DNA from: a virus
Taxonomy: Duplodnaviria > Caudoviricetes
DNA: 54,978 nt
Direction: 5' to 3' (one strand)
Virus record (IMG/VR): IMGVR_UViG_3300048839_001570
Location: 1 to 54,978 of that record
Position 1 is the first letter of the stretch, and each line of letters starts with the position of its first letter. Made by a program: the position numbers and the translations under genes. The notes under the pieces are model-generated. The model was not told where the DNA came from. It did no database searches and saw only the letters and a list, made by a program, of their open reading frames with translations. Shown piece by piece: positions 1 to 54,978 of this stretch.

Positions 1-1
1 G

Positions 2-703
2 GCCGTCCCGGTCGCGAACGCGCTGCGCAACTTCGGCCAGGAGCCGAACCTGATCTACACCGGGCTGCAGCAGGGCTTCATGGTGCAGGTGAAGCTCTCG
101 ATCTTCGGAGGCTTCATCTTCGCCTTCCCGATCATCGCCCACCAGCTCTGGCGTTTCGTCGCGCCCGGTCTCTACCGTACCGAGAAGCAGGCGTTCCTGC
201 CGTTCCTGATCGCCTCCCCGGTGCTGTTCTTCATCGGCGGCACGTTCGCCTACTTCGTCGTCCTGCCCATCGCGTTCAACTTCTTCCTCGGCTTCCAGCA
301 GTTCGCCAACGAGGGCGCGATGGGGGTCGAGGACCTGACGATCCAGTACCTCGGCACGATCAACGAGTACCTCGACCTGACGATGAAATTCATCATCGCG
401 TTCGGCCTGTGCTTCCAGCTGCCGGTGCTGCTGACGCTGATGGGCAAGGCCGGGCTCGTCTCGGCCGAGGGACTCGGGCGGGTGCGCAAGTACGCTGTCG
501 TGGCGATCCTCGTGGTGGCGGCGCTGGTGACGCCGCCCGACGTGATCTCGCAGCTCGTGCTGTTTGCCGCGGTCTATCCGCTCTACGAGATCTCCATCGT
601 GCTCGTGCGCATGGTCGAGCGCAAGCGCGAGGCGGAGCTGCGCGCGGCGGGGCTGTGGGACGAGGAGGTCGACGGCACCGGCGCGGTGAAGGACGAGCCG
701 TGA
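2..703 (+). CDS. tatC: Twin-arginine translocase subunit TatC (5' truncated by window)
   Basis: Frame open from position 2; multiple TM segments; TatC motifs QLWRFVAPGLY, FGLCFQLPV, TPPDVISQ, LYEISI. Confidence 0.96.
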   Translation, partial: AVPVANALRNFGQEPNLIYTGLQQGFMVQVKLSIFGGFIFAFPIIAHQLWRFVAPGLYRTEKQAFLPFLIASPVLFFIGGTFAYFVVLPIAFNFFLGFQQFANEGAMGVEDLTIQYLGTINEYLDLTMKFIIAFGLCFQLPVLLTLMGKAGLVSAEGLGRVRKYAVVAILVVAALVTPPDVISQLVLFAAVYPLYEISIVLVRMVERKREAELRAAGLWDEEVDGTGAVKDEP

Positions 704-1557
704 GCCCGTCGGAGGCAGCGCTGGAGCGCATCGCGGCGGCGCTGGAGCGGATGTCGCCGGCGCCGGGGGCGGCGCCGGATCTCGGGGCGGCGGACGCGTT
801 CGTCTGGCTGACCGGGCCGGACCGGCTGGTGCCGGTGCCGGCGGTGGCGCGGGTGGAGATCGGGCTTCTGGTCGGCATCGGGCGGGCGCGGGACACGCTG
901 CTGGCCAACACGGTGCAGTTCGCGAAGGGCTATCCGGCCAACAACGTGCTGCTCTGGGGCGCGCGGGGCATGGGCAAGTCGAGCCTCGTGAAGGCGGCCC
1001 ACGCCGAGGCGGCGAAGGGCGTTCCGGGGGTGCTCAAGCTCGTCGAGATCCACCGCGAGGACCTGCCGTCGATCGGGCGGCTGCTCGGGCTGCTGCGGGG
1101 CAGCGGCAGGCGGTTCATCCTGTTCTGCGACGACCTGTCGTTCGACCGAGACGACAGCCATTACAAGAGTTTGAAGGCCGTTCTTGACGGCGGGATCGAG
1201 GGCCGGCCCGAGAACGTGGTGCTCTACGCGACCTCGAACCGGCGCCACCTGATGCCGCGGGAGATGATCGAGAACGAGCGCCAGGCGGGCATCAACCCGT
1301 CCGAGGCGGTCGAGGAGAAGGTGTCGCTGTCGGACCGGTTCGGCCTGTGGCTCGGGTTCCACCCGTGCAGCCAGGACGACTACCTGGCGATGATCCGGGG
1401 CTATTGCGATGCCTACGGGATCGACATCGACGACCCGACGCTGCGGGCCGAGGCGATCGAGTGGCAGCAGACTCGCGGCTCGCGCTCGGGGCGGGTGGCG
1501 TGGCAGTACGTGACGGACCTCGCGGGGCGGCGGGGGGTGCGGATCGGTGGCGGGTGA
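700..1557 (+). CDS. DUF815-family AAA+ ATPase
   Basis: GTG at 700 overlaps the tatC TGA; Walker A GARGMGKS, Walker B ILFCDD, YATSNRRHL, EEKVSLSDRFGLWLGF; commonly follows tatC in Rhodobacterales. Confidence 0.92.
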   Translation: MSPSEAALERIAAALERMSPAPGAAPDLGAADAFVWLTGPDRLVPVPAVARVEIGLLVGIGRARDTLLANTVQFAKGYPANNVLLWGARGMGKSSLVKAAHAEAAKGVPGVLKLVEIHREDLPSIGRLLGLLRGSGRRFILFCDDLSFDRDDSHYKSLKAVLDGGIEGRPENVVLYATSNRRHLMPREMIENERQAGINPSEAVEEKVSLSDRFGLWLGFHPCSQDDYLAMIRGYCDAYGIDIDDPTLRAEAIEWQQTRGSRSGRVAWQYVTDLAGRRGVRIGGG

Positions 1558-1591
1558 AGGGGTTAACGCCCGTTCCTGCCGTATTTCCAGC

Positions 1592-1611
1592 GTAGTCCTT
1601 TTGTAGTCCTT
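1592..1611. repeat. Tandem direct repeat GTAGTCCTT x2
   Basis: GTAGTCCTT at 1592-1600 and 1603-1611, abutting the putative IS end. Confidence 0.8.
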
Positions 1612-1634
1612 CGGCATTATGTAGCAAACGCACC
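1612..1634 (+). repeat. Putative terminal inverted repeat CGGCATTATGTAGCAAACGCACC
   Basis: Fits the CGGnnTT end consensus and lies at the host/low-GC boundary; partner IR not seen in window. Confidence 0.6.
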
Positions 1635-1656
1635 AACCCCCGGATGTGGGGGTTGG
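1633..1656. other. Hairpin, 9-bp stem
   Basis: CCAACCCCC-GGATGT-GGGGGTTGG; no U-tract. Confidence 0.6.
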
Positions 1657-1701
1657 CGGTGAGGGGTAGGCAAGAATCGATCGCGCTGGCATCGTGTGCC
1701 G

Positions 1702-2613
1702 ATGCGCGAATTTCAGCTTCCACTTTCAATCACCTACGAAACGCAAGGCTCCACTCCAATTTCCGATGTGATCGCCGCGCTTCAGGCAACGGAGGCCCTG
1801 TCCCGCGAGGCCATCGACCTCTTGCCGAGCTTCGTTCCGGGCTTGGCAATCCAGTCGAGTTCCTTCAATGTTCTAAGGCTATCGCAGGAGAGCCCGCTTC
1901 GAGAGCTTTTCCTGCTGACGCTGATCGTGGCGTTCCAAGACGACCTGAAGGCTGAGGTCCCACCGATGCTGGAGCATCTGCTCGGGGTCACGATAAGCGA
2001 TCAGTACGACACGATCGCCACGGTGGCGTTCATGATCGTCCTGTTCTATGGGGCTGGATTTGCCGTAGATGCGGTGGCGCGGACCGTTGCGGGACGCCGC
2101 GTGCACGAGACATTCGATGACGTTGCGGAGGATCTATCTAAGAGGTCAGGTTTATCGCATGCCGAGATAAAGATGGTGCTGGAATCTCGGTTCGCGAGGC
2201 CTCCGGCAATGCGTCGGTTGGCTCGCAACGCCGTTGATTTCTTTATCCCGAGCAAACGAGACGGCTCCGCCAGTGTCACATTAGATCGCAAGCGCATCGA
2301 GCCTTCAGTCGTATCCGAGGTGCCTTTTGCGAAGCAACTTAATGACGCCTCAGACTTTAACAAATACATGCCGCTGGCGGCAGCAAGAATACTCCTGCAC
2401 ATGCAAGATAGAGACCGAAAATCACTTGGCTGGGCTGCGGTCGTCCCAGATGTGAGCCAGGATCGCCTGAAGCTTAAGCTTATGGACGATGTGCGTCCAA
2501 GCGATTTGTGGAACAAGGACGAAGTCACAGGGGATATTGTTGTCGTTCACAGTCTAACAAGTGCGGGATTTGTGCCGAGCGAAATCCACCTAAGCCGGAT
2601 CATTTCAGACTGA
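1702..2613 (+). CDS. Hypothetical protein with one TM-like segment (IS cargo)
   Basis: 303-aa ORF with atypical codon usage; hydrophobic stretch IATVAFMIVLFYGAGFAV. Confidence 0.75.
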   Translation: MREFQLPLSITYETQGSTPISDVIAALQATEALSREAIDLLPSFVPGLAIQSSSFNVLRLSQESPLRELFLLTLIVAFQDDLKAEVPPMLEHLLGVTISDQYDTIATVAFMIVLFYGAGFAVDAVARTVAGRRVHETFDDVAEDLSKRSGLSHAEIKMVLESRFARPPAMRRLARNAVDFFIPSKRDGSASVTLDRKRIEPSVVSEVPFAKQLNDASDFNKYMPLAAARILLHMQDRDRKSLGWAAVVPDVSQDRLKLKLMDDVRPSDLWNKDEVTGDIVVVHSLTSAGFVPSEIHLSRIISD

Positions 2614-2824
2614 TTGTATCTACCCCGATTGCTCGGAGGCATTGCACAAAGAACACGGCGGAGAACCCGCCGCGTGCCACCTTGTTCCGCAGGTTAACCG
2701 GCGTCTCCTTCAAGCCATGCTCGGCCAGCCTCTCGGCCAACTGGTCATAGGTGATGCCTCGCCGTGTCATTTCTGCGCGAAGGATGCCCTTCACCAGATT
2801 GACCCACTCGTCGTCCGACTTCAT
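2600..2824 (-). CDS. DUF6471-like small HTH protein
   Basis: WVNLVKGILRAEMTRRGITYDQLAERL...NKVARGGFSAVFFVQCLRAIG; GGAGG SD; divergent from transposase. Confidence 0.85.
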   Translation of the reverse strand: MKSDDEWVNLVKGILRAEMTRRGITYDQLAERLAEHGLKETPVNLRNKVARGGFSAVFFVQCLRAIGVDTISLK

Positions 2825-2849
2825 GGTGCGCGCCTCCGCTCCAGTTACG

Positions 2850-2916
2850 TACGCCACCATAATCGTTACGTTTGCCATTGACAACGGCCCGCTACGCCAC
2901 CACATTCGCTACATAA
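2850..2916. promoter_or_regulatory. Divergent promoter region with 22-bp imperfect direct repeats
   Basis: TACGCCACCATAATCGTTACGT (2850-2871) and TACGCCACCACATTCGCTACAT (2893-2914), 18/22 identical; TTGACA(2878)-N17-CACATT(2901). Confidence 0.65.
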
Positions 2917-2933
2917 ATAGCGAAAGCGATGAC

Positions 2934-3896
2934 ATGGCCCAGCACTTCCTCCTTTCCGCCGCAGCCCGGACCCTCAAGCTCCGCGACGTGTACCGCATGT
3001 CCGACGAGCAGGCGTTCGACGCGTTCAAGGCGATCCGCTTTGCGGAGAACGGCGGGGAAGCGTTCTGCCCGGAGTGTGGGTGCTGCGATCCCTACTTCAT
3101 CGCCACGCGCCGCAAGTGGAAGTGCCGCGCCTGCGGCAAGCAGTTCAGCGCCACCAGCGGGACGATATTCGCCTCCCGCAAGATGGCGTTCGTGGACCTG
3201 CTCGCGGCGATCTGCATCTTCACCAACTGCGCCAAGGGCATCTCGGCGCTCCAGCTCTCCCGCGATCTGGATTGCCAGTACAAGACCGCGTTCGTCCTGG
3301 CGCACAAGCTCCGCGAGGCGATGGCGAAGGGCAATGACGACGTGACGCTTTCCGGCACGGTCGAGATCGACGGCGCGTACTTCGGCGGGCACGTCCGCCC
3401 GGAGAACCGCAAGGAAGATCGGAAGGACCGCCGCCTGTCTGAGAACCGCGACCCGGATCGGCGCGTGGTCGTCGTGCTTCGCCAGCGCAAGGGCCGCACC
3501 CTGCCGTTCGTGGTGCCCCGCGAGGCCGAGGGAGCCGCCATCGTCCGCGAGCGCGTCGCTCCCGGCACCGAGCTACATGCGGACGAGGGGCCTCATTGGG
3601 ACGCGCTGGAGGCCCATTACGCAGCCCGGCGGATCAACCACGGCGAGGCGTATAGCTGGGACGGTGCCTGCACCAATCAGGCCGAGAGCTACTTTGCACG
3701 CCTGCGCCGCGCCGTGGTCGGGCAGCACCACCACGTCTCGCACCGCTACCTGCACCAGTACGCGAACGAAGCCGCTTGGCGTGAGGATCACGCCCGCACC
3801 GCCAACGGCACGCAGCACCGGAACGTGCTGACGGCAGCGCTGCACTCGCCGGTCAGCCGCCAGTGGAAGGGATACTGGCAGCGGGCGGCGGCTTAG
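2934..3896 (+). CDS. IS1595-family transposase
   Basis: Starts MAQHFLLS; Zn ribbon CPECG...CRAC; HTH GISALQLSRDL; catalytic-region motifs VEIDGAYFGG, LHADE, NQAESYF, YANEAAWRED. Confidence 0.95.
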   Translation: MAQHFLLSAAARTLKLRDVYRMSDEQAFDAFKAIRFAENGGEAFCPECGCCDPYFIATRRKWKCRACGKQFSATSGTIFASRKMAFVDLLAAICIFTNCAKGISALQLSRDLDCQYKTAFVLAHKLREAMAKGNDDVTLSGTVEIDGAYFGGHVRPENRKEDRKDRRLSENRDPDRRVVVVLRQRKGRTLPFVVPREAEGAAIVRERVAPGTELHADEGPHWDALEAHYAARRINHGEAYSWDGACTNQAESYFARLRRAVVGQHHHVSHRYLHQYANEAAWREDHARTANGTQHRNVLTAALHSPVSRQWKGYWQRAAA

Positions 3897-5455
3897 ACAA
3901 AGCCGACCAAGCGGGGATCGATCATATCACCTTCCTTGGTCTTGATCGTCTGTGAGCCCGCAAATGGAAGCATTAGTTCAAGTTGGTCCTTATCCCGCTT
4001 CCTCGCGGTCCCGCGGAACAAGTGTTCTGGCCGTGGCAATGGGGGCAGATTTGGGAAATGGCCATTTATCAACTCTTCCGCCGTAACAATCTGCACTCGC
4101 GGCATCCGCCCATGCGGGGTTCTTGGAACAAATCCGTAATTGGCAGCATCCGCCTTCATGCCCTTAGTCGGTTCGTTGAGTGTCACAAGTACCCCCATTT
4201 CGGCATTCTCTCTCTCGACCGTTCCCGCCAAATCCCTTACCATCGTGGGACTGAGGTTGTTCCCGCCCTTGACAGAGATAATTATGCGCCCAAGGCCATA
4301 CGGCCCGTTTGAAAAATAAATGTTGGCATCAATTCCTTTGTCTCCTCCTTTCTTGGAGTCGTACGTTTGAGCCCCGAGCTTCCAGGCCGCCCACCACTGG
4401 AACTGATACTTATCTCGTTCTGCAAGAGCGCGTGCCCCGGCCAAGTCGGTTGGGCGTCCATAGATTGAAAACGTCGCGTTTGGTCTTCGACTCTTAAGGC
4501 GGTTTTCGATAACCGAGATGGCATAGTGGGTAATGTCAATTCCGATCCACTGGCGGCTAAGCCTCTCCGCCGCCTCGATTGTTGTTCCACAGCCACAGAA
4601 CGGATCAAATATAACTGCACCTTCAGGCGACGATGCACTAATGATCCTTTCCAATAGTGCCAGAGGTTTCTGAGTTGGATAACCTACTCGCTCCCTAGAC
4701 GAAGAAGAAATGATGGGTATTGGCCACACATCGGAGACAGCTTTACCGCCAGCGATGATTTCTTCCACACGACGCATTTTGTTTTTCGAATTGCCGCGAC
4801 CACCGGGCATCCAAATCCACTCTACACCATCGCCGTCTACGTGAATTTTTTGTTTCCGCGAACGCTGCAGGTCCTCTCTGGTCCACTCAGTCTTAGGCAT
4901 CTTAAAAAATGCATCTTCGCTATTGGCGTAAAAAAGAATAACGTCATGCTTTCTGTTGTAGAACCTCGGGAGATCCATTAGCCTAAATGAATAATCCCAA
5001 ATTATTTCATTTCTAAAGTTTTTTACGCCCCAAATTGCATCAAGAATGATTTTAAGGTAATGGCTTGCTGCTGGATCGCAATGAAGGTAGACGCTGCCTG
5101 TCGGCTTAAGCACTCTCCGAAGTTCTACAAGCCTGACAGCCATCATCGAAAGGTATGCAAGCCGTCCACTGGTGCCAAACCACTTCCGAAAAGACTCCAT
5201 GAGTATGGAAAGGTCTCCCCTCATTCTCATGATATCGTCGTAAGCTTGGGCAGCTGAAGGCCCCCACGTCCAGGTGTCTCGAAACGCTTCGGCCTGTGCC
5301 TCAGAAACAGCTCCTGATTTATCTGAGAAGATCACGCTGTAGTTTGCATTCGAATTGAAGGGGGGGTCGAGGTAGATCAAATCTACGCTCTCGTCCTTGA
5401 TGACGCCTGAAGTGCGGAGAACCGTTAGGTTATCGCCAAAATGCAGACTGTTCAT
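3893..5455 (-). CDS. Beta-class N4/N6 DNA methyltransferase fused to C-terminal Mrr-like PD-(D/E)xK nuclease domain
   Basis: Motif IV YLDPPF precedes motif I DPFCGCGT; YPTQKP; C-terminal GDKGIDA...IIISVKGG. Confidence 0.88.
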   Translation of the reverse strand: MNSLHFGDNLTVLRTSGVIKDESVDLIYLDPPFNSNANYSVIFSDKSGAVSEAQAEAFRDTWTWGPSAAQAYDDIMRMRGDLSILMESFRKWFGTSGRLAYLSMMAVRLVELRRVLKPTGSVYLHCDPAASHYLKIILDAIWGVKNFRNEIIWDYSFRLMDLPRFYNRKHDVILFYANSEDAFFKMPKTEWTREDLQRSRKQKIHVDGDGVEWIWMPGGRGNSKNKMRRVEEIIAGGKAVSDVWPIPIISSSSRERVGYPTQKPLALLERIISASSPEGAVIFDPFCGCGTTIEAAERLSRQWIGIDITHYAISVIENRLKSRRPNATFSIYGRPTDLAGARALAERDKYQFQWWAAWKLGAQTYDSKKGGDKGIDANIYFSNGPYGLGRIIISVKGGNNLSPTMVRDLAGTVERENAEMGVLVTLNEPTKGMKADAANYGFVPRTPHGRMPRVQIVTAEELINGHFPNLPPLPRPEHLFRGTARKRDKDQLELMLPFAGSQTIKTKEGDMIDPRLVGFV

Positions 5456-5485
5456 CGTCGCAAGTCCTCTTTGTCTGCATACGCA

Positions 5486-5510
5486 GAACAGGCGCAGAAC
5501 GGGGTGTCAA
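5486..5510 (-). promoter_or_regulatory. Alphaproteobacterial LexA-type box (GTTC-N7-GTTC) beside a TTGACA -35, upstream of the methyltransferase
   Basis: Minus strand reads TTGACA-CCCC-GTTC-TGCGCCT-GTTC, 30 nt before the ATG at 5455. Confidence 0.65.
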
Positions 5511-5607
5511 GAGAAATTGTAGGATTGCGAAGGCTTTTGGGCAGGTATGGCGATGGTGTTCGTGTACTGGCGCGCGCAATCACGGGTGAGGCGCGGTCTG
5601 CATCCGG

Positions 5608-5790
5608 TCACCGGGCAACCCATGCGCCGCCCTCCCGCCTGACCAGCCCCGCCGTCTCCATACGCCGCAGCGTGACGTTCACGCCCCAGCACACGCGCCT
5701 GAGCGGCTTGTCGGGATAATCGGTCGCAACGTGCCGGGCGATCTCCACGCCCCTGAGCGGTCCGCTCCTGAGCGCTGCGAGGATCTGGCG
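5608..5790 (-). pseudogene. 5'-truncated winged-helix-like ORF
   Basis: RQILAALRSGPLRGVEIARHVA...LRRMETAGLVRREGGAWVAR*; no start codon, begins right after the TAG at 5791-5793. Confidence 0.55.
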
Positions 5791-8778
5791 CTACGGAGCC
5801 AGGGCAATCGTGAACGCGACCCACGTATCCGTCGCCATCGTGCCGAAGGCGGCCGGGTCGTAGGTCGCCACCTCGTCGAACCGCATCGCCGCCGCCACGC
5901 TCGCGCCGCCGGTCCCGGCCGCAACCTGCGGGTAGAAGTCGTAGCAGCCGATTGGCCCGGCGCCCGGGACCGCCGTGCTGTCCGCCCCCATCACCGCGAG
6001 CCAGAGGTACTTCGCGCTGCCGCCCGAGGGCGAGAAGCTGGGGGCGTTGGCGGTCGTGCTCGATCCCGTCGCGGACGTGCTGACCTGGATGGAAGACGCG
6101 CCGTGGAAGCTCATGGCGATGTGCGACGACTGCTCCGAGGCCGAGGTCGTCAGGGTGAGCGTGTCGCCCTCCTCCGCGATCTTCGAGACGATGGTGAGCC
6201 GGTTGTTGGAGCCGTTCGCTGCGCTCGCGTTGATGGTCCAGCCCGAGGAAGACGCCCCGGTGTTGATCGAAACCGTCGCACTGCCGTCGCTGGAGAGCCC
6301 GATTACCATGAGTTCCCCGGGCACGATGAGCGGCAGCGTGATCGGGTGCGACGTGGTGTTCGAGGCCCCGGTGCGCCCGCGCGCCATCTCGCGCAAGCTC
6401 GGGAAGCCGTACATGTTCGGCATCCGCATCCAGCGCGGCTCGACCGTCGAGAAGGTCGTATTCGGCGTGTAGACCGACGGGCCGTCGTCCTCGAAGGCCG
6501 CCGGGTCCGAGACGAAGTAGCCTGGCGCATCCATCCCGCTCAGGTAGCGGTTGTTGATGACGTCGTTCCCGACCGTCGTCTCGTTCCAGTAATCGCTGTC
6601 GCCGTCGTAGAATTCGTGCGAGCTTTCGCAGACCGGGGCGGGCACGCCGAAGCGGTAGTAGTTCGTATCCCCGGTGTGGAAGACGATGTTTTCCTCGACC
6701 AGCACCTCGTCCGCGTTGTCGAGATAGATCTGGATCGAATAGTTATCCCACACGATGTTTTCGCGCGCGGTCGTGCCGGTGGTGGAGAGGATGCCGATCC
6801 CCTCGCCCCAATTCTCGTGCACGAGGTTCTTCTCGATCAGGCTGTCGCCGCGGAAGTCGCCGAAGATGCCCCGGCCCCACCCGCTCTGCCCGACCGCGCC
6901 GGCCGTCCAGTCCGCGTTCCGGTTCTCGACCGTGTTGTGGTGGATCCGGTTGTAGCGGACCGTCCAGCCCGCGCCGCGGGTCTGTCCGCCGCCGGTCGAG
7001 TAGTCCATGGAGAAGGCGCCGTCGAGGAAGTAGCAGAACTCGTTCCCCTCCACGACGAGGTTCTGGGCATTGTCGCCGTAGAAGCCGAAGCGACAGCCGC
7101 CGTCGTCGATGAACTTGAAACCGCGGATTTCGATGTTGTCGGCGGTGCGGAGCTGGAGCATGTCCGCGCCGGTCAGGCTGCGCGCGTCGAACGTCACCTG
7201 TTCGCCCGGGTAGGCGATCACCTTGGTCTTGTTCGATGAGTTGGAGCCCGACCATCCGCTGATCGACTGCGCGCTCGTGTAGGTGCCCTTGCGGACCGCC
7301 ACCACGTCGCCGGCCGAGACGGAGGTTCCCGAGAACGCGGCGTCGCTCGAGACGGTCTTGTTCACCGCGTAGACGCAGACGGGGATCGTCACGCTGTCCG
7401 AGCCGAGCCCGTTTTCGGCCGTGACGGTGATGGTGGTCCAGTCGAAGGCGCTCGTGGTGGGCACCGAGACGACGCCCGTAGACGAGTTGATCGTGATGCC
7501 GGTGGAGCCGACGCCAGAGACGGAGAACTCCAGCTCGTCGCCGTCGAACATCGAGGCCGTGGCGAAGGTCTGCGTGCCCATGCCGGTCACGTAGTAGACC
7601 GCGGGCATGTAGGAGAGGTAGGCCGCGGGCGCCTCGGTCGCGCCGACCTGGTACGGCGTCTGGTTGAACTCGGAAATGTCGAAGGTGCCGTCTGTCGAGA
7701 GCCAATCGCCGCAGGTAATGTTCACGTACATGTCGGTGATCGCGAAGCTGATCGCCGTCGTGCTCGCGTAGTTGGTCCAGTTCTCGCCGTCCGTGGACCA
7801 GTCCATGTAGACCGTCCCGTTGTCCTCGTGGATGCGCTGGTAGGCATGGGTCGCCGGGGCGTAGGTGACGTTCTTGCGGAGCTGCGTGTTGACGCCGCCG
7901 ATCTGGTAGTCCGCAATGAGCGTTCCGTCGTCGATGCCGAAGCGGATGCGGTCGGCGCCGCTCGTGCCCTGCCGCTCTAGCGAGATGATGCCGTTCTTGC
8001 TCTCCAGCGCGTTCGTGCGTGTGAAGCCGAAGCGCCAGGCAACGACCGAGTTGGTCAGGTCCCATGTGCTCACAGCCGAAGCCATGCCGCCGGCATAGTC
8101 GTTCCGGCAGGGAATTTTCGCGATGCCGCCCGAGACGGTGACGGTGCCCGTGTAGCCGCTCGTGCTCCATTTCGCGCCGTCAAGGCTCGAGCCGGGGAAC
8201 AGGTCGGTGAAGTTCTGGAAGGCGTCGGCGGGGATCTCGGGGGCGGCCTCGGCGGAGATCGTGGGCGCCTGCGCCGCGATGGCGAGCGCCGCGGCGGGAA
8301 CCTGTACGCTGCCGCCCGTAGCAACGGCGGGCACGGGAGCGGCTACGGCGAGCGAGGCAACCGGGACCTGTACGCTGCCGCCCGTCGCGATCGCGGGAAG
8401 CGGAGCAGCGATGGCGAGAGCTGCGACCGGAACCTGCGCGCTTGCGCCAGTCGCCACCGCAGGTGACGGAGCGGCAACGGTGAGGGCGGCCGTGGGAACG
8501 GCGATGTCCGCCGGCGCGACGGGCCGGAGAGCGATCACCTGGCCGGTGCCGTCGTCGAACTCATAGTCGACGCCGTTCGTCAGGGCGACGGTAGGCCCCG
8601 TGGACCTGAACCAGTCCGACGAGCCGACCTCCCGGTAGAAGATCGCCCGCGGCTGCACGCCGTCGTCGAACTCGTAGGTCTCGCCGGCGTCGAGCCCGGA
8701 GATCTGGAACGGCGCCTCGCCGACAACCCTCAGCCACGGGCCGGCGCTGCCCTGCACCCGGTAGAAGACACTACGCAT
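5791..8778 (-). CDS. Multidomain putative depolymerase/adhesin (FN3-like stubs, 22-aa repeats, lectin-like, Ig-like, right-handed beta-helix)
   Basis: Beta-helix pattern NLVVEGNEF, WTVRYNRIHHN, SLIEKNLVHENWGEGI, ARENIVWDN; Ig-like GITINSSTGVVSV. Confidence 0.8.
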   Translation of the reverse strand: MRSVFYRVQGSAGPWLRVVGEAPFQISGLDAGETYEFDDGVQPRAIFYREVGSSDWFRSTGPTVALTNGVDYEFDDGTGQVIALRPVAPADIAVPTAALTVAAPSPAVATGASAQVPVAALAIAAPLPAIATGGSVQVPVASLAVAAPVPAVATGGSVQVPAAALAIAAQAPTISAEAAPEIPADAFQNFTDLFPGSSLDGAKWSTSGYTGTVTVSGGIAKIPCRNDYAGGMASAVSTWDLTNSVVAWRFGFTRTNALESKNGIISLERQGTSGADRIRFGIDDGTLIADYQIGGVNTQLRKNVTYAPATHAYQRIHEDNGTVYMDWSTDGENWTNYASTTAISFAITDMYVNITCGDWLSTDGTFDISEFNQTPYQVGATEAPAAYLSYMPAVYYVTGMGTQTFATASMFDGDELEFSVSGVGSTGITINSSTGVVSVPTTSAFDWTTITVTAENGLGSDSVTIPVCVYAVNKTVSSDAAFSGTSVSAGDVVAVRKGTYTSAQSISGWSGSNSSNKTKVIAYPGEQVTFDARSLTGADMLQLRTADNIEIRGFKFIDDGGCRFGFYGDNAQNLVVEGNEFCYFLDGAFSMDYSTGGGQTRGAGWTVRYNRIHHNTVENRNADWTAGAVGQSGWGRGIFGDFRGDSLIEKNLVHENWGEGIGILSTTGTTARENIVWDNYSIQIYLDNADEVLVEENIVFHTGDTNYYRFGVPAPVCESSHEFYDGDSDYWNETTVGNDVINNRYLSGMDAPGYFVSDPAAFEDDGPSVYTPNTTFSTVEPRWMRMPNMYGFPSLREMARGRTGASNTTSHPITLPLIVPGELMVIGLSSDGSATVSINTGASSSGWTINASAANGSNNRLTIVSKIAEEGDTLTLTTSASEQSSHIAMSFHGASSIQVSTSATGSSTTANAPSFSPSGGSAKYLWLAVMGADSTAVPGAGPIGCYDFYPQVAAGTGGASVAAAMRFDEVATYDPAAFGTMATDTWVAFTIALAP
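8251..8505 (-). repeat. Four 22-aa repeats (VPxAxLxxAAPxPAVATGxSV)
   Basis: Seen in translation; 66-nt periodicity. Confidence 0.85.
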
Positions 8779-9013
8779 CGAGGATTTTCCGATCTTCGCG
8801 CCAGACGCGGCGGCAGTGGTTCCGGTCGCCGCGGTGGCGGCGGAAGTGGCTGTCGACGATGAGCCAGAGGAACAGCCACTTGATGTCGCGCGGGCGCCTC
8901 AGGAACGCCCAGCGCATGCGGTAGCAGCGCGAGGAGAAGCGCTCCCGCGGGTCGCCGCCGAAGAAGGCGTTGAGGGTCCGCGAGAGATCGTCCCCCGCCT
9001 CCGGCGGAATCAC
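8771..9013 (-). CDS. Small conserved-type phage protein
   Basis: LNAFFGGDPRERFSSRCYR...NHCRR; GTGA coupling. Confidence 0.65.
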   Translation of the reverse strand: MIPPEAGDDLSRTLNAFFGGDPRERFSSRCYRMRWAFLRRPRDIKWLFLWLIVDSHFRRHRGDRNHCRRVWREDRKILDA

Positions 9014-9168
9014 AGGTCGTGCTCTCCGCACGTGAAGCCGCGAAGGTGGGCGGCGGCGCCGGTGGCGTCCTGCGCCACACCCTCGGCGACGTAGGCCACG
9101 ATGCAGTTCACGTCCTGGTCGGCGCAGCCCGCGAGGAGCAGCACCGCTAGGAGCGCGGCGCGTCTCAC
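9010..9168 (-). CDS. Small lipoprotein (o-spanin candidate)
   Basis: MRRAALLAVLLLAGC lipobox; coupled to neighbours. Confidence 0.6.
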   Translation of the reverse strand: MRRAALLAVLLLAGCADQDVNCIVAYVAEGVAQDATGAAAHLRGFTCGEHDL

Positions 9169-9437
9169 GCTTCTTCGGGCGCTTCGGCCGGCGGCACGCA
9201 CAGCTTGGGATCGAGACCGGTCTCGAGCATCCGCGCCTCGGCCGCGGCGACGAACTGAGGCGCGACCATCTTGGCGGTGAGGTAGATCCCGCACTGCTGT
9301 GCGTCGGTGAGACCGGTCATCGTCTCGATCTGGGCCTGCAGCTGATCGACGGCGGCGTCCTCGTCGATGACGGCGCCCCAGTCGACGCCGCACGCGCCGA
9401 GGAGGAGGGCGAGCGGGAGCAGTGCGTACTTGCGCAT
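9165..9437 (-). CDS. Lipoprotein
   Basis: MRKYALLPLALLLGAC lipobox. Confidence 0.75.
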   Translation of the reverse strand: MRKYALLPLALLLGACGVDWGAVIDEDAAVDQLQAQIETMTGLTDAQQCGIYLTAKMVAPQFVAAAEARMLETGLDPKLCVPPAEAPEEA

Positions 9438-9478
9438 TGGTTCAGTCCTCGCAGTGGTGGGGGGTGGGGTTTGGCGCT

Positions 9479-9895
9479 TCAGCCCTGCGCCGGGGTCGTC
9501 TCGGAAAGTGGCATGATGCCGCCCGACATCATGCCCGACGGCGCGCGCGGCTCGGCCGGGGGCACGGGCCTTGCCTCGGCCTCCATCGCCCTGCGGACGT
9601 CTTCCTGCGCCTGCTGGACGATGTTGCGCATCTCCTCCTCGGAGTAGGTACCGCTGTTGCCGGTGAGCAGGACCAGGAGCGCGGTGAAGAGGCCGCCGAC
9701 CATGGCCGCGATTGCGCCGGCGATCATCTCGGGGCTCGGGGGCGGGAACACTCCCACGCCGGTCGCGGCGTCGACCGTCGCGACCGCCACGCCCCAGAGG
9801 ACGAGCGTGACGGCGGCCGTCGACATCGTGGCGCCGAGCAGCGCGTTCCAGAACTTCTCGTAGCCGCGGGCGGCGTTCACGAACCGCGAGATCAT
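9479..9895 (-). CDS. Two-TM membrane protein, holin candidate
   Basis: Two hydrophobic segments, charged C-tail, downstream of endolysin. Confidence 0.55.
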   Translation of the reverse strand: MISRFVNAARGYEKFWNALLGATMSTAAVTLVLWGVAVATVDAATGVGVFPPPSPEMIAGAIAAMVGGLFTALLVLLTGNSGTYSEEEMRNIVQQAQEDVRRAMEAEARPVPPAEPRAPSGMMSGGIMPLSETTPAQG

Positions 9896-9971
9896 CGGCC
9901 GGTCTCCTGCAGGACGAGCCGCCACCAGGCGGCCCAGGGGTTGTGGGTGAGGGCGTAGGCCCACACGGCGA

Positions 9972-10817
9972 TCACGCGAGCGCCTCGATCTCGGCCGCTA
10001 GGCGGCGCAGGTCGGAGGCGATGCGCCGCGCGGGCGACGGCGTCGTGGGCGCGTGAGGCGGCGGGCCGTCGACGATGTCGACGTGGTCGCCGTGCACCCA
10101 GACGGTGAAGCCCGCCGGGGTCTCGACCCGCAGCCATGCGCCGTCGTGGCCGACGACCTCGAGGGAGGTCCCGCGCGGAATCGTGCCCACGATCTCGCCG
10201 CCGGGTGCCCTACGGGCGTTGAGCAGCGCGGGCCTGACGGTAGCGATGGCGCCGGCCGGCACCGGTGCGTTCGGGTTGCTGGTCACTGGCTGGGGTTCGG
10301 TCACGACGACGCCTCCGATCTGGGCCCGGATCCAGTCCCCGACGGCGTGCGCGCCGACCAGGTCGGGACGGAAGGGCAGGATGGTGAAGTCCCACTTCGC
10401 CCGCTGCGGCACGCCGAGCGTGCTCTCGACCTCCGCGTGCGACAGGGTGGTGCTGCGGCTGATCGGGATCTCGTAGCGCTCGCTCAGAACCCGGGTGAGC
10501 AGGCAGAGCGCCTCGACCTGCCGCTCGAGCATGGGCCACCGTCCGAGGTCGAGCGGGCGTTCCCGCGCGCCGCCCATGCAGCACAGCGCGACGCTGATCG
10601 CGTCGGTGTTGGCGTTGAGGGTGTGGGCGGAATAGCCGGGCTTGAGCGTCCCGCTGTTGGCGGCGATCGAAGGAATGCCGCGAACGAATTCACCCTCTCC
10701 CGTGGTCAGCAGGTGGTAGGCGCGGAGATCCGTGGCGTTGGGGACATAGGCCCCAGCGTTCCAGTGCCAATGGATCCGGCGAATGGGCACTCGCGGCGTC
10801 CATTCCGAGGGGATCAT
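9972..10817 (-). CDS. Endolysin: Amidase_2-like domain plus SH3b cell-wall-binding domain
   Basis: IHWHWNAG, AYH, HTLNANT, SHAEV; C-terminal LNARRAPGGEIVGTIPRG...WLRV...WVHGDHV. Confidence 0.85.
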   Translation of the reverse strand: MIPSEWTPRVPIRRIHWHWNAGAYVPNATDLRAYHLLTTGEGEFVRGIPSIAANSGTLKPGYSAHTLNANTDAISVALCCMGGARERPLDLGRWPMLERQVEALCLLTRVLSERYEIPISRSTTLSHAEVESTLGVPQRAKWDFTILPFRPDLVGAHAVGDWIRAQIGGVVVTEPQPVTSNPNAPVPAGAIATVRPALLNARRAPGGEIVGTIPRGTSLEVVGHDGAWLRVETPAGFTVWVHGDHVDIVDGPPPHAPTTPSPARRIASDLRRLAAEIEALA

Positions 10818-11002
10818 CGCAAGGGCCTCGTCTCGATCGAGTCGGACCGCACCACGACGTGGAACGCGCCGGTGAGGTAGTCGCCGGGCGGCAGGTACGG
10901 GAGCGGCGCCGGGGGACGAGGCGGCCTGATCCTGTCCCAGACCGCGCGGCAGGCGAGCGACAGGATGACCGCCGAGACGATCACGACGATGTCGTCGCTC
11001 AT
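10814..11002 (-). CDS. Small membrane-anchored protein
   Basis: MSDDIVVIVSAVILSLAC; ATGA coupling. Confidence 0.55.
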   Translation of the reverse strand: MSDDIVVIVSAVILSLACRAVWDRIRPPRPPAPLPYLPPGDYLTGAFHVVVRSDSIETRPLR

Positions 11003-11463
11003 CCGGGCACCGGGGGATGGATGGTGAACACGTTGCTCTCGACGGAGGTGCGAAGGGTTACGCCGAACCAGAGGTGGACCCGCCACTCCGTCGTCATCCG
11101 GTACTGGCCGGGCTGCCACGGGCAGTCCGCGTTCGGCGGGATCTCGAGCCACCAGCTCATGTCGCTGTCCGGCGGCACCTGGTTCCCGGGATCGTAGATG
11201 AATGGCTCCGGGGAGCTGCGGCGGCAGAAGGCGGTGAAGCCGGTCGGCTCGGCCTTGCGCACGTAGGCGACCCACTCGCCCCGGAACGGCCGATGGATGG
11301 TGCGGTCGGGGATGACGCGCAGCTCTCCGCCCACCTGCCCGTCCTCGACCACGACACCCCGCACCTCGATCCACCAGCGGGTGGGAAGGAGGGCGGAGAG
11401 CGCCGACGGCAGGACGAGCTGCGAGATGACGAGCGCGGCGGCGATGAAGAGCAGAGTGCGCAT
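10999..11463 (-). CDS. Exported or membrane-anchored hypothetical protein
   Basis: MRTLLFIAAALVISQLVL signal/TM; TGATG coupling. Confidence 0.65.
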   Translation of the reverse strand: MRTLLFIAAALVISQLVLPSALSALLPTRWWIEVRGVVVEDGQVGGELRVIPDRTIHRPFRGEWVAYVRKAEPTGFTAFCRRSSPEPFIYDPGNQVPPDSDMSWWLEIPPNADCPWQPGQYRMTTEWRVHLWFGVTLRTSVESNVFTIHPPVPG

Positions 11464-11735
11464 CACTGGGACAGCCGCTCGGCCAGCCAGGGGAGGAGGT
11501 CCCGCAGGGCGAACACCGCGGCCGTGATCAGCACGATCCATGCGAGTTGTTCCTTGATCAGCGATCGCGCCGTCGACCACCACTCGTTGCGCTTGGTCAT
11601 CGTCGTGAGCGCGGCATGAAATTCCTCGGCGTTCCGGGGACTGCCGAGGAGCTTTAGGAGACGCTCCAGGTCTTCGGGCGTGCACCAGCGGCGCAGCACC
11701 TCGAGGTAGCGATCCGTGTCTTTGTCCTCGGCCAC
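11463..11735 (-). CDS. Small protein with C-terminal TM (holin-like candidate)
   Basis: GTG start with SD-like GGAG; LAWIVLITAAVFAL. Confidence 0.55.
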   Translation of the reverse strand: MAEDKDTDRYLEVLRRWCTPEDLERLLKLLGSPRNAEEFHAALTTMTKRNEWWSTARSLIKEQLAWIVLITAAVFALRDLLPWLAERLSQ

Positions 11736-11859
11736 TCGCCTCGTCTCCGATCCGAATGCGTATTGCGAGCATGGCCGGGCGGCAGATGCGCCCGCGGATG
11801 GAGAAGCCGGGGGCGCACCGGTCGACCCCGGCCAGAAAACGTGTGGTGGGCGGCGGGCC

Positions 11860-12195
11860 TCAGCGACGGCGTGCGATGCCGCGCACCAGGCCCGCCGCAA
11901 TGAGCGGGGCGACGGCGATCGCCGCGTCCGGAACCGCGGCCATGGCGGCCCCGCCGTAGACGAAGCTCCAGTCCTCGGCCGCGTCGTCGATCGACTGCCG
12001 GCCACGGCCGAGGACGGCCTGGACGCCCTCCCAGGCAGCGTAGGCGACGGCGAGCGCGAGCAGGACCGAGAGGCCCGATCCGAGCGCATGGACGACGAGC
12101 CACCCGAGCGCCGCGTGCGCGACCTGGTTGGCAGCATAGGCCCAGGGCCGACCCGCGTAGGCGTCAGCCGCGAGGAGCCAGGCGAGCACGCTCAC
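11860..12195 (-). CDS. Membrane protein
   Basis: Several hydrophobic segments; GTGA coupling. Confidence 0.65.
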   Translation of the reverse strand: MSVLAWLLAADAYAGRPWAYAANQVAHAALGWLVVHALGSGLSVLLALAVAYAAWEGVQAVLGRGRQSIDDAAEDWSFVYGGAAMAAVPDAAIAVAPLIAAGLVRGIARRR

Positions 12196-13103
12196 ACCTG
12201 CGAGTAGGCTGCGAAGAAGGCCCGCAGCTGGGCCTCGCTGAGGCTCTGCGTCGCGGCGAGCAGCGGCACCAGCGGGTGATCGATCTCGACGAGCGTCATC
12301 GTTGCCCAGGTGATGCGCGCGGGGTTGCGCTGGGCCTCGGGCAGCGTCTGGATGACCGCCTCCACCGCCGCTGGAACCGCGCCCGTCTGCGCCGCTGCCA
12401 GCGCCTCCTCGGCCGTGATGTAGCCCATGCCGCCGTCGACCTCGGGCCCGAGCCCGATGAGGAGCTGGCGGCGCGTGATCGGCGGGACCTCATCCTGTTC
12501 CGGCATGAACAGCCCCTCGGGACTCACGTCGGTCCACCCGGCCCCGCCCGGAGGGGCTTGCCAGTTGTCGGCCACGTCGCTGCGCCACAGGCCGAGGCCC
12601 GCGCCTTCGCCATGCCTGACGATCGCGCCAGGCCCCCACCCCTGCCCCGGCGCGCGCTGGCTCCATGCCGGGTACAGGGAAGCGTCCTGCGCCAGCGGCT
12701 CGGGCGCAGGTGGCGTCTCGGACGCGGTGATCCAGGCCGCGATCATCGCGGGCAACCCGGGAGCGCCTGCGACGCCGCCCGCCGCAGCCACGATGTGATC
12801 GAACCGCGTCAGCCCCGCTGCCATCGCGGCATAGGCCGCCTCGGCGGAACCGGCGCTTGCGTGGGCCGCGAGTGCCGCGTCGAGGCCGCTGGCGGCACGG
12901 AAGCCCGCCACCTGGTCGGCGTCGAGCTCGAGCGGCAGCGCGTCCAGGACCGAAGCCGTCGACGGCGACACGGGCGGGGCGATGCGGACGGTGGCTCCAT
13001 CTGTGCGCACCCGGAGGTGACCGTCACCGAGAACGGCGAAGGCTGAATCTCCACCGAGGACGAACACGTCGTCGTCCCACGCTCCGACGATGAACCAGCG
13101 CAT
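12192..13103 (-). CDS. Tail-fibre-associated protein with CBM5/12-like Trp module
   Basis: YPAWSQ...WGPGAIVRHG...LWRS...NWQAPPGGAGW; C-terminal PPITRRQLLIGL. Confidence 0.6.
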   Translation of the reverse strand: MRWFIVGAWDDDVFVLGGDSAFAVLGDGHLRVRTDGATVRIAPPVSPSTASVLDALPLELDADQVAGFRAASGLDAALAAHASAGSAEAAYAAMAAGLTRFDHIVAAAGGVAGAPGLPAMIAAWITASETPPAPEPLAQDASLYPAWSQRAPGQGWGPGAIVRHGEGAGLGLWRSDVADNWQAPPGGAGWTDVSPEGLFMPEQDEVPPITRRQLLIGLGPEVDGGMGYITAEEALAAAQTGAVPAAVEAVIQTLPEAQRNPARITWATMTLVEIDHPLVPLLAATQSLSEAQLRAFFAAYSQV

Positions 13104-16100
13104 CAGGCGGCCAGCGGCAGGATGCGGTTTGGCTGGACCAGTCCGTCGTGGATTGAACCGGCCTGAGCATAAGGCGGGGCGATCACGAAAGCTCCATTAG
13201 ACGAGGTCAGGACAACGTCTCCGGTCAGGGGATGCACGTCCATGAAGGTGAGGTTGTTGTCGGGCACGAGGCCCGCCAGGTTTTCCCAGCTCGAGCCGCC
13301 GTCGGTGGTGCGCACCATCGGCACCCCGGTGCCGGGGTTGCTGTTGGTCGCGTACCATATCTGGTTCGGATACCTGGGATCGACGGCGAACCCGGCGACA
13401 TCGAAGGATGCTCCGGCCGCCATCTGGGCCGAGATGCTGGACGGCGCGCACTGGATCGTCGTGAAGGGCCTGCTTGTACCCGAGCCCTCGTCGAGCCGGT
13501 AGAGCCTGACCGTGGAACCACCTCCTCGAACGAACAGGCGGTTGTGGTTCGAAGGATGGGGCAGGAACGCACCGGCCGCCTCGGCACCCGGGAGGTTCAG
13601 AAGGCGGGAGCCGAAGTCGAGAATCACCGCCCAGCTCACTCCTCGATCAAGGGAACGCGCTACCCGCTGTGCCGTACCTTCGTTGTCGAAGGCAAAAACG
13701 GCCTGGCCGTTGGCAAGGGCGGCGTTTCTGGTGATGCCCCATATCTCGAAGTTGGCCGGCAGCCCCCCTAGAGTGGACCAGGCCGCGCCGCCATTGGTCG
13801 ACCGAGATCGGATCGCATATGCAAACTGGGCATTGGAGACGTCCCACCCGATGAAGCGTGTCTTGGTCGAGCTCGACGACACGCCGGAAGGTCGGAACCA
13901 GCCGCTCAGATCCTCCCTGTTGCACATTGCGAACTTGCCCCCGGAGGTACGGTCCATGATCGCGAGGATGATCGGAACGGCAGGGTAGTCCGGGTGGATT
14001 GCGAAGGCCGTGCAAGAGCGATGGCTGATGTTGAGGGCCGCGAGGGAAATATCGGATCGACGCCAGTGGCGGCCGGCCGCGCGGGTCACGCAGACCCCTG
14101 CATCCACGATACCGATCCCGAAGATGCTCCTGTTCCTGGAAAAGCCCTGGCCGGTCGAGGAGGTGACCTGACTCTGGGTCCCTGAGAAGTAGTCGTTGGA
14201 GATCGCCCAGCTGGCGCCATAGTTCGAACTGCGAAAGTCCGCGTTCTGCAGGACGATGCCCCGCGCCTTGAAGTACATCTCCCCGGCTCGTGGGCTGAAG
14301 ATGATCCAGCTAGCGCCCGTCTCGGCGGGGCTCGACGTCCGGGGGTATCCGGGTCGGGCCGGGACCGCAGCGCTCTCGGAGAACGAGCCACCGTTCCTGA
14401 CCAGGGGACGGCCGGCGCGGCCGGTCGCGACCATGAATTCAGGTTCCCAGCGCGAAACAAATAGGCGGCTCACCGACTGGGAGCTGACCGTAGACCACGA
14501 GTTGCCGCCATCGGTAGACTTGCGGATGCCGCCGCCGTTGCCCACGACGATGTGCAGATTTCCGCCGACCATTTCGACATAAGGCAGCGTCGAGAACCCG
14601 CCGGAGAGCCCGGTGACCGAAATGCGCGTGACGGTCGGCGTGGACCCTCCGGCGTTGGTGATGCGCCACAGCCCGGTCGACGACGCGAAGAAGACGATGT
14701 TCGGATCCGTAGGGTGCACCACCACCTGGCGGATGATGCCGTGCGTTCCAAGCTGCAGAATGTCGGAGCCGGATCCGATCGAGCCGACCTGTGTCCACGT
14801 CGCCGCGCCATTGGTGGATCGAAGGAAGTAGATGCCCGGCTGGACGCCCCCGCTACCGGGCGCCTGACGATTGACGAGCGCGTACCAGCGCTGCGCGATA
14901 CCGCCCGAGCCGGAAGATCGGCCTGCGGCGACCAGGCCCCCGACGTCTTTCCCCTCCACGCCCGAGAAAGTGAAGGTGCGCACGAACGTCTGACCGCCGT
15001 CCAGCGTTCGGTAGAGCCCCTGGAAGGGCGTGACGCCCGCCCATGCCCCTGTCCCGACCACCGTCCAGTGCAGGTGGTCGATCGGGTCGATGCCCACGGA
15101 GTTCATCAGTTGCGTGCGCAGACCCTTGCATCGCGGCTTCCACCAGGAGCGGCCATGGTCGAGCGACACCCAAGGCCCACCCATGTCCTGCGTCTTTACG
15201 ATGTAGTTTGGATTAGAGCGCGATTGCTCCACCCAGGTCATGAGCTGCAGCGCGTCGCCGCCTATGTAGCCGTCCTGCTGGGATGCGTTCCACTCGGCCT
15301 CGTTCTGAAACGGCATCCGCTTCGATCCCGTCGTGGCGATCGGGACCGGATCAGGGTCGGGATCGGGCTCGGGCTCCGATCCCGGATCAAGCCCGGCAGG
15401 CGGCGCGATCTGCAGATCCCGAATAGGGCCCCAGTCGGCCCATTCGGCCGCGGCAACGTCGGTAGTGTCCGGCGTAGAGGACCACGTGAGCGCGATCCTC
15501 TCCGGAGCCGCCGAGGACGGCGTGCCGGTCTTGTCGGCCCAGCTCTTCTCCTGAAAGTTCTGATTCAGGCGGAGTTCGTAACAGGAGTAATTTGGGCTCT
15601 CGGAATCCGAGAACGCCGCATGCCGTACCCCCTTGTTTGCCTCGCCTGACGGCCGGCGGGGACGCAGCTCGCCGGTCTCTGCGTCGATCACTTCTGTGGT
15701 GTGGGACCATGCGAGATAGTCCACACCGCCTTGCGCAGCATGCGCGGGATGGTCGGGATCGGTGATGCGCACACCCTGATACCAAACCCCGCCGGCGCCG
15801 AGAAGAGTGAGGAGCTCTGAGTTCGTGTCGTCCAGAACCTCTCCCTCACCGAAATCGGGCGGGGCGGCGACGCTCGCGGCGACGGCTGTCCATGGACCGA
15901 CGAACTCGAAGGGGGCACCGGCCGTATTCTGCGCCCGCACGCGCCACGCCCATTCCTGGCCAGCAAGGGCGGTCGGGCCCGACCAGTCCAATGCGTGAAA
16001 GACTGGCGTTGCCTGAGCATTCGCGCGGACGAGAACGCCGACGGAGATCGACGCGGGAACAGCGTTCTCGACGGCGACGTCGGATTCGAGCACCCAAGCC

Positions 16101-16588
16101 TGCGCACCGGCACGAGGTGCGCCTCCTCCAGCGTTCACCACGACGGGAGAGCTGCCCAGCACGACCGGCAGGGCGGGCTGGTACACCTCGACGCTGCGGC
16201 CGGCCGGCCCCATGTTCCCGCCCGAATCGATGCTTGCCGCGGACATGACCACCCGATCGTTCCCGGAAAGCCATCCGGCGGGGATGACCGTTGTCATCTC
16301 CACCTGGTCGCTCTCGCCCGGCGCAATGGTCTCGCAGGCCGCGATCGGCATGCGCTGCTCGTCCTGACCCTGTATCCACACCCATATCGTGACAAAATCA
16401 GCGCCGGCAGGAATGTCGGCGGCTCTAACCGTCACCTGAAGGAGGGTCCGCTCCCCCAGATCGTTGACGAGATCCTCGACGGAGACGAACGAAGGATTCG
16501 GCGCGGGGAGCGAGCCGGTGGCCCGTAGGCTGAACGGCGCGCCGCCCGTCGTGGGAAGGCGATTGCCGGACGTGATGTAAGCACTCAT
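13103..16588 (-). CDS. 1161-aa protein with C-terminal BNR/Asp-box double beta-propeller (GH74/VPS10-like)
   Basis: ATG at 16588 coupled to upstream stop; Asp-boxes SLDHGRSW, RTLDGGQTF, RSTNGAATW, KSTDGGNSW, RSSNYGASW, RSTNGGAAW, RSLDRGVSW, RTTDGGSSW; PEPDPDP linker. Confidence 0.8.
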   Translation of the reverse strand: MSAYITSGNRLPTTGGAPFSLRATGSLPAPNPSFVSVEDLVNDLGERTLLQVTVRAADIPAGADFVTIWVWIQGQDEQRMPIAACETIAPGESDQVEMTTVIPAGWLSGNDRVVMSAASIDSGGNMGPAGRSVEVYQPALPVVLGSSPVVVNAGGGAPRAGAQAWVLESDVAVENAVPASISVGVLVRANAQATPVFHALDWSGPTALAGQEWAWRVRAQNTAGAPFEFVGPWTAVAASVAAPPDFGEGEVLDDTNSELLTLLGAGGVWYQGVRITDPDHPAHAAQGGVDYLAWSHTTEVIDAETGELRPRRPSGEANKGVRHAAFSDSESPNYSCYELRLNQNFQEKSWADKTGTPSSAAPERIALTWSSTPDTTDVAAAEWADWGPIRDLQIAPPAGLDPGSEPEPDPDPDPVPIATTGSKRMPFQNEAEWNASQQDGYIGGDALQLMTWVEQSRSNPNYIVKTQDMGGPWVSLDHGRSWWKPRCKGLRTQLMNSVGIDPIDHLHWTVVGTGAWAGVTPFQGLYRTLDGGQTFVRTFTFSGVEGKDVGGLVAAGRSSGSGGIAQRWYALVNRQAPGSGGVQPGIYFLRSTNGAATWTQVGSIGSGSDILQLGTHGIIRQVVVHPTDPNIVFFASSTGLWRITNAGGSTPTVTRISVTGLSGGFSTLPYVEMVGGNLHIVVGNGGGIRKSTDGGNSWSTVSSQSVSRLFVSRWEPEFMVATGRAGRPLVRNGGSFSESAAVPARPGYPRTSSPAETGASWIIFSPRAGEMYFKARGIVLQNADFRSSNYGASWAISNDYFSGTQSQVTSSTGQGFSRNRSIFGIGIVDAGVCVTRAAGRHWRRSDISLAALNISHRSCTAFAIHPDYPAVPIILAIMDRTSGGKFAMCNREDLSGWFRPSGVSSSSTKTRFIGWDVSNAQFAYAIRSRSTNGGAAWSTLGGLPANFEIWGITRNAALANGQAVFAFDNEGTAQRVARSLDRGVSWAVILDFGSRLLNLPGAEAAGAFLPHPSNHNRLFVRGGGSTVRLYRLDEGSGTSRPFTTIQCAPSSISAQMAAGASFDVAGFAVDPRYPNQIWYATNSNPGTGVPMVRTTDGGSSWENLAGLVPDNNLTFMDVHPLTGDVVLTSSNGAFVIAPPYAQAGSIHDGLVQPNRILPLAA

Positions 16589-17304
16589 GGGCGTGACCTC
16601 ATCTCGACGACGCCGCGGATGACGGAGCTTCCGCTGGTTGCAGTGGTGATTGTCAGCCCCGCAAAGCTCGTGGCCCCGAGAAGGGGCAGGAGGTAGAATC
16701 CTCCGCGGGCGAAGCCGGAATTGTAGTAGAGGCGCCCGCCACCTCCTGCGACGCCGGAACTGGCGGCTCCCTGAAGAGCCTCTGGGAGGCCGCTGACGAT
16801 CGAGGTGGTTTGCCCCGAGGCGATGAACCAGATCAGTAGGGAGGATGTCCCCGCCAGGTCGCTCATCGGCGGAATTCCGAACGTCGTCGTCGCCGCGCCG
16901 TCGTCGACTGCGGACTGGCCGATCGGCTGCTGAGGGTCCAGGCCGCGGAAGGCAAGCGCGAACGCGAAGTTCGGACCGGTCCCGAACGAGCCTGCACCGG
17001 AGCTGTTCAGCACCGACGCGAAACGATGCGCGGCGAGAACCCGCGGCAGGGATGCGCCAGCCGGATTGTCGTTTACGAACTCCGTCCAGCCCCCCGCGGT
17101 CGGTGTGACGTAAGTGTACTCCGGGAGGTTCTGACCCGCTCGCCAGGCCCAGTTCGTCGTCCAGTCGCCAACGGCATGCACGGGGTTCGCGATCTGGCTG
17201 CTCGCAATGGGCCCGTTGATTCCGACAAAGGCGATGGTGTTCACGGCCGCGGCGGCGGGCGGGGCGCGGTAGATCGACCGCCGGTGGACGAAGTGCGGGA
17301 TCAC
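16585..17304 (-). CDS. Hypothetical virion/tail-associated protein
   Basis: Coupled ORF in tail accessory block; beta-rich composition. Confidence 0.6.
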   Translation of the reverse strand: MIPHFVHRRSIYRAPPAAAAVNTIAFVGINGPIASSQIANPVHAVGDWTTNWAWRAGQNLPEYTYVTPTAGGWTEFVNDNPAGASLPRVLAAHRFASVLNSSGAGSFGTGPNFAFALAFRGLDPQQPIGQSAVDDGAATTTFGIPPMSDLAGTSSLLIWFIASGQTTSIVSGLPEALQGAASSGVAGGGGRLYYNSGFARGGFYLLPLLGATSFAGLTITTATSGSSVIRGVVEMRSRP

Positions 17305-17975
17305 TCCGGTGCCCATACGTCGGTTTCAAGGAAGGGCGTCCAGAGGGACCCGCGGCGGACCCAGAAGAGCCGCGCAAACACCCATGCGTTAGCCAACTCG
17401 AGGTCTGATCCCTGCGGCCCGCGCGCCCAGATGCCGAGGGTCTCGGAGGTATCGGCCGGGTTCTGCGGCTCCTGGAAGATTATGGCGCGGGGCGTTCCGG
17501 GCTGCTTGAGCGCCAGGAGCACCGGCGCGTACTCACTGACGCCCTGGTTCCACGCCGAGCCCGCGACCGTGATTGCCGTCGCGCCGATGTCGGCGACGAT
17601 GCTGACACCATCGGCGAAGGTCCAGGTGACCACGCCGGAGCTCGGCGTGATCTGCTTCCACGAGGTCGCCGCCGCGAGGTCCTGCGGCGTCAGCGGGATG
17701 TCGGTGGTGGAAGAGAGCGCCTGCAGGACGGTCATGCCGAGCGGCAGTGGCGTTACGCCCGCGGTTCTGCGCTGCCCTGCATCACCGTCGGTCGTGCGCA
17801 CGAGAAGTTGCCCGACTTCCGCAAGGGTCGTCGGACGCTCGATCAGGCCCTGCGCGGTCGCCAGCAGAAGGTTGATGGACTCGATCTGCGAGGGCGACAT
17901 CGAGGTGAAGGCGGCGACGAGCCGCTCGCGACCGAGGCTCGCGGCAAGCTCGCGCTGCTCCGCGGTGAGGCTCAT
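17301..17975 (-). CDS. Hypothetical tail-associated protein
   Basis: Coupled ORF with GGAGGG SD. Confidence 0.6.
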   Translation of the reverse strand: MSLTAEQRELAASLGRERLVAAFTSMSPSQIESINLLLATAQGLIERPTTLAEVGQLLVRTTDGDAGQRRTAGVTPLPLGMTVLQALSSTTDIPLTPQDLAAATSWKQITPSSGVVTWTFADGVSIVADIGATAITVAGSAWNQGVSEYAPVLLALKQPGTPRAIIFQEPQNPADTSETLGIWARGPQGSDLELANAWVFARLFWVRRGSLWTPFLETDVWAPE

Positions 17976-18787
17976 TCTGCTCCCTCCAGGGTGACGTCGT
18001 GGTAGGTCGTGCCGTCGAAGATCGTGGCCACCTCGAGGCCCGCGCCGCTGTCGAGCGTCAGGGTGTTGGTGGCGGCCTGGGCTGTGACGGCGACGGTGAA
18101 GACGAGGGCGACGAAGCCGCCGGTGTTGGTCGCCCGGATGGTGATCTCGGTCGGCGCGCGCTCGGCATCGGTCGGCACGGTGAGCACGCCGGTCGCGGCG
18201 TCGATCGAGAGCCCGGCTATGCCGCCCGAGGCGTGCACGGTCCAGGTGAGGGCGGCGCCCGCGACGAACGGGGCGAGGGCGACGGTGCCCGGGCCGCCGA
18301 AGGCGAGGACCGCAGGGGGCGGGGCCTGCACCAGGGTCGGAGCGGCCGGCGCTCCGACGAGCAGCGCCGAGCTCGTCAGGCTGACGGTCTGCCCGGACCG
18401 GTTCAGCGTCATCCGCGCCGACAGGTCTTGCCCGCTATCGGCAGGCACCGGCGTGTAGGTCGCGGCGGTCGCCCCGGCGATGCCGGCGCCGTTGCGCAGC
18501 CACTGGTAGGCGATGGTCGTGGTCTGGTCGATCCAGTAGGTGCCGCTGACCGAGATCGGAACGCCGACCTGGGCGGTCGCGGCTGAGAGAGTGACGGCCG
18601 TGAGCTCGAGCTGCTGCCCGCCGCCAGTGCCCGTCTCGATCGCCGCGATCTCGTCGGGGTAGTCCGCGAAGGCGACGCCCGTCATGTCCCGGCCCTTGGC
18701 GATCAGCGCGGCACGGATGGCCTGCTGCGCCGTGCGGGTGGCGGCGACGTCCTCCGCGAGAGCGACGAGGTCCGTGGCGAGCGTCAC
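17972..18787 (-). CDS. Tail-associated protein with Ig-like domains
   Basis: AIRAALIAKG...FADYPDEIAAI; YQWLRNGAGIAGATAATYTP; LSIDAATGVLTV. Confidence 0.7.
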   Translation of the reverse strand: MTLATDLVALAEDVAATRTAQQAIRAALIAKGRDMTGVAFADYPDEIAAIETGTGGGQQLELTAVTLSAATAQVGVPISVSGTYWIDQTTTIAYQWLRNGAGIAGATAATYTPVPADSGQDLSARMTLNRSGQTVSLTSSALLVGAPAAPTLVQAPPPAVLAFGGPGTVALAPFVAGAALTWTVHASGGIAGLSIDAATGVLTVPTDAERAPTEITIRATNTGGFVALVFTVAVTAQAATNTLTLDSGAGLEVATIFDGTTYHDVTLEGAE

Positions 18788-19041
18788 GCGCCGCCCCCGT
18801 TGGTGGCATCGACCAGCGCCTGGATCGCCGAGATGGCCGCGGCGAGGTCGCCCGTGGCCGCGTCGATCTGCTCGCCGACATAGGCTTGCGTGGCGAGGCC
18901 CTCGCCGGCCTCGTCCACCGGGCCGGGCTGGAACCGGCGCAGCTCGGGCACTGGCCCGTTCATTCGGATCCCGAGGATCGTGTCGCCCGAAGCCAGCGGG
19001 ATTGCCGGCAGCGCGGTGGGGTCCTGCACCGGGTCACTCAT
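18784..19041 (-). CDS. Small hypothetical tail protein
   Basis: Coupled ORF; LATQAYVGEQID. Confidence 0.6.
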   Translation of the reverse strand: MSDPVQDPTALPAIPLASGDTILGIRMNGPVPELRRFQPGPVDEAGEGLATQAYVGEQIDAATGDLAAAISAIQALVDATNGGGA

Positions 19042-19204
19042 CGTCGCTGGGCTCCGTGGGCAGGTTCGAGAGGTCGAGGTGGCCGTGGTGCTCGCCCGGC
19101 ACGACGCCCTGCTCGTCGCTCTCCTGCAGGGCCGCCTGAGCGGGGCTGCAGTGCATCCGGAAGATCACCTCTCCGGTGCTCTTGTCGAAGATGGAGTAGA
19201 TCAT
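19034..19204 (-). CDS. Small hypothetical protein after J
   Basis: MIYSIFDKSTGEVIF; ATGA overlap with the J stop. Confidence 0.6.
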   Translation of the reverse strand: MIYSIFDKSTGEVIFRMHCSPAQAALQESDEQGVVPGEHHGHLDLSNLPTEPSDDE

Positions 19205-22200
19205 CGCTTGGCCACCAGGCATGTGGCCGCGCAGCGGTATGCCCGCGGCCAGGGAATCTCGGCGTTCACGGTGCCCTTGCGGAACTGGATCGAGACGTTG
19301 CGCGCACCGGCGGCGCAGAACTTGCCGGCCGTCAGCGAAACGTGCATTGGCCCGGTGACCGTCGTGGACTGCCAGGCGACGGTGCCGTCGATGACGATCC
19401 GCCACTCCGCCGCGATGTTGTTGAAGATGGTCGCTCCGAACCCGGTCAGGCCGACCGTCGCATTGACGAGGATCGTGCCGGGGATGTTCAGGGTCACGTT
19501 GAAGCTGACGATGTTGGCGAAGGCCTGGTTGCCGTTCGGGCCGTCGACGTCGGTCGTGCGCTCGACGAAGAGCGGCACGGTGACCGCGTCCTCGCCGATG
19601 GTGAGGCTGCCGACCCAGGCCTCGACTGCCGCGAGGCTGACGAGGTCGGCCTTCTCGGCGGTGACCGCGTTCGCGGCAAGCTCGGGCGTGAAGATCCCGC
19701 CCGGCCGGATCAGGGTCGCGGCGAACTCGCGCTTGCGCACGAGGACGTGCCCGACCTGGAACGACCGGGTCGTGCTCTCGCGTAGCGTGCGCCAGAACAC
19801 CCGCGCCTCCACCGCGTTCGCGGGGGCCGACAGGGTGCGGGTGAAGGTGCGGATCCCGGTGAGGGTGACGACCTCGTTGATCACCGATTCCTGCGTCACC
19901 TGCCCGGCGCGGTCGAACCACTGAACGAAGAGCTGCAGGCTGTGCTGGCCCGACGTGTTGCCCCGCGTAGAGATCTCGAAAAAGTAGGGCTCGTCGCCCG
20001 ACACCGGAAATCGGCGGCAGGCGACGACGCCCGACGCGCCGGTGCCGCCGGAGTTCGTGTACAGGAACGCGTTCGCGTTCTTCATGGCGTCGACGGCGGA
20101 CGGGACGAGCGACCAGCCGGTCTCGACGTTGAAGTCGTCGGCGAGCCGGAAGGCGTTGCCCGGCACGAGGTTAGCCGGGTCGTGCACCACGATGTCCCGC
20201 GCCGAGACCCGGCCGTCGAGGTCGATGAAGTCGTAGCTGATCTTGAAGGTCGAGAGCGCGGGACCGTCCGGGTTGTCGAACGCCACCGCCTCGAGGAAGC
20301 CCTGCGCCTGCCCCGCGCGCTGGCGCAGGACCCACGTGGTCGCGAGCAGGTCGTCCCGCGCCACGACCGTCGCCACCTGGGAGAGCGCCGCCTCCGCGTC
20401 GCCCTTCGTCGCGTCGAGCTCGGTGCTGATCGTCGCGATCGCACCTTGCTGGTCGGAGAGAGCGGTCTCGGCCTGGGTGATGCGCGCGAGCGTCACCGCA
20501 TCGACCTCGCGCACGTCGACGTTGGTGAAGAAGAGGATGACGCCGGTCGCGGCGAGCGGCTGGATGAACACGTTGGCCTGGGCCGCGCCCTCCGGCACGA
20601 TGAAGTCCGGGAAGGTGCGGCGGACCCACGCGGTGCCGGTCACCGTCAGGTCCCGGGTCGTGTTGCTCAAGATCGCATCATCGGGACCGATCCACTGCAC
20701 CAGCACGCGCAGGGTCCGGGACTGCGCGCCCCCGAACACCGCCGCGTCGACCTCGGCCCGCAGGCGCCCGTTGCGAGCGACCGGGTAGGAACCGACCGCC
20801 TGCCCCGAGTTGGTGCCGGCCGCGGCCCGGGCGACGAAGCGCGTCGGGGTAGTCCGGAGCGGCGTCTCCGACGCTGCAAGGTTCCGCTCGACGACCGAGA
20901 GGCCGTTGCTCCATGTGGTCCAGGTGAGCGGCACGACGCCGGCGGCGAGCGCCTGACCGTCGCCGCGGAAAGCCGGGTTGCGCACCAGGTTGGCGCCGCC
21001 GATGCCGGCCTCGAGGACCGAAAGCCGGCCCGCCTGCGCGCTCTGCGCCGAGGCGACGGCGACTACCGCGTCGGTGACCCCCGCGACCGCTGCGCCGTAC
21101 TCGGCCGTGATCTGCTGGTACTGCGCCGCCAGGGCGCCGCCCGGGCCGGTGATCGTGGTGTCATAGGCCGTGATCGCCGCGGCGATGCTGCCCGGCACAT
21201 TGTACGAGATGACGTCCGTCTCGCTCGCCTCGCGGATGTCGAGCACCTCGAGGTTGAAGGTCACCGCGTCCGCGGGCGAGGCCATCTTGCCGATGAAGTA
21301 GATCTGCACCGCGTCGTAGTCGGCGGCAGGCCCCGGACGGCGCCAGACCCGCTCTGCCGACTGCATCCGGTCCGGGTCGATCACGAAGCCCCAGTCCGTG
21401 ATCAGGTTGCCGAAGCTGTTGTTGACCCCGAACGCGTGGCCGCGCACCCACACTCCGTCCGACGCCCGCCGCCACTCCGCGCGCAGGCGACCCCCGCCGA
21501 GGCTGCCGGAGATGCCGACGAACCGGACCGAGACGAGCACATACTCGGCCTCGGGATCTGCCGCGGTCAGCTGCCCCGCGGTCGCCGAAGAGGCGCGGAG
21601 CGTCATCACGCCGCTGCCCGAGGGGATGGTGATCCGGAGCGCCTGGCCCCGGTGACCCGCCACCCGGCTCCCGAACTCGACCACGCCGGAGGTCGTCCAC
21701 CGGGTCAGGTCCGCGCCCGTCCACTCCTGGAACGTCGGGTCGGCAGACCAGCCCTGCCGGCTTCCCGCAATCGCGATGCCGCGGATCTCCTGGATGTCGC
21801 CCGTGTTGATCCCCGCCAGCGCGTCGACGATCGTCTCGAGCTGGTCGAGCGTGTCCTGGCTGAGCGCGTCGACCTTGGCCGCCGCGACGGCCGACTGGTT
21901 CAACGCGTCGATCGCGTCCTGCGCCGCCTGCTGGGCCTCCTCCTCGGCCGCATCGATCCGGTCGAGGATCTCCTCCTCCAGCTCCTCGGCCGTCATGCGG
22001 CGCGGCGAGCCAGAGATCCGCTCGGAGAAGACCGAGGTGGCGTTGCGGGCCTGGTTGGCGCGGGCACGCACCCGGAAGTACCAGACCGACGCGATCGCGA
22101 TCCCCTCGAGCAGCCACGTGCTCCCGAGCGTCGTGCCGAGGCGCACGTCATCGGCAGGGTCCGGGCTGGTGCCGCCCCAGACCTCGATGTCCCGCAGGTT

Positions 22201-24624
22201 GTCGATGTCGGGCATCGAGAAGTAGAGCTGGATCGATCTCACGCCCGGCTCGAGCCGCAGGTTCGTGGGCGGCGGCGGACGGGTCGCCTCCGGCGTGTTG
22301 AATGCCCGCTCCTCCGACCAGTCCGAGACGAGGCCGGTGGCCGAGACCGAGCGGAACTGGAACACGTAGTTCGACGCCGCACCCGCCCAGAGCTGCACGT
22401 CGACGCTGGGCTGCGCCGATCCCGGCAGGCGCCGCCACTCGGTCTGGGCCCGCACCTGGTTCTGCACGTTGCCGCCGATCGTGACCGGCGCACCCCCGAT
22501 GAGCACCGGGGAGCCGGAGAAGACCACCTGGTTCGTCAGCACCTGGTCGCCGACCGGCGTGGCGAGGCGGATGCGGGCGATCCACTGCGAGATCGGCACG
22601 CCGCCCGATTCCGGCGAGCAGGAGAGGGTCGCCCAGGCCTCCGGCCGCGCGCCGGTCGCCTTGGTCCAGATCACGTGGTTGAGGCCGACCGGCGCGGGCG
22701 GCTTGCGGTTGACCGGGAGGATAAAGGGCGGGTCGTCGTCGATGACGATGCCCTGCTCGACCGCCTGGAACTTGTTCGGATTGTGCTCGACCGCCGTGAT
22801 CGCGTAGCGCACGCCCTGCCGTCGGTTCTGGATCACCGTGAACTGCCGGGCCGACAGCGTCGTCGAGCTGATCGCGTAGACCGCGCCGGGCTCGACGCCG
22901 GAGGCGACCGCCGTGAGGGTGACGACGGAGCGAGTGCCGACCACGCTGGCGGCGACCTGCCGCGCGATCCAGCCGCCGGAAGCCGTCGCCAGCCGGAGCG
23001 TATAGGTGACGCCCGCCTGGAACGTGAAGGGTGCGTCGAGAGTGACGACCGCGCCGGCCACCGACACGACCCGGCCTCCGGCGCGGATCCCGACCCGGTA
23101 GCGGTCGGACACGATGATCCGGTCACCGGGCCGGATCGCGGCGTGATCCATGCCGGCGGTGTAGCTGACGGTCTCGGTCTCCTGCGTCTCGGTGTAGATC
23201 AGCCAGCGCGCCGCCCGCAGCGCCTGGCCGTAGCTCGCCACCTCGCTCTCGACGACGTCCGCCACGCGGCGGCCGTAGCGCTCGACCGCCTCGGGATCGT
23301 CGTAGGAGATGAGCGCCTTGATCGCGTAGCGGTCGGTCGGATCCCGGAAGCTCATGTTCGCGGCCGTGCGGCGCGCCGCGAGCGCCGAGGACGCATAGAC
23401 GAAGGACCCGCCCTCGACGTTCGCGTTCGTGACCAGCTTCACCGGGTCCCGCGGCGCGTCCTGGGCGAGCACGATCGCGCCGCGGGACCAGTACACCATC
23501 GACCGGAAGATCGCGGCGACCCGGCGCACGACCTCGTAGGCCTGCTCGCGCACGGTGAAGACGCCGCTGATCGAGTAGCGCCGCTCCTGGCCGCCGCGGC
23601 CGTCGTCGACCATGACGTCGCAGTATTTCGCGATCTGGTAGGCGGTCCACTTGTCGCGGAGAGCGGCCGGTACGCGGTCGCCGAGCCCCCAGCGGTCGTT
23701 GCCGAGCATGGTGAAGAGCCACCACATCGGGTTGCAGCCGGCTTCCGCGTCCGGGAACACCGTCTTCAGGGTCCCGTTCCACATCGACGACTCGTCGTAG
23801 GTCCGCGACGCCTGGGAGTAGTTCGTGGGCACCTGGATCGCGACGCCGACGAGGTCGTAGCTCCGCTCTGGGATGCGCCCGCTGAACGCGTCGGCAGGGA
23901 ACTCTAGCGCGACATAGGCCGTGTCCGGATAGGTGAGGCGCGCCTCGACGATCTCGGTGTAGGAGACGAACGAGATCTCGTCGGAGACCGAGGAGGTCGT
24001 CGCGTCGTCGGTGATGCGCACCACCCGCACGCTGACGGGGCGGGCGTCCGGCAACGGGACCCGGTGCGCGCGCTGGTAGCCGCTGGTGGTCTTGCCCTCG
24101 AAGCGGCCGGAGACGACGCGCTGCCAGCCGGCGGAGCCGATCTGGGTCTCGATCGCGTACTCGACCACGCCGCCGTTCAGGTTTCCGGTCTCGATGTCGA
24201 GCGTGGTGAGCTGGGCGAGGCCGACCTTGACCCGCACCGAGTCGATCGCCTCGTTCGTGATGGTGCGGGCGACCGGCTGCTGCTGCTCGACCACCTGCGC
24301 GACCGCGACCTCGGCCTCCGCCTCGCTGAACCCGGGCACCGGCGCCTGGTCCGGGCCGCCGGTTCGCAGGGTGTAGCGGACCCCGGCGAAGTTCAGCGAC
24401 CCGTCCGGGTTCTCGAGCGGCACGCCGTCGAAGAAGATGCAGCGCCCCGGGTGCTCGGGGTCCGCCCAGCCGCCGATCGGGCCCTCGCTCACGACGTCTA
24501 TGAGCCGCGCGGTCGAGTTGACGAGCAGCGTGTCGGGTGCCTCGCGCGGGCCGCCGCGGCTGCCGCCGCTCTTGTTGTCCTTGGCGCCGCGGATCGGCGG
24601 GAAGAGGGCCGGCAGATCAAGCAT
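19201..24624 (-). CDS. Tail tip/host-specificity protein (lambda gpJ-like)
   Basis: LIDVVSEGPIGG, FEGKTTSGYQR, LTYPDTAYVAL, NPMWWL, QALRAARWLIYTE; FN3, coiled-coil and CBM-like regions. Confidence 0.93.
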   Translation of the reverse strand: MLDLPALFPPIRGAKDNKSGGSRGGPREAPDTLLVNSTARLIDVVSEGPIGGWADPEHPGRCIFFDGVPLENPDGSLNFAGVRYTLRTGGPDQAPVPGFSEAEAEVAVAQVVEQQQPVARTITNEAIDSVRVKVGLAQLTTLDIETGNLNGGVVEYAIETQIGSAGWQRVVSGRFEGKTTSGYQRAHRVPLPDARPVSVRVVRITDDATTSSVSDEISFVSYTEIVEARLTYPDTAYVALEFPADAFSGRIPERSYDLVGVAIQVPTNYSQASRTYDESSMWNGTLKTVFPDAEAGCNPMWWLFTMLGNDRWGLGDRVPAALRDKWTAYQIAKYCDVMVDDGRGGQERRYSISGVFTVREQAYEVVRRVAAIFRSMVYWSRGAIVLAQDAPRDPVKLVTNANVEGGSFVYASSALAARRTAANMSFRDPTDRYAIKALISYDDPEAVERYGRRVADVVESEVASYGQALRAARWLIYTETQETETVSYTAGMDHAAIRPGDRIIVSDRYRVGIRAGGRVVSVAGAVVTLDAPFTFQAGVTYTLRLATASGGWIARQVAASVVGTRSVVTLTAVASGVEPGAVYAISSTTLSARQFTVIQNRRQGVRYAITAVEHNPNKFQAVEQGIVIDDDPPFILPVNRKPPAPVGLNHVIWTKATGARPEAWATLSCSPESGGVPISQWIARIRLATPVGDQVLTNQVVFSGSPVLIGGAPVTIGGNVQNQVRAQTEWRRLPGSAQPSVDVQLWAGAASNYVFQFRSVSATGLVSDWSEERAFNTPEATRPPPPTNLRLEPGVRSIQLYFSMPDIDNLRDIEVWGGTSPDPADDVRLGTTLGSTWLLEGIAIASVWYFRVRARANQARNATSVFSERISGSPRRMTAEELEEEILDRIDAAEEEAQQAAQDAIDALNQSAVAAAKVDALSQDTLDQLETIVDALAGINTGDIQEIRGIAIAGSRQGWSADPTFQEWTGADLTRWTTSGVVEFGSRVAGHRGQALRITIPSGSGVMTLRASSATAGQLTAADPEAEYVLVSVRFVGISGSLGGGRLRAEWRRASDGVWVRGHAFGVNNSFGNLITDWGFVIDPDRMQSAERVWRRPGPAADYDAVQIYFIGKMASPADAVTFNLEVLDIREASETDVISYNVPGSIAAAITAYDTTITGPGGALAAQYQQITAEYGAAVAGVTDAVVAVASAQSAQAGRLSVLEAGIGGANLVRNPAFRGDGQALAAGVVPLTWTTWSNGLSVVERNLAASETPLRTTPTRFVARAAAGTNSGQAVGSYPVARNGRLRAEVDAAVFGGAQSRTLRVLVQWIGPDDAILSNTTRDLTVTGTAWVRRTFPDFIVPEGAAQANVFIQPLAATGVILFFTNVDVREVDAVTLARITQAETALSDQQGAIATISTELDATKGDAEAALSQVATVVARDDLLATTWVLRQRAGQAQGFLEAVAFDNPDGPALSTFKISYDFIDLDGRVSARDIVVHDPANLVPGNAFRLADDFNVETGWSLVPSAVDAMKNANAFLYTNSGGTGASGVVACRRFPVSGDEPYFFEISTRGNTSGQHSLQLFVQWFDRAGQVTQESVINEVVTLTGIRTFTRTLSAPANAVEARVFWRTLRESTTRSFQVGHVLVRKREFAATLIRPGGIFTPELAANAVTAEKADLVSLAAVEAWVGSLTIGEDAVTVPLFVERTTDVDGPNGNQAFANIVSFNVTLNIPGTILVNATVGLTGFGATIFNNIAAEWRIVIDGTVAWQSTTVTGPMHVSLTAGKFCAAGARNVSIQFRKGTVNAEIPWPRAYRCAATCLVAKR

Positions 24625-25234
24625 CGCTCTCGGCGTCCTCGATGTGCACGGCCGCCGAGGCGACGAGGGTGTAGCTCGTGACGCACCGGCCGGCGATCAC
24701 CGGCACGGCCGCGCCCGGCACGGAGACGTTGCCCCCCTGCCCGAACAGCTTCGACCGCGGCTGCTCGCGGTCGTCGTAGGAGGACGTCATGGGCGGGGCG
24801 AGCATCATGGAGATGCCGGAGAGCCCGAGCGACAGGCCGAGCCCCGCGAAGGTGGTCCCCCAGCTGACGCCCTGCGCGGCGAGGAGCCCCGTCCCGGCAA
24901 GCGGCGCGGCCGGCATCAGGAAGCTCACCGCGATCAGGGCCGCGCCGAGCAGGATCTTGCCGAGCCCCCGGCGCGCCGCGCCCTTTGCGCGCGGGACGAG
25001 GTGCATGGCCGCCTCGTCGCCGAACCCGACCGCGAGCTCGTGCTCGGCGATGTCGTTGCCCGACCGGCGAGCGCCGCGGAACACCTGCCAGAGCCCGGCC
25101 TCCACCCGCGCGCGGAAGCCCGGCAGCATGGTGCAGAGCGCCCGGATCGCCTCGGCAGGGGAGCCGACGTCGAGCTCGTGCACCCGCCCGAAGTCGCGAC
25201 CGAGCGCGCCGTGCAGATGGATGGCGCGGAGCAT
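24617..25234 (-). CDS. Tail assembly protein (lambda gpI-like)
   Basis: MLRAIHLHGALGRDFG...SPAEAIRALC; GAAVPVIAG. Confidence 0.9.
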   Translation of the reverse strand: MLRAIHLHGALGRDFGRVHELDVGSPAEAIRALCTMLPGFRARVEAGLWQVFRGARRSGNDIAEHELAVGFGDEAAMHLVPRAKGAARRGLGKILLGAALIAVSFLMPAAPLAGTGLLAAQGVSWGTTFAGLGLSLGLSGISMMLAPPMTSSYDDREQPRSKLFGQGGNVSVPGAAVPVIAGRCVTSYTLVASAAVHIEDAESDA

Positions 25235-26526
25235 CAGGCGGCCTCGCTGACGGTGGCCGAGGTGCCGTCCCGCTCGACCGCGAGCGGCGGCAGGGAGGCG
25301 AGGTTGACGACGGTGACGACGCCATCCCCTCCGGCGAGGACGGTGGTGCCCACCACCGGCGCGCGGGCGGCGACGGAGAGGGAGGACACAGGCGCCTGGA
25401 TGGCCGCACCGGACGCGACAGCCGGGGCTGCGGCGGCGACGGCAAGGGCGGCGGACGGCAGCGCGAGGCTCGCTCCGCCGCCCACGGAGGGCTCGGGAGC
25501 GGCGAGGGTGACAGAAGCCGCCGGCACGGCCACGACCACGCCGGTCGCGATCTCCGGAGCGAGGGCTTCCACCGAAACCGTCGCGGACGGCACCTCGATG
25601 ACGCGGCCTCCGCCGACCAGCGGAGTTTCCGCCGCGACGGTCACCTCCGCGGCCGGCACCGCGATCACGGCGCCCGTGAGGACGGCCGGCGCGAGAGCGG
25701 TGACGGAGAGGTCGGCGGCCGGCAGCTGCACGGCCGCACCGGCCGAGATCGTGGGCGCGGCGGCGGCGACGGAGATCTCCGCTGGCGAGATCGAGATCGC
25801 TTCGGCGGTGTCGATGGCCGGCGGATGAGAGGACACGGCCAGCGCGACGGAGGGAACGGCAACGGCCGCGCCGGACGCGACCACGGGAGCCTCGGCCGCC
25901 ACGACCAGGGTTGCCACGTCCGGCGCGATGGTGGCCGCCGTTGCCACCGCAGGCGCGAGGGCGGCGACATTGAGGTTCGCGGACGGAATCTCCACGAGCC
26001 GGCCGCCGCCGACGAGTGGGGCGAGGGGCGTGACGTCGATCGCCGCGGGCGGCACCGCGACCGCGGCGCCCGCAGCGACCGTCGGGGCCGCCGCGGCGAC
26101 GGCGATCGATGCCACGCCGGACGCAAGCGACGCGCCGGAGGAAGCCGCAGGTGCAAGCCCCTGCACGCCCAGAGCGGCGGCAGGAATCTGCAGGTCCACG
26201 AGGCCGATCACCGGGCGCTCGCCGCGCACGAACAGGCGGCCCGCCGGAACGCCCACGATCGCGCCGAGGCCGGGTGGCGGCAGGAAGGACGCCTCGACGA
26301 TCAGCGTCCCGCGCCATTCGAGGACGCGGTTGCCCGCGGACGCCCGGGCGCTCAGGTCCCACGTCCCCTCGCCGGTGATCACGCCCGGGGCGAACCCGCC
26401 CTCCGGGGCGACGAGCGGCGCGCCTGACGGCGGCATGACGGCGACGGCAACGTTCTCGAGGAGATCGCCCTCCGGCGTGCGGGCGCGCACGCGAAGGCTG
26501 TCACCGGCGTGCAGGACCCTGATCAC
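25234..26526 (-). CDS. Repeat protein with about 13 x 22-aa Ala/Val/Pro repeats
   Basis: Periodic xVPxAxxxVAAxAPxVxxG over about 25345-26193. Confidence 0.8.
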   Translation of the reverse strand: MIRVLHAGDSLRVRARTPEGDLLENVAVAVMPPSGAPLVAPEGGFAPGVITGEGTWDLSARASAGNRVLEWRGTLIVEASFLPPPGLGAIVGVPAGRLFVRGERPVIGLVDLQIPAAALGVQGLAPAASSGASLASGVASIAVAAAAPTVAAGAAVAVPPAAIDVTPLAPLVGGGRLVEIPSANLNVAALAPAVATAATIAPDVATLVVAAEAPVVASGAAVAVPSVALAVSSHPPAIDTAEAISISPAEISVAAAAPTISAGAAVQLPAADLSVTALAPAVLTGAVIAVPAAEVTVAAETPLVGGGRVIEVPSATVSVEALAPEIATGVVVAVPAASVTLAAPEPSVGGGASLALPSAALAVAAAAPAVASGAAIQAPVSSLSVAARAPVVGTTVLAGGDGVVTVVNLASLPPLAVERDGTSATVSEAA

Positions 26527-26876
26527 CGCAGGACCACCTCGAGGTCGGGTTCGAAGACAAGCTCGAGGGCGCGCTCGGCAGCGGGCGGGGGCGCGAGCGG
26601 ATCGAGGCCGGAAGCGCGGACGCGCAGGAGGCGGGCATAGGCCGTGCGCGCCGCGCCGTCCTTCTCGATCCGGACGTGAAGGGGCCAGAACCCCTCTGCC
26701 TGGCCGGGCAGCACGACGTCTGCGCGCCCGTCCGGGCCGGTGACCGACTGCGCGGTCGAGGCGAGCGCCGCCATGATGCCGGCGGTGACGACGGCGGCCG
26801 GGACGGGCAAGCCCGCCCGGTCCCGGATCGTCAGGGCGAGCCTGATCGGCACGCCCGCCCCCACCTCGTGGATCAT
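26523..26876 (-). CDS. Small Ig-like/baseplate-like protein
   Basis: MIHEVGAGVPIRLALTIRDRAGLPV; coupled on both sides. Confidence 0.6.
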   Translation of the reverse strand: MIHEVGAGVPIRLALTIRDRAGLPVPAAVVTAGIMAALASTAQSVTGPDGRADVVLPGQAEGFWPLHVRIEKDGAARTAYARLLRVRASGLDPLAPPPAAERALELVFEPDLEVVLR

Positions 26877-27304
26877 CAGGCGGCGTTGGACCAGGTGATG
26901 ATGCCGGACGCGTTCCAGGTGACGACGAAGGGCGTGCCCACGCCGGCCTCCTGCGCGCCCTCGAAGTCGATGAAGGCGAGGGGCAGGTCGCCGGTGTCGT
27001 CGTAGAGCACCGCCTTGTGCGCCGGGCCGATCGAGCCGCCCGACGCGCTGACCGAGATGTCGTCGGCGTCGAGCTTGGCGTCGTTCGTGCTGACCACGGT
27101 CACCGCTGCGTTCGCGAGCGGCTCGCCGCCGGCATCCCAGCCGTTGCCCGAGACCTCGTTCGCACCGGCCACCTGGGTGAGCGCCGTGTGGGTCGCCGTG
27201 AAGGTCGCCGAGTTGTTGAGGAGCATGAGCTTCAGCGTGGCGAGGTTGACCTCGCCGTTCGCGAAGAGCTTGGGGGTGTGGTTGTAGAGCGAGATGGTCG
27301 CCAT
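26876..27304 (-). CDS. 142-aa beta-rich virion protein (putative fibre subunit)
   Basis: ATISLYN...LKLMLL...NEVSGNGWDAGG...AVLYDDT...AFIDF...VTWNASGI; GGAGG SD. Confidence 0.75.
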   Translation of the reverse strand: MATISLYNHTPKLFANGEVNLATLKLMLLNNSATFTATHTALTQVAGANEVSGNGWDAGGEPLANAAVTVVSTNDAKLDADDISVSASGGSIGPAHKAVLYDDTGDLPLAFIDFEGAQEAGVGTPFVVTWNASGIITWSNAA

Positions 27305-27315
27305 GACGGCCTCCG

Positions 27316-28083
27316 TTAAAGCGCCTCGTGGCGCAGCCAGTGGGTGATGACGTGCAGCGCCGGCCCGATGGGCCGCCGTTGGCTGAGGGAGCGGGGCATC
27401 TGCTCGAGGCAGAGGCCCCCGCCCAGGTAGACACCGCCATGGTTCGGCACCGGGCTGTCCACCCGGCGCAGGAAGCAGTCGCCGGGGCGGGCAAGGCCGG
27501 CGTACTCGCTCGTGTCCTGGCTCAGCACCCTGAACCCGGCCGCCTCGAGGCCTTCGAGGTAGAGGTTCTGTCCGTTGCGCCACCACATCCACTCCCGCGG
27601 GATGTCGGGCAGTTCGAACAGGTGGATCTCGCGGAACCAGTCCCGCGCGATCTCGTAGCAGTCGCTCACCCCGTGCAGGAACGCGCGCTGCCGGTGCTCA
27701 TCGCCGTCGAAGAGCGCCGGGCGCGGCCCGCCGAGGATGCAGGCGAGCTCGGCACCCTCGGGACCGGGCACGAGGATCGCCCAGGGAACCCCCATCGCCG
27801 CCTGGGACGCCATGTCGTCCGCGCTCGGGTGCCATGGACCTTCCGGGTGCGAGTGCACGACCCCCTCGAGGTCGCCGGCGGCGGAAGCTGCGAAGGCCTC
27901 GTCGGGGTCGACCTCGAAGGCATCCCCGGGGCACGGGTGGACGTTGCGGCACGGCACGTAGCGCCCGGCCCGGACCAGCCCGCAGGCCTCGTTCGGCAGC
28001 TCGGCCGAGGCGTGCGCCGCCGCGGCGGCCAGCACCTCCGGCGTGAACGGGACCACCGGCTCCCGCCACCAGTCGGGCCTCAC
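27316..28083 (-). CDS. Tail tip protein K-like (JAB/MPN plus NlpC/P60)
   Basis: PNEACGLV, VVHSHPEG..PSADD, DCYEIARD, NHGGVYLG. Confidence 0.92.
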   Translation of the reverse strand: MRPDWWREPVVPFTPEVLAAAAAHASAELPNEACGLVRAGRYVPCRNVHPCPGDAFEVDPDEAFAASAAGDLEGVVHSHPEGPWHPSADDMASQAAMGVPWAILVPGPEGAELACILGGPRPALFDGDEHRQRAFLHGVSDCYEIARDWFREIHLFELPDIPREWMWWRNGQNLYLEGLEAAGFRVLSQDTSEYAGLARPGDCFLRRVDSPVPNHGGVYLGGGLCLEQMPRSLSQRRPIGPALHVITHWLRHEAL

Positions 28084-28838
28084 CGCAGCCTCCCGATCGC
28101 CGGGAAGCCCTTGAAGGGCAGGACCGCGCGCGGGCCGCCCACGGTCGCGAACCGGCGCTTGCAGTCGGCGAGCGTCTTGCCGCAGACGTCGAGGCGGGCA
28201 TCGGCCACCGGATCGCCCTTGCGGTCGAACCGCGCGGTGCCCGTGTAGGGGCAGGTGGCGTTCGTGTAGTCGAACGAGCCCGCGCCCGCGCCCCGGCGGT
28301 AGCGATGCGAGCAGATCGGCAGCGCCGCGCGGCGCGGGAACTCCACCCCGTCGAGGTCCAGCGCCGAGGTGAGCACGAACTCGACGCTCGTCGGCGACTG
28401 CTGGCTCTTCTGGCTGACCCGGAAGATCTCGATCCCGAGGTGCTTCTGCGGATCCGGGTCGTCGCCGTCGTCGAGGTGCTTCCGGAACGTCTCGACCCGC
28501 GTGACCTCGGCCCCGAGCATGTCGTCGAACGCCTCGAGCGCACCGAGGAACAGCGAAGCCGCCGCGGCCTGGTCGCCATCCTCCCGCACGATCCCGAACC
28601 GCAGGCGCGGCTGCGGCACCGGGCCGACCCCCGACCACTCGAACCCGTCGCTCTCGAACGGCAGCACCTGGTAGGTGAGCCCGCCGAAGCGCGGTGCGGC
28701 GCCGTCGACCGCCATCGGCGCGAAGCGCTCCAGGCCCCCGCCGAGGGGCCGGAGGTCGATGGTGAAGAGCTCGACCGTCGCGCCGACGGCAAAGCCCTCG
28801 AGGTCGCGCGCCACCCCTGCGTTGAGCGGCTCAGCCAA
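28080..28838 (-). CDS. Minor tail protein L-like
   Basis: Probable TTG start; VELFTIDL; C-terminal Cys motif CSHRYR/CPYTG/DVCGKTLADCKRRF; PFKGFP. Confidence 0.9.
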   Translation of the reverse strand: MAEPLNAGVARDLEGFAVGATVELFTIDLRPLGGGLERFAPMAVDGAAPRFGGLTYQVLPFESDGFEWSGVGPVPQPRLRFGIVREDGDQAAAASLFLGALEAFDDMLGAEVTRVETFRKHLDDGDDPDPQKHLGIEIFRVSQKSQQSPTSVEFVLTSALDLDGVEFPRRAALPICSHRYRRGAGAGSFDYTNATCPYTGTARFDRKGDPVADARLDVCGKTLADCKRRFATVGGPRAVLPFKGFPAIGRLR

Positions 28839-29190
28839 GGTCGAACTCCTGCAAGAGCTCCGCCGAGACGTTCCAGCGGTTCGCGGCCGAAGGCACCGGC
28901 GAGATGCTCCAGGATGAGGCAGTCCAGAGGCGCATCGCCGTCTCGCCCGGCAGCTGGTAGACGAAGGACTCGACGCCGGCCCGCGCGACGAGGAAGCCTT
29001 GGACCAGGTTCTTCTCTCCCGTCGTGAGGTTCGCAAAGGTCAGGCGGACCGTGCGACGGAGCGTGTTCACCCCTTCCGGCGACCGCTGGGCGTAGCCGTC
29101 GCTGAACTCGACCCGGTTCACGGCGGCACGGACGGACTGGGAGAAGTCCCCGACCGATGGCGCCTTCGGTGGCGTCCAGGTGAGCGGCAT
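28831..29190 (-). CDS. Minor tail protein M-like (distal tail)
   Basis: VEFSDGYAQRSPEGVN; FLVARAGVESF. Confidence 0.9.
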   Translation of the reverse strand: MPLTWTPPKAPSVGDFSQSVRAAVNRVEFSDGYAQRSPEGVNTLRRTVRLTFANLTTGEKNLVQGFLVARAGVESFVYQLPGETAMRLWTASSWSISPVPSAANRWNVSAELLQEFDLG

Positions 29191-31031
29191 CAGGCGCGCC
29201 CGGGCTGGTTGAACATGCCGCCGGGCCGCACGTGGTGCGCGAGGCGCATGTCGATGAGGGCCGGCAGGGACGCGGCGATGCCGGCGGCGACGGCCTCGCC
29301 CGTCTGGCGGGGGTTGTCGCCGCCCTGCACCGTCACGTTGTTGACGATGGTCATCTGGCCGCCGCCCATGCGGCTTTTTGGCACCACCGTTCCGGCCGTG
29401 TCGGGCACCCAGAGCTCCGGCTCGCCGCCGTCGCCGACCCAGACGGGCTGTCCGGCGCGGACCGGGCCGCCGTAGGCGCGCCGACCGACGCCCACGAGCG
29501 TCCCGAACGCCGATCCGAGCGCCGAATTCCCGAATCCCACCCCCGAGAGCAGCGAGAGCAGGAGATTGTCGAGCGCCATCTGCCCAAGGCGGCCGAGAAC
29601 GTTGCCGAGGGCGTCCTCGAACTCGCCCGCGCCGCGCGTGGCCCCCGCGAAGAGCTCGGAGAAGCTCGAGGCGGCCAGTTCGTTGATCTCGCGGGTGCGT
29701 TCCAGCTGGTCGTTGAGGCTTTCCGCCCGGATCACGAGCTCGGCGATCTCCTGGCCGGCCTCGCTGTAGACGTCGACGCCCGCCCGGCGGGTCTCGTTGG
29801 CGATCCGGCGCGCCAGATCGCTCTGCCCGATCAGGTTGATCTCGTTCTGCAGCGCCTCGACGACGTCCGAGATCGCCTTCGCCTCGCGCTCGGCTTCCCG
29901 TTCCGCCTCGGAACGGCCACCACGGCCTCCACCGCCGCCGGCGCGACCGCGCGCGCTGCGTTCCGCCTCCCGCGCGGCCCTCTCACGCGCACGATTGACG
30001 TCCGCCCGGTCCCGATCGGTGAGCCGGTTGCTGAACCGGCTGTCCTCGAAGCGCGCGAAGGGCTCGACGGCCTGCTCGAGGCGCGCCTTGCTCTCGCGAT
30101 CGGCCCGCGCGATCTCGTCGGCGAACTCGCGGTAGGCCGCGGCGGCCCGCTGCGCGGAAACCGTGGCGGAATCGGTGTTCGCGGCGAGCGTCTCTGCCGC
30201 GGCCGAGGCGTCGAGCAGCGCCTGGACGATCCCCGCAGCCTCCGAACTGAACTCCGCGCCCGCCGCCTCCATGCGCTGGATCTCGGCGACGACGTCCTGC
30301 AGCGCGCGGGCCTGCTCTTCTGCGCCACGGGCGGAGAGGAGCCGGTCGAACTCGTCCACGAGACCGAGCACCTCGCCGCGCGTGACGCTGAACTCCCGCG
30401 CCAGGCGCTGCACGTCGCCGATGTTGCGGCCGACGACCTCGCCGAGACCGTTGAACTCGAAACCTACCTCCGCGAACTCACGAAGGGACCCGATGGCGCT
30501 GTTCAGATCCGCCTGCGCCAGCTCGGCCGAAAGGGCGATCTGGGCGGTCGTGAGGCGCTCGGCGGCCGCGGACGCGCCCCCGAACTGCTCGGTTAGCTCC
30601 GCGATGGTGTCTCGGCGGGCCCGGAGCAGGTCGAAGAACCGCTCGGCAGACGAACGCGCCGTCTCGGTCGCATCCGAGAAGTCGAGCGCCTCGTCGCCGG
30701 CCGACAGGAAGGCCGACCCCAGCGGCAGCATGATCGCCGCGGCAGCGCCCGCGACCGCGCCGAACACGCCGAAGCCGCCGAGGAGCTGCGGCAGCTGCTG
30801 GCTGAGCGCGACCGTGGCCGACGTGCCCGCGCCGACCTGCGTTGCGAAGTCGCCGATCTGGAACGAGGCGTTCTGGATCTGCCCGCGGAACGCGCTCAGC
30901 GGCTGGACGGTCGCACGGCTGGCCTGCCCGATGCCGGAGAACGCCGCCTGGCCCTTCTGGCCAACCTCCTGGAACTGCCGTTCGACGACCTCCGCGCCGT
31001 CGACGCTGAGGCGGACCGCGTAATTGCGCAT
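29190..31031 (-). CDS. Tail tape measure protein
   Basis: FQIGDFATQV...LSQQLPQLL; Ala-rich helices; C-terminal RAYGGPV..G..VGDGGEPELWVP. Confidence 0.9.
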   Translation of the reverse strand: MRNYAVRLSVDGAEVVERQFQEVGQKGQAAFSGIGQASRATVQPLSAFRGQIQNASFQIGDFATQVGAGTSATVALSQQLPQLLGGFGVFGAVAGAAAAIMLPLGSAFLSAGDEALDFSDATETARSSAERFFDLLRARRDTIAELTEQFGGASAAAERLTTAQIALSAELAQADLNSAIGSLREFAEVGFEFNGLGEVVGRNIGDVQRLAREFSVTRGEVLGLVDEFDRLLSARGAEEQARALQDVVAEIQRMEAAGAEFSSEAAGIVQALLDASAAAETLAANTDSATVSAQRAAAAYREFADEIARADRESKARLEQAVEPFARFEDSRFSNRLTDRDRADVNRARERAAREAERSARGRAGGGGGRGGRSEAEREAEREAKAISDVVEALQNEINLIGQSDLARRIANETRRAGVDVYSEAGQEIAELVIRAESLNDQLERTREINELAASSFSELFAGATRGAGEFEDALGNVLGRLGQMALDNLLLSLLSGVGFGNSALGSAFGTLVGVGRRAYGGPVRAGQPVWVGDGGEPELWVPDTAGTVVPKSRMGGGQMTIVNNVTVQGGDNPRQTGEAVAAGIAASLPALIDMRLAHHVRPGGMFNQPGRA

Positions 31032-31044
31032 CAGGGCTTCCGGA

Positions 31045-31404
31045 TCAGGGCTTCTCGGGGGTCAGCGCCCGGATGAGCGCCGCCTCGGCATAGGGCAACA
31101 GCTGCAGCGCGATGCGCGGCTCGACGCCATGGGCGCCCAGCACGGCGACGCACGCGGGGAAGTCGAGCCCGATCGGCCCGCCAAGGCCCATCGCGCCGAA
31201 CCCCATTCGCAGCTGCCGGGAGACATGGTGGAACGCCGCCCAGAACCGGCCGCCCTCGGCCGTTCTCGGCGCGTTCTCGTCCTGCGGGCACGCGCCCTGG
31301 CCGCCGTTGCGGCTGCACGCGAACTCCGGCGTGGCAGCGCATCCCGCGCACTGCTCCTCGCCGCCGCGCCACCGCCACAGCACCAGGGCGCCTATCCGTT
31401 TCCC
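31045..31404 (-). CDS. Tail chaperone gpT-like part (reached by -1 frameshift)
   Basis: Frame open from the slippery site; Cys-rich segment then IGLDFPA. Confidence 0.75.
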   Translation of the reverse strand, partial: GKRIGALVLWRWRGGEEQCAGCAATPEFACSRNGGQGACPQDENAPRTAEGGRFWAAFHHVSRQLRMGFGAMGLGGPIGLDFPACVAVLGAHGVEPRIALQLLPYAEAALIRALTPEKP

Positions 31405-31805
31405 TCGGCGACGATCATCTCGCTCGGCAGTCGCATCTCCGCCCGCAGCCGGTCGGCGAGGAACGGCACGCCGCGGCGGAACCGCGCCCAGGTCTCGGGC
31501 GTGAGCGGCGCCGGCGTCTTGCCGTCCTCGTCCATGACGCCGGACCAGCCCCGCACGTGGGTGCGCACGAGCTCGTCGAGCATGATCTCCTCGGCGAGAC
31601 CTGCGATGCGGCCTTCCCGCGCCTCTACGTCCTCGCCGGCCACCAGGTCGCGCGCGTCGTCGAGGTTCAGCCGGTCGCGGGCGCGCCGGATCGCCGTCAC
31701 CTCGGCCGCCTTGAGGTCGGCATAGCCGACCGGAGCGAGCGTCACCGAAACCCCGTAGCCGAGGGCGACGGTGCGCTCCTCGAGCAGGTCCGCGAGACGG
31801 ATCAT
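31392..31805 (-). CDS. Tail assembly chaperone gpG-like
   Basis: Between tube and TMP; VRGWSGVMDEDG; ends EGNG*. Confidence 0.8.
   Translation of the reverse strand: MIRLADLLEERTVALGYGVSVTLAPVGYADLKAAEVTAIRRARDRLNLDDARDLVAGEDVEAREGRIAGLAEEIMLDELVRTHVRGWSGVMDEDGKTPAPLTPETWARFRRGVPFLADRLRAEMRLPSEMIVAEGNG
31398..31404 (-). other. Programmed -1 frameshift site G GGA AAC
   Basis: X XXY YYZ in correct phase just before the G stop; -1 frame reads into the downstream ORF. Confidence 0.85.
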
Positions 31806-32782
31806 CAGGTCGGGTTCCCGTAGCTGGCGGTCTGGTTCTTCAGGGTGGCCGTCAGGGGCGTGTCGCCCGAGTCCGGCCGCGACGCGCGGAAGTTGAAGGA
31901 GCTGGTCAGGATGTCCCCGTTCGGCACCGGCACACCCGTGCGCTCGAAGCGCAGGTTGTGCGCCCGCAGCACGAGCGACGTGTTAGCGTCGAGCGCGAAG
32001 CGCAGCTCGAGGTCGATCTCGGTGCCGGCCGTGGCGAGGTCGTACCAGGTGGTGTCCCGGAAGCGCGCCGAGATCGAGCCGGTCACGCTCCACTTCCCGT
32101 CGAGGAAGGCCGCGGCCGTCGGCAGGAGGTTCATCGTCTCCTGGTCGGGCGACATGCTGCTCGCGGCGGTCAGGTCGAAGCCGGTGATGCCCGCGAGCAG
32201 CGTGTCGTCCTGATACACGCCACCCTGGAAGCCCACCGGCACCCGGTCGTTCGCGTACTGCACGGGCGAGGCGTCGACGGTCGACCCGAGCTTGTCCTCG
32301 ACCGACCCGAGCAGGTCGAAGCGGGCCCGGACCCGGTCGCCGTTCTTGCGGGCGGTGATCTGCATGCCGGTGTAGGCGACCGGGTGCTGGCGGAAGTGCT
32401 CGTCGATGCCCCGATGCGAGATGGCGGTCGTGTGCAGGAGCGGCACCGGCAGCGCGGCCATCTTGAAGACGTGGGTGCGGTTCGGCGCGGTGCCGGTGGT
32501 GACCGGGGCCCCAAGAAAGCCGTTCAGGTGCCAGCCGATCGACTGCATCCCGAGCGGGACCTCGATCTGGCCGGTCATGTTGCGCAGGCCGGCGACGGCG
32601 GCACCGGGGAACGCGTCGCCGACGATCGCGTCGTCCTCGGTGACGTCCTCCGTCGGCGCCATGTTCAGCGAATAGAACGGCAGCTGCCGGAACGTGCCCG
32701 ACCCTCCCGTGGCCGGCGTCTCGAAGTCCTGCTGCAGGCGGGCCATGAAGGCCGCCTGGTCGCCTCGGGCGGTGATGCTCAT
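31805..32782 (-). CDS. Major tail tube protein
   Basis: 325 aa; position; SVTGSISARF. Confidence 0.85.
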   Translation of the reverse strand: MSITARGDQAAFMARLQQDFETPATGGSGTFRQLPFYSLNMAPTEDVTEDDAIVGDAFPGAAVAGLRNMTGQIEVPLGMQSIGWHLNGFLGAPVTTGTAPNRTHVFKMAALPVPLLHTTAISHRGIDEHFRQHPVAYTGMQITARKNGDRVRARFDLLGSVEDKLGSTVDASPVQYANDRVPVGFQGGVYQDDTLLAGITGFDLTAASSMSPDQETMNLLPTAAAFLDGKWSVTGSISARFRDTTWYDLATAGTEIDLELRFALDANTSLVLRAHNLRFERTGVPVPNGDILTSSFNFRASRPDSGDTPLTATLKNQTASYGNPT

Positions 32783-33228
32783 GCGGTCGCCTCCATCGGG
32801 TTCTCGGACGTCATGTAGAAGAGGGTCAGGTCGACCATCCCGGCCCGCACCGAGCTGGCACCCTCGACCGGGATCACCTCGGACTCATAGGGCGCGCCGA
32901 GGTCGATGTAGTCGACGACCCCGGCGAGGCCCTGCGCGGAATGAAGCGCGCCGAGCCGGCCGAGGATGGCCTCGTACCGCGCGATCCGGAGCGCCGGCTC
33001 GTTCGCTTGCACCACGATCTCGAGCGTGCAGGCCCTCGACCACTCGCGCCCGAGACCGAAGGCCCGGCCGAGCTCGACCGGATCCGCGAAGCGCAGGTTG
33101 ACGAGGCCCTGCAGCGGCACCCGCTCGGGCAGGTCGATCTCGCGCGTGACGAGCGGATCCTCGGGCGCGAGGTAGCGGCTCTCGATCGCGGCGACCGCAG
33201 CCGACGCGACCGCCTCGTGCGGCGTCAT
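32779..33228 (-). CDS. Tail terminator-like protein
   Basis: Position before tube; LPERVP..GLVNLR. Confidence 0.7.
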   Translation of the reverse strand: MTPHEAVASAAVAAIESRYLAPEDPLVTREIDLPERVPLQGLVNLRFADPVELGRAFGLGREWSRACTLEIVVQANEPALRIARYEAILGRLGALHSAQGLAGVVDYIDLGAPYESEVIPVEGASSVRAGMVDLTLFYMTSENPMEATA

Positions 33229-33896
33229 GCGAGCAGCCGCTCCGCCCGGCCGAACTCGGCGTCGATCAGGGCGCCGATGCGGTCGCGCCAGCGCGCTGCC
33301 ACCGGCGCGACGTCGAGCCGTTTCCGGAGCTTGACCTGCGGGAACAGGAAGAACATGGGCACCGTGGCGAGGCCGGTTCCGGTCCTGAGCGCGCGCTTGC
33401 TCTTCGAGAGGGTGAACGGCGTCCCGCGGGTGCGCTTGCCCCGGCGCTCACGCTGGTTGTCGACGACGAGCATGCTCGGGCCCTTGGTGCGGTAGACGAA
33501 GCGCAGGCGACCGTAGATGTGCTCCGGGAAGTTCGAAGGGCTCAGCCGCTTGCCCCCCGTCCCGCGCTTCGGGGCGGCATCGCTCGGGATCGCGAGCCAG
33601 AACCCTGCCTTCGACCGGATGGTCGCGCCCTCGTCGAAGGCCCGCGCGATCTGCGGCGCCTTCGAGAACACGAGCGCCGCAGCGCCGGCGGAGAAACCAG
33701 CCTGCGGAAAGCTCTGGGCACGCCATGTGTTCGCGAGCCGGTTGCCGAGGCCCGCCTGACGCACCTGGCCGCGCAGCTCGGTCTTCAGCCCCTCGCCGGC
33801 GCGACGCATGGCCCGCGTGCTCGCCACCTCGAGCAGAGAGTACTCCTCGGCCAGCATCTGCCGGAGGTCGTCCTCGAGGGTGACCCGGATCCGCAT
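33225..33896 (-). CDS. DUF6441-like tail completion protein
   Basis: LRGQVRQAGLGNRLANTWR; TIRSKAGFWLAIP; VPMFFLFPQVKLRKRLD. Confidence 0.8.
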   Translation of the reverse strand: MRIRVTLEDDLRQMLAEEYSLLEVASTRAMRRAGEGLKTELRGQVRQAGLGNRLANTWRAQSFPQAGFSAGAAALVFSKAPQIARAFDEGATIRSKAGFWLAIPSDAAPKRGTGGKRLSPSNFPEHIYGRLRFVYRTKGPSMLVVDNQRERRGKRTRGTPFTLSKSKRALRTGTGLATVPMFFLFPQVKLRKRLDVAPVAARWRDRIGALIDAEFGRAERLLA

Positions 33897-34204
33897 CAGG
33901 GCGCGTCCGGGATGGTATTCAGCACGGCGACCTGCCGCAGCGGATCGAGGAACTCAGGCGCTCCGTGAACGAGCCGCGTCTCGCCGGCGACGACGATCCG
34001 CGTGCCCGAGGCGATCGCGCCGAGGTCCGCAGCCCGAACCTCGAGGATGACCGCCGTGCTCATGATCTCGCGGCCGTTCACCACCGCGAAGTCGTCCGGA
34101 GAGCGGCGGAAGACCCTGATCGGGCGCGGCACGGTCTCCTGCACGATGGCGGGCTCGCCGAAGGCAGTGAAGACGGCCTCGATCGGGACGGACGGGTCGA
34201 ACAC
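33896..34204 (-). CDS. Head-tail joining protein
   Basis: 102 aa, lambda FII-like position. Confidence 0.7.
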   Translation of the reverse strand: MFDPSVPIEAVFTAFGEPAIVQETVPRPIRVFRRSPDDFAVVNGREIMSTAVILEVRAADLGAIASGTRIVVAGETRLVHGAPEFLDPLRQVAVLNTIPDAP

Positions 34205-34207
34205 GTG

Positions 34208-34369
34208 TCAGCCCTCTGCCTTGTCCTCGACCTTCTCGGCCGCGCCTTCCTTGACGAGCGCTGCGGCTGCCTTGGCAGGCACTTCGCCCTCCCAGCCAGC
34301 CGGGTAGCGGGTCGCGATCTCGCGGTCCTGCGGGACGTCCACCGTCCGGAGGATCTTCACTCTGGGCAT
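34208..34369 (-). CDS. Small protein after capsid gene
   Basis: MPRVKILRTVDV...LVKEGAAEKV, 53 aa, GGAG SD; absent from ORF track. Confidence 0.65.
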   Translation of the reverse strand: MPRVKILRTVDVPQDREIATRYPAGWEGEVPAKAAAALVKEGAAEKVEDKAEG

Positions 34370-34395
34370 CGCTCTCTCCCGTGCGAGTCCGGTGC

Positions 34396-34417
34396 GCCCG
34401 GGCCGTGAGGCCCGGGC
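34396..34417. terminator. GC-rich hairpin after the capsid gene
   Basis: GCCCGGGCC-GTGA-GGCCCGGGC; no U-tract, so may stabilise mRNA rather than terminate. Confidence 0.45.
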
Positions 34418-34426
34418 TCATGCCGA

Positions 34427-35455
34427 TCAGTTGCTCGAGTGACCGCGGACCAGGACCGCCGGCCGCATGCAGATCGGCAGCGTGTTCATCTGCCCCTGCA
34501 CGTCGACGTACTGGTTCCACTTCTGGTCCGGCGCGGTCTTCGCGTAGAAGGGCAGGCCCGGCTGGTTGACCGTCTCGAGGTAGTCGGCCGGCGCGTTGAA
34601 CTGGCGGAAGGTTGCCCGGGTGCCGAGCGGGAAGAACCGCGCGTCGCCCGCCGGGATGAACTTCCGGTTCGTCCAGGTGCCGTCCTCGTTCGGCGTGTCG
34701 GCCGAGCCGAGGTACTCCTCCCAGGTGATGCCGAGGAAGGGGATGCCGCGGCGCACGTCGTTGCGCAGAGGCTCGACGGTCGAGGTGTAGTACTTGTGGG
34801 CGTCGCGGAAGTCCGCGTTCGCCATCAGCTTGTCCCAGAACTCAGGGCTGCAGAGGGCGTGCACGCCGGTCATCACGTCACCGAGCAGGTTGAGCTCGAT
34901 GTGGCGCTTGACCTCCGCCGCCTTGGCCGGAAGCACACCGGAGGTGCCGAAGGTGAAGTCGACGACCTTCTGGCTCACCCCGTACTCGGTGAAGAGGTCG
35001 AGGATCGTCGAGCCGTCGGCATCGAGCACGACGCCGCGCAGCGCGCCGGCGCGCAGGTACTCGCGGGTGATGTCGAGGTTCTGCCGGACCGCGATCAGGC
35101 GGTCGTTCACCTCGGTCTGCACCTGCTTGAGCTCGCTCTCGCTGCCGAAGGCGCGGATGCCGTCGATCTCGTCCGAGGTGATCCGGCTCTCCTGGGCGAA
35201 GCGGCGGGTCGCGAAGGGCCGCACGTTCCGCTTCGGGTTGCGCATGCCGGGCATCGGAGCGGCGCGCTGGGACGACTGCACGAGCTGCAGTACGCCGTTC
35301 TGCGCCTCGACCATGAACTGCGGCGTGCGGATCGCCTTGTCCTCGAACAGGCCGATTTCGCCGATGCGGCCCCACATGTTCGGGATGACGTTGATGGCCT
35401 CGCTGAGCTCGCGCGTGCGGAAGGCCGAGTTGGTGAAGATGTCCATGGAGGCCAT
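34427..35455 (-). CDS. Major capsid protein (lambda gpE family)
   Basis: ELSEAINVIP, LDITREYLRAGALRG, FNAPADYLETVN.PG, NTLPICMRP. Confidence 0.93.
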   Translation of the reverse strand: MASMDIFTNSAFRTRELSEAINVIPNMWGRIGEIGLFEDKAIRTPQFMVEAQNGVLQLVQSSQRAAPMPGMRNPKRNVRPFATRRFAQESRITSDEIDGIRAFGSESELKQVQTEVNDRLIAVRQNLDITREYLRAGALRGVVLDADGSTILDLFTEYGVSQKVVDFTFGTSGVLPAKAAEVKRHIELNLLGDVMTGVHALCSPEFWDKLMANADFRDAHKYYTSTVEPLRNDVRRGIPFLGITWEEYLGSADTPNEDGTWTNRKFIPAGDARFFPLGTRATFRQFNAPADYLETVNQPGLPFYAKTAPDQKWNQYVDVQGQMNTLPICMRPAVLVRGHSSN

Positions 35456-35552
35456 GGCGCATTCCCTTTCTATGCTGGTGGGATGGCGGCGCCACAACCG
35501 GCCGCCCAGGGGGAGGGTGCGAGCGGCGGCGGACCGCCCTCTCGCGGGGGCG

Positions 35553-35930
35553 TCAGTCCGCGATGATCCCCGCGGCGGCGAGGGCGGTGACGGCGGCGCC
35601 GCGCTTGGTCGCGTCGTCGACGGACGAGTGGAAGACCAGCGCGTGGCGGTTCACCTTGGCGTGGCGCACCAGCGCGACGGCCTTCGCGTCGGCCGAGGCC
35701 GCCTTCGCGTCGGTGATCAGCACGGCGACCGCGGTCTGCAGGCCGTTCGTGCCGCCGTTGACGTGCGCCGCGTACTTGCCGAGGTCAGCGGTGGCCGTGT
35801 AGACGGCGAGGACCGTGCCGACCGCGAGATCCGCGCCCGACTTGACGGTGATCTCCTTCCGCGAAAAGCGGTTGTCCTCTTCGAAGCGGATCAGGTCGCC
35901 CTGGTAGGCGCCTTCGGTGACAGGAGGCAT
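35553..35930 (-). CDS. Head decoration protein (gpD-like)
   Basis: SRKEITVKSG...GTVLA...ALAAAGII; position. Confidence 0.88.
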   Translation of the reverse strand: MPPVTEGAYQGDLIRFEEDNRFSRKEITVKSGADLAVGTVLAVYTATADLGKYAAHVNGGTNGLQTAVAVLITDAKAASADAKAVALVRHAKVNRHALVFHSSVDDATKRGAAVTALAAAGIIAD

Positions 35931-35989
35931 GTGTCCGGTTCCTTCTCAGGGAGGTGGAGGGGCGAGGCGGCGCGAACGCGCCGACCCCG

Positions 35990-36451
35990 TTACTTCGCGG
36001 CGAACCGCTCCTTCATGAGCGCGGCCGCGCTCACCACGCCGTTCGGCGAGCCTGCCGACGGCACCGCGACCCGATCCTCGGCCGCGCTCATCGCCGCGGC
36101 GAGCCGCCCGCCGATGGCGGACGGAGCCGCCTTGAGCGCCGCGCGCGCCGCGCCGGGCGTCATCGACGTCCGCAGCGCGAGGTGGCGGGCGAGCGTCTCT
36201 CGGCCCTGGGCTTCGGGCGCGTCGAGGATGGCCGCGATCCGGCGGCGCTCGGCGGCGGCGGCGGCCGGCGTCTCGTCCTGCTCGTCCTCGTCGCCCTCTC
36301 CGGACGCGGCGGCCTCCATGTCCTCGTCGTCCTCGGCCGGACCGTCCTCGGCCGCCTCGGCGGCGGACTCGTCCATCCGCTCCTCGTCTTCCTCGGCCGC
36401 CTGGGCCGTGATCCGGCCCGCGCTACGGGCCGCCTGCGTCGCTTTGGCCAT
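35990..36451 (-). CDS. Nested in-frame scaffold protein (Nu3-like)
   Basis: Internal ATG (MAKATQ) with GGAGGG SD; acidic region then AERRRIAAIL. Confidence 0.65.
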   Translation of the reverse strand: MAKATQAARSAGRITAQAAEEDEERMDESAAEAAEDGPAEDDEDMEAAASGEGDEDEQDETPAAAAAERRRIAAILDAPEAQGRETLARHLALRTSMTPGAARAALKAAPSAIGGRLAAAMSAAEDRVAVPSAGSPNGVVSAAALMKERFAAK

Positions 36452-37390
36452 GATCGGCCCTCCTCTGCTACGCGCCTCGGCGGCGCTCTCCTTCAGCTGC
36501 TCGATCCAGCTCGCGAACGCCGCCCGCGGCTCGGCCACCGCGTCGGCGAGACCCGCCGCAACAGCGGCGTCGGCTCGCAGGCAGCGGGCCTCGGTGGCCG
36601 CTGCCGCCCGTGCAGTGAGCCGGCTGCCGCGCCCCTGCGCGACGGTCGCCACGAAGATGTCCCGCAGCGCCTCCATCTCGGCCTGCATCTCCTCGCGCAC
36701 CGCTTCCGGCAGCGGCTGGAACTGGTTGCCGTCGATCTTGTGGGCGCCCGCATGGACCAGCGTGACCGCGATGCCCTCGTCCTTGAGGGCCTCGCTGACG
36801 TCGACGTGCATGCACACGACGCCGATCGAGCCGACACCGCCCGAGCGCGGGACCGTGACGTGCTCGGCCTGGCTCGCCAGCGCGTAGGCGGCCGAGTAGG
36901 CGTGCTCGGCCACGAAGGCACGGACCGGCTTCACGCGGCCGACGGCGGCGATGTGGTCGGCCAGGTCGAAGCACCCGGCGACCTCGCCGCCGAAGCTGTC
37001 GATCTCGAGGGCGATGGCCCGCACCATCGGGTCCGCCACCGCCGCGTCGATCTGCGCGCGCAGGCCCTCGTAGCTCGTCTCGCCGCTCGACTCGCCGAGC
37101 CAGGCGCCGCGGTGCACCAGCACGCCGGAGACGGGAATGACCGCGACACCCTCGACCAGGGCATATCCCCGGCGATCGCCGCGGCGGATCGAGTCGGTGA
37201 GGTCGTCTCCGAGCAGGGTGGCGAACGGCTGGGCCGCGGCGGGGACGTCTTCGTCGTCGACGAAGGCGACCGGCCGCACCGCGCTGCCGAGGATGCGGGG
37301 CCCGAGCCCGCGCAGGAAGGCCGCCGCCTTGCGCGGCTCGACGAGGAGCGGCGTGTTGAACGCCCTCTGCGCGATCTGGGCATGCCTCAT
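35990..37390 (-). CDS. S49 capsid maturation protease with C-terminal scaffold
   Basis: IDSFGGEVAG, AYSAAYALAS, VGSIGV, AGAHKIDGN. Confidence 0.92.
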   Translation of the reverse strand: MRHAQIAQRAFNTPLLVEPRKAAAFLRGLGPRILGSAVRPVAFVDDEDVPAAAQPFATLLGDDLTDSIRRGDRRGYALVEGVAVIPVSGVLVHRGAWLGESSGETSYEGLRAQIDAAVADPMVRAIALEIDSFGGEVAGCFDLADHIAAVGRVKPVRAFVAEHAYSAAYALASQAEHVTVPRSGGVGSIGVVCMHVDVSEALKDEGIAVTLVHAGAHKIDGNQFQPLPEAVREEMQAEMEALRDIFVATVAQGRGSRLTARAAAATEARCLRADAAVAAGLADAVAEPRAAFASWIEQLKESAAEARSRGGPIMAKATQAARSAGRITAQAAEEDEERMDESAAEAAEDGPAEDDEDMEAAASGEGDEDEQDETPAAAAAERRRIAAILDAPEAQGRETLARHLALRTSMTPGAARAALKAAPSAIGGRLAAAMSAAEDRVAVPSAGSPNGVVSAAALMKERFAAK

Positions 37391-38997
37391 CAGCCAAGCT
37401 CCTCTCGTGCACGCTCCCGCTCGCCCTGGACCGGGCCCGGGCCGAGCAGTTTCGCGAAGCTCTCCTGCATCGGGTGCAGCGTCCCTTCGGGCATGCGCGC
37501 AATCTCGCGCCGGATCTGGGCGAGGTTCTGATCGAGGTCGGTGCCGCTGAGCTCGGCCGCCTCGTCCTCCAGCGTCGAGAGCCCGAGCGCGACGCGCAGG
37601 GCCGAGGCCTGCACCTCCTTCACCGGATCGACGAAGCCCTTGCCGGGGCCGACCCACTTCGTCCGCGCATAGGAGCCCCAGTTCTCGTGGAAGTCCGGCG
37701 CGTTGGCCGGCCGGGGCAGCAGACCCTCGTCCCACTTCTCCTCGAGCCAGGCCATGAAGTAGGGCTGGCAGAACCCTTGCCCGAATGCGCCGCGGTTGGC
37801 GTGCCAGCCGCGCCAGACCTCGATCAGGGCCGCACGGGCCGAGGAGTAGTTGGTCTGGGACCAGTCCTTCGAGAGCTGCTCGTAGCTCTGGCGCATGCCG
37901 GCCGCGATGTGGCGCAGGACCGCCGCCTCGAAGTCGCCGAACTGCGCCGCTGGCCGCGCGCTCGGGACGGTGCCGATGTCCTCGCCCGGGTAGAGGTGCG
38001 GGATCTTCGCACCCGCCATGCGGATCTCGCCGCGCTCGCTGTGGTACTCCGCGCGGTCGGTGTTGTAGGCGTTCCAGCCGGTCGTGTCCTCGGTGAGCAT
38101 GTCGCTGATGGCTTCGGGGTCCATCGGCGACTTGATGAAGGCCGCGAGCACCGCGTTGATCACCGCGGCCTGCAGCTCCACCCGCCCGTAATGGTCCTCC
38201 ATCCGGAGCTTCTCGATGATCGGCGCCAGGCGCGAGACACCGCGGGTCTGGCCATCCCGCATCTTGTCGAAGTGGTGGAGCACGACGGGCCGGCCCCAGG
38301 CCTGCTCGCGCCGGACGCGGACCCATCGCAGGGCGTCGGGCCGCGTGAACGCATCGCCCGGGTGCCCCTGCCGGAAGTGGTAGGCGATCGCCGCGCCGTT
38401 CGCGTCGATCTCGACGCCGCCGCGCATCTGCCAGTCGTCCGCCCGGCCGAACGGGTTGCTGAGCAGGTCCGGGTCGACCACGCGGAGAACGGTCCGCACC
38501 GGCCGGTCGCCGTGCCACTGGACGATCCCGACCGCGTCCCCCTCGAGCAGGTAGTTGCGGTAGGCGAGGCCGAAGAGCTCGCTGATCGAGAGCTGGCGGG
38601 CCGCGTCCTGGTAGAACCGCGCATCCTCGGCGTCGCCCGACCAGAGCGCCTCGACGGCGGTCTTCCACTCCTGCGCCCAGGCCTCGTCCAGGCCGAGGCG
38701 GCGCCAGTTCGGCTTGGCGAGCGGGCGGAAGTGCGAGCCGATGACCGCGTCGACCTCGGTGTCGACCGCGCCGGCGACCCACCCGTTGTTCCGGGCGAGG
38801 TCGCGGGCCCTCGCGACGAGCGTGTCACGGTCGAGCAGTATCTCCGAGTCGGCGCTCCGGAGCGACGTCTGCCAGTTGACCATGGTCTCGGTCGACCAAC
38901 GGTCCGCGCCCCGGTACGGGGTGACCGGCACGATCGCCCGGGGCTGCACAGGCGTCGCGACCGCGTACGGTCCGCGGATGCGGGGCTTCTCAGCCAC
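37390..38997 (-). CDS. Portal protein (lambda family)
   Basis: ARARDLARNNG, QTRGVSRLAP, NYSSARAAL, VDPVKE. Confidence 0.95.
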   Translation of the reverse strand: MAEKPRIRGPYAVATPVQPRAIVPVTPYRGADRWSTETMVNWQTSLRSADSEILLDRDTLVARARDLARNNGWVAGAVDTEVDAVIGSHFRPLAKPNWRRLGLDEAWAQEWKTAVEALWSGDAEDARFYQDAARQLSISELFGLAYRNYLLEGDAVGIVQWHGDRPVRTVLRVVDPDLLSNPFGRADDWQMRGGVEIDANGAAIAYHFRQGHPGDAFTRPDALRWVRVRREQAWGRPVVLHHFDKMRDGQTRGVSRLAPIIEKLRMEDHYGRVELQAAVINAVLAAFIKSPMDPEAISDMLTEDTTGWNAYNTDRAEYHSERGEIRMAGAKIPHLYPGEDIGTVPSARPAAQFGDFEAAVLRHIAAGMRQSYEQLSKDWSQTNYSSARAALIEVWRGWHANRGAFGQGFCQPYFMAWLEEKWDEGLLPRPANAPDFHENWGSYARTKWVGPGKGFVDPVKEVQASALRVALGLSTLEDEAAELSGTDLDQNLAQIRREIARMPEGTLHPMQESFAKLLGPGPVQGERERAREELG

Positions 38998-39220
38998 CGA
39001 AGGTCACCCGGAAGGCGCGCCGCCGGCGGGTGCCCGTGAGGCGCGCCACCTGGTCGCGAAGCTCGGCCACATAGGCGCGCAGGTTGCCGACGTTGGCCAT
39101 GGAGTAGCTGACCTTTCGGCCATCGTACTCGACGCTGACCGCCCGTTGCTGGGTCACCACCTGGTGCAGCGCCGTCTCGGCCTCGGCGAGCCGGGCCTGC
39201 AGGGTCACGAGATCCGTCAT
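38990..39220 (-). CDS. Head-tail connector gpW-like
   Basis: LAEAETALHQ...DGRKVSYS..N...LRAYVAEL. Confidence 0.88.
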   Translation of the reverse strand: MTDLVTLQARLAEAETALHQVVTQQRAVSVEYDGRKVSYSMANVGNLRAYVAELRDQVARLTGTRRRRAFRVTFGG

Positions 39221-41205
39221 GGCATCAGCTCTGATGGGCGAGGCCTGCGGGCAGGCTCGGGTTTCGGGGTGGCCTCGGCAGCCGGCGCTGCGATGAGCGG
39301 GGCGTCGAACAGTTCCGGTTGCTCGTCGACAGGTGCGACGCCGCGCACCGCCTCGAGTGCATCCCACTGGCCGTCGGTCCACGAGGTCCAGCCCTTCCTC
39401 CGGGCTGCAGCCTCGGCGTAGAGGTAGCCGTCGAGCACCTCGTTGCGGCGCGTCGGCTCGACCAGGTGCCACTGGCTCGTGATGATGCCGGAGACCTGGC
39501 GCTTCAGCACCCGGACCTCAGCCGTCACCTGGCGGTAGAACTCGTCCGGCATCCCCTTCGGGAAGGCCACGAAGCCCCTCGCCCCGGGATCCTCGACGGC
39601 CAGCCGGCCGTAGAAGTCCGCCTTGAGCTGGCTCACGTTGACGATGTAGCCCTGCCGGCGGCCTCGCTTCTTCACCTTGCCGTCCCGTCGACGCTCGGTC
39701 ATCGGCGTCAGGACGGCGCCGTTCTGGGACGACGAGCCCTTCAGGACGATCACCCGGTCGCGCGGATGCCGCATCGCCCAGGACCACACCGCGTCGGTGT
39801 AGGCCGACCCGTCGATTCCGAGGGCGTCGATCTTCACCGGCAACCGAAGCTCGGTCTTCCACTCCGCCCGGAGCAGCGCGTCGAGGTGCGGCCAGCTCGA
39901 CTCGTCCCCGATGAAGTGCGGGATGACGACGTGGTCGACCACCCAGCTCTGCCGGTTGCGGCCCCAGGCCGTCAGCACCACCTCGAGGCGGTCGCCCTGG
40001 CAGTCCACTCCAGCCGTCAGCATGACGCCCCGGGCCGGCAGGATTTCAGGCGGCAGGTAGACCCCGCTCTCGTCGTGCTCGACGCGGTCGCGCAGCCGCG
40101 TCCAGTCCATGCCGCCCGAGGCCTGCTCGTACTCGAGGCCGAGGACGTCGTTGAAGAACGTCTGCTCGGTCTCCGCCTCGACCGACTGGCTCAGCCGCGC
40201 CTCGCTGTCCCCGCTGAGGCTCGCCGTGGTCCAGCCCATCATGCGAGCGTAGTCGACGGCGATCGAGGCCCAGTCGCGCTGCGGGGCGTAGGCGCGCCAC
40301 AGGAAGAACCCTGGATGATCCCCGCGCGGGTTCTGCGGCACCCAGCGCCCGGCCTTGACCATGCGCTCCTTGTCGCCGTGCCGGATCGCCGCGCCGCAGG
40401 CCTCGCAGGTGAAGTGGGCCGCGTGGAGGCGCTCGGGGTCGATCGAGCGCTTGAAGTTCTCCCAGGTCAGCGGCGCCTCGTGCCCGCAGCTGGGGCAGGG
40501 CACCAGGTAGAGCCTCTGGTCGCTGCGGGCATAGGCCCGGCTGACCCGGCAGGTCCCCTTGATCAGGGGGGTGGAGACCCGCAGGATCTTCGCATCCTCG
40601 AAGCCGGAGGCGCGGGATTCGGCGAGCGCCTCCGGGTCGCCCTTGTCTGTCATCTCGAACTTGGCGAGATCGTCCATCACCACCAGGCGCCGGGTGGTGC
40701 CGGTGAGGTCGGACGGCGATCCCGCCGAAGCGACCTTGAGCGAGCCGTTCCGCGCCAGCGTCTCCTGGTTGAGGCGCGTGTCCCGGTTCTCGCCGCGCCC
40801 GTCGCCGAAGAGCCCGAGCAGCTCCGGCGCCTGCCGGCGCATGGGCATCCACTTGTTGTCGACCCACTCGAGCGCGGACTGCATCGTCGGATGCACCACC
40901 AGTGCATCGAGCGGCGCGTAGGAGAACCACGCCCCGAGCGTCGGGTTGATCACCGAGACCGTCTTGCCCCACTGGGCCGATCCCTTGACCGTCACCTCCC
41001 GGGACGGGTGTTCGGGAGAGAGGACCTCATGGATCTCCCGCAGGAACGGGAACCGCTCGATGTTGAACGGCCCCGGCATGGGCGAGCGGTCGTCGAAGAC
41101 CACGTTCTCGACGCACCAGCGCGTGATGTCCGGCGGAGGCGGCGGGCGCATCCCCTCGGCGATGGCGTAGGCCACCACCGCCTCGGCCGACGACAGGAAC
41201 CCCAT
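39217..41205 (-). CDS. Terminase large subunit (GpA family)
   Basis: KGSAQWGKT, VVMDDL, RVSTP, CPSCG...CEACG, AGVDCQ, RNEVLD. Confidence 0.95.
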   Translation of the reverse strand: MGFLSSAEAVVAYAIAEGMRPPPPPDITRWCVENVVFDDRSPMPGPFNIERFPFLREIHEVLSPEHPSREVTVKGSAQWGKTVSVINPTLGAWFSYAPLDALVVHPTMQSALEWVDNKWMPMRRQAPELLGLFGDGRGENRDTRLNQETLARNGSLKVASAGSPSDLTGTTRRLVVMDDLAKFEMTDKGDPEALAESRASGFEDAKILRVSTPLIKGTCRVSRAYARSDQRLYLVPCPSCGHEAPLTWENFKRSIDPERLHAAHFTCEACGAAIRHGDKERMVKAGRWVPQNPRGDHPGFFLWRAYAPQRDWASIAVDYARMMGWTTASLSGDSEARLSQSVEAETEQTFFNDVLGLEYEQASGGMDWTRLRDRVEHDESGVYLPPEILPARGVMLTAGVDCQGDRLEVVLTAWGRNRQSWVVDHVVIPHFIGDESSWPHLDALLRAEWKTELRLPVKIDALGIDGSAYTDAVWSWAMRHPRDRVIVLKGSSSQNGAVLTPMTERRRDGKVKKRGRRQGYIVNVSQLKADFYGRLAVEDPGARGFVAFPKGMPDEFYRQVTAEVRVLKRQVSGIITSQWHLVEPTRRNEVLDGYLYAEAAARRKGWTSWTDGQWDALEAVRGVAPVDEQPELFDAPLIAAPAAEATPKPEPARRPRPSELMP

Positions 41206-41846
41206 CAGATGTCGGCCGCGCTCTCGGCCTGGCTCATCGTCGCCGCGGCGCCGGCCGCCTGCGCCAGATCCGCGCGCACCCCCCGGTGCGCACGCCACTG
41301 GTCGAGCATCACCTGCCGCACCGCGCGGGCGTCGACGTCGAACCGGTCGGCCAGGACGCGGGACGTGTCGCGGATGTAGGTCGCCACCTCCGAGACCTCC
41401 TGGCCGATCTGCCGCCGCACCTGGCGGGCCACTTCGTCGGCGAGGACGAACATACCCTCGGCCTCGGCGTTGAGGCGCCGCATCCGGCGGGCCTCCTCCT
41501 GCGCCTTCTCCGTCCGCGCCCGCTCGTAGTCGCTGAGCGAAGTCGGCGCGGCCGCCGAAGCTCCGGACGCCGCCGCCGGGGTCATGTCCGAGGGCGGCTG
41601 GGCGCCGCCCGCACCAGCTGCGAGGATCTCCTGGCGCGCCCGCTCGCTTCGGGCGCCGTTTCCGAGACGCTGGCCGATGTCGAGGCGTCGCCCCAGCAGC
41701 TCGGCCGACTTGATCAGGTCGAACCGACGGTCGCGACCCGCGCCGGAGAACGCCCCATCGAGCTTCCCCTCGCTGACCAGCTGGCTGATGCGTCCCGGTG
41801 TGAGCTCGAGCGCCTCCGCGAGCTCCGAGGCTTTCAGCATCTTCAT
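41205..41846 (-). CDS. Terminase small subunit
   Basis: N-terminal wHTH ASELAEALELTPGRISQLVSEGKL; coiled coil; position. Confidence 0.85.
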   Translation of the reverse strand: MKMLKASELAEALELTPGRISQLVSEGKLDGAFSGAGRDRRFDLIKSAELLGRRLDIGQRLGNGARSERARQEILAAGAGGAQPPSDMTPAAASGASAAAPTSLSDYERARTEKAQEEARRMRRLNAEAEGMFVLADEVARQVRRQIGQEVSEVATYIRDTSRVLADRFDVDARAVRQVMLDQWRAHRGVRADLAQAAGAAATMSQAESAADI

Positions 41847-41884
41847 GGGCAGCTGATCAAGATCTCCACCGGCCCGAGCCGCCC

Positions 41885-41970
41885 GGCTTTAGGCTGGCTC
41901 AACCGTTTAGGTGAATTAAACACACGCGCGTAGCATCCCCGCATACGCTAAAGCCGCCGGGAAGGACCCG
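41885..41970 (-). other. cos packaging site (cosQ and cosN-like)
   Basis: Minus strand GGGTCCT (41969-41963), 22 nt, then GGGGATGCTACGCGCG; CTAAA repeats nearby. Confidence 0.7.
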
Positions 41971-42080
41971 CGGCTTTCGATCGGCATGCCTGGACCCCCG
42001 AAAGCACTGCGCCCGGGCCGTTGGAGCGGTCCGGGCGCAACTTCTGAGTGTGGCAATGTGAGCCACGAAACGGGGCAAAC

Positions 42081-42086
42081 TGTCAA
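42081..42086 (-). promoter_or_regulatory. Candidate late-promoter -35 (TTGACA)
   Basis: TTGACA upstream of cos/terS; no well-spaced -10 found. Confidence 0.35.
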
Positions 42087-42784
42087 CCCCCTTTCTGACG
42101 CCTCTGATCCCAGTGCTCGATGACCGCCATCCGGTCGAGTGCATCGAGCAGCCCGTCGGTCAGGTGGGCGACGTAGCGCGCTTGCCTCCCCCAGCCGTGC
42201 GCCTTGAGCACGTCGCGGATCTCGAGGCCCGAGAGGCAGACCATGTCGACCAGGACGCGCACCGTGATCTGCCGCCGTCGCCCCCGCCGGGAGCGCGGGA
42301 CGAGGCACGCTTCCGTCCCGATCGCGAACTGGAACCCGCGCAGCTCCTCGACCAGGCCGACGCGGAACACCGCGCCACCATCCGACACCCGCAGCGAGCC
42401 ACCGCCGGGTTCCATGCCCGAGACCGGAACGGCTCCGATCAGCTCGTGCACGTGGGCATAGCGCTGAGCCGCCCAGCGCCGGCCGTCCTTCACCGAGAGG
42501 GAGCGGATCGCCTTGGGCAGTCTCACTGCCGTGCGGTAGCCGAGGGGCGTGACCCGCGCCACCGTCTCGCCCGCCTGTTCCTCGCTGATCTCCTCGAGGG
42601 CGACTGGCCGCTGGGCCGGACCGGCAGGCGACCGCGCCCCCTCGCCCTGCCCGATGCCCTGGCTCGCGCGGGCCTTTGCCTTCTGCACCTCGACCAGCCA
42701 GCCCTCGACGGCGATCCTTGCCCGGGCGTGCCGCCCCAGCCTCTCAACATCTTGTGCCTGCACTGCCTGTCCCGACGAGATCAT
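42083..42784 (-). CDS. Putative late-gene regulator
   Basis: Q-like position before cos; C-terminal HTH-like LVDMVCLSGLEIRDVLKAHGW...ALDRM. Confidence 0.55.
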   Translation of the reverse strand: MISSGQAVQAQDVERLGRHARARIAVEGWLVEVQKAKARASQGIGQGEGARSPAGPAQRPVALEEISEEQAGETVARVTPLGYRTAVRLPKAIRSLSVKDGRRWAAQRYAHVHELIGAVPVSGMEPGGGSLRVSDGGAVFRVGLVEELRGFQFAIGTEACLVPRSRRGRRRQITVRVLVDMVCLSGLEIRDVLKAHGWGRQARYVAHLTDGLLDALDRMAVIEHWDQRRQKGG

Positions 42785-42815
42785 GTTTCCTGCTCTGCCT
42801 TCGATGGAGGATGGA

Positions 42816-43140
42816 TGGAGCGAGTGGAGCGAGAATGGAGCGAGAATGGAGCGAAATCTGTCTGGAGATCTCGTTTACAACCCGGCTAACCCACTGCCAA
42901 ATCTTCGCTTTCTTGTTACTTTTCGATGTTAGTGGAGTGAGTGGAGGATAATTCCCCTATGACGCACAAGAAACATGAAGAGGGGTAACCCCCCTACTTC
43001 GCGCGCGCGCGCGTACGTCAACCGGGAATTTCGCTCCACTCGCTCCACTCGCTCCATTGCCCCTTGATTTCATTGGCGTATTCGGCCCCGGACCCCGATT
43101 TTCGCTCCATTTTCGCTCCATTCTCGCTCCACTCGCTCCA
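42816..43140. repeat. Iteron array TGGAGCGA, putative replication origin
   Basis: 4 forward copies (42816, 42825, 42836, 42847) and 7 reverse copies (43031, 43040, 43049, 43102, 43113, 43124, 43133) around an AT-richer core and a (CG)7 tract. Confidence 0.75.
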
Positions 43141-43150
43141 CTGAAACAGG

Positions 43151-43411
43151 CTACGGGGTGTGTGAGGGATCGTCGGACGGAGCCGCGACGACGGGATCGG
43201 CCCGCAGGGTGCGGGCCTGAAACGTGCTCACGATGCGGCGCATCACCGCGATCTGGCGGGCAGATGGCCGCCACGGACCGGCTCGGGACCTCGCGACGAT
43301 CGAGGCGCAGAACACCCGCTCCCATGCGCTCAGGCCCTCGGCTCGCACCACGATCGGCATCCAGTGCAGCAGCCGGTCGATCTTGGCAGAGGGCGGCGCG
43401 CGCGTCGTCAC
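43151..43411 (-). CDS. Hypothetical phage protein
   Basis: LSAWERVFCASI...WRPSARQ; coupled. Confidence 0.6.
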   Translation of the reverse strand: MTTRAPPSAKIDRLLHWMPIVVRAEGLSAWERVFCASIVARSRAGPWRPSARQIAVMRRIVSTFQARTLRADPVVAAPSDDPSHTP

Positions 43412-43665
43412 GGCATCCGCCAGAGCAACAGGCCCGCGAGTATGACGCACACTACCCCGGCCATCATCAGAACCCGCTCGATCTCGGCGACGGTCTCGCG
43501 CAGGTCTCGCCGGTCCTCCTCGATCCGATCCACGAGAGCCCGGAGCTGCCAGGTGCGCTGCTCAGCCTCCTGGGCGAGACCGTGCATCACGTCCGCAACC
43601 TCCCGCTCTTCAGCGGCCTCCGCGCGCGCGCGCTCGACCTCGGCGCGCTGGGCGAACGTCCTCAT
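43408..43665 (-). CDS. Coiled-coil protein with C-terminal TM
   Basis: Heptad pattern then VLMMAGVVCVILAGLLLW. Confidence 0.6.
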   Translation of the reverse strand: MRTFAQRAEVERARAEAAEEREVADVMHGLAQEAEQRTWQLRALVDRIEEDRRDLRETVAEIERVLMMAGVVCVILAGLLLWRMP

Positions 43666-43934
43666 CAGAACCAGACCCTCCCCGCCCAGGTGTCGACGAG
43701 CACGCTCGTGCCGCGCCAGCTGCCCATGATCCGCGTGACCGGCGCGCCATCGATCGTGTCGGCACGCGCCTCGAACAGGATGGGATCGTCCGGCCGGCCT
43801 TCGGAATCAGGCGGCGGCACCTGCAGCCGGCCCTTGCTCTGCCGTCGTCGCCACTCGCCGGAGTGCAGCATCCATGCCCGGCGGATCGCCGCAGCGTCCC
43901 CCGCGTCGAGCACCCTGTCCCTCATGGAGGTCAT
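43665..43934 (-). CDS. Hypothetical protein
   Basis: Coupled ORF. Confidence 0.5.
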   Translation of the reverse strand: MTSMRDRVLDAGDAAAIRRAWMLHSGEWRRRQSKGRLQVPPPDSEGRPDDPILFEARADTIDGAPVTRIMGSWRGTSVLVDTWAGRVWF

Positions 43935-44158
43935 GGGTTTGCCCCCCTCACATGCGCCAGGCCCTCTTCGGTGATCTCCCACAGCGTCGTCTGGCGGCGG
44001 TGGACGATGGGACCGGGCTTGCCGCGGACCAGACCGTGCTGGGCAAGGCGGACGCAGACCTGGGACTGGATCACGCGGCGGGTGACGGGAAGCGGGTGGG
44101 AGACGGCAGCGAGCGCCGTCAGGGCGCGTGATTCGGCGGGGGTCAGGTCGAGCAGCAT
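43931..44158 (-). CDS. Small winged-helix-like protein
   Basis: LTPAESRALTAL...RLAQHGLV...WEITEEG. Confidence 0.6.
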   Translation of the reverse strand: MLLDLTPAESRALTALAAVSHPLPVTRRVIQSQVCVRLAQHGLVRGKPGPIVHRRQTTLWEITEEGLAHVRGANP

Positions 44159-44793
44159 CAGGAAAGCTCCATTAGCAGCTTGCGAACCAGCGTGCGGGCG
44201 TAGTCCTGCCAGTCTCGGGCGACGACGACGAAGGCGAGCGGACCGCGGGAGACGGTCTCGCGGAAATAGGGCTCGTATGCGCCACCTACCGAGATCGCGT
44301 TGACCGTGATGTCGTCGGGAATCGTGATCGCCTCGGGGCGAAGCTCGCGGCGGCCCGAGTTGTCGGGCCCGTCGCCGGAGATGTCGAGCACGCGGCGCGT
44401 GCAGTCGGTGTGCTGGGCGAGCTCGGCCGCACCGAAGGCTATGGCGGCGCCGAGCGCGGTGTGACCGCCTCGAGGCGGACGCGGGGCGGCAAGTACGGCC
44501 GCGGCGATGGCCTCGACATCGGCCAGCGACCGCACCTTGGTCCACGGCACGATCACGACCGGATCCCGGCTCGACCACTCGTAGACGTGGACCCGCGCGC
44601 CGATGAGTCGCTGCCAGACCGCGTCGTGCAGAAGTGCCCTCGCCGTGCCCTCGCGCTGGGCCTTGTGCTCGTCGGCGTCAATCGAATCCGACACGTCGAT
44701 GCCGAGACTGAGAGCCGTGTGGCACGTGGCGGCGGCATGACTGGCGGCGATGAACACGGCCGCGGCGGCGAGGGCAACGGTGCGCACAGCCAT
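44158..44793 (-). CDS. DUF1194-like exported VWA-domain protein
   Basis: Signal peptide; MIDAS IDVSDS, TALGAAI, LDISGDGPDN. Confidence 0.85.
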   Translation of the reverse strand: MAVRTVALAAAAVFIAASHAAATCHTALSLGIDVSDSIDADEHKAQREGTARALLHDAVWQRLIGARVHVYEWSSRDPVVIVPWTKVRSLADVEAIAAAVLAAPRPPRGGHTALGAAIAFGAAELAQHTDCTRRVLDISGDGPDNSGRRELRPEAITIPDDITVNAISVGGAYEPYFRETVSRGPLAFVVVARDWQDYARTLVRKLLMELS

Positions 44794-46589
44794 CACACCA
44801 GGTCCCTCGCATCAGGCGGCAGGGGCGCGGGATCGCCGCCACGCTTGCCGCCCTGCCCCTCACGGCCTCGCCACTCCGAAAGCCGGGCCGCCATGGCATC
44901 GGTGAGGCGCAGGCCACCGTAGCCGTTCGCCGTGGCCGACTTCCGCGGCGTGAAGGTCGCGCCGTCGACGCGGAACACGTTGGCCTTCTCGGAAAGGCGC
45001 AGCTGGATCGAGCGGTTGCCCCACGGCTGTCCGCCCTGGTCGCGCTGGTAGACCTGGAACGCCTCGACCAGGTCGCGCGAGAGCACGAAGTCGGCCGCGT
45101 CGCCGGTGATCTTGCAGGCATCGAGCAGGAACGTGCGGACCGGGTCGGAATCGTCGCGAAACTGCTCCGTGGCCTGCAGCACGCCTTCGGGCTCTCGCAG
45201 GCCCCCGGCGAGGAAGTCGAGCGTCCCAGCGAGGAGCCAGTTCAGCACGCCCGACCGCTCCTCCCAGAGCTTCTGGGGCAGGAGCGGATCGACCGCGTCC
45301 TTCGGGATCTGCTGATCGAACGGCACGAGGAGAATGCGCCGCCAGATCCCGTCATCGGTGCCCCGCACGTTCGGCTTGTGGTTGCCCGAGATCGTCAGCT
45401 TGAACACCGGCTCGATCTCGACGAACTCCTCCCGCATCTTGCGGATCAGGATGGGCTCGCCGCCGGTCAGGAGCTTGATGATCGCTTCCTTGAAGCGCAG
45501 GCCCTCCTCCGGCTCCGAGGCGCGCACCATGCGCGCGCCGGGCACGCGCACGAGGTCCGGGGTGGCATCCGAGCCCTTGCGCTGTTCCGTGCCGGTCAGC
45601 GTCTCGATCGGCAGGCTTGTCGCGTACTCGCCCATCATGCGGGCGATGAGATCGACCAGGGTGGACTTCCCGTTCCGGCCCGTGCCGTGGAAGAACACCA
45701 GCTTCTGCTCGGACGTGAGCCCCGTGAGCGTGTAGCCGAACCACCGCTGCAGGAACGCCCGCATGGCCGGGTCCGGCTGGATGTCGGCGAGGAAGCGGTC
45801 GAAGGTCGGACAGGTGGCGGCAGGATCGTACACCACCGGCATGGACTTGGTGATGAGGTCCTCGCGAACCTGCTCACGCGTCGTGACCGCGTAGACCCGC
45901 CGGGGCCCCTCCTCGGCCGACCATGCGTCGAGATCGTCCTCGGCGGTCGCCTCGACCAGCTCGAGCGTCACCTCGGCCGTGTTGATCACCATGGGCGCGC
46001 GGTTGAGGTCCGCGAGGGTGCGCTCGCGATAAGGCTCGGCTTCCTTGAGCATGTTGGTGATCGGACCGGTATTGCCCGCGCTCTTCGCGTGCCGCAGGTG
46101 CTTCGCCCGCTTGTCGGCCAGGCGCTTGCGGATGTCGGCCGCGGCATCGTGAAGCTCGATCAGCCGGCGCAGCTCGACCTTGTCGTCCTCGGTAGGGTCC
46201 TTCTTGACCCGCAGCCGGTTGAGGAAGGTGCGGCTCTCCTCCGCTGCCTGGACGATGCCGGCCTCTTCCGGATCGTATCCGAGTTCGAAGGCTTCGCGCT
46301 TGATGAAGTGGCTGATGCGGTGCGCGCGGCGGCGCACGGCCATGCCGTCGAAGTCCTGCGCCCAGCGGTGGCCGTCCCAGGCGAACCACCCCATGCGCGG
46401 CACGAACATCAGGTCGTCGCCGTGGTAGATCACCACCCGCTGGCCGTTCCCGAAATCGTTGAGCGGCAGCGCACCTGCCTTGCGCAGGGTCTCCCGGACG
46501 CCCGATTCCTCGTCAGGCGGCGGGCCCTCGCCGGAGTAGTCGCGCGCCGCGGCGATCTCGTCTTCGTTCAAGGCCTTGTCCCAGTTCAT
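44793..46589 (-). CDS. P4/D5-family SF3 helicase (D5_N plus helicase, no primase domain seen)
   Basis: NDFGNGQR, WFAWDGHRW, Walker A GTGRNGKST, ASE, NHKP, GIWRRI. Confidence 0.92.
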   Translation of the reverse strand: MNWDKALNEDEIAAARDYSGEGPPPDEESGVRETLRKAGALPLNDFGNGQRVVIYHGDDLMFVPRMGWFAWDGHRWAQDFDGMAVRRRAHRISHFIKREAFELGYDPEEAGIVQAAEESRTFLNRLRVKKDPTEDDKVELRRLIELHDAAADIRKRLADKRAKHLRHAKSAGNTGPITNMLKEAEPYRERTLADLNRAPMVINTAEVTLELVEATAEDDLDAWSAEEGPRRVYAVTTREQVREDLITKSMPVVYDPAATCPTFDRFLADIQPDPAMRAFLQRWFGYTLTGLTSEQKLVFFHGTGRNGKSTLVDLIARMMGEYATSLPIETLTGTEQRKGSDATPDLVRVPGARMVRASEPEEGLRFKEAIIKLLTGGEPILIRKMREEFVEIEPVFKLTISGNHKPNVRGTDDGIWRRILLVPFDQQIPKDAVDPLLPQKLWEERSGVLNWLLAGTLDFLAGGLREPEGVLQATEQFRDDSDPVRTFLLDACKITGDAADFVLSRDLVEAFQVYQRDQGGQPWGNRSIQLRLSEKANVFRVDGATFTPRKSATANGYGGLRLTDAMAARLSEWRGREGQGGKRGGDPAPLPPDARDLV

Positions 46590-46996
46590 CGCGTCGCGCC
46601 CTGCAGTACCCGGCGCTGCGCCGCGGCAAGGAAGTCGGCCCGGTCCTTCGCCGATAGGGCGAGGAAGCAGGCGAGTAGCACGTGCTTGCGGACGTGCGGG
46701 CTTGCCCACTCCGCCCACTGGCGCGCATCCCAGCCGACGCGCCCGAGCGCCGGCGCGGGCATTGCCGCGAGATCGGCGAGCGCGGCGTCCATGAGCACGA
46801 TGGCATCGTCGGCCGCGGCGATGCGGATCGCGTAGCCCAGCAGCGCCTGCCGGTCGGCCCGCGTCAGGATCTGCTCCCAGACCGCGGACGCGCCCTCCCA
46901 GTCATCCTCGCGCAGCGCACGCGTGAGCTCGAGGCCCGCCATGGCCGTGCGGTTCGCCTCGATCTCCTCCGGCGTCATTTCGGCCTCGCCGGTCAT
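46586..46996 (-). CDS. Hypothetical protein
   Basis: Coupled ORF; ARQWAEWAS. Confidence 0.6.
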   Translation of the reverse strand: MTGEAEMTPEEIEANRTAMAGLELTRALREDDWEGASAVWEQILTRADRQALLGYAIRIAAADDAIVLMDAALADLAAMPAPALGRVGWDARQWAEWASPHVRKHVLLACFLALSAKDRADFLAAAQRRVLQGATR

Positions 46997-47265
46997 CGCG
47001 CAGGCTCGCTGCCGAGTTCGCAGCCGATGGCGGCGTAGCCGGCGATGTCCACCCAGCTGTCGGCGTGCCCCGGGTTTCCCCGGGCACGGGCGACCTTGAA
47101 CAGCACCATCAGTCGCGCGACGTCGATCGCCGTGATCGGGATGCCGAGGTCGGCCGACCAGAGCGCGGCTATCGCGCCGAAGCTGTCCTCCGCGCGGCCA
47201 TGGGTCGCTGCGCGATCACGGGTGACCGCACCTTCGGCGGTGACGAGACACTCCGACCGCTGCAT
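46993..47265 (-). CDS. DUF6378-like protein
   Basis: DRAATHG..EDSF..IAALWS...DVARLMVLFKVAR...DSWVDIAGYAA. Confidence 0.85.
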   Translation of the reverse strand: MQRSECLVTAEGAVTRDRAATHGRAEDSFGAIAALWSADLGIPITAIDVARLMVLFKVARARGNPGHADSWVDIAGYAAIGCELGSEPAR

Positions 47266-47269
47266 CTGC

Positions 47270-47458
47270 TCAGCGCTCCGAGACGAGGCGCAGATGGGGG
47301 CGCGCCGGCTCGCGGCGGATCGGCATGGCGACGGATTCGCCCGCCTCGTGGCTGTAGCCCGCGGCGCTCGAATCCGGGCGCAAGCACGGGAGGCACATCC
47401 AAACGGTGGTTGCGACCCCGAGGCCGCCGACGAAGAAGCCCGCGAGGAATGCCAGCAT
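47270..47458 (-). CDS. Small membrane protein
   Basis: MLAFLAGFFVGGLGV. Confidence 0.5.
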   Translation of the reverse strand: MLAFLAGFFVGGLGVATTVWMCLPCLRPDSSAAGYSHEAGESVAMPIRREPARPHLRLVSER

Positions 47459-47460
47459 GC

Positions 47461-48324
47461 TCAGTGCTCCACGAAGACGATGGGACGGTCGGTCGACCAG
47501 CAGACCCCGCAGGAACCGCAGTGCCGGGCGTCGTCCCGACCGGCCATGGCGCTCAGCTGCTCGGGGCAGACTATGGCGTCGCCGATGGTCTTGCGCTCGG
47601 TCGGGAAATCGATGGTGAAAGCGCCCCACCTGCCGGTGCGACCGGAGTGCCGGACATTGAACCGGCGGGACGGCAGAAGCTGGTCACGCTCGCAGGCGAT
47701 GGCCGCGCCGATCTCGGTATTGGGACCCCAGGCGGTGAACCCGAAGACGTAGAGGCCCCGGTGCCGCTGGACGAGCGAGGCCCAGAACCGGACGTAGTCG
47801 ACGCTGTAGAAGTCGCCGAGGACGTGAAGCCGGACAAGCACGCGGCGGTGGCGGGCACACAGATCGGCGACCTCGGCCTCGATCCGAGCCTCGAGGTCAG
47901 GCCCGTGCCGCCAGCGCCGCGAGAACTGCATGGCGTTGCCGTAGCAGGTGCGCCACATGCTGCAGGCCCGGGGGCACGTCGCGCGCTCCTCGAGGGTGAG
48001 CGTCACGATGTGCGCGCCGCGCAGCCAGCCGACCAGGACGTCGCCGCCGATCTTCGAGTTCGACGCGCCGTCCTTGAGCACCGTCTCGGTCGGCAGCGGA
48101 TCGAACACTCGCGTCGGGAAGATCGTCCCCGTCGACTCCGGCGAGGCGACCGCGGCTGCCAGACCGGACGGCACCGGGGCGGTCTTGAACCGCCGGCGGT
48201 CCCGGACGCGCTCGATCTGCGCGATGCGCTGGCGCGCCTTGCGGGCGTCGATCGTCTCGCCGGGGGGCGGCTCCTCGCCCTTGCGCGGGCGGCCACGGCG
48301 GCGCGGGGCAGCGGACACGGACAC
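47461..48324 (-). CDS. Phage gp88-like radical-SAM-like protein
   Basis: NSKIG, TCPRACSMWRTCYG, RLHVLGDFYS, CPEQ, CGSCGVCW. Confidence 0.75.
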   Translation of the reverse strand: MSVSAAPRRRGRPRKGEEPPPGETIDARKARQRIAQIERVRDRRRFKTAPVPSGLAAAVASPESTGTIFPTRVFDPLPTETVLKDGASNSKIGGDVLVGWLRGAHIVTLTLEERATCPRACSMWRTCYGNAMQFSRRWRHGPDLEARIEAEVADLCARHRRVLVRLHVLGDFYSVDYVRFWASLVQRHRGLYVFGFTAWGPNTEIGAAIACERDQLLPSRRFNVRHSGRTGRWGAFTIDFPTERKTIGDAIVCPEQLSAMAGRDDARHCGSCGVCWSTDRPIVFVEH

Positions 48325-48339
48325 CGGCGGGGCTCCCGC

Positions 48340-49167
48340 TCAGGCCGCGACGGAGGCGGCGTCGGCCGCCCGCGTCTTGAGGCGGATGAGCAGCTGGCGC
48401 TGCTGGTTCAGGCCCTTCTCCGGGAGCAGCTCGTTCCAGCGCTCGAGCGCGAACTCCCGGGTGATCGAGAGCCGGTTGCAGGCGAGCGGCAGGCCGCTCT
48501 CGATGATCGACCGCGCCAGCTCGTAGTCGCGCTCCGGCGTCCAGAACCCTGCCTTCGGCTCTACGGCGTCCTGCACGGCGGCGGGAGCAGGGGTGTCGAG
48601 CACAGGCTCGACAGGGGGTGCGGCTTCAGGCTCCGCCGCGCCGTCCCCAATGAGATAAGGGGCAAGCGCCTGCTCAGACCACGCCTCGATCTGCACCGGC
48701 TCCGGATCGACCGCGGGTTCCGGCGCGTCGGCCGATTCCGCCACGTCCGGCTCCGGCGCGCGATGCGGCGCGAACGCGCCCATGGCCCGGCGATGCGCCA
48801 TCACCTTGCCCTGGAGCCGCTGCGGCTTGATCCCGGCCGCGCGGGCCACGTCCCGCACCCGCGCGCCGCAGTCCACCACCTGGGCGACGAGGGCGGGCCA
48901 GTCCGGCTCTGGCTCGAGTTCGGCCAGGCCTGCATCCTCGCAAGTGCCGGCCGGAGAGGCAGGCGACGGCGATCGCTCCTCCCCGGCCGGCGCCGACGGT
49001 GACCCCGCCGCCGGCTGCTCTGCCGGGGAGGAGGAAGCGGGGACCTCCGCGCACACGGGCATCGGTGCGGGCGCCTCGCCGCTGCTCTCGTAGGCATCGA
49101 GCAGCGCACGGAGCGCCACGCGGGTGAACGGCTGCGACAGGTCCAGGCGAAGGCTGATCTCGGTCAT
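48340..49167 (-). CDS. Hypothetical protein with HTH-like segments
   Basis: VRDVARAAGIKPQRLQG; WTPERDYEL. Confidence 0.6.
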   Translation of the reverse strand: MTEISLRLDLSQPFTRVALRALLDAYESSGEAPAPMPVCAEVPASSSPAEQPAAGSPSAPAGEERSPSPASPAGTCEDAGLAELEPEPDWPALVAQVVDCGARVRDVARAAGIKPQRLQGKVMAHRRAMGAFAPHRAPEPDVAESADAPEPAVDPEPVQIEAWSEQALAPYLIGDGAAEPEAAPPVEPVLDTPAPAAVQDAVEPKAGFWTPERDYELARSIIESGLPLACNRLSITREFALERWNELLPEKGLNQQRQLLIRLKTRAADAASVAA

Positions 49168-49661
49168 TCCCGCACCTGCTCCATGAAATAGCCGAAGCCC
49201 CGCACGTTCCGGATCCGGAAGCCCATGCGCTTCTCGGCGAGCTTGGCGTTGAGGCGGCAGACGATCACGTTGACCATCTTCTGCTGCGCCCACGAGTCCG
49301 GCACCCGGCGCCAGCTGACGACCGCGATGAGGCCGTCGTAGCTGATCGGGGACGGCATCCGCCGGTGCAGCGCGAACAGGATCGCGCCCTCCTGCGGCCT
49401 CAGGCTGATCCCGCGCTCGAGGAGAAGCCGCGACACCGCCGCCGGCAGCGTCGTGATCTGCTCGAGCGCGAAGACCAGGTGCTCGACCTGCTCCTCGAGC
49501 GGCAGGTGCGCGATCTCTTCCCGGAAGGACGGCCGGGACGGACGAGGGGGTGCAAGGGGGGGGGTGGGTGCTGCCCGCCCGGCCCGGCCGCCCATCGGGG
49601 AAGAGACGACCCCCGCGCCGCGGGGGCGCGGGGAAATGGCGCAGGGCAGGCGCGGCGTCAC
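49164..49661 (-). CDS. OmpR/PhoB-type winged-helix protein lacking a receiver domain
   Basis: LRPQEGAILFAL...KMVNVIVCRLNAKL...IRNVRGFGY; start uncertain. Confidence 0.75.
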   Translation of the reverse strand: MTPRLPCAISPRPRGAGVVSSPMGGRAGRAAPTPPLAPPRPSRPSFREEIAHLPLEEQVEHLVFALEQITTLPAAVSRLLLERGISLRPQEGAILFALHRRMPSPISYDGLIAVVSWRRVPDSWAQQKMVNVIVCRLNAKLAEKRMGFRIRNVRGFGYFMEQVRE

Positions 49662-49963
49662 GCCCTGCCCTTCTCGATCGCGGTGAGCGCGAGCGCCGCG
49701 CGCGCGACCAGGACCGTCTTGACGTTGAGGCCCGCCTCCATCAACGCCCGCGGCCAGGTCGCCCAGCCCGGCGCGTCCCACGCCTCGACCACGGCCTCGG
49801 CCGCAGCCACGAGCGGCAGCATGTCCGGCACCCGGCGGGCCCGGGGCGTGACGTGCCGGAGCATCTCGACCAACGGCTCGCGCGTCGCGTGGTCGCCGAT
49901 CTCCGGCATGGCGAGCGCGGCCAGCAGGTTAATCACCGCAGTGTCGGCGTAGGTGTAGGCCAT
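49658..49963 (-). CDS. Hypothetical protein
   Basis: MAYTYADTAV; coupled. Confidence 0.55.
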   Translation of the reverse strand: MAYTYADTAVINLLAALAMPEIGDHATREPLVEMLRHVTPRARRVPDMLPLVAAAEAVVEAWDAPGWATWPRALMEAGLNVKTVLVARAALALTAIEKGRA

Positions 49964-50199
49964 CAGCTGCCGCCTCCGGCCCGGGCGGTGGCCTTGCGCT
50001 TGGCGCGCCCGCACGTTGCGACGACGCTCGACCCGTCGAGGGCCTGCTGGGCCCCGCGCAGCGCGCGGAGCGAAGATTCGATGAGGACGCCGGCGAGCGC
50101 GTCGCGGTCCGTCCCGGCGATCTTCGACAGCCGGTCGAGCAGGTCCATGTCGCTCCCGCTCAGGTAGCCGTAGGGGCCCTGGACATCGCGGCGGCTCAT
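49963..50199 (-). CDS. Small RHH-like protein
   Basis: YGYLSGSDMDLLDRLSKIAGTDRDALAGVLIESSL. Confidence 0.5.
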   Translation of the reverse strand: MSRRDVQGPYGYLSGSDMDLLDRLSKIAGTDRDALAGVLIESSLRALRGAQQALDGSSVVATCGRAKRKATARAGGGS

Positions 50200-50433
50200 G
50201 GCTTGCCCCCCGAGCTCGAGGTGCCCACGACGACCACGCCGGCCGCGCCCGCACCCGAAAAGGCCGCCCCGGCCGGAGCCGGGGCGGAGGTGCCCCCCGG
50301 GAGGCCGCCACAGCGACGAAGCGACCCGGAAAACGCGTGGGGGGTGGAGGAAGGGGGCAAAGTCACGGACGGAGTTCCGGAATGTTCTCGGGAAGATTTT
50401 CCGCATGGCGCGCGCCCTGGGGGGCGCGGCCGC

Positions 50434-50667
50434 TTACGCCGCGAGCAGGAGCTTCGACCGCAGGGGCGGCGCCAGCCGCCGATCCCGCAGGACGCCCACC
50501 AGGTACGGCATGCGCGGCAGGGTGGACCGGTTCAGCCAGTGCACCGCGGTGCCGTAGTCGCAGCCGAAGGTATCCATGATCTGGCCGGTCGAGCGGAAGT
50601 TCTCCTCCAGGAACGACGACCACATGATTCTCAAGGCAATTTCTTCGGAAGAAGTTCTGTAAGACAT
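50434..50667 (-). CDS. Small HTH-like protein in CII position
   Basis: WSSFLEENF...IMDTFGCDYGTAVHWL. Confidence 0.6.
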   Translation of the reverse strand: MSYRTSSEEIALRIMWSSFLEENFRSTGQIMDTFGCDYGTAVHWLNRSTLPRMPYLVGVLRDRRLAPPLRSKLLLAA

Positions 50668-50811
50668 TCCAGTGACCCCCATGCTTCAATGCATTTGCTC
50701 GGGCCCTGAACTGAGTAGCTGGTGCACACGGTGCTTCTTGTGATTGGGTCGGGCAGGCGCGGGCGGACGGGTGGGGCCGCCCGCGCCACTTCAGGGGACG
50801 GCGGAGCGCGG

Positions 50812-51027
50812 TCACGCGGCGGCTCCCTGCGACGAGAACCATACCGACGCCGGAACACGGCCAGCTGTGGCCGCGTCGATCTTCCTAATCGTCTCGCGAC
50901 CCGGCTGCTTGGTCCCGTCCAGTATCTCCAGAAGGTACCGTCGCGAGATGCCAATCCTCTCGGCCACATCCGCCTTCGACGCGGAAGGCATCTCGGCATC
51001 GATCCATTGCTTGAGGGTCATCGGCAT
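50812..51027 (-). CDS. Cro-like XRE HTH regulator
   Basis: SKADVAERIGISRRYLLEILDGTKQPG...TAGRVP; divergent from repressor. Confidence 0.85.
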   Translation of the reverse strand: MPMTLKQWIDAEMPSASKADVAERIGISRRYLLEILDGTKQPGRETIRKIDAATAGRVPASVWFSSQGAAA

Positions 51028-51035
51028 GCGGGTTG

Positions 51036-51087
51036 TGTCGCACATAGCGACGGCATCCGTCAAGACGGATTGTCGCCATTTTCGACA
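51036..51087. promoter_or_regulatory. Two 17-bp operators plus TTGACG -35 for the cro transcript
   Basis: TGTCGCACATAGCGACG (51036-51052), TGTCGCCATTTTCGACA (51071-51087); palindrome ATCCGTC-AA-GACGGAT between them. Confidence 0.8.
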
Positions 51088-51122
51088 ACGCGGTTCGAGG
51101 CGGTGCGATAGAAACTTGGTTG

Positions 51123-51419
51123 ATGGGTGTGCGCATAAGAGAGTTCCGAGAGGCACAGGGGCTGAGCCAACAGGCCTTGGCACACAAGGCCGGTGTATCC
51201 CGGAGCTATCTGGCCGAGATGGAAAGCGGCGCGAAAGCGATCAACTCGCGCCGGCTCAAGGCGGTCGCCAACGCGCTAGGCGTCTCGGAGTCCGACCTGT
51301 TCATTGAGGATGCAGACCAGGCAAACCGCTTGGCGGAGCTCGTCGCTATTGCTCGCTCTGCTTCGGCCGAGGATCTTGACCAGATTCTCGGAGTGGCGAG
51401 GTTGACCTCCCGGAAGTAA
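51123..51419 (+). CDS. CI-like XRE repressor without S24 peptidase domain
   Basis: IREFREAQGLSQQALAHKAGVSRSYLAEMESG...ANALGV; only 98 aa. Confidence 0.88.
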   Translation: MGVRIREFREAQGLSQQALAHKAGVSRSYLAEMESGAKAINSRRLKAVANALGVSESDLFIEDADQANRLAELVAIARSASAEDLDQILGVARLTSRK

Positions 51420-51504
51420 TCTGACGCGCGGCGACGACCAGCGCTTCAAGGTCATCAGGGCTCAGCCGACGCGCGAGGGCGACCAGTTCGCTTAGCTTGG
51501 ACAT
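51346..51504 (-). CDS. 52-aa protein resembling the repressor C-terminus (putative antirepressor)
   Basis: GGAG SD; SKLSELVALARRLSPDDLEALVVAAR aligns ungapped to repressor NRLAELVAIARSASAEDLDQILGVAR. Confidence 0.7.
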   Translation of the reverse strand: MSKLSELVALARRLSPDDLEALVVAARQITSGRSTSPLRESGQDPRPKQSEQ

Positions 51505-51599
51505 TCGCTCCACCCCTATACGATTTGACAACCATGGGATGCATAGCCGGCCGCGTCGCGAAGCGGCGCGGCGGCAGAAGTTACGCAGTTAATCCGCGC

Positions 51600-51651
51600 T
51601 GTCGCTATTCGCGACAAAAGGCTTGCGCGATCTGTCGCTATGTGCGACAAT
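51600..51651 (+). promoter_or_regulatory. Two 17-bp operators overlapping promoter TTGCGC-N17-GACAAT
   Basis: TGTCGCTATTCGCGACA (51600-51616), TGTCGCTATGTGCGACA (51633-51649). Confidence 0.82.
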
Positions 51652-51689
51652 CCTCTCCCGAGGGGTGACCCCCTACAGGAGAAACCGAC

Positions 51690-52160
51690 ATGCTACGCAT
51701 CACCGCCGCCGCGCTCGTCGCGGCGATCAGCTTCGCCTTGCCCGCTGCGGCCTGCGTCTCGTCCGGGACGTGCAACGGCCTGCCCGGATGGGCTGCGAAC
51801 GAGTTCGCGCAGTCCGACAACTTCGCGACGGAGCGCGCCCTGACCGAGCGTTACGACGCCGCCCGCGCAGCGCACGGCCGCGCGTCGATCAACCTGCAGC
51901 GCCATCTCGACAGCCTGCCCTACGGCCCGCCCACGCCGGCGCAGTCGGCGCGCACCAAGCAGCTGACCGCCCTCAAGAACCAGGCGGCGCGGCGGCTGAA
52001 CGATGCGCACAACCTGCTGCTCGGCTCGAAGTCGGCGGCGGCGACCCGCAACCTGACGCCCAAGCAGCGGGTCGCGTTCAACGCCGGGTTCTACAGCGCC
52101 GACGATCCCCGGTGCACGGGCGGCTGCACCATCAGCGAGATCAACCGCTGGAATTCCTGA
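51690..52160 (+). CDS. Exported hypothetical protein
   Basis: AGGAG SD; signal peptide; Cys pairs at both ends. Confidence 0.75.
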   Translation: MLRITAAALVAAISFALPAAACVSSGTCNGLPGWAANEFAQSDNFATERALTERYDAARAAHGRASINLQRHLDSLPYGPPTPAQSARTKQLTALKNQAARRLNDAHNLLLGSKSAAATRNLTPKQRVAFNAGFYSADDPRCTGGCTISEINRWNS

Positions 52161-52225
52161 TCGCCGTTCTGCGCCTCTCCGGGGGAGGGGAGGCGCAGCG
52201 CCGTGATCAGCAGGAGACCGCTCCC

Positions 52226-52393
52226 ATGGCCGCACCACCCATCGCCCGAGCCGTCGAAATCGCCGCCGCCGCCGCGCTTGTCGTCACGCTGCTAGCGCTC
52301 GGCCTCGCCACTCTGCGGGAGACGACCTTCCGGGCCGCCCAGTGCGAGGCCCGCGGGCCCGAGGCCTGCACTCTCATCCTCGGCGGCGGCTGA
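52226..52393 (+). CDS. Small membrane protein
   Basis: AGGAG SD; TM IAAAAALVVTLLALGLA. Confidence 0.55.
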   Translation: MAAPPIARAVEIAAAAALVVTLLALGLATLRETTFRAAQCEARGPEACTLILGGG

Positions 52394-52442
52394 CGCCGCG
52401 ATCGATATCTCACCTCCACTGCCAACGAAAGGAACCCGAACG

Positions 52443-52820
52443 ATGAACGGACTGCACCGCCCCGCCCCGGCCGCGATCGCCATGGCCCTTGTCCTGTCGG
52501 CCTGCGCCCAGCGGCCCGACCAGATCGCGGCCGACTACGTGCCGCCGAGCCGCTACGCCGCGGCGAGCTGCGCCGACATCCGCGACGACACCAACACGGC
52601 CGTCCTGCGGCTCAACGAGCTGAGCGGCGCCCAGGATGCCAAGGCGACCTCAGACGCGGTCCTGACCGGCGTTGGCCTCATCCTGTTCTGGCCCGCCCTC
52701 TTCGCCACGTCGGGCACCCTCGGCGCCGACGACCACGCCGGCGAGATCGCCGCGCTCAAGGGGGAAGTCAGCGCGCTGCAGACCGCCTGGATCGCCAACG
52801 GCTGCGCGGGAGGGGCGTGA
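52443..52820 (+). CDS. Lipoprotein
   Basis: LVLSAC lipobox; YVPPSRYAAASC; GVGLILFWPALF; IAALKGE. Confidence 0.8.
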   Translation: MNGLHRPAPAAIAMALVLSACAQRPDQIAADYVPPSRYAAASCADIRDDTNTAVLRLNELSGAQDAKATSDAVLTGVGLILFWPALFATSGTLGADDHAGEIAALKGEVSALQTAWIANGCAGGA

Positions 52821-52821
52821 C

Positions 52822-53121
52822 ATGGCGCTCGACCTCAATGGCGTCCGCGTCCTCGACCACGCCTCTCCCGCCGTGGCGAGCGCGCTCCGCCTCGCGCTGC
52901 CGATCCTCACCGAGACGGCCGAGTCCCTGATCGAGACCAACTGCTGCCACGATACCGACGGCGCGCCGCGGCCCGGCAGCCTTGAGCCGGACGCCCTCGA
53001 ACCGGTGGAGGACATGCTGGCCGCGATCCGGGCCGGCGTCGCCGTCCTCGGCGAGGGCGCGATCCACCACGACGCGCGGGACTGGTTCCGCGAGGTCGTG
53101 CGCGGGGCCCGCGCGCTGTGA
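52822..53121 (+). CDS. Hypothetical protein
   Basis: GGAGG SD; coupled. Confidence 0.55.
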   Translation: MALDLNGVRVLDHASPAVASALRLALPILTETAESLIETNCCHDTDGAPRPGSLEPDALEPVEDMLAAIRAGVAVLGEGAIHHDARDWFREVVRGARAL

Positions 53122-53363
53122 TCACCCTCACTCTCACCGAGGACGACGCGGTCGCCGTGGCGACGACGCTGGAGGACGTCGCCACGCAACGCCGCGATCG
53201 GGCCGAGCGGCAGCGCCAGCGCAACCTGCTCCACGCCATCAGCGCCGCCGAGGCGTGTGAGCTCGACCGCATCGCCGTCCTGGTCAGGACGGCGATCGCC
53301 GACCACTACCTGCACCAGCAGCAGGTGCTCGACGGCGCCCGCATGGGCGGGGGCGCATCGTGA
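53118..53363 (+). CDS. Hypothetical protein
   Basis: GTGA coupling. Confidence 0.55.
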   Translation: MITLTLTEDDAVAVATTLEDVATQRRDRAERQRQRNLLHAISAAEACELDRIAVLVRTAIADHYLHQQQVLDGARMGGGAS

Positions 53364-53671
53364 CGACGCGGTGCATCACCTGCCAGGGCCACCCGCCGAG
53401 CGCGCTCGAGCAGGCGACCTTCGAGGCCCTGACTTGGGCGACCGCGCGCAACCGCGGCGCCCGCGCCCTCATCGGCGGCACCGAGCCGATGACCTGGTTG
53501 GCCGAGTCGTGCCACCTCGTCGGCGCCTTCGAGGGCGGCGGGCGCGCCGTCGCCACGATCCTTCCCCACGGCCAGCGCCTGTCGATCTCGGTGCAGGACA
53601 ATCCCGACATCCGCTGGGCGATGGACCTCGCCCTCCCGCAGGAGCTCCGCGTCGATGTCTGCCCGGACTAG
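53360..53671 (+). CDS. Hypothetical protein
   Basis: GTGA coupling. Confidence 0.5.
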   Translation: MTTRCITCQGHPPSALEQATFEALTWATARNRGARALIGGTEPMTWLAESCHLVGAFEGGGRAVATILPHGQRLSISVQDNPDIRWAMDLALPQELRVDVCPD

Positions 53672-54364
53672 ACCACCCCGCCCCGCGGGTCCGGTGGTGA
53701 TCCCGCCCCGCATCGCCGTCGCCCTGATGCTGATGGGTCAGGGGCGCGGCTCGACGGGCTCGGGGATGGACGAACCGCTGCCCACCGTGGTCGCCGGCAG
53801 CTACGTCAAACGGCCGGGCGGTGCGATCCCGCTGGGCATGGTCGCCGCCTTCCTCGCCCAGCACAACAACCACCGCGGCGCCGAGCCCTCCGATGGGCGG
53901 GACGTGGCACAGCCCCTCTCGTCGCTGACCACGAAGGGCGCGCAGCAGCAGGTGGTGATCGCCACGCTCGGGCGAGCGGAGGCCGAGGGCGCACGGCGGG
54001 TGGCAGCGTTCCTTCTGAAATATTATGGCACCGATCAGGATCCACGCCTCGACGAGCGATGCACACGGACACCACGAAGGACCGCTTCGGGCTCGTCACG
54101 GTCGAGATCGAGGGCGAGAGCTACGCCATCATCGACATCGGCATGCGCATGCTGACGCCCCGCGAGCGCTTCACGGCGCAGGGCTTCCCGCCCGAGTACC
54201 AGATTGAGACCGGCGTGGGGCAGAACGGCGAGCCGGTCTCAATGACGAGCGAGGTGCAGGGCCGGTGCTGCGGCAACAGCGTGTGTCCGCCGCTCGCCGC
54301 CGCCCTGGTGGCCGCGAACTGCGGCGATCTTGCCGCTCGCCCCATGGTCCACGCGGCTGAGTAG
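53655..54364 (+). pseudogene. C-terminal remnant of a phage C5 cytosine methyltransferase, frameshifted
   Basis: DEPLPTV/AAFLLKYYG repeats, RMLTPRE..AQGFP, motif X GNSVCPP; motifs I/IV/VI absent; frameshift near 54057. Confidence 0.8.
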
Positions 54365-54368
54365 AGTG

Positions 54369-54500
54369 ATGAGCGAGGCGCGGAAAGAGAAGGAACATCA
54401 GCACGACCCGCTGCGCCCGGCGCGCGGAGTTGCCCTGGGCGTCTTCCTCGGCAGCTGCCTTTGGGCCGCTGGCATCGGCGCATGGTGGTTGCTCGGATGA
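54369..54500 (+). CDS. 43-aa membrane peptide
   Basis: DPLRPARGVALGVFLGSCLWAAGIG; ATGA overlap with xis. Confidence 0.5.
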   Translation: MSEARKEKEHQHDPLRPARGVALGVFLGSCLWAAGIGAWWLLG

Positions 54501-54871
54501 AGGATGAACACGCCCCGGAGTCGCGCTTGCTGACCGTCGAGGAAGCCGCGAAGGCGCTGCACGCGACGGTGAAGGTCTCGGCGATCCGCGCGGCGATCCG
54601 CGAGGGCAGGCTGGCCTCGGTGCGGATCGGGCGCCGATACTACGTGACGCCCGAGGCTCTGAGGAGATTCGCGAAATGCCGCGTCGTCGAAAGCCGCCCC
54701 GCCTGTGGTGTCGACCCGACACCGGAGACTGGATCATCCTCGACGGAGGCCGCCAGCACCGGACGGGCGCTCGCGGAGCAGGCGGCGAGGATGCTGCGCG
54801 CCAGGCGCTCGCCACCTACCTCATCGGGAGCCAGCCGGCCCGCGTCGGCCCTGCCCAGCCGCACGAGATAA
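54497..54871 (+). CDS. Excisionase-like HTH protein
   Basis: LLTVEEAAKAL...IRAAIREGRLASVRIGRRYYV. Confidence 0.85.
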   Translation: MKDEHAPESRLLTVEEAAKALHATVKVSAIRAAIREGRLASVRIGRRYYVTPEALRRFAKCRVVESRPACGVDPTPETGSSSTEAASTGRALAEQAARMLRARRSPPTSSGASRPASALPSRTR

Positions 54872-54978
54872 CCGTGGGCGAGGTGCTGGCGCTCTACGCG
54901 CGCGACCATGGGCACCTCGCCGGCGCGGAGACCCTCTCCTACTGCATCGACGCGCTCTCTCCGTTCTGGGGCGATCTC
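54676..54978 (+). CDS. Tyrosine integrase N-terminus (3' truncated by window)
   Basis: GAGGAG SD; MPRRRKPPRLW...WIILDG...ITVGEVLALY...LSPFWG; follows xis; catalytic residues outside window. Confidence 0.75.
   Translation, partial: MPRRRKPPRLWCRPDTGDWIILDGGRQHRTGARGAGGEDAARQALATYLIGSQPARVGPAQPHEITVGEVLALYARDHGHLAGAETLSYCIDALSPFWGDL

Follow-up and report, generated by a model that had tools for sequence, protein, structure and literature searches.

In Bacillus subtilis, the sinI gene lies upstream of sinR and is co-directional with it. The pair forms a chromosomal biofilm switch rather than a phage switch, and sinI is driven by Spo0A. SinR consists of an XRE helix-turn-helix (HTH) domain and a two-helix C-terminal domain, and its small partner SinI (~55 aa) is homologous to the latter. 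In the parts of the literature used here, SinI is described to form a heterodimer with SinR, which abolishes DNA binding (PDB 1b0n; PMC3163267). AimX-AimC-AimL is a module of the extended arbitrium systems, described in the relevant passages of a preprint for phages phi106, BMBtp14, Wbeta and Waukesha92 (10.1101/2025.11.23.689978). According to the same passages, aimC encodes a repressor of 80-140 aa without an autocleavage domain, a cro-like gene, aimL, is divergent from it, and the gene of AimX (29-80 aa) is convergent with aimC and sometimes overlaps it; AimX binds the C-terminal domain of AimC, by which oligomerisation and DNA binding are blocked (10.1101/2025.11.23.689978). This module is the closest known system to the locus presented below.

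Another set of antirepressors, from Gifsy-type prophages, from phages TP901-1 and phi13 (MOR), and from Vibrio plasmid-like phages, shares with this locus that a non-cleavable repressor is inactivated by a protein, without proteolysis. The Gifsy-type antirepressors are controlled by LexA; within the set, the genes are located elsewhere or are divergent, and they are driven by LexA, quorum-sensing or other regulators. To our knowledge, none of these proteins is a paralogue of the oligomerisation domain of its repressor. The Vibrio proteins are also named as antirepressors in the passages cited above (10.1101/2025.11.23.689978).

The sequence analysed here (the window, meaning the whole stretch of 54,978 nt) belongs to a phage of an alphaproteobacterial host. 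On the best explanation, this 55-kb record carries the immunity region of a temperate phage of lambda-like type that is integrated in a host resembling Rhodobacterales (Rhodobacter-like). The features of this region are as follows.

50812..51027, minus strand: cro-like small HTH gene (Pfam HTH_3, E 8.4e-5; weak YdaS match; PHROG transcriptional repressor/regulator families)
51036..51052: O1, operator-like 17-bp palindrome of the TGTCGC-N5-GCGACA type with 1 mismatch, separating the repressor gene from the cro-like gene
51071..51087: O2, operator-like palindrome, 1 mismatch, 35 bp from O1
51123..51419, plus strand: repressor gene, 98 aa, from ATG at 51123 to stop at 51419
51324..51401, plus strand: segment of the repressor gene encoding the copied two-helix part (residues 68-93)
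51346..51419: antisense overlap of the repressor gene and the small ORF, 74 nt; on the peptide side it covers the low-confidence tail only
51346..51504, minus strand: convergent small ORF, 52 aa, from ATG at 51504 to stop at 51346
51424..51501, minus strand: segment of the small ORF encoding the mimic helices, wholly outside the repressor gene
~51508..51516, minus strand: Shine-Dalgarno (SD)-like purine run (GGAG-type), 3 nt upstream of the small-ORF ATG, read from the sequence
51600..51616: O3, perfect palindrome, 96 nt upstream of the small-ORF ATG (minus strand)
51623..51651, plus strand: candidate rightward promoter for the operon starting at 51690, TTGCGC-17-GACAAT, 7/12 consensus positions
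51633..51649: O4, also a perfect palindrome (33 bp from O3), which falls within the spacer and -10 of the rightward promoter candidate
51690..52160, plus strand: first gene of the rightward operon, 156 aa, signal-peptide-like N-terminus, no family match

The cro-like gene is divergent from the repressor gene and heads a leftward early operon running to replication and structural genes; the primase, terminase, portal and capsid genes are found further left on the same strand. From 51690 to 54978, all plausible genes are on the plus strand, and the minus strand to the right of 51504 has no ORF with coding-like GC3. Pfam and PHROG scans gave no family matches right of 51504, and no DNA match to the immunity region was found in the phage collection. 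A preliminary description had named a 98-aa repressor without an S24 domain, a convergent 52-aa ORF with its own SD sequence, and a 74-nt antisense overlap of the two genes; all three were found again at the coordinates listed.

In the Pfam scan, the repressor gave HTH families only (HTH_3 at residues 5-59, E 2.3e-17); an S24 peptidase domain was not found at E up to 0.1. The AlphaFold2 model (mean pLDDT 92.8) has an XRE HTH domain (5-59) followed by two C-terminal helices (64-79 and 82-97; pLDDT 81-95). SinR (1b0n_A) was ranked first among PDB matches of a profile built from 18 members of the repressor family (E 6.4e-15), a match which spans profile positions 3-75 and so the HTH part only. 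SinR was also the top Foldseek match of the repressor model (E 3.8e-5, 100 aligned columns, TM 0.57), and the phi106 repressor-AimX complex (9sf2_A) was among the Foldseek matches at rank 49. Judged from its sequence and predicted fold, the repressor has a SinR-like, non-cleavable architecture, and it probably dimerises via the C-terminal hairpin. Its closest relatives, P0010 (67%) and P0020 (56-57%), are on short metagenome contigs. A word-index search with the repressor returned three proteins, one of them an identical fragment; single-protein scans gave HTH-only matches, as did a metagenome scan (two loci). An autocleaving repressor of the lambda CI/LexA type was set aside, given the lack of a C-terminal S24 peptidase in the 98 aa. 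A switch of the ImmR-ImmA/DdrO-IrrE type was set aside, since no COG2856/M78-type metalloprotease gene is adjacent, the neighbours being the cro-like gene and the small ORF; this protease domain was absent from the 50 window ORFs scanned against Pfam, in a record estimated to be ~64% complete.

The small ORF had been described to begin with an ungapped copy of the C-terminal helices of the repressor, encoded by different nucleotides, and this description held on both points. In an ungapped BLASTP alignment, residues 68-93 of the repressor pair with residues 2-27 of the peptide, with 12 identical and 20 positive positions out of 26 (E 7e-6, one comparison). The two DNA segments, 51324-51401 on the plus strand and 51424-51501 on the minus strand, are identical in register at 36/78 positions (13, 17 and 6 of 26 at the first, second and third codon positions), and the repeat finder detected no in-register DNA inverted repeat between them; the likeness is at the protein level only. 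Shuffling the peptide 5000 times gave Smith-Waterman scores with a mean of 24.6 and a maximum of 50, so that the 59 of the real peptide was never reached. When all 806 open frames of at least 30 aa in the window were compared with the repressor tail, the small ORF scored 61 and any other non-self frame at most 41. An HMM of the C-terminal domain, built from 17 other family members with the window's own row omitted, was searched against 963 frames (102,741 residues) and gave 34.8 bits for the repressor, 26.4 bits for the small ORF (E 2e-7) and 8.1 bits for the next frame. Because of the shuffles, the all-frame comparison and the independent HMM, chance likeness is excluded. [quoted passage not shown]

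Among repressor tails, those of the subfamily to which the window repressor belongs resemble the peptide most, and it scores higher against two relatives (71 and 64) than against its own repressor (59). An origin of the gene by old local inverted duplication appears plausible from the sequences. Acquisition from a relative would fit equally well, the best match being in the own subfamily and no DNA repeat having survived.

The SinR-SinI-like switch proposed in the preliminary description is supported in part; its core, a small convergent mimic of the oligomerisation helices of a SinR-like prophage repressor, stands at the computational level. SinR is the top match of the repressor by profile and fold, both repressors combine an XRE HTH domain with a two-helix C-terminal domain, and the small partner (52 aa here) is homologous to this domain in both cases. 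On the other hand, neither the repressor nor the peptide matched the Pfam SinI/Sin-domain family (E up to 0.1), and the gene order differs: the genes in the window are convergent with a 74-nt overlap, not co-directional.

The 17-bp palindromes imply a dimeric binder. In a search allowing one mismatch, all four matches in the 55 kb fall at 51036-51649, and 16/16 bases of O1 are the exact reverse complement of O4. The standard promoter and terminator scan found none in 50600-51900; in a relaxed search, weak candidate minus-strand promoters (7/12 consensus positions) overlap O3. The layout of O4 and the candidate rightward promoter recurs in Sulfitobacter phage pCB2047-A and in L264; where the window has this promoter candidate, the two phages that share its operators carry TTGACA-17-GACAnT. 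A viral-contig scan for the operator pair gave no match. Operators common to the cro side and the peptide side were seen in the window and not in L257, L262 or L289, so that repressor control of the small gene is not general to the module. As had been stated, no LexA-type box occurs upstream of the small ORF: none was found in 51420-51690 with alphaproteobacterial and gamma-type consensus sequences at up to one mismatch each.

The resemblance to AimX-AimC-AimL is closer in gene order. In both systems, as far as the passages of the preprint used here describe the Bacillus phages, a short XRE repressor without autocleavage (98 aa here, 80-140 aa there) is accompanied by a divergent cro-like HTH gene, followed by replication genes, and by a convergent small ORF (52 aa here, within the 29-80 aa there). 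AimX targets the helical C-terminal oligomerisation domain of the repressor, and the peptide is presumed, by analogy, to do the same. There are also differences. No aimR or aimP gene is present upstream of the small ORF, which has two repressor-type operators instead, and the host is alphaproteobacterial, not Bacillus. The peptide is a sequence homologue of the repressor domain, whereas those passages describe structural occupation of the partner's site. The C-terminal folds differ as well, that of AimC of BMBtp14 being two helices plus a beta-hairpin. Only the HTH parts of the repressors align in sequence.

AlphaFold2, run on the single sequence, predicts the peptide as a two-helix hairpin (residues 3-12 and 16-31) followed by a disordered tail; pLDDT is 90-95 for residues 1-30 and 43-65 in the tail. 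Within the antisense overlap, only the disordered tail is encoded, and the codons of the folded part lie outside it. With the peptide model, Foldseek gave no match at E up to 0.001, and the best score in an ESM Atlas search was 0.80, which is a lead only. The structure-prediction check that the preliminary description had suggested for the heterodimer lends weak support to a predicted pairing of the peptide with the repressor hairpin. The predicted complex of repressor residues 58-98 and peptide residues 1-36 scored 0.60, with 0.01 for the best of three controls, and passes in this range are more often wrong than right unless the pairing is likely beforehand: the pass mark was reached by 58/80 solved complexes and 2/110 mismatched pairs, and passing scores of at most 0.60 came from only 7/80 solved complexes and from both mismatched pairs that passed. 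At least 94% of contacts are common to the runs, and the partner has a pLDDT of at least 82. Resemblance to solved complexes of the SinR-SinI type may account in part for the pass.

With a probability of roughly 0.6, we consider the 52-aa peptide to be a SinI/AimX-like dominant-negative antirepressor. The repressor, dimerised through its C-terminal two-helix hairpin, would occupy the 17-bp palindromes, and the convergent gene would supply a free copy of this hairpin. Once made, the peptide would pair with the repressor hairpin and displace the second repressor subunit. The resulting heterodimer would have one DNA-binding domain only, so that the palindromic operators would no longer be held, and the cro-like leftward operon and the rightward operon would be derepressed without RecA-dependent cleavage. 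SinI acts on SinR, and AimX on AimC, by this mechanism. Convergent transcription may add to the effect, because the peptide transcript would reach, in antisense direction, into the final 74 nt of the gene for the repressor. The promoter of the small gene may itself be controlled by the repressor, because O3 and O4 are just upstream of this gene; if so, the peptide would be a protein-level positive-feedback latch and not a first sensor.

All the support for binding is also compatible with a peptide that binds the hairpin and is not an antagonist. Such a peptide could cap or stabilise the repressor, protect it against a host protease or another phage's antirepressor, or adjust the cooperativity between O1/O2 and O3/O4; its target could also be the repressors of related co-resident prophages and not its own. 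For the last function, the slightly better match to relatives' tails makes cross-reactivity with related phages conceivable. However, a one-domain hairpin is unable to bridge two DNA-binding domains, and both experimentally studied copies or mimics of an XRE oligomerisation domain, SinI (PMC3163267) and AimX, are antagonists in the passages used here. We regard a non-antagonist function as unlikely.

The antirepressor reading and its remaining rivals can be weighed by recurrence. The preliminary description had suggested a search for convergent pairs in other prophages, and such pairs were found in four other lineages (L257, L262 with its orthologue L413, L297 and the L289 group), although most members of the repressor family have no recognisable mimic. 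In the fetched loci, 111 HTH proteins with tails of 28-75 aa were scanned for own-tail likeness past the stop on the convergent strand, with a cut-off of 39.7, the 99.9th percentile of 1319 non-cognate comparisons. The window (61), L289 (56), L295 (53), L297 (47) and L262 (45) passed, and L257 (49) also passes once overlap into its repressor's long tail is allowed. The cognate scores of L310 (42), L158 (39) and L272 (35) are self-complementarity artefacts inside the antisense overlap. Leaving out these three, only 7/49 family-like members are above the 99th percentile of the null, namely the window, L257, L262, L297 and three near-identical L289-type loci. Among 18 further Rhodobacterales members none scored 38 or more, and no mimic was found in L256 and L258, which are among the nearer relatives of the window. 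Each of the five peptides has its top or near-top score against its own repressor clade. The likeness is maintained in the protein: when the five lineages are pooled, nucleotide identity by codon position is 70, 76 and 32 of 126. The small protein diverges faster than its repressor in the pair L262/L413, and the same is described for AimX in the preprint passages used here.

Could the small ORF be a non-functional relic? It might have arisen by inverted partial duplication of the repressor 3′ end, or be left over from recombination with a heteroimmune relative, and remain open by chance in a GC-rich genome; it would then make no protein, and nothing would depend on it. Spurious open frames are common at ~70% GC, and the higher scores against two relatives' tails would fit recombination from a relative. 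No orthologue candidate for the peptide was found in the word-index search, and a viral-contig scan with the peptide gave no relative (152 pattern stretches matched). On the relic reading, the third-codon-position pattern could stem from past selection on full-length ancestors and not on the peptide. Two features count against the antirepressor reading itself: the SD-to-ATG spacing is short (3 nt), and GC3 in the non-overlapping part is 0.68, close to the 0.73 of the repressor gene but below the 0.85-0.95 of typical genes of the record. Against a relic, the domain boundary coincides exactly with the start of the small ORF, which has an ATG and an SD-like run, and no frame upstream of it holds an HTH remnant. 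Intact convergent frames also occur in four or more further lineages, of which two have lower GC. L413 carries an intact orthologue of the L262 peptide (45% identity over 44 aa, E 1.4e-7), and the L289-type peptide is kept in 16/16 related viral loci, on contigs, at 98-100% identity, next to repressors of 58-100% identity; its helical core has four synonymous and no non-synonymous variable sites. A convergent ORF of at least 50 codons spans the stop in 48/65 family-like members; the expectation is 28.5 when other parts of the same strand in these loci serve as control, which is imperfect. We consider a relic improbable.

Antisense control of phage switches has well-established precedents in lambda oop, P22 sar and the convergent promoters of coliphage 186. 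In an RNA-level device, the repressor gene would be the target of antisense RNA or of interference by convergent transcription, and the reading frame would be of secondary importance or incidental. Such a device would fit the 74-nt overlap with the repressor 3′ end and the convergent overlap kept in other lineages, but it is also improbable: what is conserved is a pattern of amino acids whose codons lie outside the overlap and have nearly random third positions (32/126), which an RNA-only function would not preserve, and Rfam gave no match at the locus. RNA and protein modes are not mutually exclusive.

The antirepressor reading extends to other phages at different strengths. At the level of sequence and gene order, the design shown recently in Bacillus phages recurs here in unrelated phages. 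More tentatively, and with less than even odds, convergent self-mimic mini-genes could be a widespread, arbitrium-independent class of antirepressors, of which the AimX module would be one branch with a signalling input added. In such a class, each peptide would be a paralogue of the dimerisation hairpin of its own repressor, placed tail to tail across the stop codon and co-inherited with the hairpin while the DNA-binding domain is swapped; in the window phage, it would be under the repressor's distal operators. Repressor and antirepressor would together make a protein-level bistable latch replacing RecA-dependent cleavage. The class would span alphaproteobacterial prophages to gut-type viral contigs and would be unannotated in cultured phages. 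Two of these show the same layout and are tractable systems: Paracoccus phage vB_PkoS_Pkon1 and Sulfitobacter phage pCB2047-A, the latter sharing the operator type too. Their convergent frames are in unannotated gaps, at L432:1711-1890 and within L433:1643-1897, and the likeness of these frames is not significant by the domain HMM (Pkon1, E 2.5; pCB2047-A, no match) or by Smith-Waterman comparison (both below 28).

Many temperate phages have short XRE repressors without a cleavage domain, and the mode of their induction is mostly unexplained. If the antirepressor reading is true, the answer would often lie directly behind the repressor gene, in a gap of 150-270 nt left without annotation, and a copy of the repressor tail on the opposite strand would serve as a rule to find antirepressors. 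The principle of AimX and SinI would then reach beyond Bacillus and beyond peptide signalling, and a regulator would have evolved its antagonist from a piece of itself.

The elements of the SinR/SinI-like switch proposed in the preliminary description, namely a repressor, a convergent ORF, their overlap and two similar segments, are all present in the immunity region, together with four operator-like palindromes.

51123-51419, plus strand: repressor, 98 aa, with Pfam HTH_3 over residues 5-59
51504 (ATG) to 51346 (stop), minus strand: small ORF, 52 aa, overlapping the repressor gene by 74 nt
51036 and 51071: O1 and O2, between the cro-like gene and the repressor
51600 and 51633: O3 and O4, perfect copies, between the small ORF and the rightward operon

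Pfam finds no peptidase domain in the repressor. Its relatives were collected by an exhaustive HMMER search, whose matches were mostly multi-HTH proteins and also included proteins of about 100 aa that align along the whole repressor (P0010 at 67%, P0020 at 57% and about 15 more at 38-49%). In this family the last 35-40 residues are conserved as two helices, and AlphaFold2 run on the family alignment predicts a five-helix HTH followed by helices 64-79 and 82-97 (mean pLDDT 92.8). The first solved match is SinR, whether solved structures are ranked with the sequence profile (E 6.4e-15, HTH part) or with Foldseek (1b0n_A, E 3.8e-5 over 100 aligned columns).

The C-terminal tail of the repressor recurs in the small ORF. 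Residues 68-93 of the repressor align without a gap to residues 2-27 of the peptide, as had been described, with 12/26 identical and 20/26 positive (BLASTP, E 7e-6). None of 5000 peptide shuffles reached the observed score against the repressor tail, and the small ORF is the best non-self match to that tail among the window's 806 open frames (61 vs at most 41); the likeness is not a matter of chance. The two segments indeed have separate coding sequences, in which 36/78 nucleotides are identical (13, 17 and 6 of 26 by codon position), and the repeat finder detected no in-register inverted repeat between them, so that the likeness exists at the protein level only. When a domain HMM made from 17 other family members, leaving out the window's own row, was run on the six-frame translation of the whole window, it gave 26.4 bits (E 2e-7) for the small ORF, 34.8 for the repressor and 8.1 for the best unrelated frame. 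Thus, the small ORF encodes a true member of the tail-domain family. An HTH remnant upstream of it was found in no frame. Predicted alone, the peptide forms helices at 3-12 and 16-31 (pLDDT 90-95) and then a disordered tail, which is the only part of it encoded by the antisense overlap. No orthologue of this peptide was returned by the word-index search or the viral-contig scan. We consider the small ORF likely to be a real gene.

Complex prediction was applied to repressor residues 58-98 and peptide residues 1-36, and the score was 0.60, against 0.01 for the best of three controls. Runs agreed in at least 94% of contacts, with a partner pLDDT of at least 82. Of 80 solved complexes, 58 reached the mark used, as did 2 of 110 mismatched pairs, and at or below 0.60 lie only 7 of those 80 and both mismatched pairs that passed. 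The model is weakly suggestive of repressor-peptide pairing, and part of the reason for its pass may be a resemblance to solved complexes.

With at most one mismatch allowed, TGTCGC-N5-GCGACA occurs four times, always in the immunity region (O1-O4), and O4 over 16 bases is the exact reverse complement of O1. The same half-sites (TGTCG-N7-CGACA) lie in the same places in the viral contig L264 and in the cultured Sulfitobacter phage pCB2047-A (L432), each with a single site upstream of the repressor and, 181-226 nt beyond the repressor stop, two sites 33-34 bp apart. In both, a promoter-like TTGACA-17-GACAnT, read from the sequence, overlaps the distal operator site. Operators on the peptide side that are shared with the cro side were seen only in the window and these two relatives, and were not found in L257, L262 or L289, three other comparison loci. 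In all three operator-sharing phages, an open convergent frame lies in the spacer of about 180 nt and extends into the repressor 3' end.

Window: 52 codons
L264:2703-2939: 78 codons
L432:1711-1890 (pCB2047-A): 59 codons

In L264 and pCB2047-A, which are lower in GC, similarity of the frame to the tail domain is not significant. Unannotated gaps of 264 and 173 nt follow the annotated CI-like repressors of pCB2047-A and Paracoccus phage vB_PkoS_Pkon1, respectively. A convergent open frame with an SD-like run lies in each (L432:1711-1890 and within L433:1643-1897) and terminates within the repressor gene; in pCB2047-A, operators of the window's type occupy the same three positions. For the small ORF of the window, a standard scan found no promoter, and the minus-strand candidates are weak and overlap O3. 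The absence of a LexA box upstream, reported earlier, was seen here as well: none lies between 51420 and 51690 at up to one mismatch from the alphaproteobacterial and gamma-type consensus. A stretch of about 13 nt beside O3 (window 51576-51592; L264 about 2965-2985) has 12/13 aligned bases identical and is not found in pCB2047-A; it might act as a promoter element, or as a site for another regulator of the small gene.

Recurrence was assessed in 111 HTH proteins with 28-75-aa tails from the comparison loci, each tail being compared with the convergent strand just past its own stop. Against 1319 non-cognate comparisons (99.9th percentile 39.7), five proteins lie above the null: the window (61), L289 (56), L295 (53), L297 (47) and L262 (45). 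L257 scores 49 if overlap with the long tail of its repressor is permitted. High scores in L310, L158 and L272 fall inside the antisense overlap and were rejected as artefacts. In the positives, the mimic segment begins about 90 nt past the repressor stop on the opposite strand and is oriented back towards the repressor gene, into which it can extend, and a divergent cro-like HTH gene lies beside the repressor wherever the flank is available. Pooled nucleotide identity in the five lineages is 70, 76 and 32 of 126 by codon position. For every peptide, the top or a near-top score is with the clade of its own repressor; that of the window, for example, scores 59 with its own repressor, 71 with P0020 and 64 with P0010. 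An intact orthologue of the L262 peptide is present in L413 (45% identity, 44 residues, E 1.4e-7); the likeness of this orthologue to the repressor tail has faded to a score of 22, indicating that the peptide evolves faster than the repressor. A recognisable mimic is present in only 7/49 family-like members (the window, L257, L262, L297 and three near-identical L289-type loci), the three artefacts being excluded; L256 and L258 have none, and 0/18 further Rhodobacterales members score 38 or more. A convergent ORF of at least 50 codons crosses the stop in 48/65 family-like members, vs 28.5 expected from the same strand elsewhere, an excess that is only suggestive because this background mixes coding and non-coding DNA.

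The L289 type is represented in 16 related viral contigs.

L289:1599-1766: small ORF
L289:1696-2016, minus strand: repressor

The peptide is 98-100% identical in 16/16 related viral loci, and their repressors 58-100%. Variable sites number 9/168 in the ORF vs 27/100 in the adjacent tail-coding part, and are near-saturated in the HTH part, where indels may inflate this fixed-offset count. In these 16 contigs (L273, L277, L278, L284, L285, L287-L295, L298 and L299), the small ORF is conserved together with the tail-coding part as one block, and the HTH part has been exchanged or has diverged strongly (58-100% identity). Recombination seems to have its boundary within the repressor gene, where the DNA-binding domain gives way to the pairing domain.

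The record itself is linear, with an estimated completeness of 64%. At its left end (80-3896 and 4001-6000), host genes encoding a TatC fragment, a DUF815 ATPase with its best relatives in Rhodobacterales (Amaricoccus macauensis, 72%) and an IS1595-type transposase precede a low-GC stretch (0.55, vs about 0.70). This host flank makes the record a prophage including its left junction; no integrase was found among the ORFs scanned. A lambda-like gene set follows, with the immunity region at its right end.

About 5.8-51 kb, minus strand: tail fibre, amidase, GpJ-like tip, tail tube, head decoration, major capsid, portal, large terminase (closest isolated relative Sinorhizobium phage phi2LM21, 36%) and primase

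In the early leftward operon, 49164-49781 and 44158-44796 include an ORF carrying a winged-helix domain of the OmpR type (Trans_reg_C, E 6.9e-6) and a DUF1194/VWA-domain protein, unusual cargo amid replication and packaging genes. The genes at 51690-52160 and 52443-52820 may have a role at the surface or in exclusion and not be classical early genes. For the 101-aa ORF at 54059-54364, similarity to C-5 cytosine DNA methyltransferases is limited to their C-terminal part (PHROG E 2.3e-31; Pfam positions 270-319/324); it may be a fragment or have a mis-set start. On a separate 943-bp contig of the protein collection, the 66-aa P0001 is identical to repressor residues 33-98, so the same or a near-identical phage was sampled elsewhere.

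The closest known system is AimX, described in a 2025 preprint from most Bacillus arbitrium phages. AimX is a 29-80-aa product encoded downstream of aimR-aimP, and aimX is convergent with, and sometimes overlaps, aimC. The product of aimC is an HTH repressor of 80-140 aa that lacks an autocleavage domain, and the cro-like aimL is divergent from aimC (10.1101/2025.11.23.689978). AimX binds AimC and turns its dimers or tetramers into heterodimers, abolishing operator binding, and the authors' own comparison is with SinI-SinR (10.1101/2025.11.23.689978). The window has the same gene geometry as AimX-AimC-AimL but lacks aimR and aimP, and right of 51504 its minus strand holds no plausible gene. 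Such genes are also absent upstream of the small ORFs in L289 and L262. In our literature search, which covered the main text of openly available papers, only the arbitrium preprints were relevant, and no report of this arrangement outside arbitrium systems was found.

The observation behind the antirepressor reading of the preliminary description is real, and that reading is the best available; we give a probability of roughly 0.6 that the small ORF product acts as a dominant-negative antirepressor. The repressor would bind the palindromes as a dimer joined through its hairpin, the peptide would replace the second subunit, and the resulting heterodimers would let go of the operators. If the repressor also represses the small gene, the pair would be a positive-feedback latch and not a sensor. 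What is new is an arbitrium-independent, convergent and sequence-homologous version of the known SinI/AimX principle, observed in this alphaproteobacterial prophage as well as in four or more further lineages.
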